Shown: piece by piece, positions 1 to 64,000 of the stretch
How positions within the stretch are numbered: position 1 is the stretch's first letter
Layout: the number at the start of each line of letters is the position of its first letter
IMG/VR virus record: IMGVR_UViG_3300037521_000345
Coordinates: 35,004 to 99,003 of that record
DNA length: 64,000 bases
Source of the DNA: a virus
Direction: 5' to 3' (one strand)
Notes under the pieces: generated by a model
What the model was told of the DNA's origin: nothing
What the model saw: only the letters and a program-made list of their open reading frames with translations
The model's database searches: none
Made by a program: the position numbers and the translations under genes

Positions 1-1245
1 ATTATTGCTGATACAAGTGGTAAATTGCTCGAACCTATTAAAGGATCATTTTCAGAAGGGTTAACAAATATAGAATATTTTAATGCAGCAGGTGGTGCTA
101 GAAAAGGAATGGCAGATCGAGCTTTGAATACTGCTACAACTGGATATTTTACAAGACAACTTGTCTATGTATTATCTCCAGTAGAAGCACATCCTACACT
201 AAAAGATTGTAAAACAAAACGAACTATTCAAATAAGATTAAATAATGATCTTATTAAAAGGATGTCAGGTCGATATATTATTAAAAGTGGTAAAATAGTT
301 TTATTTAAAAAATCAGATTATAAACCAGGGGATGTTGTTAACTTAAGAACATCTATTTATTGTGAGTCTTATAAATTATGTCATACCTGTTATGGGGATT
401 TATTGAAACGTCATAAATCTCCTTATGTTGGAGTTCTAGCAGGAGCATCAATTGGAGAACGTGGAACTCAATTAATTATGAGAACATTTCATACTGGTGG
501 TGCTGCTAGTATAGTTATTCGTGATGTTTTAGCAGATATTATTGATAATGATCCAATGATTGAAGTAGGTAAAACAAAGTTAGGCGAATATTTACAACAG
601 GAAGATGATAAATTAATAGCTAAAAAAGAATGTAATATAAAAATTGATCTGTCAACATATGAAGTAGAAAAATCTTATTTAATTGAAGAAGATAATGTTT
701 GGTTTAATCACCTTGTTTCGCAAGTAGAATTTAATGATATAATTTTTAATATGGCACTTGATTATCCAGTTCATTTATTAAAACAGAATTTTAAAAAGGT
801 AGGAAAAGAATCACTAATATTTAAGTATTCAATTGGAGATACGATATTAGAAATTCCTTTACAAACAACAGAGATTAAAGAGCAGGTGAATTATGTTAAT
901 AGATTAATTGGAGGTCGAGTAGTTTATAAGGATCCTTCTCATTTGTTAACAAAAGTTATGAAAGTGTATGGCGGAAGTATATCTGATTTAGACTTATGCT
1001 ATTTTGAAGTCCTATGTTCACAAGTTTTAAGAGATAGAAAGAATCAAGTATTACCTGCAAGACTTGGAAAGACTTGGGATCCTGTAATGATGAACATTAA
1101 AAGCACAGTTTTTAGTACAAGTTTTATTCAGAGTTTAGCATTTGAAAACATCAATAAAGCTATTGAAACTGGATTGATTTCTAAACAAGATGTGCCTGCA
1201 ACAATATTAGAGAAATTAGTGACAGGAGAGGATTTAAGGAAATAA
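1..1245 (+). CDS. rpoC: Multisubunit RNA polymerase beta'-like subunit, C-terminal part (5'-truncated by the window), RNAP locus 1
   Basis: Bridge helix GARKGMADRALNTATTGYFTRQLV, Zn site CESYKLCHTCYG, trigger loop GERGTQLIMRTFHTGG, C-terminal SFIQSLAFEN; frame open from position 1. Confidence 0.93.
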   Translation: MIADTSGKLLEPIKGSFSEGLTNIEYFNAAGGARKGMADRALNTATTGYFTRQLVYVLSPVEAHPTLKDCKTKRTIQIRLNNDLIKRMSGRYIIKSGKIVLFKKSDYKPGDVVNLRTSIYCESYKLCHTCYGDLLKRHKSPYVGVLAGASIGERGTQLIMRTFHTGGAASIVIRDVLADIIDNDPMIEVGKTKLGEYLQQEDDKLIAKKECNIKIDLSTYEVEKSYLIEEDNVWFNHLVSQVEFNDIIFNMALDYPVHLLKQNFKKVGKESLIFKYSIGDTILEIPLQTTEIKEQVNYVNRLIGGRVVYKDPSHLLTKVMKVYGGSISDLDLCYFEVLCSQVLRDRKNQVLPARLGKTWDPVMMNIKSTVFSTSFIQSLAFENINKAIETGLISKQDVPATILEKLVTGEDLRK

Positions 1246-1277
1246 CAGTCTGTGGAAGTATTTGGAGATAAACTCAT

Positions 1278-4200
1278 ATGATTAAATTTCAATCTTTAGT
1301 TCAATATTCAAGAGTAGTTGATGGAGTTCGTTTCTTTTCAGATAAGGATAGACCGTTCGTATTATTTTATTTCTCCGAGAATTCAACTCTATATGAAGAT
1401 TATCCTAAAATGAATTTAAGAAGAATAGATGCAAGATATATAGTTGTTCCAATAACCCAGATACCTGTCTCTAGATTAACGGGCGATCAAAGAAAAGTTT
1501 ATAAATCTTTTGGTTTACTTCCATTTCAATCAAATCAAGTATATCCCTTAAATGCAAATATTATATTCGATACCAGTAAATATGTTTCCTTGATAGATAA
1601 GATGTATAAACCAACAACATATAGACAAAGAGCAGGTTTTCTTCTAAATAATTTTCTTTATAAATCATTTAATTCGTTTCCTGATAACTATGAAAAAGTT
1701 CTAATTTATACTGTTGATGTTAATAAACCAATCAATTCGTTTATAAATCGAAAGATTTTTCCTATATTAAGAACTATGAAAGGAGATGAAATTTCATTTG
1801 ATCATATGCTTATGGCATTGATTGGAGAGTCGTCAACTAGATATAGACTATTAGTTAAAGACAGAAACTATAAATTTGCAAGAGTTTCTCAATATATAAG
1901 AAAAGTTAAAATGATTAGTTCAGATGATGAGAAAGAACAAGAAGTTAAAACAGCAACGAACTCATTTGATGAGAAAGATTCTAAAGTTAAAACAGCAATT
2001 CAAAACTATTTAAATAAAAATGCTAAAGATCTTGAGAAAGTTTCTAATAATGAACTTGATAAAACAGAAAGAGATAGATTAACAATAGCTTCTATCTTAT
2101 ATAAATTAACAGGAGATTTTCAAAAGTCTCAAAGACTTGCAAAAGCTATTCCTAAAAAAAGTATTAAAACTGCAACTGAAAAGATAAGTCGTTTATATAA
2201 AGATGACTTATTAACAGGTGAAAAAGCTGTTAGTCTTAGTGAATCATATATTGTTCAGGGAATAAATGTTTCCAGGGTAGTTCAAAATAAAACACCAGAG
2301 CATATATTTGACAAAAGAAGAATTGACTTTCAAACAAATTTAAAAAAGGATATGTCAAATGCTTTTAAAGTTTTAGAAAAAGGAAACGTTCCTATTAAAT
2401 TTAATTCATTTAAAATTACTCATAAAAAAGGAAGAGCTGGAGAACTTAAAAAATCAGATGTTTCAATTATAACTGTAAGTATAACAGATGCAGCAGGAAA
2501 GAATCAAACATTTGAGTTTGAAATTCCACAGATTGATCCTGACTCTGGAACATTTAGAGTTAATGGTCAGCGCAAATGTTTAATTAATCAAATAGTGTTG
2601 ACTCCAATAAGTTTTCCTAAACCTTATGATTCCAAATTTGAGAGTTCATATGCAAGATTCCATATCTATAGTAAGAAGACAAAGAGATTGTCGTATCTAG
2701 AAGCATACATGGGTTCCTTCCGCCTACCCTTGATGATACTGTTATCATATTGTTTTGGATTTGAAAAAACAGTTAAAAAATTAGGATTACAATATGAAAT
2801 TGTAAAAGATAAACCTAATAAGGATGTAGTCTTTACAGAAGTTCCTTCTTCATATATGGTATTTAAAAATTTAGATACTGATTTAAAAAAGGAAATGGTA
2901 ACATCATTCACGCACGCTAAAATTAATCAATACAACATTAAAAAAGATTTTTTATCAAAAGATTATTTTGTAGAGTTGATTATACAAATGACTGGACGTG
3001 TCGATTCAACATATCTGATAAATAATAATATTGATTATATCGTTGATCCAGTTGCAAAACAAATTTTAGTTAATCAATTATTACCATATAAATTAGAAGA
3101 TATTATGCATTATATGGCAACTAAATCTGTTGATGGTTATGTTCAAGAAAGAAATGATATTAAATATCAAAGAATTAGAAATTCAGAAATTTTAGTTCAT
3201 TTAGCACAAAAACAATTTCTTAGTTCTTATACTGAATATAAAGAACAGTTTTTATCAGGAAATAAAGATGCTAAATTTAATTTTCCTCCAGGAGTTATAT
3301 TAAGTCAATTTACTAACTTAGAGATAGTTCAAAATATGGAGTATGCAAATCCAGTTGAAGAGATGGCAACAATTACAAAGATTTCTCCAGTTGGAAAAAC
3401 AGTTGGAGGTATTCCAGATAAGGAAGGATTAAATCTTCAAGCTCGAAATGTTCATAGATCATATTTTGGAAATATTGATCCGGTGGATACAGCAGAAGGT
3501 GGTAACATTGGGGTAACCCAACAGTTGACAGTGGACGCATATTTAACATCCTCCCGTGGATTGTTTGGAATTAAAGATTTAAAAAATGATGAAGGAGCTG
3601 GAATATTATCTACAACACTTTCAATGGTTCCATTTATTGAAAACAATGAAGGTGCAAGAATGATAATGGCAGGTAATCAAGGAAAACAAATGTTACCTTT
3701 AAAAAATCCAGAACCTCCTATAGTTCAAACAGGATATGAGTCATTACTTTCAAATGTTTTGTCTAATAATTTTATCAAGAGATCACCTTGTGCTGGAAAA
3801 GTGACAAAAATTACTGGAGATTTTATTGAAATAGCTTGTAATAAAGGTTCTAAAAAGAAAGTTGTTATCACACCAGTTCAATTAAAATCAGGAGCTGGAA
3901 AAAATACATTGAGCACATTTAAACCATCTGTTGAGGTTGGACAATCAGTTAAAAATAAGCAAGTAATTGCAGAGGGAAGTTGTATTTCTGGCGGAACTAT
4001 TTCATTAGGAAGAAATCTTGCTACTTGTTATATGCCTTATCAAGGATATAATTTTGAAGATGGTCTTGTAATAAATGAACGATTAGTATCTGATGATAAA
4101 TTAACTTCTTTACATGGAATTGATGTTGAGGCAACAGTTGATCGTAAAGATAGAATTTTACATATTATTGATATTGGAGCTAAAACTAAAAAGGGTGACC

Positions 4201-5342
4201 CTCTAATAAGAAAGACAGCAGGTGAAATTGAAGAACTATTAGGATTTCAAGAAGAAGAGGAAGAAGGAGTTGATGTATATGAGGGTCAAATAATTACAAA
4301 AAGTCCAGGTGGTCATGTTGTTGATATTGACGTATTTTCTAATATTGATATAGATTCTTTTCCTTCCATTAAAAAGTTAGTTGAAAGAACTAATAAAAAA
4401 TATAAAAAACCTACTAAAGAAAAATTTACAACTAGAGGGGTTTCAATTAAAGGGATATTAATTATATTTAGAATTGAACAAGAGTTAAAAATTGGAGTGG
4501 GAGATAAACTCTGTAACCGATATGGAAATAAAGGTATTATATCTTTAGTTCAAAAAGATGAATTAATGCCAAGAACACCTTGGGGTGAAACAGTTGATAT
4601 TATTATGAATCCTCTTGGAGTTACTGGTCGAATGAATATAGGTCAAATATATGAATTGTATTGTGGTCTTATCTCTAAAGAAGTAGCAAATAGAATGGTT
4701 AAATTGAGCAAAGCTCAAGGCATTGCATTGATGAAAGCTGTAATAACAAGACTTGATAATACAAAAAATAAAAAAATTAGTACATCATTGATTGCTACAA
4801 TGACTGCAATGAGCGATGTAAAATATAAAAAGATGTTAGAGCAAATTCAAAAAGATAAGTTTATACCAATAGTTATTCCTCCATTTCAATCTCCTAAACA
4901 TAAAAGTATTTTAGAAGTATTAAAATTATTAAAATTAAAAACAGGATATAAATTAAAACTTCCAGAGTATAATACAAAAACTCAAAATGCGGTTCCATTT
5001 GGATATGAATATGTTTCTAAATTAGAACATATTTCAGATGCTAAATTACATGCTAGATCAACTGGTCCAACAACTGGAAAAGTTGGTCAACCAACTGCTG
5101 GTAAAAGAAAAGAGGGTGGGCAAAGAATAGGAGAAGGAGATACATGGGCATTAACAAGTTATAATTGTCCTACAATATTATCTGAACTCTTTGGACCTAT
5201 GTCTGATGACTTTGTATCTAAAAATGAAATGATGTCAGAAATTATACAAAATGGAAGAACAGATTTTAAAGAAACAAAAATGTCTCCAACTAGAGATTTA
5301 TTAAAAGCATATTTTATTTCTTTAATGCTAGGAGGTCAATAA
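1278..5342 (+). CDS. rpoB: RNA polymerase beta-like subunit with ~400-aa N-terminal extension, RNAP locus 1
   Basis: Motifs FRVNG, DPVDTAEGGNIG, GYNFEDG, GDKLCNRYGNKG, MNPLGVTGRMN, KLEH, GGQRIGEGD. Confidence 0.95.
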   Translation: MIKFQSLVQYSRVVDGVRFFSDKDRPFVLFYFSENSTLYEDYPKMNLRRIDARYIVVPITQIPVSRLTGDQRKVYKSFGLLPFQSNQVYPLNANIIFDTSKYVSLIDKMYKPTTYRQRAGFLLNNFLYKSFNSFPDNYEKVLIYTVDVNKPINSFINRKIFPILRTMKGDEISFDHMLMALIGESSTRYRLLVKDRNYKFARVSQYIRKVKMISSDDEKEQEVKTATNSFDEKDSKVKTAIQNYLNKNAKDLEKVSNNELDKTERDRLTIASILYKLTGDFQKSQRLAKAIPKKSIKTATEKISRLYKDDLLTGEKAVSLSESYIVQGINVSRVVQNKTPEHIFDKRRIDFQTNLKKDMSNAFKVLEKGNVPIKFNSFKITHKKGRAGELKKSDVSIITVSITDAAGKNQTFEFEIPQIDPDSGTFRVNGQRKCLINQIVLTPISFPKPYDSKFESSYARFHIYSKKTKRLSYLEAYMGSFRLPLMILLSYCFGFEKTVKKLGLQYEIVKDKPNKDVVFTEVPSSYMVFKNLDTDLKKEMVTSFTHAKINQYNIKKDFLSKDYFVELIIQMTGRVDSTYLINNNIDYIVDPVAKQILVNQLLPYKLEDIMHYMATKSVDGYVQERNDIKYQRIRNSEILVHLAQKQFLSSYTEYKEQFLSGNKDAKFNFPPGVILSQFTNLEIVQNMEYANPVEEMATITKISPVGKTVGGIPDKEGLNLQARNVHRSYFGNIDPVDTAEGGNIGVTQQLTVDAYLTSSRGLFGIKDLKNDEGAGILSTTLSMVPFIENNEGARMIMAGNQGKQMLPLKNPEPPIVQTGYESLLSNVLSNNFIKRSPCAGKVTKITGDFIEIACNKGSKKKVVITPVQLKSGAGKNTLSTFKPSVEVGQSVKNKQVIAEGSCISGGTISLGRNLATCYMPYQGYNFEDGLVINERLVSDDKLTSLHGIDVEATVDRKDRILHIIDIGAKTKKGDPLIRKTAGEIEELLGFQEEEEEGVDVYEGQIITKSPGGHVVDIDVFSNIDIDSFPSIKKLVERTNKKYKKPTKEKFTTRGVSIKGILIIFRIEQELKIGVGDKLCNRYGNKGIISLVQKDELMPRTPWGETVDIIMNPLGVTGRMNIGQIYELYCGLISKEVANRMVKLSKAQGIALMKAVITRLDNTKNKKISTSLIATMTAMSDVKYKKMLEQIQKDKFIPIVIPPFQSPKHKSILEVLKLLKLKTGYKLKLPEYNTKTQNAVPFGYEYVSKLEHISDAKLHARSTGPTTGKVGQPTAGKRKEGGQRIGEGDTWALTSYNCPTILSELFGPMSDDFVSKNEMMSEIIQNGRTDFKETKMSPTRDLLKAYFISLMLGGQ

Positions 5343-5938
5343 TGAGTGGGTTAGAAGCTTTATGCGGTGATTTAATCATTCCACCTGAAATGGATAACTA
5401 TGAAGAAGATGTTGATAAATATCATGATCTCGCCAGTTTCAGGTATGCTGCTCTTGATATAATAAATGTAGTTGGAAAAATTGACTTTAAAGAACTATAT
5501 ATTGTTCAAATGGATACTATTAAAAAACAAACAATGTATGTACAGAGAGTATTTCTTATTGAAATGCTACAAAAGATAAGTGAAATTTATGATTGGGAAT
5601 TTCCTGATGAATGGAGTTTAGTTGATACTTCATATCAACAAGAACAATTATATAAGTTTATAGAATTTATTGAATTTGATAATTATAGATTTTTATCCTA
5701 CGTTTGGAGATTTTTATTAGATGATACTACTAAACTTATAAGATTCGATATTGATAATTTTTGTAAAAAAAATGTTATGAAGATAATTAAAGAGACAGAA
5801 GAACAGTTAGAAACTCATTTTCAAAGCAAGATGATTACTATTTTTCTTAGAACATATTACAAAGAGAAGTTCATTGAATGGTTTAGTTTAATGAGTAGGA
5901 GATATAAAGTAGAAATAATTTCTGAACTTTATGAATAA
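5342..5938 (+). CDS. Hypothetical protein, translationally coupled to beta
   Basis: 198-aa ORF, TAATG stop/start overlap. Confidence 0.7.
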   Translation: MSGLEALCGDLIIPPEMDNYEEDVDKYHDLASFRYAALDIINVVGKIDFKELYIVQMDTIKKQTMYVQRVFLIEMLQKISEIYDWEFPDEWSLVDTSYQQEQLYKFIEFIEFDNYRFLSYVWRFLLDDTTKLIRFDIDNFCKKNVMKIIKETEEQLETHFQSKMITIFLRTYYKEKFIEWFSLMSRRYKVEIISELYE

Positions 5939-5950
5939 AAGGAGAAAAGA

Positions 5951-6208
5951 ATGGGAGAAGCAACAATTACAATTAAAAAGGGAGTGGTTGTCTTAAAAGC
6001 TCCAAAATCTGAATTAATCGAAGTATCTGAAACTCATGACGGTATAGCTTTTAACTTCAAACGTGGACTACAATTGTATCAAGTTGAACAATATATGCCA
6101 TCACATATTAAACAACTTATTAAGAATACAACTGATTCATTTGAAGGAAATAATATCATTATAGATTTAGATGATGCAAAGAAACCAATTATGGTTGACG
6201 CTACTTAA
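5951..6208 (+). CDS. Hypothetical protein
   Basis: 85-aa ORF with AAGGAG RBS. Confidence 0.7.
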   Translation: MGEATITIKKGVVVLKAPKSELIEVSETHDGIAFNFKRGLQLYQVEQYMPSHIKQLIKNTTDSFEGNNIIIDLDDAKKPIMVDAT

Positions 6209-6225
6209 TTCATTTTAAAAAATAC

Positions 6226-6247
6226 ATCTATATATATTAATAACTGA
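6226..6247 (+). promoter_or_regulatory. Putative phage (early-type) promoter motif ATCTATATATATTAATAAnTGA
   Basis: Identical 18-mer recurs at 63308-63325; both copies are intergenic and lie at the head of + strand transcription units. Confidence 0.55.
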
Positions 6248-6274
6248 TAAAGAGAAAATTGTTTAGTTTTTAAG

Positions 6275-6381
6275 TTCTAAGAAGACTTTATGTGATTCCA
6301 GAGCTGTGTTGGTACAGCATCATACTATAAATGTGAAGTCAGGGTTCGAGTCCCTCATATTACATTTCTTACTTCTTAGAA
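6275..6381 (+). ncRNA. Structured RNA unit 1 (Y-RNA-like/tRNA mimic)
   Basis: 10-bp terminal stem TTCTAAGAAG/CTTCTTAGAA and inner stem ATGTGAT/ATTACAT enclose a D-like arm GCTGT-GTTGGT-ACAGC, an anticodon-like arm TCATA-CTATAAA-TGTGA and a T arm AGGG-TTCGAGT-CCCT. Confidence 0.75.
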
Positions 6382-6394
6382 TTTTTATTTTTTA

Positions 6395-6500
6395 TCTGGA
6401 AAGACTTTATGTGATTTCCGAGCTGTGTTGGTACAGCATCTTACTATTAATAAGAAGCAAGGGTTCAACTCCCTGTAACTTACATCTGCTACTTTCCAGA
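6395..6500 (+). ncRNA. Structured RNA unit 2 (Y-RNA-like/tRNA mimic)
   Basis: Terminal stem TCTGGAAAG/CTTTCCAGA (compensatory changes relative to unit 1); same D-like arm; anticodon-like arm TCTTA-CTATTAA-TAAGA; T arm AGGG-TTCAACT-CCCT. Confidence 0.75.
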
Positions 6501-6511
6501 CCTATCAAAAT

Positions 6512-6577
6512 TTTCTAAGAAGACTTTGTGTAATTCCAGATCGATGCATCCAAATTACACCTATTACTTCTTAGAAA
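6512..6577 (+). ncRNA. Structured RNA unit 3 (short form)
   Basis: Stems TTTCTAAGAAG/CTTCTTAGAAA and GTGTAATT/AATTACAC; shares the GACTT...TCCAGA...TACTT motifs. Confidence 0.7.
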
Positions 6578-6587
6578 CACAACTTTC

Positions 6588-6687
6588 AGATGAGAAGACT
6601 ATATGTGGTTTCAGAATACAGAAGCAAGTGTTTAATACACACTTAGTCCTTGTAATACCTTTGTCCTACATAAACTACTTCTCATCT
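6588..6687 (+). ncRNA. Structured RNA unit 4
   Basis: Stems AGATGAGAAG/CTTCTCATCT and TATGTGG/CTACATA; internal hairpin AAGTGT-TTAATAC-ACACTT with a 7-nt loop. Confidence 0.7.
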
Positions 6688-6694
6688 CATTTTT

Positions 6695-6759
6695 CCTGAA
6701 AGACTTTTTGTAATTTCAGATTTATTGGAAAATCATCAATTACAATTACTACTTTCAGG
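6695..6759 (+). ncRNA. Structured RNA unit 5 (short form)
   Basis: Stems CCTGAAAG/CTTTCAGG and TTGTAATT/AATTACAA with the same conserved flanking motifs. Confidence 0.7.
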
Positions 6760-6767
6760 TTTTACTT

Positions 6768-6834
6768 TGTGGGGTCACTCAGTATAGAAAAAAACCTATT
6801 CGGGGTTCTAAACCTATACTAATAGTACCCCACA
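6768..6834 (+). ncRNA. Divergent hairpin unit within the array
   Basis: Nested stems TGTGGGGT/ACCCCACA and AGTATAG/CTATACT; same architecture as the other units but lacks the shared sequence motif. Confidence 0.45.
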
Positions 6835-6842
6835 TCTTTTCT

Positions 6843-6901
6843 AAATGGACTTAATGTGATTTCAGACCTGCATAGTGTTAAGATTACATTTACTTCCATT
6901 T
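6843..6901 (+). ncRNA. Structured RNA unit 6 (short form)
   Basis: Stems AAATGGA/TCCATTT and AATGTGAT/ATTACATT; motif GACTTAATGTGATTTCAGA...TACTT. Confidence 0.65.
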
Positions 6902-6998
6902 TTTTGAAAGGAAATTGATGAAAGATTCTTTTATTCTAAAACATTGGTTATAATTGCTTTACGTCGTCAGAAACATTTAAAGGGAAAGGAGATCTAAA

Positions 6999-8510
6999 GT
7001 GCCAGGAGAGTTAGGATTAATTGATTCAGGTATATTGCAGTTTGCTCCAAAGGGAGCTTATTATGAAGGAAAAGATGAGCAATATAATGCCATCAATAGC
7101 ATGTGGGAAAGTCTATTTAAATATGATAGAACTTTATTTTCTTTGCTAATGTTGTTAAATGGAACAGGTTTTGCAAAGGGATCAATGTCTCACATCTTAT
7201 TATCGAATCCATTAGAGGAATCCAAACTTCCAGTATTAGATAACCTACCTTCCCATTTTGAGAAGGATATTATAAACTATGCTCTTTATAAGGAGAGAAC
7301 TCCAAGAGCATTGAAAAATTTATTAATGTTAACAGGAGCAGAAGGGCACAGTAAAGTTAATAATTCTAGAACAAGAAAAATGATTTTAGAATTTATATTC
7401 AATCGAGATAATAATAATCTTGATAATCTTGCTGTGAATTATAAAGGCAAACTTCAAACGCTGATTACACATGCTCTTGGAAAACAAGATCTAGCAAAAA
7501 TTCTTGGTGGTGACAAAAAATCATTTGAAAAATTCATTGGAAAATATAATAGACATTCTTTTCCTGTAGTTCTTCATATATTCAATATGGATATTCCAAC
7601 TGTGGGAGCTTACTTTCCAATGATTGAAAAATATTATAAACTTCGAAACGCAGCACAAGAGAAAAATATTACAGAATTTAAAAAATTAATGAAGGGCATG
7701 CCAGAAAGAACAGTCATGGGTATGAGGAATTTATATAAAGTTAACATTCCTATATCTGAATTAAAAGATGAAACTACCAAATCACAAAAGGATAGAATTC
7801 AAGGACAGGCAGCAGCTAAAAGAGCTGGAACAAAGATAGATATTGATTATAAAAAACAAGATATCTATGACTTATTTAAATTTCTATATTTTAAAATCAA
7901 AAACAATGATGGTGAGGATTTTAATAAAATATTATATGCCATTGATCACGTTGCAGGCAAACTTCCTAAAATAGATATTGGAGAATGTGTAGTAGTTATG
8001 GATGCTTCACATTCAATGATGGGAAGTGATGAAAGACCAATGCATCCATTTCTAACTGGACTATCTATTACTGCAACTCTCAAAAATATAAGAGAGTATA
8101 TATATGTTGGAGGAGAAACAGCTAAAATGGAAGGTAATGATTTTCCAGAAATTGTAGTTCCTTGCAATAGTACAGATTTATGGAGAGGATTGATCAAAGC
8201 TGTTAAAACAGGTGTTGAAAATATAGTTATCATTTCAGATGGTTATGAAAACACCATCAAAGGAATGTTCAAACACGTATATGATCACTTAAAAAAGAAT
8301 GGATATAAGTTCAAAGTAACTCATATCAATCCTGTATTTTCAGCTTCATCTGTTAATGGTTCAACAAGAAAATTAGCAGATGATATTAAATCTATGCCAG
8401 TAGGAAACTATAAGTATTTAGAAACAGAAGTTATTTTTTCTAGACTTGTAGAGGATAAGGAAATGGTTAAAAAAATATTAATCTCAAAATATAGAAATTT
8501 ACTTCAATAA
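6999..8510 (+). CDS. Divergent Ro60/TROVE-like helical domain plus C-terminal vWA domain protein
   Basis: vWA MIDAS motif VVMDASHSM, later T and IISDGYEN; helical basic N-terminal region (VNNSRTRK..AVNYKGKL..HALG); ~500-aa size typical of Ro60/Rsr; GTG start with AAGGAG RBS. Confidence 0.6.
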   Translation: MPGELGLIDSGILQFAPKGAYYEGKDEQYNAINSMWESLFKYDRTLFSLLMLLNGTGFAKGSMSHILLSNPLEESKLPVLDNLPSHFEKDIINYALYKERTPRALKNLLMLTGAEGHSKVNNSRTRKMILEFIFNRDNNNLDNLAVNYKGKLQTLITHALGKQDLAKILGGDKKSFEKFIGKYNRHSFPVVLHIFNMDIPTVGAYFPMIEKYYKLRNAAQEKNITEFKKLMKGMPERTVMGMRNLYKVNIPISELKDETTKSQKDRIQGQAAAKRAGTKIDIDYKKQDIYDLFKFLYFKIKNNDGEDFNKILYAIDHVAGKLPKIDIGECVVVMDASHSMMGSDERPMHPFLTGLSITATLKNIREYIYVGGETAKMEGNDFPEIVVPCNSTDLWRGLIKAVKTGVENIVIISDGYENTIKGMFKHVYDHLKKNGYKFKVTHINPVFSASSVNGSTRKLADDIKSMPVGNYKYLETEVIFSRLVEDKEMVKKILISKYRNLLQ

Positions 8511-8527
8511 AGGGAGGATCCAAAAAT

Positions 8528-9499
8528 ATGTCAATATTGAAAACATTAGGATTTACAAATCTTAATGCTGGAACCGTTCAAGTTGTGGATGAAATGACAG
8601 TAGTGCCCTTAATTAGTGAAGATTTAGGACAAGTTGCTGAACCATTTTCATTGAAATTCAGACGAACAAACACTTATGGTTCCATGATTTATGAGAATTT
8701 AGATAAGGAATCTCCTGCGATCATTCCCAATAATATTATGGTGAGAGGATTGAGTGCACAGGATCACGCAATGGCAGGATCAGGAGTGGTTAAAGCTGAA
8801 AAATCAAAAACATTCAATAATGCTTGCTGTATTGAATCAAGTCAAGGTGGATATCTAGGTGAAGAAAATAATGAATATGATATCTTGCCTGTTCAGCTTC
8901 GTAAGAAACTTATTCCATTAGATATAAGAAATAAAAAAAGTTATGATAAATTATGGCCAGAAATTACAGCATGGTTGAAAGGTACTATTGATGTATCTCC
9001 TCGTTTCTCAAGTGCCCATCTAAGATATTTCTATGATGATCCTGAAATAAAGAAATCTCTTGAAACATTCTCCGCTGAATTTGAACCTGTATTAAATCAA
9101 ATCGGTGCTATTATATTATTTACAGATAACATTGTTGGTATAGAAGTTATGCCAACTCTTTCACATTGGTATTATTACTGGAAATTATTAATTCGTGGAT
9201 GTTATGGAGCTGAATTATTAAGACGTAAAAAATTAAATATAATTAAACCAGCTAAATTGAAACTTCCAAAACTTCCAAAAGATATTGATCAGATATCTTT
9301 AGTTGGCGATACTTATACAGATGGTATTCGTCAAAACATTATTAAAAAATTAGACACTATTAATTTGAAAACAACTTCAACTATTATAGAAAAAGTTGAA
9401 GATATTAATATTATATTATTAAACAGTGAATCAGGTGGTAGCGGTGGAGATTTGATTACTCAAAAAGATAAACCAATATATCTTTCTATAGTGATGTAA
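8528..9499 (+). CDS. ARPP-1/DUF6569-like protein
   Basis: Pattern QDHAM..., ACCIESSQGG, FEPVLNQIGAI, VGIEVMP resembles the ARPP-1 family found next to this vWA family. Confidence 0.5.
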   Translation: MSILKTLGFTNLNAGTVQVVDEMTVVPLISEDLGQVAEPFSLKFRRTNTYGSMIYENLDKESPAIIPNNIMVRGLSAQDHAMAGSGVVKAEKSKTFNNACCIESSQGGYLGEENNEYDILPVQLRKKLIPLDIRNKKSYDKLWPEITAWLKGTIDVSPRFSSAHLRYFYDDPEIKKSLETFSAEFEPVLNQIGAIILFTDNIVGIEVMPTLSHWYYYWKLLIRGCYGAELLRRKKLNIIKPAKLKLPKLPKDIDQISLVGDTYTDGIRQNIIKKLDTINLKTTSTIIEKVEDINIILLNSESGGSGGDLITQKDKPIYLSIVM

Positions 9500-9666
9500 T
9501 GGATAATCAAGAACTTGAGAGACTAATCAAAAAAATAAGGAGAAGATTAGTGGCATTTATACAAAGTCCATCTACTGCTCCTAAAATCATCGTCGCTATC
9601 GCTCAAGCGTGTGGAATAAAAATCCCACTCGAAGTTGAGAAGAAATACGATTCTAAAGAATCCTAA
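9499..9666 (+). CDS. Small hypothetical protein (55 aa; not in ORF track)
   Basis: MDNQELERLIKKIRRRLVAFIQSP...KYDSKES*, coupled to the upstream gene by TAATG. Confidence 0.6.
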   Translation: MDNQELERLIKKIRRRLVAFIQSPSTAPKIIVAIAQACGIKIPLEVEKKYDSKES

Positions 9667-9861
9667 AAGAACCACCCTGATTGTTTCGATGATCTGTGGT
9701 ATTCGCTTTTAGTCTTTATGGTTCATATGAACCCTAAAAGACGCACCCCTGTCATTTCGGTGACCTGTGGTATTTGCTTTTAGTTATTAATTTTAGTTAT
9801 TAATTTAACTATTATTAAGACTATTAGCAAATACCACAGGTCATTGGAATGGCAGGGGTGC
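9663..9861 (+). repeat. Two direct copies plus one inverted copy of a ~36-50 bp structured element
   Basis: Direct copies at 9663-9713 and 9734-9784, inverted copy at 9826-9861; palindrome GGTTCATATGAACC at 9720-9733. Confidence 0.8.
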
Positions 9862-9914
9862 TATTTAATCTTCTGTTTTGTTGTTCTAAATTTTTTTACA
9901 TTGGGAGCTAATTA

Positions 9915-10514
9915 ATGAGTTTATTAAATGATAGATACATGCGAAGAGTTTCAACTGAAAGATATATTGAACAATTAGGAGCAGAGGTTTATCCTGTTGC
10001 ACTTATTAAATTTTTATTAAATAAAAGAAGAATTATGAGTTATTTTTTGGAAGCAATAGATCAAAATTTCAATCCAAAGTTTAAATTCGATTTAGATACC
10101 GAGAATTGCGAAGGATGTAAAATGAGAAAAGATGAAGGACTACTTTGTCGCCAACATACATCAATTCGTAGAGTGTTGAATGCTAATTCAGTTGCATTTG
10201 ATTTGGATACATATACTTATCTTTATCAAAATGAAATCTATCGAATGATTGAAAATAAATTAGTAATTATTTACTGTCCACATCCTAAATTAATATCAGG
10301 AGACATAACAGATTCAAAAGTAAGAAGGATAAATCCTATAACAGTTGAGGATCCAAAATTACAAAATCTTCCAATATATAATAAAGTTTGTAATTTTATA
10401 TCATCAGAATTATTAGATGTACATATGAGTTGTTGGTTTAATAATGAATTTACAATAGTGACAATACCCGCAGATAGACATGGGCAAAACTGGTGCCTGT
10501 TTCCAAACAGGTAA
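9915..10514 (+). CDS. Hypothetical protein with possible Zn-binding CxxC...CxxH
   Basis: 199-aa ORF with GGGAG RBS. Confidence 0.65.
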   Translation: MSLLNDRYMRRVSTERYIEQLGAEVYPVALIKFLLNKRRIMSYFLEAIDQNFNPKFKFDLDTENCEGCKMRKDEGLLCRQHTSIRRVLNANSVAFDLDTYTYLYQNEIYRMIENKLVIIYCPHPKLISGDITDSKVRRINPITVEDPKLQNLPIYNKVCNFISSELLDVHMSCWFNNEFTIVTIPADRHGQNWCLFPNR

Positions 10515-10538
10515 AACTTAATAGGAGGAAAGAGAACT

Positions 10539-11495
10539 ATGACTGGATTTGAAGAGTATGGAGAATTACAAGGAGTTGGATTTCAAGGACAAACAGAATC
10601 AATACCACCAGAAGAAGAATTTTTCAAGAGTATTTACATTGCTGGTATTACAAGAAAGAATCATATTAATATAGAAGAAATAGCAGGTAAAATACAAATT
10701 AGAGGATTGGAATATAATCTAACTGAAGTTAATATGATTATTACTCATACAAAACCAATACTTGTTAGAGAACCAGAGAAAGGAACTAGAGATATGTTCT
10801 CTTGCTTCTCATATAAGAATGGTCCTGCACCATGGTTTGGAACAACTCAACTTGAAGATGGAAGACCAAGACCTTGTCCTGCAACAGCTTCCGAAAGAGC
10901 TCTCGTTGATTTCTGTGCTCCTTGTAGAGGACAAATTCTTGTTGCAGGAGTTTATTGTAATCCTGATGGAACACCAGCTACAGATTCAGAAGGAAAACCC
11001 ACATTTATATTTCTAAGGGGTAAAGGGGTAAAGTATGGAAATATATCAGGTTATCTTGATGAAATGTATAAATTAGAATTATCTCCTATTTTTGAACCTG
11101 TTACAGATCAGAGTCAAGAATTTGAAAGAGTAGTTGTGAATAATAAACGTCACGTCACTCGAATTACAATGGGACAAACCACTACAAGATATGGTGATAA
11201 AAATGTTTTTGTATTAGAAAAAGGTCCTAAATTAGATAATCAATCTGTAATGAATGTATTAGACGTTACTAAAAAGACTATGGAAAAGTTTAATGAAAAA
11301 TTTGACTGGAGTAAAAAACGAAAACCAGCAAGACCTGATGGTGTTCTAGCAATGGATGCTCCAGAAACGGATCATACAGCTCCTGATGAATCAAATACTG
11401 CTGATCCAAAATCTACAGAACAACCTGCTGAAACATCTGCTGAAACACCTCCACCTTCAGAAAAAACATTTAGCTTTGATAAAATTGAGTTTTAA
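10539..11495 (+). CDS. Probable ssDNA-binding protein
   Basis: Beta-rich core with Cys cluster; acidic, Pro-rich disordered tail ending in the hydrophobic FSFDKIEF; replication-gene context. Confidence 0.45.
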   Translation: MTGFEEYGELQGVGFQGQTESIPPEEEFFKSIYIAGITRKNHINIEEIAGKIQIRGLEYNLTEVNMIITHTKPILVREPEKGTRDMFSCFSYKNGPAPWFGTTQLEDGRPRPCPATASERALVDFCAPCRGQILVAGVYCNPDGTPATDSEGKPTFIFLRGKGVKYGNISGYLDEMYKLELSPIFEPVTDQSQEFERVVVNNKRHVTRITMGQTTTRYGDKNVFVLEKGPKLDNQSVMNVLDVTKKTMEKFNEKFDWSKKRKPARPDGVLAMDAPETDHTAPDESNTADPKSTEQPAETSAETPPPSEKTFSFDKIEF

Positions 11496-11515
11496 AATAG
11501 AGAGGAATCATTCTA

Positions 11516-11881
11516 ATGAAAACGTTTGAATTAAAATGTGAATGTGGAATGATAATAAAAGAATTAAGTGTTTCAATTATAAAAAAATATAGATCAGATT
11601 TTATTATACAAGATGGAATTGGTGATAGAAATGCAGATCGTCTTGTCTCTTTATTTGGAAAAAATTCTTTTTTAGATACTTTCCTCTATGAAGAAGGTAG
11701 AGAATATTTTAGTGGAGGAGTAAATAAAATAATGTATAACTGTAAGATCTGTGGCGAAGTTACAATAAATGAACATGATACTCCAAACATAAATGATTTT
11801 ATTAGAGATTCTGAATTTATATTTTTTGGGGATGATATTAAAGAATTTTCATATGGAAAATTAAAAATAAATAAACTTTAA
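11516..11881 (+). CDS. Hypothetical Zn-ribbon protein
   Basis: CECG ... CKICG. Confidence 0.6.
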   Translation: MKTFELKCECGMIIKELSVSIIKKYRSDFIIQDGIGDRNADRLVSLFGKNSFLDTFLYEEGREYFSGGVNKIMYNCKICGEVTINEHDTPNINDFIRDSEFIFFGDDIKEFSYGKLKINKL

Positions 11882-11908
11882 TTAAACTTTGTATCAAGGA
11901 GAGTTTGA

Positions 11909-13129
11909 ATGCCAAGTCAAAATACCCCAGTACAAGAACAAAAATATTATGAAAAACTAAATATTTCGGTCCTCTCTATTAGTCGAATTAAAGAATTACT
12001 TAAAGATGATATTAAATCAACTCTGATTTGTTGGCAACAAGGAAGAGATGTTGATAGACAATGCTATCGAATTATTGGACCAGCAGGTGTTGGAAAGACT
12101 CAAATATGCTATCAAATAGTTGAAGAACTATCAGAAGAAGTGGGTATTCCATTTCAACTTATTATGATAAAAGCTCCCGTTCTATCAAGGGATGATTTTA
12201 TAATTCCATTTCCTGTTATTAATAATGGAAATGAAAAATTCAAAATGTTGTATTCAGACTTCGTTCCAGAAGGTGATGATACATATGGTTTGTTTGTCAT
12301 AGATGAGTGTGGTCGTGGCGATCATGCATTACAACAATTATTATGGCAAGTTCAAAATGAATATTCAATTCATAGATATGACTTTCCAAAACATTGGTTT
12401 GTTATATCAATTGATAATCCAGATGACTCTGAATATTCAATGGATATTATTGAGGATGCTGCAGGTCTTCGTCGAAATCTTCACGTTTATACAGAAGTAA
12501 GTGCTAAAGATTTTCTTGACTATGCTATTAAAAAAGATTTTCATCCATTTGTCATTGAGTATATTCAGACACATCCAGAAAGAGTTTATGATTGGCAATC
12601 CCAAAAGGTTGGTGCAGTTTATGCTAATCCTGCAAGTTGGGAAAAGATTTCAGATCATCTCTGGAAAATGGAAATAGCACATGGAAAAATAGATTTTGAT
12701 AAGTTTGAACCTAAAGCTTCTGGTTTAATTAACACTAATCAAACTCGATTATTTTTAGAATTTGCAAGAGATAAACGAGATATTAATCCAAAAGATATTT
12801 TCTATAATTTTAATAAAGTAGAAAAACAGATAAAGAATCTTATTAAAAATAACGATAATTCTAAACTTGGTGAACTAATGACAAGTTTTGGAACCTTTAT
12901 GGTTACCACAATGCCTTCCTATCAAAGTGATAATCTAAAAAATGTTATTGAATTTCTATTATTAATGCCTGTTGATACAGCAGCATTGTTTATGTCTCAA
13001 ATAGATCAATATGAAAGATCATCAAAATCATTTCAATACATGACAAAACTCCACGTAATATTGACTCAAAAATCACATAAATACAAAAGAGAATTCTATG
13101 ATCCACTGGTTGGACTTGGACTAGAATAA
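11909..13129 (+). CDS. MoxR-like AAA+ ATPase
   Basis: Walker A GPAGVGKT, Walker B FVIDE, adjacent vWA partner gene. Confidence 0.8.
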   Translation: MPSQNTPVQEQKYYEKLNISVLSISRIKELLKDDIKSTLICWQQGRDVDRQCYRIIGPAGVGKTQICYQIVEELSEEVGIPFQLIMIKAPVLSRDDFIIPFPVINNGNEKFKMLYSDFVPEGDDTYGLFVIDECGRGDHALQQLLWQVQNEYSIHRYDFPKHWFVISIDNPDDSEYSMDIIEDAAGLRRNLHVYTEVSAKDFLDYAIKKDFHPFVIEYIQTHPERVYDWQSQKVGAVYANPASWEKISDHLWKMEIAHGKIDFDKFEPKASGLINTNQTRLFLEFARDKRDINPKDIFYNFNKVEKQIKNLIKNNDNSKLGELMTSFGTFMVTTMPSYQSDNLKNVIEFLLLMPVDTAALFMSQIDQYERSSKSFQYMTKLHVILTQKSHKYKREFYDPLVGLGLE

Positions 13130-13150
13130 AACTAATATAAAGGAGTCAGT

Positions 13151-14431
13151 ATGCCAGGTGAACAAACACACCAACGATTTAAAGAGTTATTTGCAAAATT
13201 TGTTCTCAAGTATAATTACTGGGGGTATTTGTTTTCCAGAATAAGAAGAAAACCATCTGAAAATATTCCATCCATTATGGGAGTAGCTCCTGAAATGGAT
13301 GGAACTATAACTTTATGGTATCATCCTAAGTTAGTTGATGGAACAGATGAAAAGAATCTCACAAAAATTCTTGAGCACGAAGGTATGCATTTATTAAATA
13401 AACATATAGCAAGATTAATAAGAATTATTGCAGATGAAACAGATATAACTAAATTACATATTAAAATAGATTTATGGAATCTAGCAGCTGATGCTGCCTC
13501 TAATCACCAAGCACAATTTGAAGATGATCTTATTGTAGATGGAGAACCTTGGCCACTTATATTTCCAGCAAGTATAGGACTTCCAGAAAATAAAACTGCT
13601 GAATTTTACTATTATGAGTTATTAAAAAAGAATAAAGACGACATGGAAAAATTTGCAAAGGAAATGAAAAAGATATTTAAAATATTAGATAGTCATTCAG
13701 AATGGTCAAAAGGTTTATCAAAAGCTGGTGATCCAAGCACTTTATCAAGAAAGATAGATAGTTTTATTACAGATATTATAAGAGAATCTGTTAAAAGTTT
13801 TTCAAGAGATAAAGGAAATTTGCCAGCACATATACGTGAGTTAGTTGAGCAAGCATTAGGACCTCCAAAGGTTCCATATTATGCTCTTATTAAAAAACTT
13901 ATTAAAGGAAGCAGATTATCTAAATTCAAAAGGTCACATACAAAAGTTAATCGAAAGAGAGGTTATGTATTTGTAATTGGAACAAAGGATGGTATACCAG
14001 AAATCTCACCTTTTCCAGGAAGAACTAGAGACTTTACATTCAAAATAGGTATCGTGATTGATACATCAGGAAGTATGACAATAGAATGGATTGCAGAAGG
14101 TCTCTCTGGAGTCAAAAATATATTAGAAAAAGATAGACACTGTCATGTTACAGTGATGCAAGTTGATACAGTAGTTGAAAGTGAGTATCAACCCAAGAAA
14201 ATTAGAGATATTAGATTTGAAGCAAAAGGAAGAGGTGGAACAGAATTATATCCTGGTTTGAAAAGATGTAGAGAATTAGAAGTTGATGTCTGCCTAGTAT
14301 TTACAGATGGACATTGTGAAAATATAAATACAATACCTCGAAAGTTATTACCAAAAAAAATCATTTGGGTTATAACTCCAAGTGGAAGTCCAGATAAAAT
14401 TAATAAAACTGGATATGTAATAAGAATTTAA
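13151..14431 (+). CDS. Metallopeptidase-like (HExxH) plus vWA domain protein (DUF2201-like), partner of the MoxR ATPase
   Basis: HEGMH, DTSGSM, GRGGT, VFTDG. Confidence 0.8.
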   Translation: MPGEQTHQRFKELFAKFVLKYNYWGYLFSRIRRKPSENIPSIMGVAPEMDGTITLWYHPKLVDGTDEKNLTKILEHEGMHLLNKHIARLIRIIADETDITKLHIKIDLWNLAADAASNHQAQFEDDLIVDGEPWPLIFPASIGLPENKTAEFYYYELLKKNKDDMEKFAKEMKKIFKILDSHSEWSKGLSKAGDPSTLSRKIDSFITDIIRESVKSFSRDKGNLPAHIRELVEQALGPPKVPYYALIKKLIKGSRLSKFKRSHTKVNRKRGYVFVIGTKDGIPEISPFPGRTRDFTFKIGIVIDTSGSMTIEWIAEGLSGVKNILEKDRHCHVTVMQVDTVVESEYQPKKIRDIRFEAKGRGGTELYPGLKRCRELEVDVCLVFTDGHCENINTIPRKLLPKKIIWVITPSGSPDKINKTGYVIRI

Positions 14432-14460
14432 TAATTATTTAACGGGAGGATTTGGATAGA

Positions 14461-16245
14461 ATGTCAAAATCTTACGATTCTAAAGACATTAGAGTTTTAG
14501 AAGAGCTTGAGCATATTAGGTTGAATCCAAGTATGTATATTGGGTCAACCACGGATCCAACTCACCTCGTTGAAGAAGCAATTGACAATGCTCTCGACGA
14601 AGCATTGGCAGGTTATGCAACAATTATAGCTGTAAATATTAATACTAAAAAACATATTTGCAGTATATTAGATAATGGAAGGGGCATCCCAATAACAGAG
14701 GATGTCCCTATTATTATTTCATCTAAACTATTCTCGGGAGCGAAGTTTCAAGATAAGAAAACTGCATATGAAATAAGTTCAGGTCTTCATGGTGTTGGTT
14801 TAGTAGCTGTTAATGCTTTGAGCAGTCAGTATAAAATTGAAATATATAGAGATGGTAAGCATGCTATATTCAATTTTAAAAAAGCAAAGTTAAAAAGTAA
14901 AGTAATTGAACCAAATGGAGACTCACCATTTTCAACAAAAATTGAATTTATGCCAGATAAAAAATTCTTTGAAACTTTAATTCCGAATATAGATAGAATA
15001 AGAAAAAGATTAATCACAGCATCTGCTGAATTGGATAAAAAGATAACATTCATACTACAAGTAGATGATGAGAAAGAAATTATTAAATTAAGTTTAGAAC
15101 AGCATTTCCTGGAAAATTGTTTATCAACAGGTGTGGCGCAAACAATATTACTTTTAAATTCTGAACACAAACCAGAAAGATTCAGAATAATGATGGCATA
15201 TGAAAATGGAGGTTCAATATCTCCCAAAGTATTATCATCAGTTAACTTGTTACCAGTAGAAGGAGGAGGGAGTCATGTAAATTGTTTCTATGATTTACTT
15301 AGAGATTTCTTTACAGCTAAAGCAAAAAAGCTAGATTATAAATTTCAACCCAACGATGTATTATATGGATTGAGAGCATATCTAATGTTGAGTTTAGTTG
15401 AACCAAAATTCTCTGGACAAACAAAAGATAAATTAACAAATAGAAGAGTTTATTTTGATAGGTTTATGAGAGATTGTAAATATCAATTAGAAGTATTTGC
15501 AAATAATAACTCATCAAAGATTAATGAATTTTTAGAGAGATTTCAATCTTATAGAAAAAAACTTGATGCTAAAAAACTATCAATGAATGGAACAGGTGGA
15601 AGAAGAGCATCAACAAAATTTACAAAGCTCAGGGATTGTACAAGTAGAAATGGTGAGTTATTTGTTGTTGAAGGTGATTCAGCAGGAGGTTCAATCATTC
15701 AAAGTCGAAATCCAAATCTACATGCTGTATTACCATTGAGAGGAAAATCAATTCCAAACGTTACAGTTAAAAAGAATATCCTCAAGAATAAAGAAGTCGG
15801 GGAATTAGTCATGGCAATTGGAGCAGGAATTGGTCCTCACTTTGACATATCTAAAATGAGATATAGTAAAATTATATGTGCTACAGATGCAGATCATGAT
15901 GGAGCACATATTGCTTGTCTATTAACAATGGTTATGGGAATATTATTACCTGATGTTATTAAAGAGGGAAGATACTATATAGCACAAACTCCACTATTTG
16001 CAATCAATGAGAAGAAAGCATTTATTCCATTATGGTCAGAAGAAGAATTAGAAAAAGCAAGAACAGCGGGAAGAACTATTCAAAGATATAAAGGATTAGG
16101 TGAGATGAATCCTGCAGAATTAAAGATAAGTTTATTAGATGAAGCTACAAGAAATCTAACTCGAGTTGAATACAGTCATGATATTGAATCTTTAATTAAA
16201 CTATTTTCGAGCGCTGAAGAAAAAAGAAAGTTGGTAACTAGATAA
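14461..16245 (+). CDS. gyrB: Type IIA DNA topoisomerase ATPase/TOPRIM subunit (GyrB/ParE-like)
   Basis: EAIDNALDE, DNGRGIP, GLHGVG, VEGDSAGG, PLRGK, DADHDG, RYKGLGEMN. Confidence 0.92.
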   Translation: MSKSYDSKDIRVLEELEHIRLNPSMYIGSTTDPTHLVEEAIDNALDEALAGYATIIAVNINTKKHICSILDNGRGIPITEDVPIIISSKLFSGAKFQDKKTAYEISSGLHGVGLVAVNALSSQYKIEIYRDGKHAIFNFKKAKLKSKVIEPNGDSPFSTKIEFMPDKKFFETLIPNIDRIRKRLITASAELDKKITFILQVDDEKEIIKLSLEQHFLENCLSTGVAQTILLLNSEHKPERFRIMMAYENGGSISPKVLSSVNLLPVEGGGSHVNCFYDLLRDFFTAKAKKLDYKFQPNDVLYGLRAYLMLSLVEPKFSGQTKDKLTNRRVYFDRFMRDCKYQLEVFANNNSSKINEFLERFQSYRKKLDAKKLSMNGTGGRRASTKFTKLRDCTSRNGELFVVEGDSAGGSIIQSRNPNLHAVLPLRGKSIPNVTVKKNILKNKEVGELVMAIGAGIGPHFDISKMRYSKIICATDADHDGAHIACLLTMVMGILLPDVIKEGRYYIAQTPLFAINEKKAFIPLWSEEELEKARTAGRTIQRYKGLGEMNPAELKISLLDEATRNLTRVEYSHDIESLIKLFSSAEEKRKLVTR

Positions 16246-16266
16246 AACAACAAAGGAGAATAAAAA

Positions 16267-16650
16267 ATGGGTCTTGATATTGAAAAAATTAAAGAGTCTT
16301 CAACATGGATTCCTGATAAAAGAGCAATACAATGGACCGAACAATGGATAGGAAATCAATTAAAAAAATCTGAATGCTTTATATGGGTATCATCTTTTTT
16401 CTCAATTAAATTTTCTACAGACTTAAATTATGCTACTATAACTGATGTAAACTTTCCTATTTATGAACCCTCTGAAAAAACTTTTGAAAATTTAGCAAGA
16501 ACAATAAAAATATTAGAAAAATTAAACTATAACGTTGATTCTAATGAAAAAATAGTTGCAAATTTAGGTATAGAAACAAGAGTTATTGATGATCGAACTA
16601 TTGATAAATATATATATATACCCAAGTCAAAATATTCTGATAAAAATTAG
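16267..16650 (+). CDS. Hypothetical protein
   Basis: 127-aa ORF with AAGGAG RBS. Confidence 0.65.
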   Translation: MGLDIEKIKESSTWIPDKRAIQWTEQWIGNQLKKSECFIWVSSFFSIKFSTDLNYATITDVNFPIYEPSEKTFENLARTIKILEKLNYNVDSNEKIVANLGIETRVIDDRTIDKYIYIPKSKYSDKN

Positions 16651-16663
16651 TAAGAGGTAAAAT

Positions 16664-17485
16664 ATGATTTATAGTGTTATATCTAGACAAGGTGGAAAAA
16701 GTAGATTAGTAAGATATATTAGACATATCTTTCCTCGTCAACATAAATTTTATGGAGAAGTTTTTGGTGGTGCTGCTTGGATTCTATTAAATAAAGAACC
16801 ATCTCTAATAGAAATATTCAATGATATTGATGGAAATGTTATAAATTTATTTAGAATCATTAGAGATTTTCCTGGAGAATTTGTAAATAGATTTAGATAT
16901 GATATTATAGCAAGAGAAACATTTGATGAATATAAAGATATAGATTTACATCTTCTTGATCCATTTGATCGTGCAGTAAAATATTATTATGTTTATTGTA
17001 ATTCGTTTGCCGCAGATATGAATACATTTATTAAGAGAGATAAGAGTACAAATCCAAATAGATTTCATGCAAGATTACCTGATATTGTTGAAAAATTTAC
17101 AAACAGGATGCAGAATGTTGTTATAGAAAATTTGGATTTTAGAGAATTTTTTAATAAATACAATGGCAAGGAATGGTTATTTTATTTAGATCCACCCTAT
17201 TATGGAGTTGAAGGATATGAAGAACCATTTAATGAACAAGAGCATAAAGATTTAGCATATATTCTCTCTAATAAATTTGAAGGAAAATTTATACTTTCTT
17301 ATAATGATACTCCAGAAATTAGAAATTTGTACTCACAATTTAAAATTAGAAATTTAGATATAATATATCAAGCAGCAAATCGACCTCAAGTTAATAAAGA
17401 TTTATCTGGACAGAAATCAGAACTTATCATTGCTAATTTTAAAGCTAATTTTGAATTTATTCGCGAAAAACATTTAGATTTTTGA
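16664..17485 (+). CDS. DNA adenine methyltransferase (Dam/D12 class)
   Basis: GGKS, EVFGGAA, NDID, YLDPPY, FILSYND. Confidence 0.9.
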   Translation: MIYSVISRQGGKSRLVRYIRHIFPRQHKFYGEVFGGAAWILLNKEPSLIEIFNDIDGNVINLFRIIRDFPGEFVNRFRYDIIARETFDEYKDIDLHLLDPFDRAVKYYYVYCNSFAADMNTFIKRDKSTNPNRFHARLPDIVEKFTNRMQNVVIENLDFREFFNKYNGKEWLFYLDPPYYGVEGYEEPFNEQEHKDLAYILSNKFEGKFILSYNDTPEIRNLYSQFKIRNLDIIYQAANRPQVNKDLSGQKSELIIANFKANFEFIREKHLDF

Positions 17486-17497
17486 AAGGAAAAAATA

Positions 17498-18433
17498 ATG
17501 AAGGGAAAAGTAATTCAAATTATACGAACATTTCCACATGGTAATAAATTGTATAGACGTTCAGAAGGTCATCCAGAAGAAAAACCATTATTACAACAAC
17601 TAAAATCAGCTTATATAATTTGGAAAAATAGTTGTCTCAAAGTTACTATCACTAATGAAAATGACTTAAAACAAATTATTCAATATACAAATAATTATAT
17701 AGATTTCTGGCATCAAGAAATATTTGATAAGATAAGAAACAATGGACAAAGTCAATTATATCCTTCAGTTCTTGAGGAAACAATGTACTATCTTTTTAAT
17801 ACTATTGTTAAACCACCTTTAGTCTGTGGAACTCGTACAATTTGTATTAGTTCATATATAAAACCATATAATGAACTTAATTTTAATGCCTTTTATGAAG
17901 ACAATTTGTGTTTTGAAACAATGGATGCAGATTTTGTTATTGGTATGTTAATAGATTCTATGATTACTAAAAAGAAAGAAATTATTCCATTTGTAATTAT
18001 AGAAAATAAAAAATATGCTGATAAAACTATGCGAGGGAGAGGGGAAGATATAAAATTAAAACTAAAAAGATTTTCTACAGACTGTTTATATGCATTTGTA
18101 GTAGATATATTAAGAGGTGGTTCAATTTCAAAAGACTTCAATCCAAACCTATGCACAATAGATCAAATTTATGGTGTAAGAGAATGGAACGATGATAGCA
18201 AAAATGAACTAAAAGAAAATGTAGTTTTTACATTATTTTCAGATGTAGTATATCACTTACATAAAATTAAAAAAGAGAGTATATCTATGGAAGAAAGATT
18301 TAATAGGGGATTTATGATGGATCGATATACACCACCCCTACCTGAAGTGTTTCAGATTGTAGAAGAGTTTCAAAAAATTAAACCTATCACCGAACAACCA
18401 ATAATAATGTTTAATAAGGAAAATATCACATGA
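17498..18433 (+). CDS. Hypothetical protein
   Basis: 311-aa ORF within the operon. Confidence 0.65.
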   Translation: MKGKVIQIIRTFPHGNKLYRRSEGHPEEKPLLQQLKSAYIIWKNSCLKVTITNENDLKQIIQYTNNYIDFWHQEIFDKIRNNGQSQLYPSVLEETMYYLFNTIVKPPLVCGTRTICISSYIKPYNELNFNAFYEDNLCFETMDADFVIGMLIDSMITKKKEIIPFVIIENKKYADKTMRGRGEDIKLKLKRFSTDCLYAFVVDILRGGSISKDFNPNLCTIDQIYGVREWNDDSKNELKENVVFTLFSDVVYHLHKIKKESISMEERFNRGFMMDRYTPPLPEVFQIVEEFQKIKPITEQPIIMFNKENIT

Positions 18434-18594
18434 GGCAAAAAACCTTAACAAAACAGTGTGACAACTGTAGCTTCTGTATAATGAATGATAAAAACCAATT
18501 ATGTTGTGGTTGGGGTAATAGTAAAAGTATTAAAATATTGAATACTCCAAAAAGAAAAAAAGGTTATCCAGAATGTAATCTTATCAAGAGTTAA
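18430..18594 (+). CDS. Small Cys-rich protein (54 aa; not in ORF track)
   Basis: MRQKTLTKQCDNCSFC...CCGWG...YPECNLIKS*, ATGA overlap with the upstream stop. Confidence 0.5.
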   Translation: MRQKTLTKQCDNCSFCIMNDKNQLCCGWGNSKSIKILNTPKRKKGYPECNLIKS

Positions 18595-18615
18595 CATTTA
18601 AATAGGAGTTTAATA

Positions 18616-19065
18616 ATGGGAACAAGAGCAGATTTCTATATTGATAATAAGGGAGATATGACGTGGATGGGTAGTATATATAATGATGGTGAACCCTGGC
18701 ATATGCCAATCACGTTGTTAGCACAAATTAACCCTGTAATGTTTGCAGAACAATTGAGTGAATTTCTTGAAAAGATTAGACATACAGATCAAATGTGGCC
18801 ATGGACATGGGAAGATAGTCGTTCAACAGATTACTCATATATTCTTGATTGTGAAAGGGGCAGAGTAGTTGGATTTTCTTCATCAGATAAAATGATCTTT
18901 GATCCATTGAGAGTAACAGTTGGAGAGGATTTAAACTCATCAAAGATTGCAAATGCTATACCAAATTTTCCAAAACTAGGAGATGGAAATGGATCGAAAT
19001 CTTCCAAACCTTTACAGAGAATACGGGACATATTCAAATTACAGAAATTTCCCTTTAGATCTTGA
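18616..19065 (+). CDS. Hypothetical protein
   Basis: MGTRADFY...DG.P N-terminus resembles small conserved phage proteins; AGGAG RBS. Confidence 0.6.
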   Translation: MGTRADFYIDNKGDMTWMGSIYNDGEPWHMPITLLAQINPVMFAEQLSEFLEKIRHTDQMWPWTWEDSRSTDYSYILDCERGRVVGFSSSDKMIFDPLRVTVGEDLNSSKIANAIPNFPKLGDGNGSKSSKPLQRIRDIFKLQKFPFRS

Positions 19066-20305
19066 TGGATTAAAACCCGTTGAGAGAAGAGTTTTATTAT
19101 CAGCATTTAAAATTGCAAGAACTAAATTTGCTAAATGCAGACAAGTTGACACTTATACTTGTGGTCATTATCATCCACACGGAGAATGCTATGGAACAAT
19201 AGTTCAATTAGTTAAACAAGGATTCTTAACAGGTCAAGGAAATTTTGGTACAAACGTTGGAATTGAAACTGTTGGACCAGCAGCTCCAAGATATACAGAA
19301 TGTAAAATAAATGACTATACATTAAACCTGGCATTTAAGCTGGTCAAATATGTTCCATGGATTCAAACGGAACTTGATGATAAAGAACCAGCTTATCTTC
19401 CAACAATGTTTCCAGTATGTTTGATGGGAAAAGAATACACTCAAGGTATTGGATTTGGATATAAAACATTTATTCCTTGTTATGAAGTTAAAGATTTATA
19501 TAAAAGATTATTATGGTTACTAAATAAACGAAAAACAAAACCCACAATTAAACCAATTACCGACTGTGTAATATTATCAGGTAATGATACATTAGAACAA
19601 TTGTTGACAACTGGAAAAGCAAAAATTGATGTGAGGGGAATAATTCAAGAAGAACCCACAAGAAATAAAGCTATATTAAAATCGTGGCCACCTGGAAAGA
19701 GATTTGAAACAATTTTAAATAGACTTTCAAAACATTTTGAAAACGCTGATATTGGATTTACAGATTTATCAGTAACAGATACACAAATTGTATTTCAAGT
19801 TTTGAAAAATAGAAATAGAGATATAATGTATCGAAGATTTGTAAAAGATTTAAAAGAATCAGTTAATGGTTCAATTTCATTTGAAACTATAACAGTTAAT
19901 ACAAATGAAAATCAAAGAGTAGTACATAAATCAATAGATCAATTATTATTAGATACATATTCTGCTTATTGTAAAACAACAGAAATAATGATCAGGCAAG
20001 AAATTGAAAGACATGCTCAACTTATTAAAGAATATGAAGCATTGAGAAAAATTAGACCAGTTATCGCAAGTGGAGTTTCGAATAAATTATCACAAGAAAA
20101 TATATTAGATGAAATTAAAAGATTAACAGATGTATCTAAAAAAATTGCTAAAGAATTAATGAATAAATATAAAATAAGTAAGTTATTAACATTAGATATA
20201 GATACAAATGAAATAAACAATCAAATGAATCAACTAAATCGACTAATCAAACAAATAGTTCCATACGTATTAAAGGGATATGATGATTTCCTTAAGTTAA
20301 AATAA
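18983..20305 (+). CDS. gyrA: Type IIA topoisomerase breakage-reunion subunit (GyrA/ParC-like, no C-terminal pinwheel)
   Basis: DGLKPVERR, YHPHG, GQGNFG, catalytic Tyr in AAPRYT; only 440 aa. Confidence 0.9.
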   Translation: MEMDRNLPNLYREYGTYSNYRNFPLDLDGLKPVERRVLLSAFKIARTKFAKCRQVDTYTCGHYHPHGECYGTIVQLVKQGFLTGQGNFGTNVGIETVGPAAPRYTECKINDYTLNLAFKLVKYVPWIQTELDDKEPAYLPTMFPVCLMGKEYTQGIGFGYKTFIPCYEVKDLYKRLLWLLNKRKTKPTIKPITDCVILSGNDTLEQLLTTGKAKIDVRGIIQEEPTRNKAILKSWPPGKRFETILNRLSKHFENADIGFTDLSVTDTQIVFQVLKNRNRDIMYRRFVKDLKESVNGSISFETITVNTNENQRVVHKSIDQLLLDTYSAYCKTTEIMIRQEIERHAQLIKEYEALRKIRPVIASGVSNKLSQENILDEIKRLTDVSKKIAKELMNKYKISKLLTLDIDTNEINNQMNQLNRLIKQIVPYVLKGYDDFLKLK

Positions 20306-20754
20306 TGGAGGATATTAATATGTTTCGTATTGAAAAAAGATTTACAATACCCATTGGACATAGATTGAGCAAACATAAAGGAAGATGTTCATCAATTCAT
20401 GGTCATAATTTTACAATCCTTGTTGGAATAGCAAATTTTGAGTTAGATGAGAATGATATGCTCATTGATTTTTCAGAATTAAAATCATTGGTAAATAATA
20501 TAATTGATTCCTATGATCATGCATTATTAGTCAATAAAACTGATTTAGAATGGTTAGGACCATTAACAGAAAAATTAAATCTTCGAGCACATAAGTTTGA
20601 TAATAAAAATTATGATCCAACAGCTGAAAGACTATCAGAACAATTATTTTTAAAATTAAAAGCTATTTTTACACCATATAGTTTTAGACTTGATTATGTA
20701 ACAGTTTATGAAAATGAAAATTCTAAAGCAACTTACTCTGAGGAATGGTCATGA
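20305..20754 (+). CDS. queD: 6-carboxy-5,6,7,8-tetrahydropterin synthase
   Basis: GHRL...CSSIHGHN, DFSELK, DHA, PTAE, VYE. Confidence 0.9.
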   Translation: MEDINMFRIEKRFTIPIGHRLSKHKGRCSSIHGHNFTILVGIANFELDENDMLIDFSELKSLVNNIIDSYDHALLVNKTDLEWLGPLTEKLNLRAHKFDNKNYDPTAERLSEQLFLKLKAIFTPYSFRLDYVTVYENENSKATYSEEWS

Positions 20755-21233
20755 ATACTTCTCAATATGGATTGTTTAGAATATTAAAAAAAATGGATGA
20801 CATTAGAGAAAGAAAAAAAATTATTTCCTATGATAAACTAGTAAAATTTTGTGAGCAGTATCTTCTAACTATAGAAAATTCAATTATATTTACTGGTATG
20901 TATGATGGTTGTTGGAATTTCAAAACTAATACTAGTTATAAAAATTATAGATATAATTTTTATTCATTATCAAGATACATTGATGATGAAATTATGAAAA
21001 AGAAAGATGTAGAATCAATATTTAATCTCTATGATAAAAAAATGGAGTATATTTTAAATCTTACTATTATAGAAAATAAAATTTTATATGATAAATTTAA
21101 TGAATTAAGAGAAAAATATCTTAAAGAAGATGATATTTTTAATTTCGATTCATTACAAAAACCAGATTCAGGAATAAAAGTAAAACAAATAGTTAAATAT
21201 AAATTTGATCCAACAAATTTATTGACAGCATGA
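20745..21233 (+). CDS. Hypothetical protein
   Basis: 162-aa ORF within the operon. Confidence 0.55.
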   Translation: MVMNTSQYGLFRILKKMDDIRERKKIISYDKLVKFCEQYLLTIENSIIFTGMYDGCWNFKTNTSYKNYRYNFYSLSRYIDDEIMKKKDVESIFNLYDKKMEYILNLTIIENKILYDKFNELREKYLKEDDIFNFDSLQKPDSGIKVKQIVKYKFDPTNLLTA

Positions 21234-21243
21234 GGAGAAAGGT

Positions 21244-22647
21244 ATGAATATTATTAAAAGATCTGGTTTACTCATTCCAAAAAAATATAAACAACATCAA
21301 TTTTATCGAATGATTGTAAACCATCTTATAAGAAGAATAAAGAATTTTCAAAATTCTACCTATGATACAAATATTTTTTATTTAGAATCAGATGACTATT
21401 TAATGATACCAAGATGTTTTCCTATCAAAGATTATATATCTAATATTCAAATAGAGGATATAAGACATGAGGGAGCAGATATTAAAATTGAACATAACAT
21501 TGTTCCAAGAAGTGAAGCACAAAAAAGAGCAATGGCACAAATGCTAAATTCTGAAAATTGTATTCTTCAATTATCTCCTGGTGTTGGTAAAACTGTTGTT
21601 TCAATCCATACTATTGCAGTCAGAAAAAAGAAAAGTTTTATTTTAGTTCATAGAGATGCATTAGCAGAACAATGGCAAAAAAGAATAAAATCATTTACTA
21701 ATCTTGAAGATGAAGAAGTTGCAAGACTAACATCAGCAACCTTTGAAAAAGATTTAGATAAATCAATAATTGTTGCTACAACACAAACATTTATATCTCT
21801 TTTAAAAAGAAATAGAACTAAATTTTTAACAGCACTGAATGAAGCAAATATTGGAATCTTTATTGCTGATGAGGTTCATACATCAGTTGGAGCTCCAACA
21901 TTTTCAGAATGTTCTATCCATATGCCATCAAAATATGCATATGGATTAAGTGCTACTCCATATAGATATGATGGTAATGGAGATATAATTGAATATCACT
22001 TGGGAGAAATCTTTTCTGATGATGATATAGAAGGGACTATGGGCGCAAAAGTAACTGCTATACTACTTGATTATCAAATTGATACTCCCAAAAGATATAC
22101 TTATATTAGATGGGGTGGTGATTTTCAAAGAGCAAGATATTTTAATTTAATGAAAAAATCTGAAACATTTATGAGAGTTATAAAAGGATTATTAATAAAA
22201 TTAAAAGAAAATAGAGATTTAATATGTATCTCGGAACGAATTAAATTGATTGAAGAACTTTATAACTGGTTACCATCAGAAAGTAAATCAAAATTTTGTG
22301 GATCAGCTAAATTAGATCAGTTAGAATATAAAATGACATTTGCAACACCAGGTAAGTGTAGAGATGGCATTGATGTTCCACAAAAAGATTGTGTTATTAT
22401 GACTTCACCAATTACAAATATTGAGCAATTGACTGGCAGAGTTACCAGAAATCATCCAAATAAAAAGACTCCAATAATAATTGATATGATAGATTATGGT
22501 TGTAGAGAAATGTCAAGGACAATGCACAATCGAATTAAATTTTATGATAAAAAGGGGTGGCCAGTTCAATTTCTTCTAGCAACAAAGGATAAAATAATTC
22601 AACTAGATCAAGAACGTGCATATGAAATTATCAATGGAAAAGTATAA
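21244..22647 (+). CDS. Superfamily 2 helicase (UvsW/XPB-like)
   Basis: PGVGKT, DEVH, LSATP, DGID, QLTGRVTR. Confidence 0.88.
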   Translation: MNIIKRSGLLIPKKYKQHQFYRMIVNHLIRRIKNFQNSTYDTNIFYLESDDYLMIPRCFPIKDYISNIQIEDIRHEGADIKIEHNIVPRSEAQKRAMAQMLNSENCILQLSPGVGKTVVSIHTIAVRKKKSFILVHRDALAEQWQKRIKSFTNLEDEEVARLTSATFEKDLDKSIIVATTQTFISLLKRNRTKFLTALNEANIGIFIADEVHTSVGAPTFSECSIHMPSKYAYGLSATPYRYDGNGDIIEYHLGEIFSDDDIEGTMGAKVTAILLDYQIDTPKRYTYIRWGGDFQRARYFNLMKKSETFMRVIKGLLIKLKENRDLICISERIKLIEELYNWLPSESKSKFCGSAKLDQLEYKMTFATPGKCRDGIDVPQKDCVIMTSPITNIEQLTGRVTRNHPNKKTPIIIDMIDYGCREMSRTMHNRIKFYDKKGWPVQFLLATKDKIIQLDQERAYEIINGKV

Positions 22648-22946
22648 TGAGAATCAAAATAGATTTTACAACCAATAGTTCATCAGCTTCTTTTATGATA
22701 CCAAAGTCATGTTTAACTGAACAACAGATGATGATGATAAGAGATCATATTGAAACAGCTCTTTATCTGATGAAAAAGGATGACTCATATAAGTTTAGTT
22801 ATGTTAATGAACGTACAGGATGGACAATATTTGAATCAAAGCATTCAATTCAGGGTTCAACGTCAATGGATAATTTTGATATGTTTGAATTTTTAATTGC
22901 TATAGGAGTGGAGGGTCCAGAGATTCATTATGAAAAATGCGGTTGA
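22647..22946 (+). CDS. Conserved phage-type hypothetical protein
   Basis: N-terminal MRIKIDFTTNSSSASF motif. Confidence 0.65.
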   Translation: MRIKIDFTTNSSSASFMIPKSCLTEQQMMMIRDHIETALYLMKKDDSYKFSYVNERTGWTIFESKHSIQGSTSMDNFDMFEFLIAIGVEGPEIHYEKCG

Positions 22947-23121
22947 TATAGAGAAAGGACCAATACAATACATTTATTATATGACTCAATTAGAAGATAG
23001 TCCTTGTCAAATATGTTTAGTTCAAGCATTATGTTCTAAATCATTTCTTGACAATAGCGCATGTGATTTATTTACTGAATTTATTGAAAAGAAAGAAAAA
23101 GACGTAATGGAGAAAGAATGA
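22930..23121 (+). CDS. Small Cys-rich protein, paralog A
   Basis: SPCQICLVQALCSKS..ACDLF. Confidence 0.65.
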   Translation: MKNAVDIEKGPIQYIYYMTQLEDSPCQICLVQALCSKSFLDNSACDLFTEFIEKKEKDVMEKE

Positions 23122-23342
23122 AATTAACCGATGAAGGACCAATACAATTTATCCGTGAAAAACAATCAATGTATTTTTACTATTATATGACAAAGCTAAC
23201 CGATAGTCCTTGTCAGATATGTATTGTTCAACTAATGTGTTCTAAATCAGTTTTTAAAGATACCGCATGTAATTTATTTGTAGAATTTATCAACAAGAAA
23301 GAAAAGGAAGTAGAAAAAGAGGGTATATGGATTTATACATGA
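23118..23342 (+). CDS. Small Cys-rich protein, paralog B
   Basis: SPCQICIVQLMCSKS..ACNLF; tandem duplicate of the previous gene. Confidence 0.65.
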   Translation: MKLTDEGPIQFIREKQSMYFYYYMTKLTDSPCQICIVQLMCSKSVFKDTACNLFVEFINKKEKEVEKEGIWIYT

Positions 23343-23363
23343 GAAAGAAAAAATGGAGGAAAA

Positions 23364-23705
23364 ATGAGTAGTCATGCAATAACATATACAGTTTGTATTC
23401 CTCATAATTTTCATCCTAGTCGTGGAGAAGCAATACAAATAAATAATGATACATCGTTTCATGATATAGGAATTTCAAATAAAGAACTCTTTCCAAAGAT
23501 GCTTGAATATATAAAAATTCTGAAGGAGGGAGGTCATATTTGGTATTATGGAGAACATGGTATCAATCCACAATTATTTCATATTATAGTTAAGATATGT
23601 TATCGCTATAAATATATTTTATCAGAGATAGACAATGGAGGAACTGATATTATACAAGGAGTATTACCCAAAGTTTTAAAGAGAATATTAGAAGAGGAGA
23701 TATAA
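23364..23705 (+). CDS. Hypothetical protein
   Basis: 113-aa ORF with GGAGG RBS. Confidence 0.6.
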   Translation: MSSHAITYTVCIPHNFHPSRGEAIQINNDTSFHDIGISNKELFPKMLEYIKILKEGGHIWYYGEHGINPQLFHIIVKICYRYKYILSEIDNGGTDIIQGVLPKVLKRILEEEI

Positions 23706-24725
23706 ATGAAATTTGCAATTACAGCAGATATACATCTATCAAGATATGGGCAAGATCCAATTAATCACGAATCAGGTCTACCAGAAAGACTACACGGAAT
23801 AGTTCATGCTTTAGATTCAATGGTTACGCATTGTTTAGAAAATGATATTTCTACTTTAGTAATTGGTGGTGATATACTTCACGGTAAGTCAATCATTTAT
23901 GCATTAGCTCAAAATATAATGCTTGAGTTTTTTAATGAATATAAAAATATGAATTTTTGGGTTATTGATGGAAACCATGATTTATCTGGAAAGGGCGATG
24001 ACGCTGTTTCTGCATTAAGATCATTGAAAAGTGTTCCAAATGTTGAATGGGTAACTAAAGAACCAAAGAGACAAGACAATATATTATTTATTCCTTATTC
24101 TACAAAGGTTGCTGATCAAGTTAAACATCGTTCAGCAGATATTTTAATATCTCATTTTGGACTTAGTGAAGGCATATTAAATTCAGGAATAAGTATTGTT
24201 TCAAAGATTAATATGACTGATTTAAGATCGAGATACAAACTTGCTCTATTGGGTCATTATCATAAACCACAAGAAATAATTGAAAAAGATGTTTCAATGT
24301 ATTATGTAGGATCACCAACTCAATTAGATTGGGGAGAGAAAGGAGATAAAAAAAGATTTTTAATCGTTGATACAGATACATTAAAAGTAGAATCAGTTTT
24401 AACAAAAGGTTATAAAAAATTTATTGAAGTCGAATTGACATCTAAAAATAAAGAAGAAGCTATGAAGATGGCAAAGGATGCATATGATAGAGGAGATTAT
24501 ATTAAAGTTTTACAAACAGAAAAGGTTGATATTTCAGGATTTGAAGATTATAATGTTATTGATAAAACTGAAACTGATGTGACTGATAGGGGCATTACAA
24601 GTACAATGTCTCAAAAAGAAAAATTAGAAAGATATCTTGAAATAAAAGAAATTCCAGAAAATCAAATACAAGAATATTTAGAAATAGGACTTCAAATAAT
24701 TGATGCTTGTGAGGTGAATCAATGA
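23706..24725 (+). CDS. sbcD: Mre11/SbcD-like nuclease (gp47-like)
   Basis: ADIH, GGD, GNHD, SH, GHYH metallophosphoesterase motifs; adjacent to Rad50. Confidence 0.9.
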   Translation: MKFAITADIHLSRYGQDPINHESGLPERLHGIVHALDSMVTHCLENDISTLVIGGDILHGKSIIYALAQNIMLEFFNEYKNMNFWVIDGNHDLSGKGDDAVSALRSLKSVPNVEWVTKEPKRQDNILFIPYSTKVADQVKHRSADILISHFGLSEGILNSGISIVSKINMTDLRSRYKLALLGHYHKPQEIIEKDVSMYYVGSPTQLDWGEKGDKKRFLIVDTDTLKVESVLTKGYKKFIEVELTSKNKEEAMKMAKDAYDRGDYIKVLQTEKVDISGFEDYNVIDKTETDVTDRGITSTMSQKEKLERYLEIKEIPENQIQEYLEIGLQIIDACEVNQ

Positions 24726-26917
24726 GAGAAATAGACCTTTATGAAGTTGGAATGGAGAATTATGGACCATATATTGATCCAATGATTCTACCATTTAAAA
24801 ATGATAACATTACATTATTAACAGGACCCAATGGTGTTGGTAAAACAATGGCACTAGATGCAATACCTTTTACATTATTTGGAATAACTAGCAAGGGATT
24901 AAAAGGAGATGACGTTATTAATAACGTTGTTGAAAAAAATTGTTATACTTGGGTTAAGTTTATTCTTAATAGTGATAAATACTTTGTTAAAAGATACCAA
25001 GGATATTCAAAATTTGGAGGTAATAATGTTGTATTGAATAAAAATGGTATTGATATTAAATCAGGTTCTAAAGAAGTTATTCCAGAAATTGAAAGACTGT
25101 GGTGCTCTCAAAGAAGTTTTATGAATACTTTGATGTTTGGACAGAAAGTAAAAGACTTCTTTACAGATTTAACTGACTCAAAACAAAAAGAGATATTTAG
25201 AAAGCTACTGGGTCTTGATAATTATGTTGACTATTATAAACAAGCAGACTCTGTGATGAAGATAATATTTAAAGCTCTTCAAGACTGGATCCAAGAGATT
25301 GCAATTAATCAAGGATTAATTGGAGAAACAAATGATAGAATAGAAGAATTGAAAAAAGTAAAAATTCAATATGAAGTTGATAAATTAAATAGAATGAAAG
25401 AGCTTGATAGATCGCTTGCACAGTGTAATCGTATTATTAGAGTCTGGAAAGATAATATATCCAAACTAAAATTAAAGGAATTTGATTCATCTACAATTCA
25501 AATAAAAATAGCTAGTTTACAAAAATCTTTTGATAACACTCAAAAAGAAAAAGAACGTGAAGAAGGTGAATTAAAAACTAAAAAAGAACTTAAAAAATAT
25601 GAGTTATCGAGTCAAGCATCTAAAAAAAATAAAGAATTTATTGATGAATATAATAAATTGAAAGACGAAAAAGCAGTTAAGTGGAGAAAAGATGAAACAA
25701 AAATAGATAAATATATTAAATTATTAATAGAAGATAAACATAGACTTCAATTAAATACCCAAGTAGTTGAAGGAAGTAAAAATCAAGTTTTAACATTTAT
25801 TGATAAAATTAATAAAAGTGTATTTGAAGCAGAAATATCATCTTGTCCAGTTTGTCTTCAAGAAATCACAGAGGATGTTAAAACGCATCTTGAAGGTGAA
25901 ATTAAAAAATGTAAAACTGATATAGCAGACCGTAATGAAAGTATAAAGATATTAAATAATGATGTTTTATTATTAGATTTAAAAATAACTGATGAACGAA
26001 AAAAGAAAAATACTATTAATATTACTTATGATGTTGAATTTAAAGCATTGAAGAAAACGTATGAAGAATACATTGAAAATATAAAGAACAGACTTGAAGA
26101 TGTTCTTAAAAAAGTTGAAAATGCTGCAACTGAACAATTAAAAATTCTTCAAACTAAAACAGCTGAACATATTGAACAGTTGACTAAAACTATAAAGGAA
26201 TGTCAAGAGAAAAAATTAGAGATTGATGAAGTTAAAGAAGAAATTGATTCAGCTGAAGAATCATTAAAAGGAGCAGAAAATGGAGAGGTATTTGTTTTAA
26301 GAGAAATAAAACAATTAGAAGAGGATGAATATGATGAAACGCAATTAAATGGTTATAAGGGTAGAGTAATTGAATTTCAAAAAGAAATTGATTCAATTAT
26401 TAAGATATCTTCAGAAGCAAAAAGAAGATATGATATTAATGAATTTTGGAAAGCAGCTTATTCACCAACTGGTATTCCATCAACATTGATTGATGAAGCT
26501 ATACCATTTATGAATAAAAGAGTGGGTGAGTATTTAGATCAAATGTCAAATGGTCGATACATTGTTTCATTTGATACACAGGATACAATTAAGTCAGGAG
26601 AAATGAGAGATAAAATTTCAGTCAGAGTTTTAGATACTCACACAAGAGCAAATAAAAGAAAACAATTATCAGGTGGTCAAACAAGATTGGTTGATATTGC
26701 AACAGTATTAACTCTTGGTGATTTACAATCAAAGAATTTAGGAATGAAAGTAAATCTATTAATATTTGATGAAATCTTTGATAGTTTGGATATTCAGAAT
26801 ATTGATTATGTTTCTAAAGTATTGACAAGATTGAAAAAAGGAAAATCAATATATTTAATTTCTCATACCCATCAAGATCAATTAGAAGCAGATGAAGTGC
26901 TTGAGTTTAAAGCATAA
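24722..26917 (+). CDS. sbcC: Rad50/SbcC-like SMC ATPase (gp46-like)
   Basis: GPNGVGKT, coiled coil with CPVC Zn hook, LSGGQ, FDEIFDSLD, ISH. Confidence 0.92.
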   Translation: MREIDLYEVGMENYGPYIDPMILPFKNDNITLLTGPNGVGKTMALDAIPFTLFGITSKGLKGDDVINNVVEKNCYTWVKFILNSDKYFVKRYQGYSKFGGNNVVLNKNGIDIKSGSKEVIPEIERLWCSQRSFMNTLMFGQKVKDFFTDLTDSKQKEIFRKLLGLDNYVDYYKQADSVMKIIFKALQDWIQEIAINQGLIGETNDRIEELKKVKIQYEVDKLNRMKELDRSLAQCNRIIRVWKDNISKLKLKEFDSSTIQIKIASLQKSFDNTQKEKEREEGELKTKKELKKYELSSQASKKNKEFIDEYNKLKDEKAVKWRKDETKIDKYIKLLIEDKHRLQLNTQVVEGSKNQVLTFIDKINKSVFEAEISSCPVCLQEITEDVKTHLEGEIKKCKTDIADRNESIKILNNDVLLLDLKITDERKKKNTINITYDVEFKALKKTYEEYIENIKNRLEDVLKKVENAATEQLKILQTKTAEHIEQLTKTIKECQEKKLEIDEVKEEIDSAEESLKGAENGEVFVLREIKQLEEDEYDETQLNGYKGRVIEFQKEIDSIIKISSEAKRRYDINEFWKAAYSPTGIPSTLIDEAIPFMNKRVGEYLDQMSNGRYIVSFDTQDTIKSGEMRDKISVRVLDTHTRANKRKQLSGGQTRLVDIATVLTLGDLQSKNLGMKVNLLIFDEIFDSLDIQNIDYVSKVLTRLKKGKSIYLISHTHQDQLEADEVLEFKA

Positions 26918-26926
26918 GGAGGTTAA

Positions 26927-27949
26927 ATGATAAGACTAGTAAATTGGCTGCTCACTCGTAGATGTAATCTCAAATGTGAGTATTGCTCAATTACAAAAAA
27001 TTATTCTGACATACCAAAAGAATATCCCAATATGGATCATTATATAAAAAATGAAATGACCACAGAGTATGTTTTAAAAGGATTGGAAAGACTTAATAAA
27101 CATAATCCAGATTGTTTTCATATCTTTTATGGAGGTGAACCACTTTTAAGAAAAGATTTATCACAAATTATTAATTACTGTAATGAAAATGATATTCACT
27201 ACACAATAATATCAAACAATACAGATCAGATTCGTCCACTAATTGATAAATTATTTGAAGAAGTTGATTATATTCAAGGATTTACTGCATCTGTTGATCC
27301 ATCCTTTAATGAGAAAAATACAGATGATAGAATAGTTAAAAGTGCAGCAGGATTTGTAAATCTATTAAGATTAAAAGATCGTGTTAAAGATCTTGTTGCT
27401 GAAATAACTGTTATGAAACATAATGTAAAATATTTATATGAACTTGTTGGGGCATTAACAGTAAGTGGTATAAGTAGTGATATAACATTTATTGATATAG
27501 CAAAAAGTCCATATTATGATTTCTCGAATATGAGTGATAAAAATTTATTAGTTGAACAGAGTGATGAAGTATCTAAAATATTTCAACGATTGATTAATAG
27601 TGATTTTGATATTCATATGAAAAATGTTCTACTTCCAATGATTTATAAAATACTTCCATCGAATTTAGATTGTGAATTAGAAAAAGGAGTTCATAATATT
27701 ACCGTTGATGCAGATGGAACTATTAGATTATGTTTGAGAATAAGAGGTACTCATGCTCCAAAGTTAGTTAAGATACCAAATTTGATTAATGATAATGATA
27801 AGGTATCATTTATTGCTGAAAAGGCAATTGCAAAAGATAAAGAGATTTATTGTTTGGGATGTAATCATACATGCTTATTAATGAGTATGTATATTGATAA
27901 AACAGATCGAGGAAGTGAGGATTTAATTCACGTCAATAGGAGGGAATAA
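26927..27949 (+). CDS. Radical SAM protein with C-terminal Cys cluster (SPASM/twitch-like)
   Basis: CNLKCEYC, GGEP, DGTIRLC, CLGCNHTC. Confidence 0.85.
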   Translation: MIRLVNWLLTRRCNLKCEYCSITKNYSDIPKEYPNMDHYIKNEMTTEYVLKGLERLNKHNPDCFHIFYGGEPLLRKDLSQIINYCNENDIHYTIISNNTDQIRPLIDKLFEEVDYIQGFTASVDPSFNEKNTDDRIVKSAAGFVNLLRLKDRVKDLVAEITVMKHNVKYLYELVGALTVSGISSDITFIDIAKSPYYDFSNMSDKNLLVEQSDEVSKIFQRLINSDFDIHMKNVLLPMIYKILPSNLDCELEKGVHNITVDADGTIRLCLRIRGTHAPKLVKIPNLINDNDKVSFIAEKAIAKDKEIYCLGCNHTCLLMSMYIDKTDRGSEDLIHVNRRE

Positions 27950-27951
27950 AA

Positions 27952-28275
27952 ATGGCAGTAGAAGAACTTATTAGAAATGCTGTAAAATTTTGGGAGACTT
28001 TATATGATGCTGGAGAAGCTACAGTTAGATTTACTAAAAAAAGTGGTGAAGCAAGAAATATGAAATGCACTTTAGATTTTAATAAAATTCCACAGAGACA
28101 TCATCCTAAGACTGTTAATCTGCCAAAAATATTAAAACTGATGCAGAAGAGCGGAATAATCCATGTTTATGATTTAGATAAAGAAGATTGGAGATCAGTT
28201 CCTTTTGAAAGAGTTGATTGGATAGAGACACCAGATCAAAGATTTAAAGTCGTACCATTCAAAAATAGGAGTTAG
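27952..28275 (+). CDS. WYL-like/Sm-like SH3-fold protein
   Basis: FTKKSGEARNM...YDLDKEDWRSV pattern. Confidence 0.65.
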   Translation: MAVEELIRNAVKFWETLYDAGEATVRFTKKSGEARNMKCTLDFNKIPQRHHPKTVNLPKILKLMQKSGIIHVYDLDKEDWRSVPFERVDWIETPDQRFKVVPFKNRS

Positions 28276-28277
28276 AT

Positions 28278-28658
28278 ATGGGAGAAATTATAGAAGAACT
28301 TTTAAAAAAAATTCCATCAAATGAAATTCTTGTACAGATTAGAGAAATCTGTAAAGAAATTTGGGAAGAAGAAAAAGAAGCAATTGAATATCATCAGGCA
28401 TTACCAAAAGGAGCTAATATATTTCTTGCGATAAGAGTACCTTCTAAACATATAGGAGATATATCATTTCTAACAATTGAAAGAGATCCAATGGAAGAAT
28501 ATGTCTCAAGTTATTACTCAATCAAAATAAAGTATATTGAAAATATAGATCATCCTCAAATGCCAAGAAAATATCAATCTCATAAACTTGAAGGAAGATC
28601 CGCAATAAAAATCTTAAGTGAATTTGCGAAACTTGTAAAATTTTATAGAGGGGAATAA
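28278..28658 (+). CDS. Hypothetical protein
   Basis: 126-aa ORF with AGGAG RBS. Confidence 0.6.
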   Translation: MGEIIEELLKKIPSNEILVQIREICKEIWEEEKEAIEYHQALPKGANIFLAIRVPSKHIGDISFLTIERDPMEEYVSSYYSIKIKYIENIDHPQMPRKYQSHKLEGRSAIKILSEFAKLVKFYRGE

Positions 28659-28660
28659 TT

Positions 28661-31315
28661 ATGCAGCGTGTTAAAGATGATTTTGAAGATTATGATATTC
28701 GTATAAATAGTAGTTTTGCTTCTTTATTACTTTCAAATTTACAAGAAATAGACTCAACAAAAGATCATAAAAAAGCAACACCAGTAAGACGACTAAAAGT
28801 ATTACCAACAGAAGAATATCTTAAAAAATATTCAAAGCTAACATCATATGCTTCAACGATTCTCCCTCCTGGATGTAGATATGTTGAACCTCTTCCAAAT
28901 GGTGGTAAAATATTTATTATTGAAGAACAACCACAATTTAGAACAATTGCAATGAATATAAAATTTGATATTATGTATGAAGAGATCAAAGCACAGAATT
29001 TATTATCAAAATATGAAATTGAAGGATGGTTGGAGAGTACTTCTGAAGGACGTTTGGGAGAGCGTTATCATAAATTAAACCTTGCATTTCCATATGTTAT
29101 ATTTATTGTTTATATTAGTCCTTCAACAAAAGTTGAAAAAGGATATTGTTTCCTTAGAACCAAGCAAATGTTAGGATTATCTGATTATCTTTTTAAAATT
29201 CCTTTATCAAATATTGCAGAAAATCAGGTAATATGTTTTGGTGGTCGTCTGAATAAAAATCTCTATAATACAGATGCAGAAGCTGTTAGAGATACTATTG
29301 ATATATTTTGGACAAGTGTGTTTAATCAAGATTATACATATAATCTTAAAGCATACAATGATGTTTCAGGAATTTCAAATTTCTTGGAATGGCAATATCT
29401 GTCAAGGGAAGATCCAATGTTTATATATCGAGCTGATTGGATTAAATACAAAGGAACTATTTATGATCTTATTAATAGTTTAAAAGAAAGACTTACTTCA
29501 GCAGCTGGTCGATTAGATAATCCTGGATTATCTACATATAGAAGATTTATTGATATATTTACAAAACCTGCAAAAATTGGAGAAATTCGAACTGGAAAAA
29601 TTCGAACTAGAATTGAACCAGTTTATTATGATGTCACTAATAGTTATTTCTTAAACAATGAACTTAGAATAGAAATTGGAGATTCATTTAAAAATCGAAC
29701 AGGTTCTAAAAAATATCATATAATTTCATTTATTGGTCTTAAAGGAAAAGAACCAAAAACTATTAGACTTTCAAAGAATAAAAAACTCTTCAACTTTAAA
29801 CTAAATGAATCTTCAAAAAATTATATATTAAAACAACTTAAAGAAGAACGATATATTAAGAGTATTGAAATTGATGGAATGGAAATTAAAGCTGATGATA
29901 TTATAAACTACAAAGATAATGTGGGAAATATAGTACATAAAAGAGTTCTTTATATTAGAAAAACTGTAGATGGTCGTTCAGAAATAAAACTTGGTACCAA
30001 ATATTTCTTAGCTCAAAATCTTCCATCACCATTAAAAAAGACTAATATAGGTAAACCAGAAATTTATGGTATTAACTTGGAGAAAGGAATAGAGTATTCA
30101 TATTTTCATGCTTCTGCATCTAAAACTATTATTAATAAAGTAGAAAGATGTACATTCGATGCTATTGATGTTGGATTAAATAATGAATTAATATATAGAT
30201 TTAAATCTTTAGAATCTGGAAGAGATTCAAGTTCTATAATTGTTCGTATGAGTCACGAGGATACAAGTTATAGACAAAGGATATATCTAAAATTGAGTGA
30301 TACATTATTGTGTCAAAATTCTCTTATCATTTCAGTTGGTCGATTATTAAGAAAATTTATAGATTATGATAATGAAGGAAATGAAATACCAGCTAAAGTT
30401 TATAAATCTCCTACTCATTATAATATGGATATCAATGCAACTCACGAAATTGCAGATCCAAGACAAGTACATAATCTTATTAAAAATGAAGGTAAAACAT
30501 TTGAGATTGATACACATTTTGGTATTCTTAAATTTGAAATTGGTGATTTAGTCGTAATTGCAAATTGGAAAAATCCTTTAAGTATTTTGGATATAAGAAG
30601 GATTGAGGGATTCAATTTAGAAGATAAGACTGGATCAACTGAACTCTCATTTATATTAGCAGATAAAACGGGTAATTTAACTAAAGAGTTATATGTATTT
30701 AAAGATAATATTAGAATTGGATATATTAGAAAAATTATAACTAGATTTGAAGGTCTATCTTCTGGTATGAAGATAATAGCAAATGTGGGTAGGATATCAA
30801 ATTTTCCAAAGAAAGATACTAATATTATTGTTGGTATTATTACTGATGGTCCTCATCCAATGGTATTATGTTCAAACGGATGCAGTCTATGGTATCAAGA
30901 TGTTATAGATAATTTTAAACAAATCCCAATAGGTTCATCTGAATGGGCAGCAAGTGAGCATGCTACATTAGATCCAAAAAAAATTAAACTTCAAACAGGT
31001 GATATTGTTATACCATATTATAAAAATTCATTAAACGATTGTGGATATTTAATGGTTCAAATAAGACATGCAAATACTCTTAGATATCATCCACTAAGTT
31101 CATATCGTACATCATATGATAACTATAGTTCTGAAGGTGACAATAAAGCTTTTCAACAAGAATCCATACTTGATTGTATTCCAAATCCAAGAGTTTCAAA
31201 ACCAAAACAAGCTGCGGAAGGATATGTCGCTGGAGTACCTAACTTTCATGGGGGAATTGTTTTGAGTGATAAATCTAAATTTCTCTACATAAATGATCCA
31301 AGGAGCTTTATCTAA
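28661..31315 (+). CDS. Large protein with N-terminal prokaryotic E2-like (Prok-E2_D/PRTRC-B-like) domain
   Basis: LAFPYVIF...LFKIPLSNIAENQVICFG...FWTSVFN matches the E2 family D pattern with its conserved Cys; adjacent to JAB and E1 genes. Confidence 0.65.
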   Translation: MQRVKDDFEDYDIRINSSFASLLLSNLQEIDSTKDHKKATPVRRLKVLPTEEYLKKYSKLTSYASTILPPGCRYVEPLPNGGKIFIIEEQPQFRTIAMNIKFDIMYEEIKAQNLLSKYEIEGWLESTSEGRLGERYHKLNLAFPYVIFIVYISPSTKVEKGYCFLRTKQMLGLSDYLFKIPLSNIAENQVICFGGRLNKNLYNTDAEAVRDTIDIFWTSVFNQDYTYNLKAYNDVSGISNFLEWQYLSREDPMFIYRADWIKYKGTIYDLINSLKERLTSAAGRLDNPGLSTYRRFIDIFTKPAKIGEIRTGKIRTRIEPVYYDVTNSYFLNNELRIEIGDSFKNRTGSKKYHIISFIGLKGKEPKTIRLSKNKKLFNFKLNESSKNYILKQLKEERYIKSIEIDGMEIKADDIINYKDNVGNIVHKRVLYIRKTVDGRSEIKLGTKYFLAQNLPSPLKKTNIGKPEIYGINLEKGIEYSYFHASASKTIINKVERCTFDAIDVGLNNELIYRFKSLESGRDSSSIIVRMSHEDTSYRQRIYLKLSDTLLCQNSLIISVGRLLRKFIDYDNEGNEIPAKVYKSPTHYNMDINATHEIADPRQVHNLIKNEGKTFEIDTHFGILKFEIGDLVVIANWKNPLSILDIRRIEGFNLEDKTGSTELSFILADKTGNLTKELYVFKDNIRIGYIRKIITRFEGLSSGMKIIANVGRISNFPKKDTNIIVGIITDGPHPMVLCSNGCSLWYQDVIDNFKQIPIGSSEWAASEHATLDPKKIKLQTGDIVIPYYKNSLNDCGYLMVQIRHANTLRYHPLSSYRTSYDNYSSEGDNKAFQQESILDCIPNPRVSKPKQAAEGYVAGVPNFHGGIVLSDKSKFLYINDPRSFI

Positions 31316-33093
31316 TGTTTAAAGTAATAGTAGCAGATGGGAAACAAGAATTACCAGATGATGATATTTATTATATAGTTGCAAAAGAAGGTATTTTTAT
31401 TAAAAAGAAATTGGGTATTATGGATAGTGTATCACCAGTAAAAAATATATCAATATTAGAAAGCGTTAAAGCAACAGCTAAAATGAATATTGAAAAAATA
31501 CCTTCATTAGCAGTAGCTAAAATTGCAAATTTCTTTCGTCATGTTTATAAAGAACATAAATCAGAAGCAATTGTATTATTATTTTATAATGAAGAATCTA
31601 AAAAATATAAACTAGTTCCTCCATCACAAAAGGTCAGTCCAGCTTCAATTGAATATAATAGATCAGTTATTATTGATGGATTTACTATGATTGGAGACAT
31701 TCATAGTCATAGTTCAATGTCTGCATTTCATTCAGGTACAGATCAAGGCGATGAAGAATCCTTTGATGGATTACACATTACATTTGGAAATCTAGGTGAT
31801 GAAATGATAAGTATTTCAGCATCAATCGTTTCAAATGGCAATAGAGTAATGGTTGAACCAGAACAATATATGAAAGGGGTATCATTAGAAAGTAAAATTG
31901 ATGAGGTTGAAAAAATTCCTACTACTCGAATTTATAGATGGGTAAATGGAGCTATGGTTGAACAAACTCCAAAGTATTCAACTAAATCTTATAAAACCAT
32001 TCATAAGTTTGATAAGCGATATAAAATAATCAGTCAAACTGCTATCAAAGCTATAGTTCCTCCCAAATGGATAAAGGCAGTTGAACATGGTTTCTCTCCA
32101 TATGGACAATATGGTCAGGCATGGAGAAATGTTTGGGAAGGAAATTATCAAAATGGTCGATGGAATCGTGGTAAATGGATTCCCCCTCAATATAGTAGAG
32201 GATGGAATGAAAACTTTGATCCAGATGTTTGGGCATTGAATAAAAAAGATGAAAAAATACCACCTCAAAATGTTGGAGTTAAAGTTGACCCTATTAAATT
32301 TCCACCACATAATCAAGGTCCAGTCATTACTGATATAACTCCAGAGAAACGCAATGCTTGTGAAACTTGTCCCTTTAAAGATAGAGCATTTGAATATGTT
32401 GCTTCACGTTTAGTAAAAGAAAATAAAGGTACAATAGTAGAAGAAGAAGAAAAAGGTATTTGGGATGAAAAAGAAGTATATGAATGTATGAAGTGTAATG
32501 TAGTTGTATCATTTGATTTTGATGATAATGGCGATGTTATAGGAGATATAATATGTCCTGAATGTAAATCAAATGATCATTTGATTGAACTTGATATGGA
32601 AGAAGATTCATTTGATGATGAAATGAAATTTGATCTTGATCCATATGCACCAGATTCAAAACCTGGTAGTAGTCTTCATTGTGAATCTTGCAATAGTGAT
32701 TTTGATGCATCAATGCTTCGAAGTGATGTTGAAAAAGGAGCAAAATGTCCATTTTGTGAAACATCATTATTTAATGCAGAAGATCTAAATTATGTGAAGG
32801 AAAATGATGAATATGTTTGCAAAGGTTGTTCAACTATGTTTACTTATGATCTAATAAAGAATGATTGTTGTCCTTTTTGTAAAGAACCTCTTATATTAAA
32901 AGGACATGTACCAGGAGAATTATTAAATCCAGATTCAGAAAAAATAGAGCAGGTATCTAAAGAAGAAATACATAACTATCAAGCAGCAAAAGAAAATCCG
33001 CATCCAGCTGATATTATACCTGATCCTTCTGAAAAGAGACAAAGAATAAATCCAATAGAATGGTTAAATGAAAAGTTAGGGAGAAATAAATGA
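31315..33093 (+). CDS. JAB/MPN+ metalloprotease (deubiquitinase-like) with C-terminal Zn ribbons
   Basis: SEA...IHSHSSMSAFHSGTD (E-HxH-S-D JAMM motif); multiple CxxC pairs. Confidence 0.85.
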   Translation: MFKVIVADGKQELPDDDIYYIVAKEGIFIKKKLGIMDSVSPVKNISILESVKATAKMNIEKIPSLAVAKIANFFRHVYKEHKSEAIVLLFYNEESKKYKLVPPSQKVSPASIEYNRSVIIDGFTMIGDIHSHSSMSAFHSGTDQGDEESFDGLHITFGNLGDEMISISASIVSNGNRVMVEPEQYMKGVSLESKIDEVEKIPTTRIYRWVNGAMVEQTPKYSTKSYKTIHKFDKRYKIISQTAIKAIVPPKWIKAVEHGFSPYGQYGQAWRNVWEGNYQNGRWNRGKWIPPQYSRGWNENFDPDVWALNKKDEKIPPQNVGVKVDPIKFPPHNQGPVITDITPEKRNACETCPFKDRAFEYVASRLVKENKGTIVEEEEKGIWDEKEVYECMKCNVVVSFDFDDNGDVIGDIICPECKSNDHLIELDMEEDSFDDEMKFDLDPYAPDSKPGSSLHCESCNSDFDASMLRSDVEKGAKCPFCETSLFNAEDLNYVKENDEYVCKGCSTMFTYDLIKNDCCPFCKEPLILKGHVPGELLNPDSEKIEQVSKEEIHNYQAAKENPHPADIIPDPSEKRQRINPIEWLNEKLGRNK

Positions 33094-33773
33094 ATTATTT
33101 ATCTATCAAAATACTTGGATTGGGCGGTGTAGGTTCAGTATTATGTGAAAAAATATCAAGATTCTTAAACTACTCCAGAGATATTAGAGCAAATATTACG
33201 CTCATAGATGGAGATTCGTATGAAGCAAAAAATTATCAACGTCAAGAGTTTACAATATTAGGAAATAAATCTGAAATTAAAGGGGGTGATTTAGAAGAGA
33301 AATTTCCAGAATTAGAATTAGACTTTTATCCTGAGTATATAAATCAGCACAATATTAATCAAGTTATTAAAACAGATGATATTGTATTTCTATGTGTAGA
33401 TAATCATAAAACCAGAATGATTACTTCTAATTACTGTAATAATTTAAATAACATTACTTTAATTTCTGGGGGAAATGAATTTACAGATGGTAATGTACAA
33501 ATTTATGTCAGAAAAGGAGGTAAAGATTTAACCCCTGACTTATGTGCTTATCATCCAGAAATTGCAAATCCTGTAGATAAATTACCAGAGGAAATGAGTT
33601 GTGAAGAACTCGCCAATTCGGATCCTCAGCTATACTTCACTAATGTGTGGGTAGCTACGATAATGTGTTCCGCATTTTATAATGTGGTTATTAAGAATCA
33701 GATAGGGACATCAGAAATTTATTTCGATATGAAACAGATGTCCATGATTGCGCAGTCAAGAGCTCTGAAATAA
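33090..33773 (+). CDS. E1-like ThiF/MoeB adenylating enzyme
   Basis: GLGGVG, DGDSYEAKNYQRQ, K, CVDN...R; candidate catalytic Cys in MSCEE. Confidence 0.88.
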   Translation: MNYLSIKILGLGGVGSVLCEKISRFLNYSRDIRANITLIDGDSYEAKNYQRQEFTILGNKSEIKGGDLEEKFPELELDFYPEYINQHNINQVIKTDDIVFLCVDNHKTRMITSNYCNNLNNITLISGGNEFTDGNVQIYVRKGGKDLTPDLCAYHPEIANPVDKLPEEMSCEELANSDPQLYFTNVWVATIMCSAFYNVVIKNQIGTSEIYFDMKQMSMIAQSRALK

Positions 33774-33810
33774 TAACCTTAGATAAAAAAAGAATAGGAG
33801 AATTAACATC

Positions 33811-34317
33811 ATGTCGAATGAATATTCACGATCGAATTTAGAAGAGATGACAGTAAAAGAACTTCGTCGTCTTTGTGTAGACAACCTGGCAATTCCAGGT
33901 ATGACAAAAAAGCGTAAAGATATTGTTATCGACGCTATCTTGAAAAATGCAAATGCAGGTCCTATCAAATCAGCTAAAACAGCTCCTGCCGAAACTTCCA
34001 TTAAACCAACGCCTGGACCAATTAAAGAGATGGACTTTACTGGCCACTCAATAATGAATAAACCCTATGAGTCATTTGGTAAGAAAACCACAACTACAAT
34101 CCAGGTAACTTGTGGTGCCAGCACAGGAGCTTTTCCTGTTGAAGGAAAAAGTGTTGCAGAAGTTGGTGAGTTCCTGCGTGAAGTTCTTAACGTAGATAAA
34201 TTATCCACTGGATTGGTCAATGGTAAAGAGGTTCGTGGTGATCACGTATTAAAGAATGGAGATAGTTTGGAATTTATGAAACCTTCCGGACGTAAGGGTG
34301 ATCGTAAGGGTTGCTAA
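33811..34317 (+). CDS. Ubiquitin-like (beta-grasp) protein with N-terminal SAP/Rho-N-like helical domain
   Basis: LEEMTVKELRRLC...KKRKDIVIDAIL; C-terminal domain GKSVAEV..LREVLNV...VNG.....VLKNGDSLEFMKPSGRKG(DRKGC). Confidence 0.75.
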   Translation: MSNEYSRSNLEEMTVKELRRLCVDNLAIPGMTKKRKDIVIDAILKNANAGPIKSAKTAPAETSIKPTPGPIKEMDFTGHSIMNKPYESFGKKTTTTIQVTCGASTGAFPVEGKSVAEVGEFLREVLNVDKLSTGLVNGKEVRGDHVLKNGDSLEFMKPSGRKGDRKGC

Positions 34318-34332
34318 AATATTATCCCTGCA

Positions 34333-34361
34333 AGATGGGGATTCTATTTAGGTCCCCATCT
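34333..34361 (+). terminator. Stem-loop after the Ubl gene (terminator or mRNA stabiliser)
   Basis: AGATGGGGA/TCCCCATCT inverted repeat. Confidence 0.55.
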
Positions 34362-34388
34362 ATCTCTTCTGAAAGGAAACCTTAAACT

Positions 34389-35291
34389 TTGAACTTCTTT
34401 AATACTATAACAATAATTGGAACAGGAACATTAGGAGGACATCTTTGTAAACATCTTGCTGAAAGTTCAAAAGTATGTAAACTAATTTTAATTGATAAAG
34501 ATATTGTTGACACTAAAGATACAGAAGTTGGTATCTTTCAACCAGTGGATATTCATGAACCAAAAGTTCATGCACTATACCATAAATTTAAAAATTATAA
34601 TACAGAAATTGAACCAATGGTAGAATTTTATATAGATGGTATTACAAATTTACCAATATCAGATCTTACAATTGATTGTAGAAATATATTTGGAAAAAGA
34701 GATTTAAATATTGATATGAAAATGTTTATATCAGAAAGATTTCTAATATTAGATTTTGGAAAAAAGTATGAAAATGAAAATCAACGTAAAGGCGAATATT
34801 CTATTCAACTATCAGAACATGAAATAAGTAGAGCTGCATACTATGCTACAACTTTAATATGTAGTGATATATTGAAAGAACTATTAAAAAGTCAATCAAT
34901 AAAATATATTGATATTGATATTATACAAACAATAATGTTAAAAAGTATTAAAGAATCAAAACAAAAATCCAACATTATTTATGATTTAGATAAGGATACT
35001 AAAAGGTTGAGAAGAATTGATGAAGTTATACAACCTATATTAAAAAAGAATAAAACAACTTCTCTTAAAATAGCAGTCAAAGAAAGAAATTCAATTGTTA
35101 GAGAAGTTTTTAATATGCCAAAGTTTGCAGAAACGACATATAAAATAATTCCACAAGATAGTTTAAAACAACCAGAAGATGTAATTGATATTTTAAAAAA
35201 AGCAATTGAAGGTAAAAGTGAAACTTTAAAATTTCTACCAGTTCTTATAGATGATAAAATTCATATTTTAGAAGATACAGGAGGAGCATAA
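34389..35291 (+). CDS. Second, degenerate ThiF/E1-like protein ending in -GGA
   Basis: GTGTLG and IDKDIV..K present but NxxRQ absent; C-terminus IHILEDTGGA; TTG start. Confidence 0.6.
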   Translation: MNFFNTITIIGTGTLGGHLCKHLAESSKVCKLILIDKDIVDTKDTEVGIFQPVDIHEPKVHALYHKFKNYNTEIEPMVEFYIDGITNLPISDLTIDCRNIFGKRDLNIDMKMFISERFLILDFGKKYENENQRKGEYSIQLSEHEISRAAYYATTLICSDILKELLKSQSIKYIDIDIIQTIMLKSIKESKQKSNIIYDLDKDTKRLRRIDEVIQPILKKNKTTSLKIAVKERNSIVREVFNMPKFAETTYKIIPQDSLKQPEDVIDILKKAIEGKSETLKFLPVLIDDKIHILEDTGGA

Positions 35292-35761
35292 TGGAACATC
35301 ATTTACAAATATTTGGTTCTAAAATTAGTCCAAGTGTTGATTATAATTTTTACTTTGAAAAAATAATTCCAAAATTTATTATTAAAGATGGAGTTCCAGA
35401 AGTTATAACTGATCTTCATGAAAAATATCATCTAGAAGGATTTATGATTAAGACTATTGGTAAAAAATTATTATCTGTTATGATATATGGAAGGCATCCA
35501 AATGTAGATATTAATACAGATGAACTTTGTTTAAAGGTTGAAGAAAAACGTACAGTTGTTACAGATATACAAGCTTTAAAAGATATATTAATCAATAGAC
35601 TCCAAGTTTGGTATTTCAATGACTGTCATTTTAGACCAGATGAATTTTTCTATAAAACAAAACCGGTTGATGGATTTATGAAAATAGATGTTAATTTTAA
35701 AAAGGGAGAAATATACGATGGAGAAGCACCCTTTAGACGAATATATCCAACTGAAGATTGA
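35291..35761 (+). CDS. Possible UBC/E2-fold protein
   Basis: HPNVDINTDELCL resembles the E2 signature HPN-x(7-8)-C-L; ubiquitin-like operon context. Confidence 0.45.
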   Translation: MEHHLQIFGSKISPSVDYNFYFEKIIPKFIIKDGVPEVITDLHEKYHLEGFMIKTIGKKLLSVMIYGRHPNVDINTDELCLKVEEKRTVVTDIQALKDILINRLQVWYFNDCHFRPDEFFYKTKPVDGFMKIDVNFKKGEIYDGEAPFRRIYPTED

Positions 35762-35942
35762 AGAATTTATAAATCAACATGAATCACAAATTACAAAAAA
35801 AGATGCACAAATTATCATTAAATCTTTAATGCCATTTATTGATGAAATGGTATCAGAAAAAGTAAAATATCATTTTAAATTATTAGCAAATCATTTACTA
35901 GATACATTAAAATCTACAGAGGAGAAATTAAAAGATGCCTAG
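35718..35942 (+). CDS. Small hypothetical protein
   Basis: ATG at 35718 with GGGAG RBS. Confidence 0.55.
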   Translation: MEKHPLDEYIQLKIEEFINQHESQITKKDAQIIIKSLMPFIDEMVSEKVKYHFKLLANHLLDTLKSTEEKLKDA

Positions 35943-38619
35943 AATTCTTAACTATAATGAATTTTGTGAACAATTACAGGATGTTCCGTCATTAAAAGTA
36001 ATAGCAAAAAAAAAGTTTCATCCTGAAGGTCTATTTTCTGAACAAATTTTTGGACCAGTAAAAAATTATACTTGTCAGTGTGGTATCTATTACGGACCAT
36101 CCAATGTAAAAACAGGAAGTAAATGTGATCTATGTAAAGTAGATATTGTTAATAGTGATGTAAGACGAACAAGATTTGCGAAAATAGTTTTACCATTTCC
36201 AATAGTCAATCCTTTATTTTATGATTTATTAGTTGAAATAGGTGGAAAGAATTTAAAATCAGCATTAGATGAGTTGATGAAAAATGAAAAAAGTTTTATG
36301 TATAGTGATGGTGTTGAGCATGTGGTTACATCGGATGAATCAAAAAGACCAAGAGAAGGAACTATCTATGAAAGAACAGATGCAATTTATAAATTAGTTA
36401 AAGATATTGCCACAGGATTAGCAAATGAAGGAATTGAAGAGTGGAAAATTGTTCTTGACAATATTGATAATCTATTAACTGACAAAGTAATTGTATTACC
36501 TCCAGATCTAAGACCAGCATCAAGAGGTGGAGGAGGTAAGCATTTAATGGATAAAATCAATAGATATTATGTTCAAATTTTAACTAATAAAAGTCTGATG
36601 CAAGGAACAATTTTAAATATCCAAAGAGATAAGAATCTATATTATACATACTTTAAATTGATACAAAAAAATGTAAACGAATTATATAACAGAATTCTCG
36701 AAAAGATGGCAAAAAAGGAAGGTTTAATTCGTGGAAATATTTTAGGAAAGAGAATAGATTTTTCAGGTCGAGCAGTAATTACACCTGATCCTTCTCTAAC
36801 ATTAACCGAATGTAAACTCCCTTACTTTATGGCATTGGAGATATATAAACTTCCAATTGCCAAACGAATAATAGAGTTAGAAAAATTTAAAGTATTAAAT
36901 GATGCTCTTGACTTTATTGATAATTGCATTGAATTTAAAAAATTTGATCTCTTTGAAATATGTAAAGATACAGTTGAAGGACAAATATGTATATTAAATA
37001 GACAACCATCGCTACATAGACTTGGAATGCTAGGTTTTGAAGTTCTAATTACATCAGATCAAGTTATTAAAATTCATCCATTAGTATGTCCTCCGTTTAA
37101 TGCAGATTTTGATGGAGATCAAATGGCAGTCTATGTTCCTATTACAGAAGGAGCTAAAAATGAAATATCTGAAAAAATGCTTGCAATTAATAATTTAAGC
37201 AGTCCATCAAATGAAAATTTAACAACCACTCCTAGTCAAGATATTATTTTAGGAATTTATTTCTTGACTAAAGGTATCTTTGATGGACAATTAGATGATG
37301 AGACAGGTCTATCTATTTTTAATAGCACGCTTCCAGAGAATTATCCAATCATTGATGAAACTGTTAATGAGAAGAAATTATTAGATATTTTAAATGATAT
37401 AAAAGATAATTATTCAAATGATGAAATTATTAGAGTTTTAGATACTATTAAAACAGTTGGATTTACATATGCAACATTGTTTGGTTGTACTATGTCATTA
37501 GAAAATTTTCAATCTAAAAAATTAACAGATTTAAGAGATAAAATATTTACAAAAAATACAATTAGAGATCAATTAATCGCATTATCAAATAAAGGAATTA
37601 CAAAAGCATTAAGAGATAATTTTGAATATTCATATATGATTGAATCTGGTGCCAGAGGTAGTTGGGATCAAGTTAAACAAATTATTATGACCCGAGGATT
37701 TGTATCGAATTTCGATGGAGAGATTCTTCCAACTCCTATTAAACATAACCTAGTTGAAGGTTTAACTGAAAAAGAATTTTTCTTTTCAACATATGGATGT
37801 CGAAAGGGACTCCTTGATATTGCATTAAATACAGGGACATCAGGATATCTTTCAAGAAAATTAATTTTCACTTGTGCTAATTTACAAATTGATACAAATT
37901 TAGATGACTGTGGAACAACTGATCTTCTTGAAGTTTATGTTAAAACCGAAAGAAAAGCAAGAATGTTAATCAATAAATATCAATCAACTGAAACAGGTTT
38001 GGAAGTAATTACTAAACAAAATTATAAAAATATAATTGGAAAAACAATTTGGATACGAAGTCCAATATTATGTAAGTCGCCTAAACTATGTTGCAAATGC
38101 TATGGAGATTTATATAAAAAACTCAATAGTCGATTTGTTGGAATCATAGCTGCACAGACTCTTGGTGAACGAGGGACTCAATTGGTTCTTAGAACTTTTC
38201 ATACATCAGGATCAGCTGTTATAAAAGGTGAATCTCAAGAAGATGGTTCATTAAAGCAAAAAGATATTATTGGGGATTTAGCAACTGTATCACAAATTCT
38301 ACATAAATTCAAAAATAAAATATATACTGATATAGTTCAAGAATTATTTGAAGTATATAATAAAGACATTTATCATGTCCATTATGAATGTGTTGTTGCT
38401 CAATTAATGTGGAAAGATTATAAGAAATGGAGACTTATAAAAGATAGACATTTATATGCTTCAGATTATTATTCAATACAGTCAGTTCCAAATCAAGAAA
38501 GTTGGATATTAGCAATGGCATTCTCAAATCCTAAAAAGAGTATCTTACATGGAATTTTAAATGAGGGAAAATACTCAGGTATAATGGATAAAATTCTAAA
38601 AGGGGAAAAAATAGTATGA
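35935..38619 (+). CDS. rpoC: RNA polymerase beta'-like catalytic subunit (compact, 894 aa), RNAP locus 2
   Basis: GLFSEQIFGP, Zn finger, PPDLRP, GKRIDFSGRAVI, NRQPSLH, catalytic NADFDGD, SGARG, RTFHTSG. Confidence 0.96.
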   Translation: MPRILNYNEFCEQLQDVPSLKVIAKKKFHPEGLFSEQIFGPVKNYTCQCGIYYGPSNVKTGSKCDLCKVDIVNSDVRRTRFAKIVLPFPIVNPLFYDLLVEIGGKNLKSALDELMKNEKSFMYSDGVEHVVTSDESKRPREGTIYERTDAIYKLVKDIATGLANEGIEEWKIVLDNIDNLLTDKVIVLPPDLRPASRGGGGKHLMDKINRYYVQILTNKSLMQGTILNIQRDKNLYYTYFKLIQKNVNELYNRILEKMAKKEGLIRGNILGKRIDFSGRAVITPDPSLTLTECKLPYFMALEIYKLPIAKRIIELEKFKVLNDALDFIDNCIEFKKFDLFEICKDTVEGQICILNRQPSLHRLGMLGFEVLITSDQVIKIHPLVCPPFNADFDGDQMAVYVPITEGAKNEISEKMLAINNLSSPSNENLTTTPSQDIILGIYFLTKGIFDGQLDDETGLSIFNSTLPENYPIIDETVNEKKLLDILNDIKDNYSNDEIIRVLDTIKTVGFTYATLFGCTMSLENFQSKKLTDLRDKIFTKNTIRDQLIALSNKGITKALRDNFEYSYMIESGARGSWDQVKQIIMTRGFVSNFDGEILPTPIKHNLVEGLTEKEFFFSTYGCRKGLLDIALNTGTSGYLSRKLIFTCANLQIDTNLDDCGTTDLLEVYVKTERKARMLINKYQSTETGLEVITKQNYKNIIGKTIWIRSPILCKSPKLCCKCYGDLYKKLNSRFVGIIAAQTLGERGTQLVLRTFHTSGSAVIKGESQEDGSLKQKDIIGDLATVSQILHKFKNKIYTDIVQELFEVYNKDIYHVHYECVVAQLMWKDYKKWRLIKDRHLYASDYYSIQSVPNQESWILAMAFSNPKKSILHGILNEGKYSGIMDKILKGEKIV

Positions 38620-38837
38620 AAGAACTAGAGCAAGAATTGCTTGACCGTTATGCAGACTACAGAGATCCAGATTCTAACTGGATAAAAACAAATCTACCAG
38701 ATGAGTTAAATGATACTGGAGCAAAAGATTTTATAATAAAACCTCATGATGCAAAATCAGTTAGTCAGGTTAATTCATTTACAATATATTATGAGGTTAA
38801 AGGAAAAAGAATTGTTAAATTTGTAAGGAGAATATAA
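38616..38837 (+). CDS. Small hypothetical protein, paralog A
   Basis: MKELEQEL..NW.K..I.P.DAKS pattern shared with the next gene. Confidence 0.6.
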   Translation: MKELEQELLDRYADYRDPDSNWIKTNLPDELNDTGAKDFIIKPHDAKSVSQVNSFTIYYEVKGKRIVKFVRRI

Positions 38838-39064
38838 TGAAAGAATTAAATAATCAAGAATTAAGAGATGAAATAATTGAACTTTTCCTTAGTGATTCAA
38901 TAGATAATTGGACCAAAAGTCCATCAGTTTATGATCTATCTAATTGTGGTCAATTAGATATTGAAATAGAACCAGACGATGCAAAAAGTATTGATGAAAT
39001 AAAACAGTTTAAAATAATAGAAACTGTAATGGGATCAGAAACACTAGAATTTACAAGGAAATAA
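38837..39064 (+). CDS. Small hypothetical protein, paralog B
   Basis: MKELNNQEL..NW.K..IEPDDAKS. Confidence 0.6.
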   Translation: MKELNNQELRDEIIELFLSDSIDNWTKSPSVYDLSNCGQLDIEIEPDDAKSIDEIKQFKIIETVMGSETLEFTRK

Positions 39065-39066
39065 TA

Positions 39067-39246
39067 ATGAGAGATCCGAATAGAATACATGAGATGTTAA
39101 GAGTAATATCGAAGGTCTGGTATAAACATCCAGACCTTCGATTAGGTCAATTAATATTAAATGCAGTTACAATTAATCCAAATCTGTATTATATGGAAGA
39201 TGAACAGCTATTAGAATATTTAAAAAAGACTTATAAGGAGGAGTAG
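39067..39246 (+). CDS. Small conserved phage protein (59 aa; not in ORF track)
   Basis: MRDPNRI...W.KHPDLRLGQL pattern. Confidence 0.65.
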   Translation: MRDPNRIHEMLRVISKVWYKHPDLRLGQLILNAVTINPNLYYMEDEQLLEYLKKTYKEE

Positions 39247-39249
39247 AAT

Positions 39250-42200
39250 TTGAAACTAAAAAATCCAGTTTTTAAAATTCAAAGTGAAGATAATAATATC
39301 TTCACAATTCGTAAAAAGGACCAAGAGCTTATACTACCAGTGACAAAAGTTATACTCCAACCTGCAATTGATTTAGGATTTACACTAAATGAACTTACAT
39401 TAAAAGAGTCTAGATTTTCATCAGGAGAGTTATCAAAAACAGTCAAACAAAATCTCACAATCAAGTTACAAAAAGGAACTTCTAATATTGATTTAAGTTT
39501 ACACATTCCTAAATTGATAGATGATAATTATATTATAATTAATGGTCGTAGAAAAATTCCTCTATTTCAGTTATTTGATATTCCAATTGTTACGAGAGGA
39601 GAAAATATAAAACTACGAACCAATGTGGCAACATTAACAATTTTAAAAGATAGAGAACAACCATTTGTTAAAGTTAGTTTTTTAGGAAAAAAAGTTCCTC
39701 TATCAATATTAATGTTTGCGTATTATGGAATTGAAGGAATGATAAACAATAAGGAATTAGATCTTCCAAATGTTAAAATTCAAGATTTAGATGATAATAT
39801 TTTAATGGATCTATTAATAAAGGAGTGTAAACTTATCTATGATGAATTACAAAGCAACACCACACAAGATGATTTTATTTTAGAAATAGGAAGAGCATAT
39901 TCAAAATATAATTCTAAATCTAAAGGTCATGATATTATTTATGCTCTCGATCTAATTCCACAGGTTGATATATTTACAAAAACTTTTTTGACAACAGGAT
40001 CATTATTAGGCGAATTAATTTATACAATTAAGACAGGCGATGTGAGCGATATATTATTTACAAATAAAAGAGTTAGATGTTTTGAGTATATGATTTTTTC
40101 AAGGATATCAAAAATTATATTTGATTTATGCTTTTCAAATAGAACAGCTAAACAACCAAAATTCAACACAAATACAACTCAAATATTAAGTGAATGTAAC
40201 GTTTCAGATATTGTTCAATTTGATTTTTCAATAAATCCTATTGAGGAATTAACAAAATTATCAAGGATAAGTCTTCTCGGTCCAGGAGGATTTAAAAGAG
40301 AAAATATTCCAAAACATTTAAGAGATATATGCCCCACAATGTTTGGTCGTATTTGTCCCGTAGACACCCCAGACCGCGATAATTGCGGAGTTCTACAGAA
40401 CTTAATACCTAATGTCAAGTTAGACCAACATCTCCGATTTACGAATGAAATATGCGAGAAACAACCCATATCAATACCTGTATCTCTCACTCCATTTTGT
40501 GAGCATGACGATCAAACAAGATTGCAAATGGCATCATCACAAATGAGACAATCTATTATGTTAAAAGAATTTGATCAACCAATGATTAAATCAGGTTGTG
40601 AAGGATTATATACAGATTATACACAGTTCATTAAACGTGCTAAAAAGAATGGGGAAGTCACTCATCTAGATGAGAAGTATTTGATGGTTGTATATGATGA
40701 TAAAACAATTGATATCTTTGATGTTGAATATAGAAATATCTATGTTGAACATATGGATATTATGAAACTCTATGTTAACGTAGGTGATAAATTTAAAGCT
40801 GGGGATATATTAGCAGAAAGTAATTTTGTTCAAGATGGCGAAATTAATTTTGGTAGAAATCTATTAACAGGAGTGATGATTTATTATGGATGGAACTATG
40901 AAGATGGAATTATCATATCTGATAAATTAATACAAAATGATGCTTTTACATCAGTCCATTTTAAAGATTTATCATTTGTAATCCCTCCAATTAAAGTTTT
41001 GATATCTCTATCAGAAAATGAATACAGACCATTACCAAAAGCTCTTGAAAAAATTGGTCAAGGAGATACTTATGCAATTTTAAAAACTCTTTCACTTGAT
41101 GATTTTTATTCTGTTTTTACAGAAAGCTCTAAATTAGTAGCAGAAAAATCATATATAATACCCAAGATAAAAATATTTGCAAATGAATGGAATACAGATA
41201 TTCCTGAATATAAAGAGTGGGTAGAAAAGACTATTGAAACACAACAGAAAAAAGAGTCAATCTTTAGAACAATAATTAAAGAAAAGTTACCAAGAGAACA
41301 AGCAATAAAATTTATAAGAGAAAGAGATTTAGAACTTTTCTCATTCGTTGGTAAATATAAAATTAAGAAAGAAAAAATAAATGGAATATATGTAGAGATA
41401 TCTGGAATTCATTTTAGATCAATCAAGGTTGGAGATAAGATCGCAAATAGACATGGGAATAAAGGAGTTATATCTAAAATATTACCTCAAGAGATGATGC
41501 CACAATTAGAGGATGGTAGACATTTAGATGTTTGTATTAATCCATTAGGTATTATATCTAGAATGAATATTGGTCAACTATTTGAACTACATCTAACAAT
41601 GTCATTATATGATCTACAACAAAATGCATTACAAATGTTAAAGAAAGAAAAACCACAAGATCAGATCAAAAATTATTTAACTGGATATATTCAAATTGTT
41701 GATAAAACAAAAGATAGTTGGTATACAAAACAATTTGTAGAACAGCTTCCAGATATTATAGATATTCCCTTTATTAAGGCATTTTCATTAATACAACCTC
41801 CATTTGAATCTTGTCATTCAGAGGATTTAGAAAAAGCATTAAAATATACAAATACAGGATTTACATATAAACTATATGATCCAATTGTAAGAAAGAATTT
41901 TTTAAATCAAATTTCAGTTGGATATATATATTTTTTAAGAATGGTTCATATAGCAGAAGAAAAGTTGGCAGCAAGAGGAATTGGTTCGTATGCAAAACGA
42001 ACATTACAACCACTGGGTGGGAGAAAAAATAAAGGTGGTCAGAGATGTGGTGAAATGGAAACTGCTTGTATTATCGGACATGATGCTCCAAAGAATTTAT
42101 TTGAATTCTTAACAACAAAATCAGACTGTATAGATTTAAAAAATGATTACATTAGAAATTATATTAATACTGGACGAGTAGTAAAAACTGAAGATTTAGA

Positions 42201-42279
42201 TCCAATGCCAGAATCAGTTAAATTATTAAATTCATATTTAACAGTATTAGGGGTAGATTATCATGGCAGTTCAAAATGA
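39250..42279 (+). CDS. rpoB: RNA polymerase beta-like subunit, RNAP locus 2
   Basis: IINGR, GPGG, CPVDTPDRDNCG, GWNYEDG, GDKIANRHGNKG, NPLGIISRMN, GGQRCGEME; TTG start with GGAGGAG RBS. Confidence 0.95.
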   Translation: MKLKNPVFKIQSEDNNIFTIRKKDQELILPVTKVILQPAIDLGFTLNELTLKESRFSSGELSKTVKQNLTIKLQKGTSNIDLSLHIPKLIDDNYIIINGRRKIPLFQLFDIPIVTRGENIKLRTNVATLTILKDREQPFVKVSFLGKKVPLSILMFAYYGIEGMINNKELDLPNVKIQDLDDNILMDLLIKECKLIYDELQSNTTQDDFILEIGRAYSKYNSKSKGHDIIYALDLIPQVDIFTKTFLTTGSLLGELIYTIKTGDVSDILFTNKRVRCFEYMIFSRISKIIFDLCFSNRTAKQPKFNTNTTQILSECNVSDIVQFDFSINPIEELTKLSRISLLGPGGFKRENIPKHLRDICPTMFGRICPVDTPDRDNCGVLQNLIPNVKLDQHLRFTNEICEKQPISIPVSLTPFCEHDDQTRLQMASSQMRQSIMLKEFDQPMIKSGCEGLYTDYTQFIKRAKKNGEVTHLDEKYLMVVYDDKTIDIFDVEYRNIYVEHMDIMKLYVNVGDKFKAGDILAESNFVQDGEINFGRNLLTGVMIYYGWNYEDGIIISDKLIQNDAFTSVHFKDLSFVIPPIKVLISLSENEYRPLPKALEKIGQGDTYAILKTLSLDDFYSVFTESSKLVAEKSYIIPKIKIFANEWNTDIPEYKEWVEKTIETQQKKESIFRTIIKEKLPREQAIKFIRERDLELFSFVGKYKIKKEKINGIYVEISGIHFRSIKVGDKIANRHGNKGVISKILPQEMMPQLEDGRHLDVCINPLGIISRMNIGQLFELHLTMSLYDLQQNALQMLKKEKPQDQIKNYLTGYIQIVDKTKDSWYTKQFVEQLPDIIDIPFIKAFSLIQPPFESCHSEDLEKALKYTNTGFTYKLYDPIVRKNFLNQISVGYIYFLRMVHIAEEKLAARGIGSYAKRTLQPLGGRKNKGGQRCGEMETACIIGHDAPKNLFEFLTTKSDCIDLKNDYIRNYINTGRVVKTEDLDPMPESVKLLNSYLTVLGVDYHGSSK

Positions 42280-42640
42280 TCATACTTATCTTGAAGGAAC
42301 TCGTTGGGAAGAGGTTTCTATAAGTTTTGCGGATACATCTTCAGCAACATCGACAGCAACATTTCCAAGTTTTGGTTATGGAAATGATTATACAAATTTT
42401 TATAATAAGGTAGAAATAAATAGCAAATCAATTTGTGAACAGATAGATCAAGATATATTAGATAGTATATATAGACAAGCTGGAGTTGAGGAATGTCTTA
42501 AAGTTGGTACATTTAATCCTGAAAAATTATGGAGTGATTCAAAATGCTTGAAACAAAATATTGTCCAATCTGTAAGGGAGAAATTATACTTAGATATCAT
42601 ATTCCTGATAAAAACTTTAAAATCTCAAAAGGAAAAATGA
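42263..42640 (+). CDS. Hypothetical protein
   Basis: 125-aa ORF; 3' end overlaps the next gene. Confidence 0.5.
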   Translation: MAVQNDHTYLEGTRWEEVSISFADTSSATSTATFPSFGYGNDYTNFYNKVEINSKSICEQIDQDILDSIYRQAGVEECLKVGTFNPEKLWSDSKCLKQNIVQSVREKLYLDIIFLIKTLKSQKEK

Positions 42641-42798
42641 TTAGAGATGATGCTTGGAAAGGATCAGGTTTTGATGATTCAGAATTATTATTTGAATGTT
42701 CAAATGATAGAGAACATGAATTACATCGTTCTAAAAATGATGAATGGGAAAATACTATTAGAGAAGAGTTTTATAGAGGAGCATATTATGCCGACTAA
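42544..42798 (+). CDS. Small Zn-ribbon protein
   Basis: YCPICKG...FECSNDREH; GGAG RBS. Confidence 0.6.
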   Translation: MLETKYCPICKGEIILRYHIPDKNFKISKGKMIRDDAWKGSGFDDSELLFECSNDREHELHRSKNDEWENTIREEFYRGAYYAD

Positions 42799-43672
42799 AG
42801 AATGTTTACCAGATATGCAATGTGAAGCACCCAACATATCAACTCCTATTAAACAAGTTGGTGTTGAAAATGTTGAAGTCCCTTTTCTGTTAGAATCTAA
42901 ATATGGTGGTTATCATAAGTTACCAGCAAATGTTACTATGATGACTAATCTGGATGAGTCAACAAAAGGTATTTCAATGTCTAGATTATTATTAACATTA
43001 AAACCATATTTAGAACTCCCATTAAAAAGTTTATTAATTAAAGAAATTATTAAAAAAATGTTAGAGAATATTGGTGGTTCATCTGCATTTATGAGATTTG
43101 AATTTAAGTTGCCAAGAAAAAGAAAATCAATTAAAACTGATAATGAATTTCCAATTTATTATAAATGTAAATTTGAAGGACAAATTTTTAAAAAGGATTT
43201 TAATTTAACAGCAGATACAAAAGCTCCTGCTGAAATATTTAGATTCTTTCAAGGAGTCAGGATTCAATATGCTTCTTATTGTCCTTGTTCAGCAGAATTG
43301 TGTAGTGTTTTAGATGTAGCTGGATTTCCTCATAATCAAAGATCATATGCACATATTTTAACAGAGATAGATATTAAGTCTCATTATGTTTGGTTAGAAG
43401 ATATAATTGATGCAGTTGAATCAAATATTTACACTTTACCATATCCCATAATTAAAAGGGTTGATGAACAAGAAATAGCAAAAATTGCAGCTCAAAATCC
43501 AATGTTTGTAGAAGATGCTATTAGAATTATATCAAAGACAGTTGATAAATTACCAGGTATAAAGGATTGGATTATCAAATGTATTCATGAAGAATCCATT
43601 CACACTTCCGAAGCAATAGCAGTTAATTGGAAAGGTATTGCTCAAGGATTCGATGGAAGGCGGTATATATGA
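42788..43672 (+). CDS. folE2: GTP cyclohydrolase I type IB (FolE2/MptA family)
   Basis: LPDMQ, KGISMSR, CPCS, HNQRS, KRVDE, FVED, ESIH; likely start at ATG 42788 with GAGGAG RBS. Confidence 0.88.
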   Translation: MPTKECLPDMQCEAPNISTPIKQVGVENVEVPFLLESKYGGYHKLPANVTMMTNLDESTKGISMSRLLLTLKPYLELPLKSLLIKEIIKKMLENIGGSSAFMRFEFKLPRKRKSIKTDNEFPIYYKCKFEGQIFKKDFNLTADTKAPAEIFRFFQGVRIQYASYCPCSAELCSVLDVAGFPHNQRSYAHILTEIDIKSHYVWLEDIIDAVESNIYTLPYPIIKRVDEQEIAKIAAQNPMFVEDAIRIISKTVDKLPGIKDWIIKCIHEESIHTSEAIAVNWKGIAQGFDGRRYI

Positions 43673-44376
43673 TTCAGGTTTCAATTTCATATGGTTTTGG
43701 AAACGAAAATAGATATAATCTTTCAAGGGTTCCAAAGAATATTCAATTAGCATTATATAAATATGAGTTATATTCAGAGTCTAAATTAAAGGAACTACAG
43801 AAGAATAATATAAATATAAATGTTATCCATCTCCCTCTGGATACGCTCAAACGAGATGCACGTGATATGGTACAATTTATGAATTACTTATATGATATTA
43901 CAGGTATAAAAAAATTCGTAATTCATCCAAATAAATTGATTAAGTCTTTCGTTCAGTACTGGATGGATAAAGAAGGAGAATATCCAAGGTTTCAATTATG
44001 TATTGAGAATTTTCAGTGGAAAACAAGGAAAGAGTTAAGAACCCCATTAAGAATATTAGAGTATTGTGTTAAATATCCCAACCATATTAAGATGTGTTTC
44101 GATACATCTCATGCAGAAGAACTTTGGTTCGATCATAGAATATTACATACTTTACTTCCTCATATTTCGGTAATTCATTTATCAAATAGAGCTAGAAGTA
44201 AAAGTCATATGCCATTTAACTCAGGAAAGGGCGAGCTAAATCTAATGGCATTTGTTAATCGTTTAAAGTTTATAAAATGGAATGGGGATATTGTATTAGA
44301 ATATATGCCAGATTACAGAGACAAGTTAATTAAAAACTATTATTTACTAAAGGAGATAATGGATGGAAAGAAGTGA
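43669..44376 (+). CDS. TIM-barrel AP-endonuclease-2/xylose-isomerase-like protein
   Basis: IHLP, IHP, IEN, FDTSH, IHLSN, H.P, VLEY metal-ligand pattern. Confidence 0.7.
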   Translation: MIQVSISYGFGNENRYNLSRVPKNIQLALYKYELYSESKLKELQKNNININVIHLPLDTLKRDARDMVQFMNYLYDITGIKKFVIHPNKLIKSFVQYWMDKEGEYPRFQLCIENFQWKTRKELRTPLRILEYCVKYPNHIKMCFDTSHAEELWFDHRILHTLLPHISVIHLSNRARSKSHMPFNSGKGELNLMAFVNRLKFIKWNGDIVLEYMPDYRDKLIKNYYLLKEIMDGKK

Positions 44377-44731
44377 AAAGATCAAACAAATTAGTCAACT
44401 CTATGCTAAAGAAAGAAACTATCAACTCTGTGCATTTGGAGAATATGAGAACATCCAATCTTTAAATTTAGCGAGTTTCTTATTATTAATAGAAAAATAT
44501 TTAGAGAAAGCGAAAAAAAGTTATGTAGGACCATGGACAAAAGAATTACCAAACTGGTTAAATGACTGTCAAGAATCTTTTACTGAGGGTTCAGCACCAG
44601 TAGAAACTTATGAAGAACTTATTAAAGTATTTGCATTGGCAGGCGCAGCATTGGAAACATATGCTGATTTTAATCTAAGTGAATGGCGTCAAAACATAAC
44701 CGAAGATTTAAAAAAATGGGAAAAGGAGTAA
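44363..44731 (+). CDS. Possible MazG-like all-alpha NTP pyrophosphatase
   Basis: YEELIKVFALAGAALE helix pattern. Confidence 0.4.
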   Translation: MERSEKIKQISQLYAKERNYQLCAFGEYENIQSLNLASFLLLIEKYLEKAKKSYVGPWTKELPNWLNDCQESFTEGSAPVETYEELIKVFALAGAALETYADFNLSEWRQNITEDLKKWEKE

Positions 44732-44739
44732 AGTAAACA

Positions 44740-45585
44740 ATGAACGAAAATTTAAGCACATTGATCCAAGAAACACCATCTGAAGAAGCTATGAGATTTG
44801 ATCCAAATAATCTTGAACTTTCAGGAGAAGAACCTGCTACAGATGAAACTATTACAGCGGAATCTCTTCCAGTAGATCCACCTGAAGAAAATACTGTAGA
44901 AGAAGTAGCTGACACAACTGAAGTAGCACCTGGGAATGCTGAAGAAGCAACAGTAGAAACACCAACTAATGAAATTCCTATTATACCTTTTGGTGAATGG
45001 TTTGCAACATATAGCACCAACTTTGCCAGCATCCATCAAAGTAGAATTTCAATTCCAGGTGTTGATCCAAATGAATATCTGATGGTTTCCATTGATGATC
45101 CTGATGGAATAGAAAGTCAACCTGGTGTTAGAAAAAGATCATTGAGATTATTTGATGATGCTTTAACTCAACCAGTTCTCAATCTGGCACCATCAGATCT
45201 ACAAATCTATAAAAGTGGTTTCAAAACCGTATATCCTCTGAACGATGAAACATATATTAAAATGTATGGGGTTAAAACAGGACTGATCGCAATGTTCTGT
45301 CACTCATTAGATAATAGTCTTATCCCATTTTCAAAAATTGTTGCGAAGAGAAAAGATCTATTTATCAATATTCAAACAAATAATATTGAAAGTTATAGAG
45401 AACAATTATTACAACCTATTGATATGGAAGCTCTTCATCTTCTGTATAGACAAAGTATAAAAGCTGGTGTCTTTGCTACAAAAGGAGCAGCAATCCATTG
45501 GTTGTTAACTCGACAGGATGCTATTACGGATATCAATCATCATCTTCTGATTGATAAAGTGGTAATGTCTTTATTGTCTAGTTAA
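44740..45585 (+). CDS. Hypothetical protein with acidic disordered N-terminus
   Basis: 281-aa ORF with AAGGAG RBS. Confidence 0.65.
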   Translation: MNENLSTLIQETPSEEAMRFDPNNLELSGEEPATDETITAESLPVDPPEENTVEEVADTTEVAPGNAEEATVETPTNEIPIIPFGEWFATYSTNFASIHQSRISIPGVDPNEYLMVSIDDPDGIESQPGVRKRSLRLFDDALTQPVLNLAPSDLQIYKSGFKTVYPLNDETYIKMYGVKTGLIAMFCHSLDNSLIPFSKIVAKRKDLFINIQTNNIESYREQLLQPIDMEALHLLYRQSIKAGVFATKGAAIHWLLTRQDAITDINHHLLIDKVVMSLLSS

Positions 45586-45587
45586 CT

Positions 45588-45650
45588 CCTTGACTCGGGT
45601 AGAAGTTTAATTCTCCCCCCTTGATGCGGACTTCTATCCGAGTTCAAAGG
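45588..45650 (+). promoter_or_regulatory. Long intergenic hairpin with C-rich loop
   Basis: ACTCGGGTAGAAGT/ACTTCTATCCGAGT stem (one G-U pair) with loop containing CTCCCCCC; ends at the RBS of the next gene. Confidence 0.5.
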
Positions 45651-45657
45651 AAGGAAT

Positions 45658-46386
45658 ATGAAAATAAATCCAAATTTAGAATTTATTATAAAAGAAGTTT
45701 ATATCTATGATATTGAGTCGTGTCATTATACTCTTATGAAAATGAATGGATATAGATTAGATAATATAGATCCACATGATAAATTATCTAGAAATATTGC
45801 AATCGGAAAAATGATGCAAAAGAATCCAAGACTCACAGAATTTTTAAGAAGTACAACAATATCATTAATAGATGAATACATAACAGCAAATGAAATTGAG
45901 AAAGATGATATTGTTATTAGACAATATGATGGATTATTACTTACTAAATTTCTACATAAAAATAATATACAAGAAATCCCTTTAAATTTAAGAAGAACAT
46001 TTGATGTATTTATTTCATCAATAAAAAAAGATATGTATATCGCTATTGATACTATGCAACAACCTTCAATTAAAGGGATTCCATTTAGATATTCACATAT
46101 GGATCAAATTTATAAAAAAATATGTCAATTAAATTTTTTTAATAAACCTGAATTGTTTAAAGGTTTAGAAAGAATAAAAAATTTAGTTCTTAATTCTAAT
46201 GATGTAAATTTATTTGCTATTCCTACAAAAGATGGAAAATTAAGTATTTTTTTAAAGGGTTATGGTGAAATGGAAATAACATCAAGCACACTAAAATTGG
46301 TTGATACTAATGAGATTGATAAACGAAGATATTTTGATATTTATCTTTCGCCATTTACAAAAAGTATCGTTTCACAATATGCTTAG
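45658..46386 (+). CDS. Small DNA polymerase family B palm-like protein
   Basis: YDIESCHYTL (motif A-like) and IRQYDGLL (motif C-like). Confidence 0.4.
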   Translation: MKINPNLEFIIKEVYIYDIESCHYTLMKMNGYRLDNIDPHDKLSRNIAIGKMMQKNPRLTEFLRSTTISLIDEYITANEIEKDDIVIRQYDGLLLTKFLHKNNIQEIPLNLRRTFDVFISSIKKDMYIAIDTMQQPSIKGIPFRYSHMDQIYKKICQLNFFNKPELFKGLERIKNLVLNSNDVNLFAIPTKDGKLSIFLKGYGEMEITSSTLKLVDTNEIDKRRYFDIYLSPFTKSIVSQYA

Positions 46387-46394
46387 GAGGTCAT

Positions 46395-47006
46395 ATGAAA
46401 GTATTGAATGTTGCAGCTGGAAAAATGTCATATTTAAAAGGTGTCGATCAACAAGAGGGATCTAGCACCTTTGTTATAAATATAGATTCGATGTATTATA
46501 ATTATACGCCAACTGATATTATTGAATCTAGATATTATGAATGGACTAAACCTGGAAAACGTGAAAGAAAAGATGAAACTCATTATTGTAAGGAAGATGT
46601 ATTTCAATTTTTAGAAAGAACAACAATGGAATTTGATATGGTTACAATTTATAGATTTCTTGAACACGTTTCCTTTACACAAGTTCTATATTTTATATAT
46701 CTCATTTCTACAGTTGTTCGCAAAGGGGGAATGGTCGATGTAATTGTTCCAAACTATGAAAAACTTGCTAATATGATTTTAGAAGAAGATATTAATGATA
46801 TAAATTTTGAACGTAAAAATATTCTCTTGACAACTGAATTATTAAATGAACCATCTTGTCCTCACGCTTCAATATGGACTCCACAAAGAGCTAAATATTT
46901 TTGGGAATTTGAGGATAGATTTACAATTTATGAAGAACTAATTTGGGAAACATTTAAATACGATCGTCGTGATATATATCTTCGATTCCATTTAAAGAGA
47001 AAATAA
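46395..47006 (+). CDS. Class I SAM-dependent methyltransferase-like protein
   Basis: VLNVAAG, INID, FDMV..YRFLEH, GG.V.VIVP. Confidence 0.65.
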   Translation: MKVLNVAAGKMSYLKGVDQQEGSSTFVINIDSMYYNYTPTDIIESRYYEWTKPGKRERKDETHYCKEDVFQFLERTTMEFDMVTIYRFLEHVSFTQVLYFIYLISTVVRKGGMVDVIVPNYEKLANMILEEDINDINFERKNILLTTELLNEPSCPHASIWTPQRAKYFWEFEDRFTIYEELIWETFKYDRRDIYLRFHLKRK

Positions 47007-47314
47007 TGACAACTTCAAGATATACAGTAAATAAAAAAACATCTCCTATTCGGATGATGCATAGTGCCGATATGGTCATTGCTATAACAAGAGAAATAGA
47101 TGAACCAAAAAAAAGAATTGTTAAAATATTAAAAAATAGATATGGTCCGCATGGAAATGTAACTCTGCAAACAACAATTAATGTTTGCTGTCGTATGATT
47201 GCTATGTCTATTTTTGGAGGTAAATCATTAAAACTATTTCGAGTAGAACTAGAAGAATTAATAAAAGAAACAATAATGAAAAAGATAGGTGATATTCATG
47301 ACCCCTTTCAATGA
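47006..47314 (+). CDS. Small protein resembling the C-terminal fragment of DnaB helicase
   Basis: ADMVIAITR...VKILKNRYGPHG. Confidence 0.4.
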   Translation: MTTSRYTVNKKTSPIRMMHSADMVIAITREIDEPKKRIVKILKNRYGPHGNVTLQTTINVCCRMIAMSIFGGKSLKLFRVELEELIKETIMKKIGDIHDPFQ

Positions 47315-48230
47315 GAGAGCACAAGAGATGGGACTTAATATTTCAGGAGCCCATAAAGGTTTATACGCATATGAAGATAGATATTCTAAAGTTGCATATC
47401 GACAATTAGGATCTGGAGCTGAACCAGAAGGCGATCCAATTACTCCACCACATCCAACAGATGGACAAGGAACTTCTATATTAGGAATATGGACCGCACC
47501 TCCCAATACTGATGACTATACATACATTGGTTATGTTTCACAGATGTATAAATTTGTTGGCAATGAAGAAATAACTGGTAGAGTCATTGAATCATTAGAG
47601 GAAATTGGCAATCCGATATTAAATACAACCTCTCTTATTCTCGATGATTTTAGTGGTATTAGAGAAGAAGTTGTATTACAAAGTAGTTTAAATTCACCAC
47701 AAGCTGGAGATATTCATCCTGCTATGATTATTGGTAATAGTTATAATGGTCAAAGAGCAGCAACTGTTGGTTTTGGAATTACCATTGATGATGTTCAGAT
47801 AGATCGACCTACAGTATTTGGTTTCTCTTTGGGTGAGATGAAGATGGTTCATATTGAAAGTTCCAATACTAGACTATCTTCAGGGATCAATCAATACCTT
47901 GAAGTATTCAACAATGACATACTTGGTATGATTGAAACTAGTTTTTCATCTCCATTGACTCAAGATCAAATGTTCACAACTCTAGATGTCATTGAAAAGT
48001 ATGGTAAAAAAAGAAGAGATAAAATTACTGATATATTAAAGACTTTACAACCACTACCAATAGATGGTCAACCTCCTGAATTACCAAGTGCCTGGCAAGT
48101 ATTTTTATCTATTACAAGATACTGCGCACTTGAACCAAATTTAAATATGAAAAGATTATTAGAAAATATTGCAGAAAGTGTATTAGTTGTTCCAACTCGA
48201 ATGTATGAAGTGTTGGATCAATTACAATAA
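47298..48230 (+). CDS. DUF932-like protein
   Basis: VSQMYKFVGNEE and IIGNSYNGQRA patterns. Confidence 0.5.
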   Translation: MTPFNERAQEMGLNISGAHKGLYAYEDRYSKVAYRQLGSGAEPEGDPITPPHPTDGQGTSILGIWTAPPNTDDYTYIGYVSQMYKFVGNEEITGRVIESLEEIGNPILNTTSLILDDFSGIREEVVLQSSLNSPQAGDIHPAMIIGNSYNGQRAATVGFGITIDDVQIDRPTVFGFSLGEMKMVHIESSNTRLSSGINQYLEVFNNDILGMIETSFSSPLTQDQMFTTLDVIEKYGKKRRDKITDILKTLQPLPIDGQPPELPSAWQVFLSITRYCALEPNLNMKRLLENIAESVLVVPTRMYEVLDQLQ

Positions 48231-48233
48231 GAT

Positions 48234-48272
48234 CAAAAAAGAGGTACTATATATTGAGTGCCTCTTTTTTTG
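48234..48272 (+). terminator. Intrinsic terminator, possibly bidirectional
   Basis: AAAAAAGAGGTAC...GTGCCTCTTTTTTT. Confidence 0.75.
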
Positions 48273-48286
48273 TCTAAATTTTTTTG

Positions 48287-48300
48287 GAACAAAATATAAA
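48287..48300 (+). promoter_or_regulatory. Putative late promoter GAACAAAATATAAA
   Basis: Near-identical motifs at 49562-49574 (+) and 63261-63274 (-), all upstream of late-block genes. Confidence 0.5.
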
Positions 48301-48319
48301 AGAATGGGAGTTTTTGTCT

Positions 48320-49555
48320 ATGACAACAAGATATTGGTCACCATCAAGAACATATGAATTTGAAGTAAAAGTAGCAGATAGAGACCTTACTCCCGATTTA
48401 TATAAATTAACTATTTTAACTTCAATAGACCTTCCTTATCAAACATTTGTATTAGAATTTTTTCTTGATCCTAATGACTTAATACTAGAAAAGATATATG
48501 GTCAACAAGAAATTAAATTAACAGCAAAATTAATGGCAACAGCTCCTAGCATTGTCAATGATCAAATTGATTTTAGTTTAATGTATTTATCAGGAGATAT
48601 TCCTTTAAGGGTTCAAAATACAATACAAAATCAAACAGATATTCAAAGATCACCAATCACGATAACTGCAGTTTCTCGTAAATCATTCATCACTATGTCA
48701 ACTTATGTTAATGATATTTTTACAAATACCACTATCGGTGATATAGTTTCAAATTTAGTAAGCAAAGCAAAGGGAGAATTAAAACAAGATATTGTAGGAA
48801 GAAATACTGAAAAATTAGATCAAGTTCTTATTCCTCCTACAACTCTCTATCAATCCTTAAAACATTTAAATAGAACTTTTGGTATATTTGATGGATGGTT
48901 AGCATTATGGTGTTCTCATGATAATAAAGTTTATTTAAAAAATTTAACATCTAAAATGAAATCATCTTATTTATTTTCAGTATATCAATTTGCATCTAAT
49001 ATTGATAACGAAAAAATTATAGAAACATTTGATGAAGAAGTTTATTATACTCGATATGATATTAAAACTTCATATACTGGAAATACTAAATTTGCTATTT
49101 TTGCTCCAACGATGAAGCATATTGTTAAACCAAAAGATAAGTTGAGTAATACAATTGAAATTAAACTGGAAGAATTTTCTAAAACATATGGTTTAATATC
49201 TAAAAGGAATAAAATATTTTTTGATAATACAGCTATGACCACATCAAATAGACAAAGAATTTATAAAGACCATACAGGATATGAAGCAAATGAATCATTT
49301 ATTAATTCAAATATGGCAGAAGAAATTGGAGATTTATCAGTAATTAAAGTTTCATTGGAACGTTATTTAAAAATGAAAAATCTTATGAATGTTGGTGAAG
49401 CAGTAACGTTCATTTCAAAAGTTGATGACTATAAAGACTTAACAGGAGTATATATTCTTAGAAACTCTGAATTGAACTTTATCAAAGCAAAAGATTGGGA
49501 ATCATCTGCAGAAATAACACTAATTAGAACAAATAGAATTATATCTAAAAGTTAA
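48320..49555 (+). CDS. Probable baseplate hub/tail protein
   Basis: Beta-rich ~410-aa ORF at the start of the structural block; ATG 48320 with GGGAG RBS. Confidence 0.4.
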   Translation: MTTRYWSPSRTYEFEVKVADRDLTPDLYKLTILTSIDLPYQTFVLEFFLDPNDLILEKIYGQQEIKLTAKLMATAPSIVNDQIDFSLMYLSGDIPLRVQNTIQNQTDIQRSPITITAVSRKSFITMSTYVNDIFTNTTIGDIVSNLVSKAKGELKQDIVGRNTEKLDQVLIPPTTLYQSLKHLNRTFGIFDGWLALWCSHDNKVYLKNLTSKMKSSYLFSVYQFASNIDNEKIIETFDEEVYYTRYDIKTSYTGNTKFAIFAPTMKHIVKPKDKLSNTIEIKLEEFSKTYGLISKRNKIFFDNTAMTTSNRQRIYKDHTGYEANESFINSNMAEEIGDLSVIKVSLERYLKMKNLMNVGEAVTFISKVDDYKDLTGVYILRNSELNFIKAKDWESSAEITLIRTNRIISKS

Positions 49556-49561
49556 AATTTG

Positions 49562-49574
49562 GAACAAATATAAA
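49562..49574 (+). promoter_or_regulatory. Putative late promoter GAACAAATATAAA
   Basis: Recurrent motif, here upstream of the terminase gene. Confidence 0.5.
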
Positions 49575-49583
49575 AGGAGTTTT

Positions 49584-51239
49584 ATGGGTAATTCATCAAA
49601 GTTAAAAAGATTAGCTCAAAAATATGTAGAGGAATTCATTAAATGTAAAGCATCATTTGATTACTTCTGCAGAAACTATATTTTAATTGAGCTACCAGGA
49701 AGAGATGAAAAATTAATTCCTTATAAAAAACAAACTGAACTAATTGATTTAATTGAAAGTCGACATTATGTCCTTGTTCTTAAAAGTAGACAGATTGGAA
49801 TTTCAACAGTCATTCAAGCATACTCTGTCTGGTTAACTATATTTTTCGATAACGTTGTAATAGGTATTATTTCAAAAGATGGAAAAGAAGCAACTGATTT
49901 TGCTAGAGCTATTAGAGGGATGATAGAGAAACTTCCTGATTGGATGAAACCATTAAAGGGTATATTAGGTAGAGGATTTGCAAAAAGAACTGAACAATCA
50001 TTTATTCTAACAAATGGTAGTAAAGTTTTTGCTTCACCAGTAAATCCAAATGCTCCAGAAAAGACTCTTCGAGGTAAAGCAATTACATTCCTAGTTATTG
50101 ATGAAGCTGCATTTGTTCACCATGTTGATACCGCTTGGACATCTATGGTTCCAGCACTTTCAACAAATCAAATGCAAGCTCGAAAAGCTAATATTCCATT
50201 TGGAACAATCGTTCTATCAACTCCGAATAAAACAATTGGTGTTGGTCAATGGTATTTTGAAAGATATTTAAAAGCAATATCTGGTGATGATATTTTTAAT
50301 CCTTTTGTTATTCACTGGAAAATGATTCCAGAACTTGCTGAAGATCCTTTATGGTTTGATACCCAATGTAGATTATTTGACAATGATAAAAAGAAAATTG
50401 CCCAAGAGTTAGAACTAAAATTTCTACCAGCAGAAGGATCATTCTTTGAAGCTGATACAGTTGAAAGAATGCAAGAGAATACTATAAAACCATTAGAGAA
50501 AATTAAATTATATAATGGAGAAATATGGTCATTTAGTCCAGCAATAGCAGGGACAACTTATATTATTGGAGTTGATACAGCACCAGAACATGGAACAGAT
50601 AAATCAGCTATAACAGTTTGGGATTATACAACTTTAGAACAGGTATGGGAATATCAAGGTAAATGTAAAGTTCTTGATTTTGTAAATGTTGTTAAAGTTG
50701 CAGCTACAACATATAAGAATTCTGTTATAGTTGTAGAATCAAACTCATATGGAAATCAGGTTGTAGAACACTTAAATGCAAGTGAGTATTCACCACAATT
50801 ATATAAAGAAAGACGTGGAAAAGATACATTAGTTCCAGGTCTATCCACTAACTCTAAAACTAGACCTTTAATGATTGATGCTTTATATTCATATATGACT
50901 GAATATCCTGAATCTGTAAAATCAGAAAGATTAGCATTAGAACTAACAGGACTTGTATCTAAAGCTAGTGGAAAGGTTGAAGCTGATACTGGATGTACTG
51001 ACGATATAGCATTATCTTCAGCTCTATGTTTTTATGTTAGAAAATACGATCCACCTCTAGCATTGCAGATGAACATGATAGATGGTTCAATGATAACAAA
51101 TGATCTAAAAGATATTCTTAATTATAATATTGGTCACTCTGATGTTGAATTTACTGATCAAAGTATTATGAAATATATTAAAAATAAACCAGAAGAAAAT
51201 GTAGGATATATAGATACAATAAGTTTCTTCAAGGGGTAA
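49584..51239 (+). CDS. Terminase large subunit (T4 gp17-like)
   Basis: LKSRQIGIST, VIDEAAF, LSTP, IGVD, VESN, DDIA. Confidence 0.92.
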   Translation: MGNSSKLKRLAQKYVEEFIKCKASFDYFCRNYILIELPGRDEKLIPYKKQTELIDLIESRHYVLVLKSRQIGISTVIQAYSVWLTIFFDNVVIGIISKDGKEATDFARAIRGMIEKLPDWMKPLKGILGRGFAKRTEQSFILTNGSKVFASPVNPNAPEKTLRGKAITFLVIDEAAFVHHVDTAWTSMVPALSTNQMQARKANIPFGTIVLSTPNKTIGVGQWYFERYLKAISGDDIFNPFVIHWKMIPELAEDPLWFDTQCRLFDNDKKKIAQELELKFLPAEGSFFEADTVERMQENTIKPLEKIKLYNGEIWSFSPAIAGTTYIIGVDTAPEHGTDKSAITVWDYTTLEQVWEYQGKCKVLDFVNVVKVAATTYKNSVIVVESNSYGNQVVEHLNASEYSPQLYKERRGKDTLVPGLSTNSKTRPLMIDALYSYMTEYPESVKSERLALELTGLVSKASGKVEADTGCTDDIALSSALCFYVRKYDPPLALQMNMIDGSMITNDLKDILNYNIGHSDVEFTDQSIMKYIKNKPEENVGYIDTISFFKG

Positions 51240-51242
51240 ACA

Positions 51243-52127
51243 ATGTCTCAAAAAATACAAGAATTTTTTGCACCTCCTGTTGGACTCAAATTAGTTGACA
51301 CTGTTGATGGAATGAAATTATATTCTTCATCAAAATTAATGAAGAATTTTTTATTAGCATTTAAAAAGTCTAGTAGAGGAAGTGATAAAGTTAAAATAAT
51401 TGAAAAATTAATGAAGAAAGGATTCATAGTTCCTTGTTTTAGATCTAAAGGTGTTTTTAATTTTCTAAAATATAAGATGTTTGGAGATAACGAATCAAAA
51501 TCAATTTTAGGAATGTATCATATTGAGAATAAAAGAGTTTATATTTTAATTGATAATAATTCTACTATTTTTGGAACTTCATCTAATGATGAAATGGTAT
51601 CAACTACCTTGCATGAAACAATGCATTTAGCAGCAGGTAAAAATATGAAAGGTTTCTTAAAAGTTATGATGCCAACATTAAGAAAATACTATGGAGAAGC
51701 TTTTACTTTAATTTTTTCTTTAAAATCTATTCCTAATATTGATAAAGTGATATATCATTTAGCATCATATGAAGATTCAAAAAATAGACCAGTAAATAAA
51801 CAACTATCTGAATATTATCATTTACTCTATGATACTTTTAAAAGTTCAACAAAATTAGAGGAAAAAGATTTTAGATTAAAACTACAAAATTATATTGTAG
51901 CTATGAAAATATTCTTTGTAAGTTTTTCAACATTTGTAAGATCATATAGAAAATGGCAGAGTATATTTATTGAATTAAATCATGCTTATGAAAAAACATT
52001 TGGAAAACGAAATATATATACATCTCCATTTCAAGAATTAGTTTCTGTTTCAGAAGTTGCTTGTGTAATGGCAGAAATGAGATCAAAAGATCCAAGAGTA
52101 AACTCAATATTGAAAATATTGAGATAA
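51243..52127 (+). CDS. Zincin-motif protein, possible virion metallopeptidase
   Basis: LHETMH motif. Confidence 0.5.
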   Translation: MSQKIQEFFAPPVGLKLVDTVDGMKLYSSSKLMKNFLLAFKKSSRGSDKVKIIEKLMKKGFIVPCFRSKGVFNFLKYKMFGDNESKSILGMYHIENKRVYILIDNNSTIFGTSSNDEMVSTTLHETMHLAAGKNMKGFLKVMMPTLRKYYGEAFTLIFSLKSIPNIDKVIYHLASYEDSKNRPVNKQLSEYYHLLYDTFKSSTKLEEKDFRLKLQNYIVAMKIFFVSFSTFVRSYRKWQSIFIELNHAYEKTFGKRNIYTSPFQELVSVSEVACVMAEMRSKDPRVNSILKILR

Positions 52128-52139
52128 GGAGATTAAAAG

Positions 52140-54941
52140 ATGGCAATAAATGATCGCCAAGAACCAGGCAGTATAACTAAAACTGCTGATGCTCAAAATG
52201 AAAGGATATCTGGAATAAGTAACGTTTCTCGAACAGTTACACAAATGCAAAAAACAACTCAACGTAAAATTGAAGAAACTCAAGAATCTATTAACTATGG
52301 AGAATCCCAGGAAGCAACATCACAACAAATGAATAGTGTTCTTTCTCGGTTTGGAAAAACAATAACAGCATTCACCAAAGGTGTAGAGAGTATATCAATA
52401 AGTACAGCTAGAGCAACAAAAGATGCGATTGGTCAATATGGAAAAGCAATAAGTCAGGATCTTAATTATAATAAACAAAATATTGTTGCTATGGCGTTAG
52501 CAAGATCAACTCCATTATTTGGTTATTTTGCTGCTAAATTTATGGAGACAGATGTCTTTCAAAAAGCTAAAGAAAGAATGAAAGAATCCATTGCTGGTGT
52601 ATTTAAAGGTATTGGATCAGGTATAGCAAATATCTTTAAGGGCGGAAAAAATGCCAAGGAAGCAGCTAAAGATAAAGTTCCAAAAATGCAGAGGGGTGGT
52701 TATGTTGAAAAAGGAGGTATGATTGAAGTTCACCCTGCTGAAGTTGTTATGCCAATTGAAAAAATTCTTGCACGTATTGATGATTCAATTTCTGTTGGAA
52801 GAGAAATAGCTGAAATTTCACAAAAGACCCAAATGCGTTCATTAGCAAAAATGTCAACATTCGTTTCAGCTGAAAGAGATAAAGAACCTGTTGGTCTAGT
52901 TAAAGGTTTCTTGAGAGCTATGAGAGAAGTTCAAACTCAATATGAAGAACCAGCTTCTATGCGTATGTTGAGAGCTGTTCTGTCAATTCAAGATACACTG
53001 GGTGCAACGATTGGAACTTGGGAACAAGTATGGACTAAAATGCTTATTGAGCATCCAACTTTTAGACAGTTAGCATTTGGAATGAAAACTGTGAGTGCCA
53101 TATTAGGTTCTCCATTTCAATTAATATCTAAAATATTCAAGAGAAGAGGGGGATATTTATCCCAATTATCAAAAAAGAAAAATCCATTTGAAAATATTGG
53201 TGAAAATCTAGGATCATTATATGTCAATACAATGCATCGTCTTGATAATATTTCTTTCTATACTAAAGCAACAGCTGTAATGATAAGAGATATAGCTGGT
53301 GTGGTTTCACAAGGAAGACTTAAATATGGTAGTTTAGAAGCTATTTCAGAAGGGACTAGAAGTCTTTTTGGTTGGGCAAGATTTGGTTTTCAAAATTTGA
53401 TCAAATATGGTCCTCGTGTTGTTGCTGCTGGTATAGAGATGCTATTAGGAACAGGAAAAGGAGCATTGTATGCAAGAGGTAAAAAGATAGGAGACTATTT
53501 AACCCAGACAGTAGAATGGGGAGAGAAAGCTAAGTTTGCATTAAAATCGAAGAGACAAAAGAAATTAGATTTTGCATTGGGCGGAGCTGGAGATTTTGCT
53601 CAAACAATTCAAGAACAACATAAGAAAAGACTTCCTCCTTTGATAACAATAAGCGCAGGAAAAGCTCAAGAAAAAGCAGCAGCAGAAGTGGAGCAAACAA
53701 GAGAAGGAATTGAGGAGATTGCTAAAGTTCAAAAGAAAAAATGGTTATGGGAAAAAATGCAAGCTGCTAAAGGCGGTATCAAAAGTGTATTCAGTTGGAT
53801 TTTTAGAATGTTAATGATGGGAGGAGGATTGATAAAAAGTCTTTTTGGTTTTGGAGCTGGTGGAGTCATGTCTGCACTTTTTTCAAAAACTGGACCAATA
53901 GGAATGGGAGTTGCAAAACTAATGGCAGGACCGGTGATGACTGGCATTAAAGTTATTGGAGCTTATCTTGCTACTACTGCATTTTTAGGTCCAATACTAG
54001 CTCTTATTACTACTGCATTAACTGCTGTTGGAGTTGGATCGTTAATTAACAAATATCTTGTCAAACCTCTTGTGGATGCTAACTTTAAAAAACAAGATGA
54101 AGTAAATAAGAAAGGAATGAAAGATAATGCTGCTATTATGAAAAAACAGATGTCTGATGCAAGAGGAACAACTGCAACAGGAAAGGATACTTACGATGCA
54201 AAAATATCGACTGCTGCATCAGCAACTGTAAAGGGACAAGGAACTTGGTTTGGCACATCTTTATCACACGGAGCAATACGTGCAGCGCAAAATAAATTCA
54301 TTGTAGAAAATCGTGCAAAGTATAGTGAATATGATGAAGAAGAAATTATAAAGGCAAGAAATAGATGGAGACGTTCAGGAAAATATTGGTTAGAATGGAA
54401 ATGGACAACAGCAAGTGGAGCAAATGCATCTCAATTTGGAGAAGAAAAAGAAGCAGCGTTTTTAAAATATTTACAAAATGTGGGAACTAAAAATAAAGAT
54501 TTGGCAGGATCAATAAAAGCACATGAAAAACAAATAATGCAATCGAGATCTATTGGTGGTAAAGCTGAATATTTTGGAAGAAAACATGCACCTAAAGCTA
54601 CAAGCTGGATTATTGATAAAGGAAAATATGCAATAGATAAAGCAGGTCAATTGATAGAAAAAGTAACTGGTAGAGTTATTCAAGGAAAAGAATTAGCAGA
54701 GATGCAAGCACAAGAATTATTAACATCTGGAAAATTAGTAGGTCAAGAAATAAAGAAAAGAGGATTAGAACAAGTAGAAGGATTGAAAGGTCTTGGAGAT
54801 CAACTTCAACAAAATATAAATCAAGTAAGAAATGACATTAACCAACAAGTAAGTAATGTAACAAGAATCTTTAATTCAGGCAATCAAGGATCTATGATGG
54901 ATGAAATGGCCCAAAGAGTTGCTACAGGTAATTTTCATTAA
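52140..54941 (+). CDS. Tape-measure-like/helical virion protein
   Basis: Long Ala/Gly/Lys-rich helical protein with a hydrophobic segment; structural-block context. Confidence 0.55.
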   Translation: MAINDRQEPGSITKTADAQNERISGISNVSRTVTQMQKTTQRKIEETQESINYGESQEATSQQMNSVLSRFGKTITAFTKGVESISISTARATKDAIGQYGKAISQDLNYNKQNIVAMALARSTPLFGYFAAKFMETDVFQKAKERMKESIAGVFKGIGSGIANIFKGGKNAKEAAKDKVPKMQRGGYVEKGGMIEVHPAEVVMPIEKILARIDDSISVGREIAEISQKTQMRSLAKMSTFVSAERDKEPVGLVKGFLRAMREVQTQYEEPASMRMLRAVLSIQDTLGATIGTWEQVWTKMLIEHPTFRQLAFGMKTVSAILGSPFQLISKIFKRRGGYLSQLSKKKNPFENIGENLGSLYVNTMHRLDNISFYTKATAVMIRDIAGVVSQGRLKYGSLEAISEGTRSLFGWARFGFQNLIKYGPRVVAAGIEMLLGTGKGALYARGKKIGDYLTQTVEWGEKAKFALKSKRQKKLDFALGGAGDFAQTIQEQHKKRLPPLITISAGKAQEKAAAEVEQTREGIEEIAKVQKKKWLWEKMQAAKGGIKSVFSWIFRMLMMGGGLIKSLFGFGAGGVMSALFSKTGPIGMGVAKLMAGPVMTGIKVIGAYLATTAFLGPILALITTALTAVGVGSLINKYLVKPLVDANFKKQDEVNKKGMKDNAAIMKKQMSDARGTTATGKDTYDAKISTAASATVKGQGTWFGTSLSHGAIRAAQNKFIVENRAKYSEYDEEEIIKARNRWRRSGKYWLEWKWTTASGANASQFGEEKEAAFLKYLQNVGTKNKDLAGSIKAHEKQIMQSRSIGGKAEYFGRKHAPKATSWIIDKGKYAIDKAGQLIEKVTGRVIQGKELAEMQAQELLTSGKLVGQEIKKRGLEQVEGLKGLGDQLQQNINQVRNDINQQVSNVTRIFNSGNQGSMMDEMAQRVATGNFH

Positions 54942-54954
54942 GGAGGAGAAATAG

Positions 54955-56241
54955 ATGGCGCACTATGGTGATTTGACGAAAATAGATTTTATTATTGGTA
55001 TGCCCCCAATTACAACATCCACGGGGGATCCAATACACACTCAAAGATCTGCTGAATTATTAAGAAATGCAATGCCCACAGCAACTATTTATCCAGGTAT
55101 TCCATCGTTTGAATCTGGTATAGATCTATTTACAAGAATACCTGTTTTTGATACTAAAGGTTTTCATCCTGATGCTAAAAAAGTTAATACTACCTATTAT
55201 CTACCACTGTTACAAGAACATGGTTATACATTAGATACTGAAATACATAATAATGGAGTTAAACTTGCATACTTAGCAGATAACTTTCCAACAGATACAT
55301 TTACTAATGAATATGGAGAAAATTTCTTACAAAAATTTACAGATGTAGCTTCAGAAGGTGCAGCATCATTAGCACAAATGTTTGGAGCTAGAAATGTAAC
55401 AGATTTAGCTTCTAGAGCGACAACAGTTGCACAAAAGCAAGGGGGTGCCATTGGTACAGTTGGAGATATGGCACGTAGAGCAGGAGATTATATTAATAAA
55501 CTTGGTGGAATGTTTTCTGAATATAGTTCAGCAGGAGCTAGAATGGGAAAAATGATTGGTTCACTTGCTGCTGGTTCAAGAATTGATTTCCCAATGGTTT
55601 GGAAATCAAGCTCATTTCAACCATCATATACAATGACAGTTAGATTATATAATCCAGATCCTACCAGCAAATCAATGACAAAGAAATATATTATAGGACC
55701 TATTGCAGCAATAATGTTATTGGGAATTCCAATATCAGAAGATGGAAGTACATACAGTTGGCCATATCTTCATAGAGTTGATTCTCCTGGTATATATGAA
55801 TTAGATCCTGCTTATATTCAAAATATCACAATTATAAAAGGTGGGGATCAACAACAGATTGCTTATAATCAAAGATTGGGAATAGTTGATGTTAGAATTG
55901 ATTTTGGAAGTTTATTTAGTAGTATGCTCGCATCTAATAAAAGGACAACAAAAACAAGACCAACTTTAAGAAAATATTTAAGATCCATGGAAAATCATAC
56001 AAATGCATGGACTACTACAGGTGGAAGTCTTAAAAATAAAGCAGCTGTATCACAACAAAAACCAGTAGAACCAGTGATTAAAGGACCTGGAAGAAATCAA
56101 GCAGCATTTACTCAATCAGTTTCTATACTTGATGCTGCATCACCAGAGGAACCACCTGATAGAGTTACTCAGGCAGTCAAGGATATTGGAAACGCAATTA
56201 TAGATCAAATTCCGAAAGGAATTAAAATCAGTACCTCTTAA
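54955..56241 (+). CDS. Baseplate/tail-tube-initiator-like virion protein
   Basis: FPMVW.SS...YTMTVRLYNP...IQNITIIKGGD..VDVRIDF tube-like pattern; follows the tape-measure-like gene. Confidence 0.45.
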   Translation: MAHYGDLTKIDFIIGMPPITTSTGDPIHTQRSAELLRNAMPTATIYPGIPSFESGIDLFTRIPVFDTKGFHPDAKKVNTTYYLPLLQEHGYTLDTEIHNNGVKLAYLADNFPTDTFTNEYGENFLQKFTDVASEGAASLAQMFGARNVTDLASRATTVAQKQGGAIGTVGDMARRAGDYINKLGGMFSEYSSAGARMGKMIGSLAAGSRIDFPMVWKSSSFQPSYTMTVRLYNPDPTSKSMTKKYIIGPIAAIMLLGIPISEDGSTYSWPYLHRVDSPGIYELDPAYIQNITIIKGGDQQQIAYNQRLGIVDVRIDFGSLFSSMLASNKRTTKTRPTLRKYLRSMENHTNAWTTTGGSLKNKAAVSQQKPVEPVIKGPGRNQAAFTQSVSILDAASPEEPPDRVTQAVKDIGNAIIDQIPKGIKISTS

Positions 56242-57350
56242 CACATAGTACTTCTAAATAATAACGTTAAATATGAGGCAAGAAATAAATTAACAATGAA
56301 TTGAGTTTGCGAGGTATACTTATTATACTGATCTGTTATTTTTAAATTATCTAAAACAACAAGTAATAAAACATTAACTTGCTGTTTGAAATAGACCGGA
56401 GCATTACTTCTTTTAACTGCCATTAAACTTCTCAAATATTTTTCATATCCACTTCCACATATTTGATTTGTGCTTCTTAATTCCTTCATGTATAAACCTA
56501 AAATCATTCTTACCTTATCAGAATACTCCACTTGTATCATTTCAGCAGCAATTAGTTCAGCAATAGAAGCTTTTACTTTACTTATTTTTTTAGCTTCAAG
56601 CAATGCCTTCTTATCAACTATTTTATATATAGTTAACTTTCTGATTGTCTCATCAACTTTCGCTTTTCCTCTTTCAAGAGTTCTATATTGATACGCATTA
56701 GCTTCATCATCGGGTGTATCAGTCTGTGTTTTAATTGCTTCACCCTTTTCTTTTGCTTTATAATAATTCTCAACAAAACTCTTCACACTCTGTGAGATTC
56801 TATGTCTTGATGCTCCAATAAATTCAATGATTCTATCTAAATCCCAATCCCTAATATATCTCTCATATTTTTTCTTTAACTCAGTTGATAGATAGTATAA
56901 ACTATTTGCTATAGTTTTTTCACGAACAAAAAGATGCGTTTTAGTTAACATATCAATTGTATATCTAAATATATCATCATTGCAGTATCTTAACTGTTTA
57001 TGCATTAAACGACCATATTGAAAAAACATATAATAAGCAAGAGTTGTTTTGAAGGCAGCAACATCTCTATGTAAAAGAAATAAATGCATAACAACAACTA
57101 AAAGATTCGTTGCAGGATCCTTCCATAATAACCAGGTTTCAGCTTTAGTTCCTTTATATTGTCTCTTGACAAATGCTTTAACTTCTTTATCCGTAAGTTT
57201 CATTGCTCTTAATATTTCATGATACGCTAACTTTGTTTTTGGATAATAACATGGTTCAGATAAAGCATCGAACTCTCTTGCTGCAAATCTGGTAATTGTT
57301 TTTTTGAGAAGTCTAATATCATATTGAGATTTTTCTATTAATTCTTTCAT
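56238..57350 (-). CDS. Hypothetical basic helical protein
   Basis: 370-aa ORF, last gene of the minus-strand late operon. Confidence 0.65.
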   Translation of the reverse strand: MKELIEKSQYDIRLLKKTITRFAAREFDALSEPCYYPKTKLAYHEILRAMKLTDKEVKAFVKRQYKGTKAETWLLWKDPATNLLVVVMHLFLLHRDVAAFKTTLAYYMFFQYGRLMHKQLRYCNDDIFRYTIDMLTKTHLFVREKTIANSLYYLSTELKKKYERYIRDWDLDRIIEFIGASRHRISQSVKSFVENYYKAKEKGEAIKTQTDTPDDEANAYQYRTLERGKAKVDETIRKLTIYKIVDKKALLEAKKISKVKASIAELIAAEMIQVEYSDKVRMILGLYMKELRSTNQICGSGYEKYLRSLMAVKRSNAPVYFKQQVNVLLLVVLDNLKITDQYNKYTSQTQFIVNLFLASYLTLLFRSTMC

Positions 57351-59830
57351 TATGAGAATATCCTAATTGCTATGTCATCTTCTTCAAAGAAGATATATTC
57401 TGGACCATATGATAATAATTCTTCCTGAGTCAATGCATCTAAATCAAAATTAAAAAAGATACTAGATTCAGGTTTAATTAATCGACAATGTTCAACACCT
57501 TCTACTCCTTGAACTACATCAATAATTTCGGATCTATATAAGTATGAGTTAATACCAAATCTGTTCGTAAATGCTGCAACAACTGCTGTTCTAACTTCAC
57601 TTATTAAATTAGAATTTGATCCCGTATAAGTTGAAGTTTTGAAAACATCTAATTCAAGTTGTAATGGAATTTCATATTGCGGTATTACCCATCCAGCTTG
57701 ACAGTAAATATATTTCTTTGCTTCATCAGTTACATAAACAATCTGTTCTGTTTTTGGTATATAATACGCCCAAACCATTGATGTTGAATCACTAAGTTGT
57801 GCAATTTGATCATCTTTTCCTATCCATTCTCCTGTACCATTTAAAATAATATATCTATCTCCTTCAATTCCGGATACTGGAGGAATAGATAAAATATCAT
57901 TAACTGCAGGTAGATCAACTTTATTCAATTGCATGTTCTGCATTAAACCATAAGTATTTGCAAGTTTGAAATTAACAAAATCAGTTGTCATTTTATAATC
58001 TTTAAAATCTAATGTGGTTACTAATTTTTGCATTACATTAGATTCAAAATCTGCTTGATCTATTCCATCATAATAACTTGCTTTAATCGCAGGAATATCA
58101 TAAACAGTATTTGATGCCCCATCAACAATTACATTTGATAACTCAAAATCATCAAGAGATTTTCTAAATGTAAATAATGCAGTATATTGAGCAATTAAAT
58201 CAACACCGTGTTTTAGAGTAAAATAATAAGTTGCTTCTCCAGTTGGTAAAACAGTATAATCTGCAAGTGTTAATAAAAAAGCAGAAGTTGAATCATTGGT
58301 CATAGTATAAGTTGAACCAGTTTCTAATACCTCAACTTCACAAGTAACAGTATCTGCATCAGTTTCTGTTGTTTTATAATCTAATTGAAAATCTGCTCCA
58401 ACTCCATTTTTAGAAACAGTTAATAAATCACAATATAGATCATATTCAGAATCATAACTTGTAACTAAAGTTGGTACTTGTTTTATTTCATACATCACAT
58501 ATGTATAAGTAGCTACAGAATTTAACAGTTCAATTTCCATATCAAATATTGTATAGTAATCTGTTCCTTCATATGTTAAAGTTGTACCTCTTGGAATGGT
58601 TGTATATGCAAAAACATATTTAATATTTCTTGCTGGAACAATTACAGTTGAATATAACAGAGTAGAAAATAAACTTATTTCATTAACTTTAATATCAGAT
58701 CGTTTTAAAACAGGTAATGAGTTTTGTGAAATGGGAGAATCATCAATAATAACATTTGAATTGACATAATCATTTTCAGTAACAAGTCTTTCTAAAGCTG
58801 TTATATTTGTAATAGCATTTCTTCGAACTTCTTCAATTGATTCTTCATCCACACCGCCTGTTCCAGGAGCTGGATTAGTAACTGTATAATTAACAGCTTT
58901 ACCTTCATCATCGCTAATTCTAGTTTTAATATCAGTTGTTTTTCCTGTTATAGATCCAGCAATAATATTTCCATCTGCACCCTTTGTTAATTCTGTTGTA
59001 ACTTGTACTGTTGCTCCAGGTTCAGGTTGATAACCAATTAGTCCATTACCAAATTGAAGACTGAATCCTGTATCATTTCTCTTCTTAACATATCCCTTTG
59101 TATTCTTATCCATTAAAAATAAACTACTATACTCTGTATATGTTTCATATCCAGAAGAACCAGGAGGACGAACCTCAACTATTACATCAGATATTTTTTT
59201 AGTTATATCAGTAAAAGTTACATCGAAATCAAAAAATTGATATGTTTGTAAATCTCCAGGAACTTGAAATTCTTGAATATCAGTTTCAAATTGTTTGAAA
59301 GGTAAAACTACAGAAAAATATCTCTTTCCATCATCTGTAGTTGATACAGTATAGGGCATATTATAAACTTTATTATCTTCTCTAATAGTTATTGTTACAT
59401 TTGAATTATCTACAACATTAACTGTAGTTGAATAATAAGTATTAAATGCTATTGCACCAGCTGATAGTTCAAATCCCTCCTCTATCTCAAATGTTACATC
59501 ATTATCTTCAAACTCTAATTCAAACGAAAATAAAACATTTACATATGCAGTTGATGCTTCAGAAGGAGTATACCCTAAAAATGATGCTAAATTATAAATT
59601 GATGATGATAATTGAGCTTTGGTTAAAAAGAATTCTCTATAAGAAGATATTTGATAAAATAAGGTATTGGTTGTCAGCATAGATAACGCTTCAACAACGA
59701 AAGCAAGAAATGAAGACTTAGTCAAATCAACCTCATTTAGTTCGAGATATTGTGCCAAAAGCTCTATGATTTTAAGAGTTGTTTGATCTTTAGATTTATA
59801 AACTTGATACGATGTTGTATTATCTACCAT
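57350..59830 (-). CDS. Baseplate wedge protein (T4 gp6/baseplate J-like)
   Basis: EFFLTKAQ..SIYNLASFLGY, FGNG..G, GADGN, GGVDEESIEEVR, RLVTENDY. Confidence 0.85.
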   Translation of the reverse strand: MVDNTTSYQVYKSKDQTTLKIIELLAQYLELNEVDLTKSSFLAFVVEALSMLTTNTLFYQISSYREFFLTKAQLSSSIYNLASFLGYTPSEASTAYVNVLFSFELEFEDNDVTFEIEEGFELSAGAIAFNTYYSTTVNVVDNSNVTITIREDNKVYNMPYTVSTTDDGKRYFSVVLPFKQFETDIQEFQVPGDLQTYQFFDFDVTFTDITKKISDVIVEVRPPGSSGYETYTEYSSLFLMDKNTKGYVKKRNDTGFSLQFGNGLIGYQPEPGATVQVTTELTKGADGNIIAGSITGKTTDIKTRISDDEGKAVNYTVTNPAPGTGGVDEESIEEVRRNAITNITALERLVTENDYVNSNVIIDDSPISQNSLPVLKRSDIKVNEISLFSTLLYSTVIVPARNIKYVFAYTTIPRGTTLTYEGTDYYTIFDMEIELLNSVATYTYVMYEIKQVPTLVTSYDSEYDLYCDLLTVSKNGVGADFQLDYKTTETDADTVTCEVEVLETGSTYTMTNDSTSAFLLTLADYTVLPTGEATYYFTLKHGVDLIAQYTALFTFRKSLDDFELSNVIVDGASNTVYDIPAIKASYYDGIDQADFESNVMQKLVTTLDFKDYKMTTDFVNFKLANTYGLMQNMQLNKVDLPAVNDILSIPPVSGIEGDRYIILNGTGEWIGKDDQIAQLSDSTSMVWAYYIPKTEQIVYVTDEAKKYIYCQAGWVIPQYEIPLQLELDVFKTSTYTGSNSNLISEVRTAVVAAFTNRFGINSYLYRSEIIDVVQGVEGVEHCRLIKPESSIFFNFDLDALTQEELLSYGPEYIFFEEDDIAIRIFS

Positions 59831-59841
59831 AAGTCATTTCC

Positions 59842-60486
59842 TTATATAAAATAAAAACCACTATTATTATCAAATAATGTTTTTGTAGTTTCTCTTAAAC
59901 TTTCATTTTTTGATAAAAGTCTTGTCATAAAAGAAGCGTCATCAACAGTATGAATTTTTTTATCATAATCATAAAATGTGTATGTTTCTTGTACCTGTTG
60001 ATTTAGTTGAGTTTCTGTTACGCTTTGTTCCAAACTTACAATAATTTTCCAAAATACTCTATCAGCATTTACAGATTTTTCTACTCCACCAATATTGAAT
60101 AAAGGATATACATTATTGGTAGGTCTTAAATAATCCTGCTCTAATTTAAGTTTATCATTGGGTAAAGGAGTTATTCCATATGTACTGGGAATAACAAATG
60201 TACTATTATTCTCTTTAATATAACCAATATCTTGACCATCTAGAGGTGTGTTGATCTCATCAATATAATAGACTGGAAGTAGTAAAACTTTATTCCATCT
60301 TACTCCAGAGTATTCACCAACTCTATCATAAGAACCAGCAAAAACATTTTCATCTTCCCAAATAGTTTCATTTGTATCAATATGATAATATGTAGTTAAA
60401 AACGCAACAACATGCTTACTATAATAATCATATATTAAATTTTGATACTCATGAATGTAGTCATATATTCTTTCATATTTTTGCAT
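59842..60486 (-). CDS. Putative virion structural protein
   Basis: Lies between the gp25-like and gp6-like genes. Confidence 0.5.
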   Translation of the reverse strand: MQKYERIYDYIHEYQNLIYDYYSKHVVAFLTTYYHIDTNETIWEDENVFAGSYDRVGEYSGVRWNKVLLLPVYYIDEINTPLDGQDIGYIKENNSTFVIPSTYGITPLPNDKLKLEQDYLRPTNNVYPLFNIGGVEKSVNADRVFWKIIVSLEQSVTETQLNQQVQETYTFYDYDKKIHTVDDASFMTRLLSKNESLRETTKTLFDNNSGFYFI

Positions 60487-60926
60487 TATGTTTGTCCCTG
60501 TGCTGCTGAACCAGCTAATGTAGAACCATCAAATCGTACAGATAAAGTTCCCCGATCTCCATCATAGTCAATAATAATATCAATTTCAAAACCTTTTTTG
60601 TTAGAGATTAATCGAACTTCTACATCTTCAATACTTGCTCTATTGTCATATTTTTGTATTCTATATTCAATTTCAGTTTTTATTTCTTCTATAGTTTGAT
60701 CATTAACAGGTTGAAATATCATTAAATGTAAATCGCTTCCATATTCAGGATCATGCATATGAGTTCTTCTAGGAGTAATTAAAATATTATTCCACGACGA
60801 AATAATCACATCTAAATTACTTATTTTTTGAAAATCTCCTGCTGATGTTATCTTAGGGAGAAAGTCATGTAGTTTACCTTCGGAACCAGTAACTTCCTGT
60901 TTAAATCTATCTAATAAATTTGACAT
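60486..60926 (-). CDS. Baseplate gp25-like protein
   Basis: NNILITPRRT..DPEYGSDL..IFQP...I..YDNR. Confidence 0.85.
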   Translation of the reverse strand: MSNLLDRFKQEVTGSEGKLHDFLPKITSAGDFQKISNLDVIISSWNNILITPRRTHMHDPEYGSDLHLMIFQPVNDQTIEEIKTEIEYRIQKYDNRASIEDVEVRLISNKKGFEIDIIIDYDGDRGTLSVRFDGSTLAGSAAQGQT

Positions 60927-61073
60927 TTAACCGCCTTTGAGTCCGCTAATGATTTCTTCTGCAACCATTTTTTTCTTCTCATCTTCTAAATCACTTTTCC
61001 ATTTTAAATAAGCGTAAAATCTCTGAATAGGCATTCTAATGATGTCATTGTATGATTGCTTGCTCATTTCCAT
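60927..61073 (-). CDS. Small chaperone-type ORF (gp51/gpT-like), probably expressed as a frameshift extension of the upstream gene
   Basis: MEMSKQSYNDIIRMPIQRFYAYLKWK...; its frame stays open upstream through the U7 site of the preceding gene. Confidence 0.6.
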   Translation of the reverse strand: MEMSKQSYNDIIRMPIQRFYAYLKWKSDLEDEKKKMVAEEIISGLKGG

Positions 61074-61105
61074 ACATGAGAAAATATTTTTTTCAAGTTG
61101 GGATC

Positions 61106-61152
61106 TGTACTCGTTAATTTCTTCAGAACGAGTACACCATACGAAAAAAATT
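61106..61152 (-). promoter_or_regulatory. Putative programmed ribosomal frameshift signal
   Basis: mRNA AAU UUU UUU CGU, 7-nt spacer, then perfect 10-bp hairpin UGUACUCGUU/AACGAGUACA. Confidence 0.65.
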
Positions 61153-61923
61153 GCCCACTAAATCAATATCTATTACTTCCTCAAAACCACAGTGTTGACA
61201 GGTACTCAACATCTTTAATTCAATACCATACTTTCCAAAAGTGTCTTTATATTTTCCATAGAGAAATCTTTTATCTTTAGAAGGAAGACTTCTATAAGCA
61301 TCAATTATATCTTCTCTTTCAGAATAGACAATACTATCCCCACCCTTTTCTGGATTTTGATAAAACTTTTGAATGATTAAAGTCTCTGTAAATATATCTA
61401 AATTAGCACTTCCTCTTTGACTTTTTAAAGAAATAACCTCATCCCATAGAGTAGGTTGTTTCAACGTAACAAATACAGTTTTAGAAACAGGTAATTCAAT
61501 ATCAAATTCCTTACTAATAATATCTCCATTTGGATAAGATTCCATGCTGAATGTTTCTGAAGCTTTAACTGTTACAGGATATCCTTTATCACAAGAACTG
61601 CATGTAACATCATAGTTTCTAATATCCTCATAAGTAATATGATATAAACCATATAGTAAAGCATCTCTATCTTTTAAAGTAGTCTGTTTCAACCAGGTAT
61701 CATAACTTTTAATAGCATCTGGTTTTTTGACAAACGCATCATAAATACACTTATTCAAATGATCATTTGCTTTAGTTGGAGTTAAGAAACTAGCTTTGAG
61801 ACGTTCTTCTTCTTGAACATTTAATGATCTAACGTGATACGATAAATTTGTTTGTGGGGTTATTACTTCATATTCTGGATACTTAATATCAAATCCTTTA
61901 AACATAACTCTATCTCCTTTCAA
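61123..61923 (-). CDS. Baseplate hub/tail assembly chaperone (T4 gp26-like)
   Basis: PEYEVITP, VRSLNVQEE, DRDALL, two CxxC pairs, ends NFF; follows the tail tube gene. Confidence 0.7.
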   Translation of the reverse strand: MKGDRVMFKGFDIKYPEYEVITPQTNLSYHVRSLNVQEEERLKASFLTPTKANDHLNKCIYDAFVKKPDAIKSYDTWLKQTTLKDRDALLYGLYHITYEDIRNYDVTCSSCDKGYPVTVKASETFSMESYPNGDIISKEFDIELPVSKTVFVTLKQPTLWDEVISLKSQRGSANLDIFTETLIIQKFYQNPEKGGDSIVYSEREDIIDAYRSLPSKDKRFLYGKYKDTFGKYGIELKMLSTCQHCGFEEVIDIDLVGNFFRMVYSF

Positions 61924-61943
61924 TTCTCATTTATTAAAATTTT

Positions 61944-61982
61944 TACTACTTCCTGAAAATATCTCTATAACAGGAAGTAGTA
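61944..61982 (-). terminator. 12-bp stem-loop after the tail tube gene
   Basis: TACTACTTCCTG/CAGGAAGTAGTA. Confidence 0.55.
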
Positions 61983-61996
61983 TTTTCATAACCTTA

Positions 61997-62719
61997 TTAT
62001 GTAGCTGAGTTCATAATATTTCCGTAATCTTCAATAACGTCTGCTTTAATTGCATATACATCATCTGCTAACATTTGACATTTTTCTTTAACCCATTGTT
62101 CATGCCATACATAGTCACAGTTAAACTCAATTTCTACATCCAGTCTACCTACTGTTTCTACATCACTTGTAAAAAGATCTTGTGGATCTTTTGTTGGAAA
62201 AACACCGTCATATGCTGCATAATATTCAACTGTTTTTGCATCAGGTGCTGTTGTCCAGTAATACATTACACACGCATAAGTTGATTTAGTGTAACCACTA
62301 AGGTTGTCGCCATCAATTAGATTAGCTGTTCCAGTACGATAATCTCTTATCATCTTGATCCAACCATGAAAAATATTTAAAAGTGGTATTCCATTGAATT
62401 CTAAAAACTTTACAGAAACAGAATTTCCATAATCAATGTTTCCTGGAACTGCCCACTTTACTCCACCCAATCCTGTGAACTCAACCTTATTTAGAGTTCC
62501 TCCAGGAGGGGTAACGGATAAACATGAAGCTGCTAAAATATTTCCAATTTGTTTTGTAGTCATATCATCAGCATATTTCGGAAGACCATTTGGAATACTA
62601 GCAAAATATACAAAGTGATAACCGCTTAGATATGGATCAGCTACACCAGCAACTGTTCCGCCAAAATTTCTAGTCAATCTATTATTTGGCACTTTAGCAA
62701 AAGAATTTTTAATGCCCAT
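61997..62719 (-). CDS. Tail tube protein (gp19-like)
   Basis: SVTPPG.TL..VEF.G.GG.KW.VPG..DY..S..VKFLE...W...YDGVFP...DVEIEFNCD. Confidence 0.7.
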   Translation of the reverse strand: MGIKNSFAKVPNNRLTRNFGGTVAGVADPYLSGYHFVYFASIPNGLPKYADDMTTKQIGNILAASCLSVTPPGGTLNKVEFTGLGGVKWAVPGNIDYGNSVSVKFLEFNGIPLLNIFHGWIKMIRDYRTGTANLIDGDNLSGYTKSTYACVMYYWTTAPDAKTVEYYAAYDGVFPTKDPQDLFTSDVETVGRLDVEIEFNCDYVWHEQWVKEKCQMLADDVYAIKADVIEDYGNIMNSAT

Positions 62720-62736
62720 CTTATAATACCTCCAAA

Positions 62737-63228
62737 TTAAACTTTCATTCTCGATCTAATAATTTTCTTAACAGAATCCCAATCTCCATTCGTTATTGTA
62801 ATTGCTTTATCGTCAATATAAAATTTAGCTCCTAATTTTTCTGAAGTAATTCTATTAAAATAAATTTCGTGATCAGTTAAATAATTTTCAATATTTTTTA
62901 TCTCTTTTAAATGATCTCCACCTATTTCTTCCGCATTTTCTTTTGAAGCACGAGTTGTGAATATAACAATTTCAAAACCCATTCCTTTTAACCAGTCTAT
63001 TGCTTCTTTAGCTCCATCAAATGGTTCCTCATAAAGTGATCCATCTTGATAACCCTTTGAATATTTAAATATTGTATTATCAAAGTCTATCATTACTCTT
63101 TGACTGGCATTAGAATTTATTACCTTTTCTTCATAGTATTTAATAACTTTCTTTTTTTTAGTAGCGAATCCCATAGGAAAAACGGACTCACTATTTTGTA
63201 TTTTTTTCAGATAATCTCTAATTTTCAT
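62737..63228 (-). CDS. HAD-superfamily phosphatase/nucleotidase-like protein
   Basis: DFDNT, FTTR, K, YIDDKA. Confidence 0.75.
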   Translation of the reverse strand: MKIRDYLKKIQNSESVFPMGFATKKKKVIKYYEEKVINSNASQRVMIDFDNTIFKYSKGYQDGSLYEEPFDGAKEAIDWLKGMGFEIVIFTTRASKENAEEIGGDHLKEIKNIENYLTDHEIYFNRITSEKLGAKFYIDDKAITITNGDWDSVKKIIRSRMKV

Positions 63229-63260
63229 ATATTCAAATGCTCCGTTAAGTAAACATCAAG

Positions 63261-63274
63261 TTTACATTTTGTTC
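63261..63274 (-). promoter_or_regulatory. Putative late promoter (GAACAAAATGTAAA on the minus strand)
   Basis: Matches the 48287 and 49562 motif; heads the minus-strand tail operon. Confidence 0.5.
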
Positions 63275-63307
63275 TAAGAAAATATCCACATCTCGTTTAA
63301 AAAATAG

Positions 63308-63329
63308 ATCTATATATATTAATAATTGA
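63308..63329 (+). promoter_or_regulatory. Putative early-type promoter, second copy
   Basis: ATCTATATATATTAATAATTGA, matches 6226-6247. Confidence 0.55.
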
Positions 63330-63385
63330 ATAGGAAAATATTTTTATCTTTTTTTAACCAACCATTTCAGGGAGGAGTACAAACG

Positions 63386-63637
63386 ATGGATGATATTAAA
63401 ATTTCAGAAGAAAAAATCAAGTATGTAATTAAAACATTAAATGAACAGTGGGATAAAAATGATCCACTTATTAGAACTGTTGCAACAATAATTGGCGTTA
63501 TAACACTATTATTTATACCTATTTTATTTTCGTTGATTATAATTTTATTATTTGGAGGGCAAAGAGTTCTTTATCATATGATGGAATTAAAGAAGAAGGA
63601 ATCTTATGATGAAGTCGATGAAACAAATAACACATAA
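63386..63637 (+). CDS. Small membrane protein
   Basis: ATG at 63386 with GGAGGAG RBS; long hydrophobic stretch. Confidence 0.65.
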   Translation: MDDIKISEEKIKYVIKTLNEQWDKNDPLIRTVATIIGVITLLFIPILFSLIIILLFGGQRVLYHMMELKKKESYDEVDETNNT

Positions 63638-64000
63638 AATTAATGATTACTCAAATATTACATACTATTATAATAAACATTTTAAGACAGATCGATATGA
63701 AGTATTTTATAATTCTGAAATTGGACTTCAAATATTAAGAGGAATAAACGGTCTGGAAGATCCTATTGTTTTAGATTATCCCATACTATTAGACATTGGA
63801 ATTATGGGTCACTGTAAAAATAAATGTGCTATTTGCTATCAAAGTAATGAAATAGAAAAACACATGTCTCTTAAAAATTTTAAATTGATAATGGATCAAA
63901 CAAAGTATCGAGTTAATGAAGCTGCACTGGGTGGTAGAGGAGATCCAAATCATCATCCCCAATTTAAAGACATTGTTGAATATGCCATCAAACGTGATGT
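63606..64000 (+). CDS. Radical SAM protein (3'-truncated by the window)
   Basis: LDIGIMGHCKNKCAICYQ (CxxxCxxC) and ALGGRGDPN. Confidence 0.8.
   Translation, partial: MMKSMKQITHKINDYSNITYYYNKHFKTDRYEVFYNSEIGLQILRGINGLEDPIVLDYPILLDIGIMGHCKNKCAICYQSNEIEKHMSLKNFKLIMDQTKYRVNEAALGGRGDPNHHPQFKDIVEYAIKRD

What the first reader, a model, noticed from the sequence alone, without database searches (positions are those of the whole stretch)
6303..6474. tRNA-like cargo with A34 versions of the queuosine-family anticodon loops (Tyr and Asn)
Seen in sequence: units 1 and 2 contain D, anticodon and T arms in canonical tRNA order (GG in the D loop, UUCGAGU or UUCAACU T loops) but no 7-bp acceptor stem and no CCA; the array scaffold stem replaces the acceptor. 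The 7-nt loops are CU-AUA-AA (6325-6331) and CU-AUU-AA (6444-6450). Established knowledge: typical bacterial tRNA-Tyr and tRNA-Asn loops are CU-GUA-AA and CU-GUU-AA. These GUN tRNAs receive queuosine at G34 and are targets of anticodon nucleases such as colicin E5. As I recall, YrlA is circularly permuted and lacks an anticodon arm, so this topology would differ. Inference: these are G34A, non-aminoacylatable mimics that could decoy or inhibit anticodon nucleases, TGT or uncharged-tRNA sensors.
Basis: partly seen in the sequence, partly recalled or inferred. Interest (0 to 1): 0.85.

Follow-up and report, generated by a model that had tools for sequence, protein, structure and literature searches.

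The report
tRNA mimics in phage Y-RNA array
Two small RNA genes of an uncultured marine-sediment jumbo phage carry tRNA look-alikes that cannot be charged with an amino acid. They belong to a seven-member RNA array placed directly before a very diverged Ro60-type RNA-binding protein, so they look like a new branch of the known Ro60/Y-RNA particles and not like odd tRNAs.

Summary
Units 1 and 2 (6274-6382, 6393-6502) each contain D, anticodon and T arms in tRNA order. They score at Rfam's tRNA threshold, get no ARAGORN call, lack an acceptor stem and CCA, and have the loops CUAUAAA and CUAUUAA.

They are two of six hairpins sharing a covarying "handle" (GACU internal loop, inner stem, invariant UUUCAG). 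In the 99-kb record the handle occurs only here, upstream of a 503-aa protein. That protein's predicted ring domain matches Ro60 (Z 13.9 to Xenopus Ro; next unrelated fold 6.3) and it ends in a vWA domain with a MIDAS motif. An ARPP-1 gene follows.

The same module was found at every one of the 65 related loci examined. Across 87 tRNA-like modules, the stems, U33, R37 and A38 are conserved. The anticodon triplet takes 25 forms and changes as fast as unconstrained positions, so "Tyr/Asn A34" is probably not a conserved identity. AUN outnumbers GUN 16:2, which is suggestive but weak.

A related 248-kb phage keeps its ordinary tRNAs (Asn GUU, Asp GUC, His GUG) elsewhere, without handles.

Best reading: tRNA-mimic effector modules of a new kind of Y RNA. 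The decoy function is untested. This scan has reported the same system on other DNA.

The parts
6226..6242 (+). Promoter-like phage motif ATCTATATATATTAATA ahead of the array
   Evidence: There are two exact copies in the window. The other (63308) precedes a protein gene with an RBS. The same motif precedes the arrays in L009, L011, L016 and L017. Its function as a promoter is inferred.
6274..6382 (+). Array unit 1: scaffold hairpin carrying a tRNA-like module
   Evidence: Scaffold model R1 scores 45.1 bits, E 4e-10, although this unit was not in the training set. Outer stem UUCUAAGAAG / CUUCUUAGAA.
6303..6355 (+). tRNA-like domain of unit 1: D arm 6303-6318, anticodon arm 6320-6336 with loop CUAUAAA at 6325-6331, T arm 6341-6355
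   Evidence: Rfam tRNA 29.0 bits over model positions 9-63. Covarying stems in homologues.
6393..6502 (+). Array unit 2: scaffold hairpin carrying a tRNA-like module
   Evidence: R1 scores 39.2 bits, E 1e-8. The minimum-free-energy fold shows the scaffold plus D, anticodon and T hairpins.
6422..6474 (+). tRNA-like domain of unit 2: D arm 6422-6437, anticodon arm 6439-6455 with loop CUAUUAA at 6444-6450, T arm 6460-6474
   Evidence: Rfam tRNA 29.9 bits. Its 74-nt core is 86% identical to that of unit 1.
6512..6577 (+). Array unit 3: scaffold with a short apical loop
   Evidence: R1 scores 57.4 bits. Fold z-score -5.9.
6587..6688 (+). Array unit 4: scaffold with a non-tRNA cargo that keeps a degenerate T-arm-like hairpin
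   Evidence: R1 scores 51.0 bits. Bases 6620-6635 are 88% identical to the pre-T-arm stretch of unit 2.
6692..6762 (+). Array unit 5: scaffold with a small AUUGGA-loop hairpin (D-arm-like)
   Evidence: R1 scores 71.5 bits. Similar cargo is present in L016, L017, L045 and L096.
6766..6836 (+). Divergent hairpin without the GACU / UUUCAG handle
   Evidence: R1 scores only 13.6 bits. Fold z-score -4.6. Its AUUCGGGGUUC loop recurs in L014 and L016.
6838..6906 (+). Array unit 7: scaffold followed by a U run, the likely end of the RNA transcript
   Evidence: R1 scores 50.4 bits. A U7 run follows the stem. The terminator role is inferred; the consensus scan did not call it.
6999..8510 (+). 503-aa Ro60-like protein: TROVE-like helical ring plus a vWA domain with a MIDAS DxSxS motif
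   Evidence: - Whole model: the top 11 Foldseek hits shown are all Ro60/TROVE.
- N-domain alone against 48,161 chains: Ro60 takes ranks 1-3 (Z 13.9, 11.7, 9.0); the next hit is Z 6.3.
- D335, S337 and S339 are invariant in 36 relatives.
- Language-model neighbours include viral TROVE clusters.
- There is no Pfam TROVE hit.
8528..9499 (+). ARPP-1 domain protein, always next to the Ro60-like gene
   Evidence: Pfam PF20208, E 2e-16. A 322-aa ORF follows the Ro60-like gene in L012 and L013. A natural fusion of the Ro60-like protein with ARPP-1 exists in P0258.
5951..6208 (+). Conserved 85-aa ORF just upstream of the array (function unknown; may not belong to the system)
   Evidence: Present upstream of the arrays in L009, L011, L016 and L017. 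No family hit.

Best explanation
Units 1 and 2 are the tRNA-mimic "effector modules" of two members of a tandem array of Y-RNA-like non-coding RNAs. These RNAs serve a very diverged phage Ro60 (TROVE + vWA) protein encoded immediately downstream, which is coupled to an ARPP-1 protein.

Each RNA pairs its 5' and 3' ends into a shared handle: an outer stem, a conserved GACU-containing internal loop, a 7-8-bp inner stem and an invariant UUUCAG. I infer that this handle is the docking site for the Ro60-like ring.

The handle carries a swappable insert at its tip. In units 1 and 2 the insert is a D arm, a complete anticodon arm and a T arm that can form the tRNA elbow. The handle's inner stem stands in for the acceptor stem. 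There is no CCA, so the RNA cannot be aminoacylated.

As with YrlA/Yrn1 in bacteria, the tRNA-shaped module would let the particle engage proteins that recognise tRNA shape. It could tether them to Ro60 and whatever nuclease or repair enzyme Ro60 recruits, or it could titrate them.

Shown here: the RNA structures, their conservation, their exclusive linkage to the Ro60-like gene, and the fold of the protein. Inferred: transcription, binding of the handle by the protein, and the partner of the tRNA-like module.

The particular triplets AUA and AUU are probably incidental states of a position that drifts freely.
For: 1. tRNA-like domains are present and structurally constrained.
2. The handle is a real RNA structure. 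In 28 units, 14 of 15 pairs show compensatory changes and 94% of cells are paired, against 68% in shuffles and 37-50% when the partners are slid.
3. A covariance model of the handle finds all six units, including 1, 2 and 4, which were not used to build it. It finds nothing else in the 99-kb record. In a related 248-kb phage it hits only the array beside the Ro60-like gene.
4. The downstream protein is Ro60-like.
   - The N-domain aligns to Xenopus Ro60 at Z 13.9, rmsd 3.6 A, over 267 residues. D. radiodurans Rsr gives Z 11.7 and phage phiLo Ro60 Z 9.0. The next unrelated fold is Z 6.3 over 59 residues.
   - The full-length model has Ro60 as every one of its top 11 Foldseek hits shown.
   - The vWA MIDAS residues are invariant.
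   - Viral TROVE clusters are among its nearest language-model neighbours.
5. The array sits directly upstream of this gene in every one of 65 non-redundant related loci examined.
6. Precedent: Y RNAs are encoded next to Ro60 in more than 250 bacteria and phages and contain tRNA-like domains (PMC4201824). Thermus phage phiLo has two Y-like RNAs upstream of its Ro60 (PMC12135203).
7. These are not the phage's working tRNAs. The 248-kb relative has a separate cluster of 29 canonical tRNAs (Asn GUU x2, Asp GUC, His GUG, Cys GCA and others) plus a tmRNA, with no handles.
Against: - No Pfam TROVE hit at E <= 10 in the genome, nor in 61 distant family members. Kinship to Ro60 therefore rests on fold, architecture and language-model features.
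- The known Ro60-binding motifs (GGUCCGA; GNCGAAN0-1G; CGAA) are absent from the window's handles and rare in homologues: 3 of 178 units.
- Rfam YrlA and Y_RNA models give no hit even at E <= 10.
- No transcript data, so expression and processing are unknown.
- Some homologous modules have a 7-bp acceptor stem plus an encoded NCCA, so part of the family could be processed into tRNA-like molecules.
Confidence: 0.68

Rival explanations
1. Anticodon-directed decoys. The modules are bait or inhibitors for host enzymes that read the anticodon loop: colicin-E5-like or other anticodon nucleases, or TGT. Selection against G34-U35 keeps them uncleavable or unmodifiable.
For: - The loop frame needed for a canonical anticodon loop is kept: U33 in 84/87 modules, purine 37 in 86/87, A38 in 71/87.
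- AUN outnumbers GUN 16:2, although G34 is common before A or C. Fisher 4e-5 raw, 0.009 clustered.
- All four queuosine-family anticodons occur as A34 versions (AUA, AUU, AUC, AUG).
- The phage's own canonical tRNAs in a relative keep GUU, GUC and GUG.
- Ro60 operons in bacteria are tied to tRNA damage (PMC7790460, listed but not read).
Against: - The triplet changes at the same rate as unconstrained positions, and 25 triplets occur, so no particular target is preserved.
- Composition alone predicts only about 5 GUN among 87 (composition). The depletion is not significant taken alone, and the association is driven partly by an excess of GAU.
- By my knowledge of colicin E5 specificity, an A34 loop should not bind an E5-type nuclease, so it would be resistant and not a decoy.
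- No anticodon nuclease or TGT gene was seen near the array.
Confidence: 0.15
2. Real decoding tRNAs. The units are precursors of working A34 tRNAs for the NAU codons that an AT-rich phage prefers, and the handle is only a processing or stabilising structure.
For: - In relatives, 23 modules have a 5-7-bp acceptor stem plus an encoded NCCA, and ARAGORN calls them tRNAs (Ile-AAU, His-AUG, Asp-AUC, Tyr-AUA and others).
- Rfam scores reach 69 bits.
Against: - The window's two units lack an acceptor stem and CCA.
- One conserved tRNA body carries many different anticodons, including UUA (which would read the UAA stop codon) in 10 modules, so identity and decoding would not match.
- Canonical tRNAs in the 248-kb relative have no handles.
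- The T stem is only 4 bp in this class (31 of 41 modules).
Confidence: 0.07
3. The handle serves another partner. The scaffold hairpins are bound or cut by something other than the Ro60-like protein (for example host RNase III, the ARPP-1 protein or the 85-aa protein), and the adjacency to the Ro60-like gene reflects co-expression only.
For: - No known Ro60-binding motif is present in the handle.
- Long stems with an internal loop resemble RNase III sites (my knowledge).
- The 85-aa ORF and ARPP-1 are equally conserved neighbours.
Against: - The linkage to the Ro60-like gene holds across relatives down to 41-44% protein identity.
- The architecture (paired termini, conserved internal loop, variable module) is that of Y RNAs.
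Confidence: 0.08
4. Decaying tRNA pseudogenes with no function.
For: Borderline tRNA scores, a missing acceptor stem, and anticodons that do not occur in normal bacterial tRNAs.
Against: Compensatory changes maintain all three stems, and the T loop, the GG of the D loop, U33 and R37 are conserved across 41-87 modules from many phages.
Confidence: 0.02

Closest known systems
YrlA-type Y RNAs of bacterial and phage Rsr/Ro60 (Chen et al. 2014, PMC4201824; crystal structure preprint 10.1101/312249)
   Same: - Small RNA genes, often several, encoded beside a Ro60 gene.
- The 5' and 3' ends pair into a protein-binding stem.
- The rest is a tRNA-like domain with D and T arms that lacks a free CCA end.
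   Different: - YrlA is permuted: T arm, closed acceptor stem-loop, D arm. Its Ro60-binding stem sits in place of the anticodon stem and it has no anticodon loop. Here the order is D, full anticodon arm, T, and the handle sits at the acceptor position.
- The GNCGAAN0-1G motif is absent.
- No Rfam YrlA hit.
- The array has 6-7 members sharing one handle.
Deinococcus radiodurans Yrn1 (Y RNA of the Ro60-PNPase RYPER complex)
   Same: According to PMC4201824, Yrn1 can be modelled with D-like features, an "anticodon arm" with a 5-bp stem, and a T arm. That orientation is opposite to YrlA, and is the topology seen here.
   Different: - Yrn1's loop has 6 nt, its D arm is doubtful, and it keeps the metazoan-type Ro-binding helix.
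- The window's units have clear D arms, 7-nt loops with U33/R37, and a different handle.
- I did not compare sequences directly.
Thermus phage phiLo Ro60 with Yrl1/Yrl2 (PMC12135203; PDB 9KOP, 9L5Y)
   Same: - A phage Ro60 with Y-like RNAs directly upstream of its gene.
- The phiLo protein is among the best structural matches of the window's protein.
   Different: - phiLo Ro60 is recognisable by sequence.
- Its two Yrls were picked by a CGAA motif in a large bulge.
- They are not described as a shared-handle array with anticodon-bearing tRNA mimics.
Canonical tRNA (Rfam RF00005)
   Same: - D arm with GG.
- 5-bp anticodon stem with a 7-nt loop (U33, R37).
- T loop UUCRANY.
- G53-C61.
- Rfam score at the threshold.
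   Different: - No acceptor stem and no CCA.
- 4-bp T stem.
- 3-4-nt variable region.
- A34-U35 anticodons that bacterial tRNAs do not use (my knowledge).
- Embedded in a long hairpin.
Dictyostelid Class I RNAs (PMC7919456)
   Same: Architecture only: a short stem joining the 5' and 3' ends, a conserved motif right after the 5' strand of the stem, and a variable remainder.
   Different: - Eukaryotic RNAs of 42-65 nt with no known Ro60 link.
- The motif sequence is not given in the text I could read, so likeness of the motifs was not tested.

Membership tests
tRNA (functional, chargeable) | 7-bp acceptor stem with a discriminator base and a CCA end (encoded or addable) | tested here: not met
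   ARAGORN makes no call. In the standard register 1-2 of 7 pairs form, and no CCA follows. Rfam aligns unit 1 only over model positions 9-63.
tRNA (functional, chargeable) | D, anticodon and T arms with the conserved loop residues | tested here: met
   Rfam tRNA 29.0 and 29.9 bits against a gathering score of 29. GG in the D loop, UUCRA in the T loop, U33 and A37. Stems covary in 41 homologues.
tRNA (functional, chargeable) | An anticodon from the repertoire used for decoding, stable among orthologues | tested here: not met
   The anticodons are AUA and AUU. There are 25 triplets among 87 homologous modules, changing as fast as unconstrained sites. The canonical tRNAs of a related phage use GUU, GUC and GUG.
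Y RNA (Ro60 partner RNA, broad sense) | Encoded next to a Ro60/TROVE gene | tested here: met
   The array ends 93 nt before a protein with a Ro60 fold. The same arrangement holds in 65 related loci.
Y RNA (Ro60 partner RNA, broad sense) | 5' and 3' ends pair into a stem with a conserved internal loop or bulge; the remainder is a variable module | tested here: met
   Alignment A3: two helices, 14 of 15 pairs covary, and GACU and UUUCAG are invariant.
Y RNA (Ro60 partner RNA, broad sense) | A known Ro60-binding sequence (GGUCCGA, GNCGAAN0-1G or CGAA) | tested here: not met
   None in 6272-6904. GNCGAAN0-1G occurs in 3 of 178 homologous units.
Y RNA (Ro60 partner RNA, broad sense) | Physically bound by Ro60 | not testable with these tools
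   Needs EMSA, co-purification or a structure.
YrlA (Rfam RF02553, accession as cited in earlier notes of this scan) | Permuted tRNA-like domain: T arm, closed acceptor stem-loop, D arm; no anticodon loop | tested here: not met
   The order here is D, anticodon arm, T. The only Rfam family with E <= 1 in 6200-6960 is tRNA. No YrlA or Y RNA family appears among the seven matches up to E 10, and the rest are chance-level miRNA, snoRNA, lncRNA and sRNA hits.
Ro60 / TROVE protein family (the neighbouring gene) | HEAT-repeat ring (TROVE) fold | tested here: met
   N-domain model (pLDDT 80) against 48,161 chains: 1yvp_A Z 13.9, rmsd 3.6, 267 residues aligned; 2nvo Z 11.7; 9l5y Z 9.0; next hit Z 6.3.
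Ro60 / TROVE protein family (the neighbouring gene) | C-terminal vWA domain with a MIDAS motif | tested here: met
   vWA matches at Z 10-11 with rmsd about 3 A. D335, S337 and S339 are invariant.
Ro60 / TROVE protein family (the neighbouring gene) | Sequence match to Pfam TROVE (PF05731) | tested here: not met
   No hit for the protein, in six frames of two phage genomes at E <= 10, or in 61 distant relatives. A PDB profile search gave nothing.

The most novel reading that the evidence does not exclude
The handle-mounted tRNA mimics are a fast-evolving panel of anticodon-loop baits displayed on a phage Ro60 particle. The canonical loop frame is kept, the triplet is free to change, and the U33-G34-U35 signature recognised by TGT and by colicin-E5-type anticodon nucleases is selected against. 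The particle would then capture, blunt or repair host attacks on tRNA anticodon loops. In some relatives the mimic has a closed acceptor hairpin with an NCCA loop, which could be opened to give a chargeable end.
Probability: 0.15. Interest if true: 0.85.

Novelty: new variant of a known kind. Interest (0 to 1): 0.55.

Why it matters
Ro60 and its Y RNAs are conserved from bacteria to humans, yet the purpose of the tRNA-like part of bacterial Y RNAs is still unknown.

This phage lineage has at least 439 protein clusters by profile search, none recognised by Pfam as TROVE. It offers a natural series of Y-like RNAs in which one handle displays many different inserts, including tRNA mimics with a complete anticodon arm. 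That makes two questions directly testable: which feature is bound by the Ro60-like ring, and which feature recruits a partner.

It also warns annotators that tRNA-like hits with impossible anticodons next to such genes are not decoding tRNAs. It extends the recognisable range of Ro60 systems in huge phages, together with an always-coupled ARPP-1 protein of unknown chemistry.

Tried and rejected
- **Public phage records.** blastn of 5300-8600 against GenBank phages found no match. tblastn of the protein hit only one unannotated 462-kb uncultured phage at 28% identity.
- **Locus searches.** The search for related loci with the single protein found nothing; alignments were needed.
- **Pattern scan of viral contigs.** L007 is a chance match in GC-rich DNA (read). 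L008 and L010 (short 8- and 11-kb contigs, one match each) were not read and were set aside. Only L009 and L011 were used.
- **Sequence searches for the protein's family.** phmmer and profile searches of the PDB gave nothing useful. NCBIfam and PHROGs gave nothing for the Ro60-like protein.
- **Fold searches.** Foldseek with the N-domain alone gave only generic helical repeats (E > 0.1). The exhaustive VIA search was needed to see Ro60.
- **Transcripts.** No RNA holder was listed among public runs. Only marine-sediment DNA runs hold the stretch.
- **Terminator and promoter scan.** The consensus scan did not call a terminator after unit 7 or a sigma-70 promoter at the conserved motif.
- **Queuosine link.** A FolE2 GTP cyclohydrolase lies at 42647-43672, but the neighbouring ORFs gave no QueC, QueD, QueE or TGT families. 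No link could be made.
- **Diversifying selection on the anticodon.** Rejected: the triplet's rate equals that of free loop positions.
- **Handle as a general pre-tRNA processing signal.** Rejected: canonical tRNAs of the 248-kb relative lack it.
- **Complex prediction.** Not used, because it scores protein-protein pairs only.
Full report
**Where the window comes from.** The window is part of a 99-kb IMG/VR virus record, estimated about 32% complete. It has 29% G+C and two sets of multisubunit RNA polymerase genes, so it is a jumbo phage. The stretch is held only by marine-sediment DNA runs.

**Check of the observation.** The sequence is as described.
- Unit 1 has a D arm at 6303-6318 (loop UGUUGGUA), an anticodon arm at 6320-6336 whose 7-nt loop CUAUAAA lies at 6325-6331, and a T arm at 6341-6355 (loop UUCGAGU).
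- Unit 2 has the same parts at 6422-6437, 6439-6455 (loop CUAUUAA at 6444-6450) and 6460-6474 (loop UUCAACU).
- Rfam's tRNA model scores them 29.0 and 29.9 bits, at its gathering score of 29. Unit 1 aligns only over model positions 9-63.
- ARAGORN calls nothing in the window or in the other 35 kb of the record.
- There is no CCA, and the standard acceptor register gives 1-2 of 7 pairs.
- The two units are paralogues, 86% identical over 74 nt.

**The array.**
- Six units share the 5' motif GACUWWWUGURRUUYCMGA. Six matches were found where 0.15 are expected by chance.
- Each unit folds into an outer stem, an internal loop, an inner stem and an apical cargo.
- A seventh hairpin (6766-6836) has a different sequence.
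- I aligned 28 short-cargo units from this and related phages (A3). GACU and UUUCAG are invariant. RNAalifold and my pair count show two helices in which 14 of 15 pairs have compensatory changes. Paired cells are 94%, against 68% in shuffles and 37-50% for slid partners. The covariation score is 0.79, against 0.27 for shuffles.
- A covariance model built from A3 (R1) recovers units 1, 2 and 4, which were not in the training set, at 39-51 bits. It finds nothing else in the 99-kb record.
- A conserved AT-rich motif (6226-6242) precedes the array here and in relatives. It occurs once more in the window, before a protein gene. Unit 7 is followed by a U run.
- I infer one transcription unit. This is not shown.

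**The neighbour.** The array ends 93 nt before a 503-aa ORF (6999-8510). This ORF has no Pfam, PHROG, NCBIfam or PDB sequence match.
- It belongs to a large unannotated family: 227 hits in one search, and 439 representative clusters by profile search.
- An AlphaFold model built from 36 relatives (pLDDT 81) has Ro60/TROVE structures as every one of its top 11 Foldseek matches shown, aligned over the whole length (VIA Z 10.3-13.3).
- Helical repeats can match loosely, so I modelled the N-terminal 325 residues alone (pLDDT 80).
  - Foldseek found only generic repeats.
  - The exhaustive aligner, run against 48,161 chains, put Xenopus Ro60 first (Z 13.9, rmsd 3.6 A, 267 residues), D. radiodurans Rsr second (Z 11.7) and Thermus phage phiLo Ro60 third (Z 9.0). 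The next, unrelated match had Z 6.3 over 59 residues.
- The C-terminal part is a vWA domain whose MIDAS residues D335, S337 and S339 are invariant.
- Language-model neighbours include several viral clusters annotated TROVE/vWA_Ro60.
- The Pfam TROVE model finds nothing in the genome even at E 10, nor in 61 distant relatives.
- I therefore call it a Ro60-like protein by fold and architecture, not by sequence.
- The next gene (8528-9499) has an ARPP-1 domain. It follows the Ro60-like gene in relatives, and one family member is a natural Ro60-like/ARPP-1 fusion (P0258). ARPP was predicted to act on ribose moieties in ADP-ribose-centred conflict systems (PMC9503650).

**Related loci.** Pattern and protein-guided scans gave 12 viral and 80 metagenomic loci. 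After removing duplicates and loci with too little upstream DNA, 65 remained.
- All 65 loci yielded at least one handle-bearing hairpin upstream of the Ro60-like gene (1-10 per locus by a permissive finder, median about 5).
- Rfam and ARAGORN find tRNA-like cargo in them, up to 69 bits.
- With a simple structural parser I collected 87 distinct tRNA-like modules. They fall into three kinds.
  - Compact ones like the window's: no acceptor stem, a 3-4-nt variable region and a 4-bp T stem.
  - Ones in which the T arm is followed by a 6-7-bp hairpin whose loop contains NCCA, that is, a closed acceptor stem (fold).
  - Ones with a 5-7-bp acceptor stem plus an encoded NCCA, which ARAGORN calls tRNAs (Ile-AAU, His-AUG, Asp-AUC, Tyr-AUA, Gln-UUG, "stop"-UUA and others).
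- In 41 modules of the first two kinds, all three stems covary.

**What the anticodon loops do in homologues.**
- The loop frame is conserved: U33 in 84/87, purine 37 in 86/87, A38 in 71/87.
- The triplet is not conserved. There are 25 different triplets, led by GAU (12), UUA (10), UGA (8), UGU (7), UAU (6) and AUC (6).
- One conserved module body carries a dozen different triplets.
- In closely related pairs the triplet differs at 0.43-0.52 per site. That is the same as unconstrained loop positions (0.38-0.42) and far above stems (0.01-0.17).
- The triplet therefore drifts freely. I see no evidence for diversifying selection and none for a preserved Tyr or Asn identity.
- A34 is not enriched overall: 22/87, against 32% A in the arrays.
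With U at position 35, position 34 is A in 16 modules and G in 2. Otherwise G (18) beats A (6). Fisher's test gives 4e-5 raw and 0.009 after clustering similar modules.
- All four queuosine-family anticodons occur in the A34 form.
- However, composition predicts only about 5 GUN, the lineages are not independent, and the excess of GAU contributes to the association. I rate this as a lead.

**Are they the phage's tRNAs?** No. A related 248-kb phage (79% complete) has a separate cluster of 29 canonical tRNAs and a tmRNA, with ordinary anticodons (Asn GUU twice, Asp GUC, His GUG, Cys GCA, Ile GAU, Arg ACG). None of them lies in a handle. The handle model hits only the array beside the Ro60-like gene, where the only A34 Ile-AAU call lies. 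This also rules out the handle as a general pre-tRNA processing signal.

**Comparison with what is known.**
- Y RNAs encoded beside Ro60, often with a tRNA-like domain, are known in more than 250 bacteria and phages (PMC4201824). Phage phiLo has two upstream of its Ro60 (PMC12135203). Jumbo phages with TROVE proteins have been noted (PMC7824862).
- YrlA differs in topology. It runs T arm, closed acceptor loop, D arm; its Ro-binding stem takes the place of the anticodon stem; and it has no anticodon loop.
- The D-anticodon-T order seen here is the one proposed for D. radiodurans Yrn1.
- The known Ro60-binding motifs are absent from the handle, and no Rfam Y RNA family matches.
- I therefore file the RNAs as working like Y RNAs but not as members of YrlA. 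The whole is a new variant of the Ro60/Y-RNA kind.
- Earlier notes and follow-up reports of this scan describe the same handle-plus-Ro60-like module on other DNA. They agree with my reading, and I tested its main points independently here.
- One of those notes likens the handle to dictyostelid Class I RNAs. I could confirm only the shared architecture, not the motif.

**Mechanism.**
- Shown: structured, conserved RNAs exclusively linked to a protein with a Ro60 fold; and tRNA-like modules that cannot be charged in the window.
- Inferred: the protein binds the handle, and the tRNA-shaped module recruits or titrates proteins that recognise tRNA. The anticodon arm points away from the handle as the distal tip of the L.
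- Which partner is unknown. Candidates are anticodon-loop enzymes, tRNA repair or processing enzymes, or a nuclease such as PNPase, as in the known complexes.

**Limits.** My module parser demands pairing, so percent-paired values are inflated. E-values from the home-made covariance model are rough.

Noticed in passing
L017:1920-2054; also L035, L036, L048, L020, L021, L042, L051, L062, L070, L080, L082, L086, L087: In many relatives the T arm is followed by a 6-7-bp hairpin whose loop contains NCCA. This is a closed acceptor stem lying 3' of the T arm, so the tRNA-like domain is a tRNA opened between positions 7 and 8. The permutation differs from YrlA's. RNase P cleavage could in principle free a CCA end.
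   Followed up: partly
Modules in L018, L034, L043, L047, L048, L051, L052, L059, L079, L080 (upstream of the Ro60-like gene): The commonest triplet in modules with a full acceptor stem and NCCA is UUA (8 of 23), which would pair with the UAA stop codon. The neighbouring genes read normally in code 11.
   Followed up: partly
L114-L116 (G002:C1, about 53-83 kb): The related 248-kb phage has a cluster of 29 canonical tRNA genes plus a tmRNA (tag ADDYYTEVALAA). It includes a CUA-anticodon tRNA that ARAGORN labels Pyl, which is a possible amber suppressor.
   Followed up: no
P0258 (884 aa, from the profile search): Natural fusion of the Ro60-like protein (residues 36-482) with an ARPP-1/ARPP-2 domain (562-831). 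This supports a functional coupling of the two neighbouring genes.
   Followed up: yes
window 6766-6836: The odd array member lacks the GACU / UUUCAG handle but folds well (z -4.6). Its AUUCGGGGUUC-type loop recurs in arrays of L014 and L016. It appears to be a second conserved RNA class inside the array.
   Followed up: partly
window 6692-6762 and homologues (L016:1667-1735, L045:754-829, L096:964-1028): The cargo of unit 5 is a small hairpin with an AUUGGA loop, like an isolated D arm. It is conserved across distant arrays.
   Followed up: no
window 63308-63324: Second exact copy of the promoter-like motif ATCTATATATATTAATA, here 60 nt before an RBS and the ATG of a small protein gene. It is a likely phage promoter consensus.
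   Followed up: partly
window 35935-42279 and 1-5342: Two separate sets of RNA polymerase beta'/beta-like genes lie in one 64-kb window (Pfam Rpb1/Rpb2 domains).
   Followed up: no
window 42647-43672: FolE2-type GTP cyclohydrolase I (E 1e-58). The adjacent ORFs gave no QueC, QueD, QueE or TGT hits, so a 7-deazaguanine pathway could not be shown.
   Followed up: partly
window 11909-14431: A 406-aa protein with weak P-loop matches is followed by a 426-aa DUF2201 protein (putative metallopeptidase plus VWA-like domain). This is a second vWA-type gene pair a few kb downstream of the Ro60-like operon.
   Followed up: no
window 5951-6208: An 85-aa ORF of unknown family is conserved immediately upstream of the array in all relatives inspected. 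It lies after the RNA polymerase beta gene and a 198-aa ORF.
   Followed up: no
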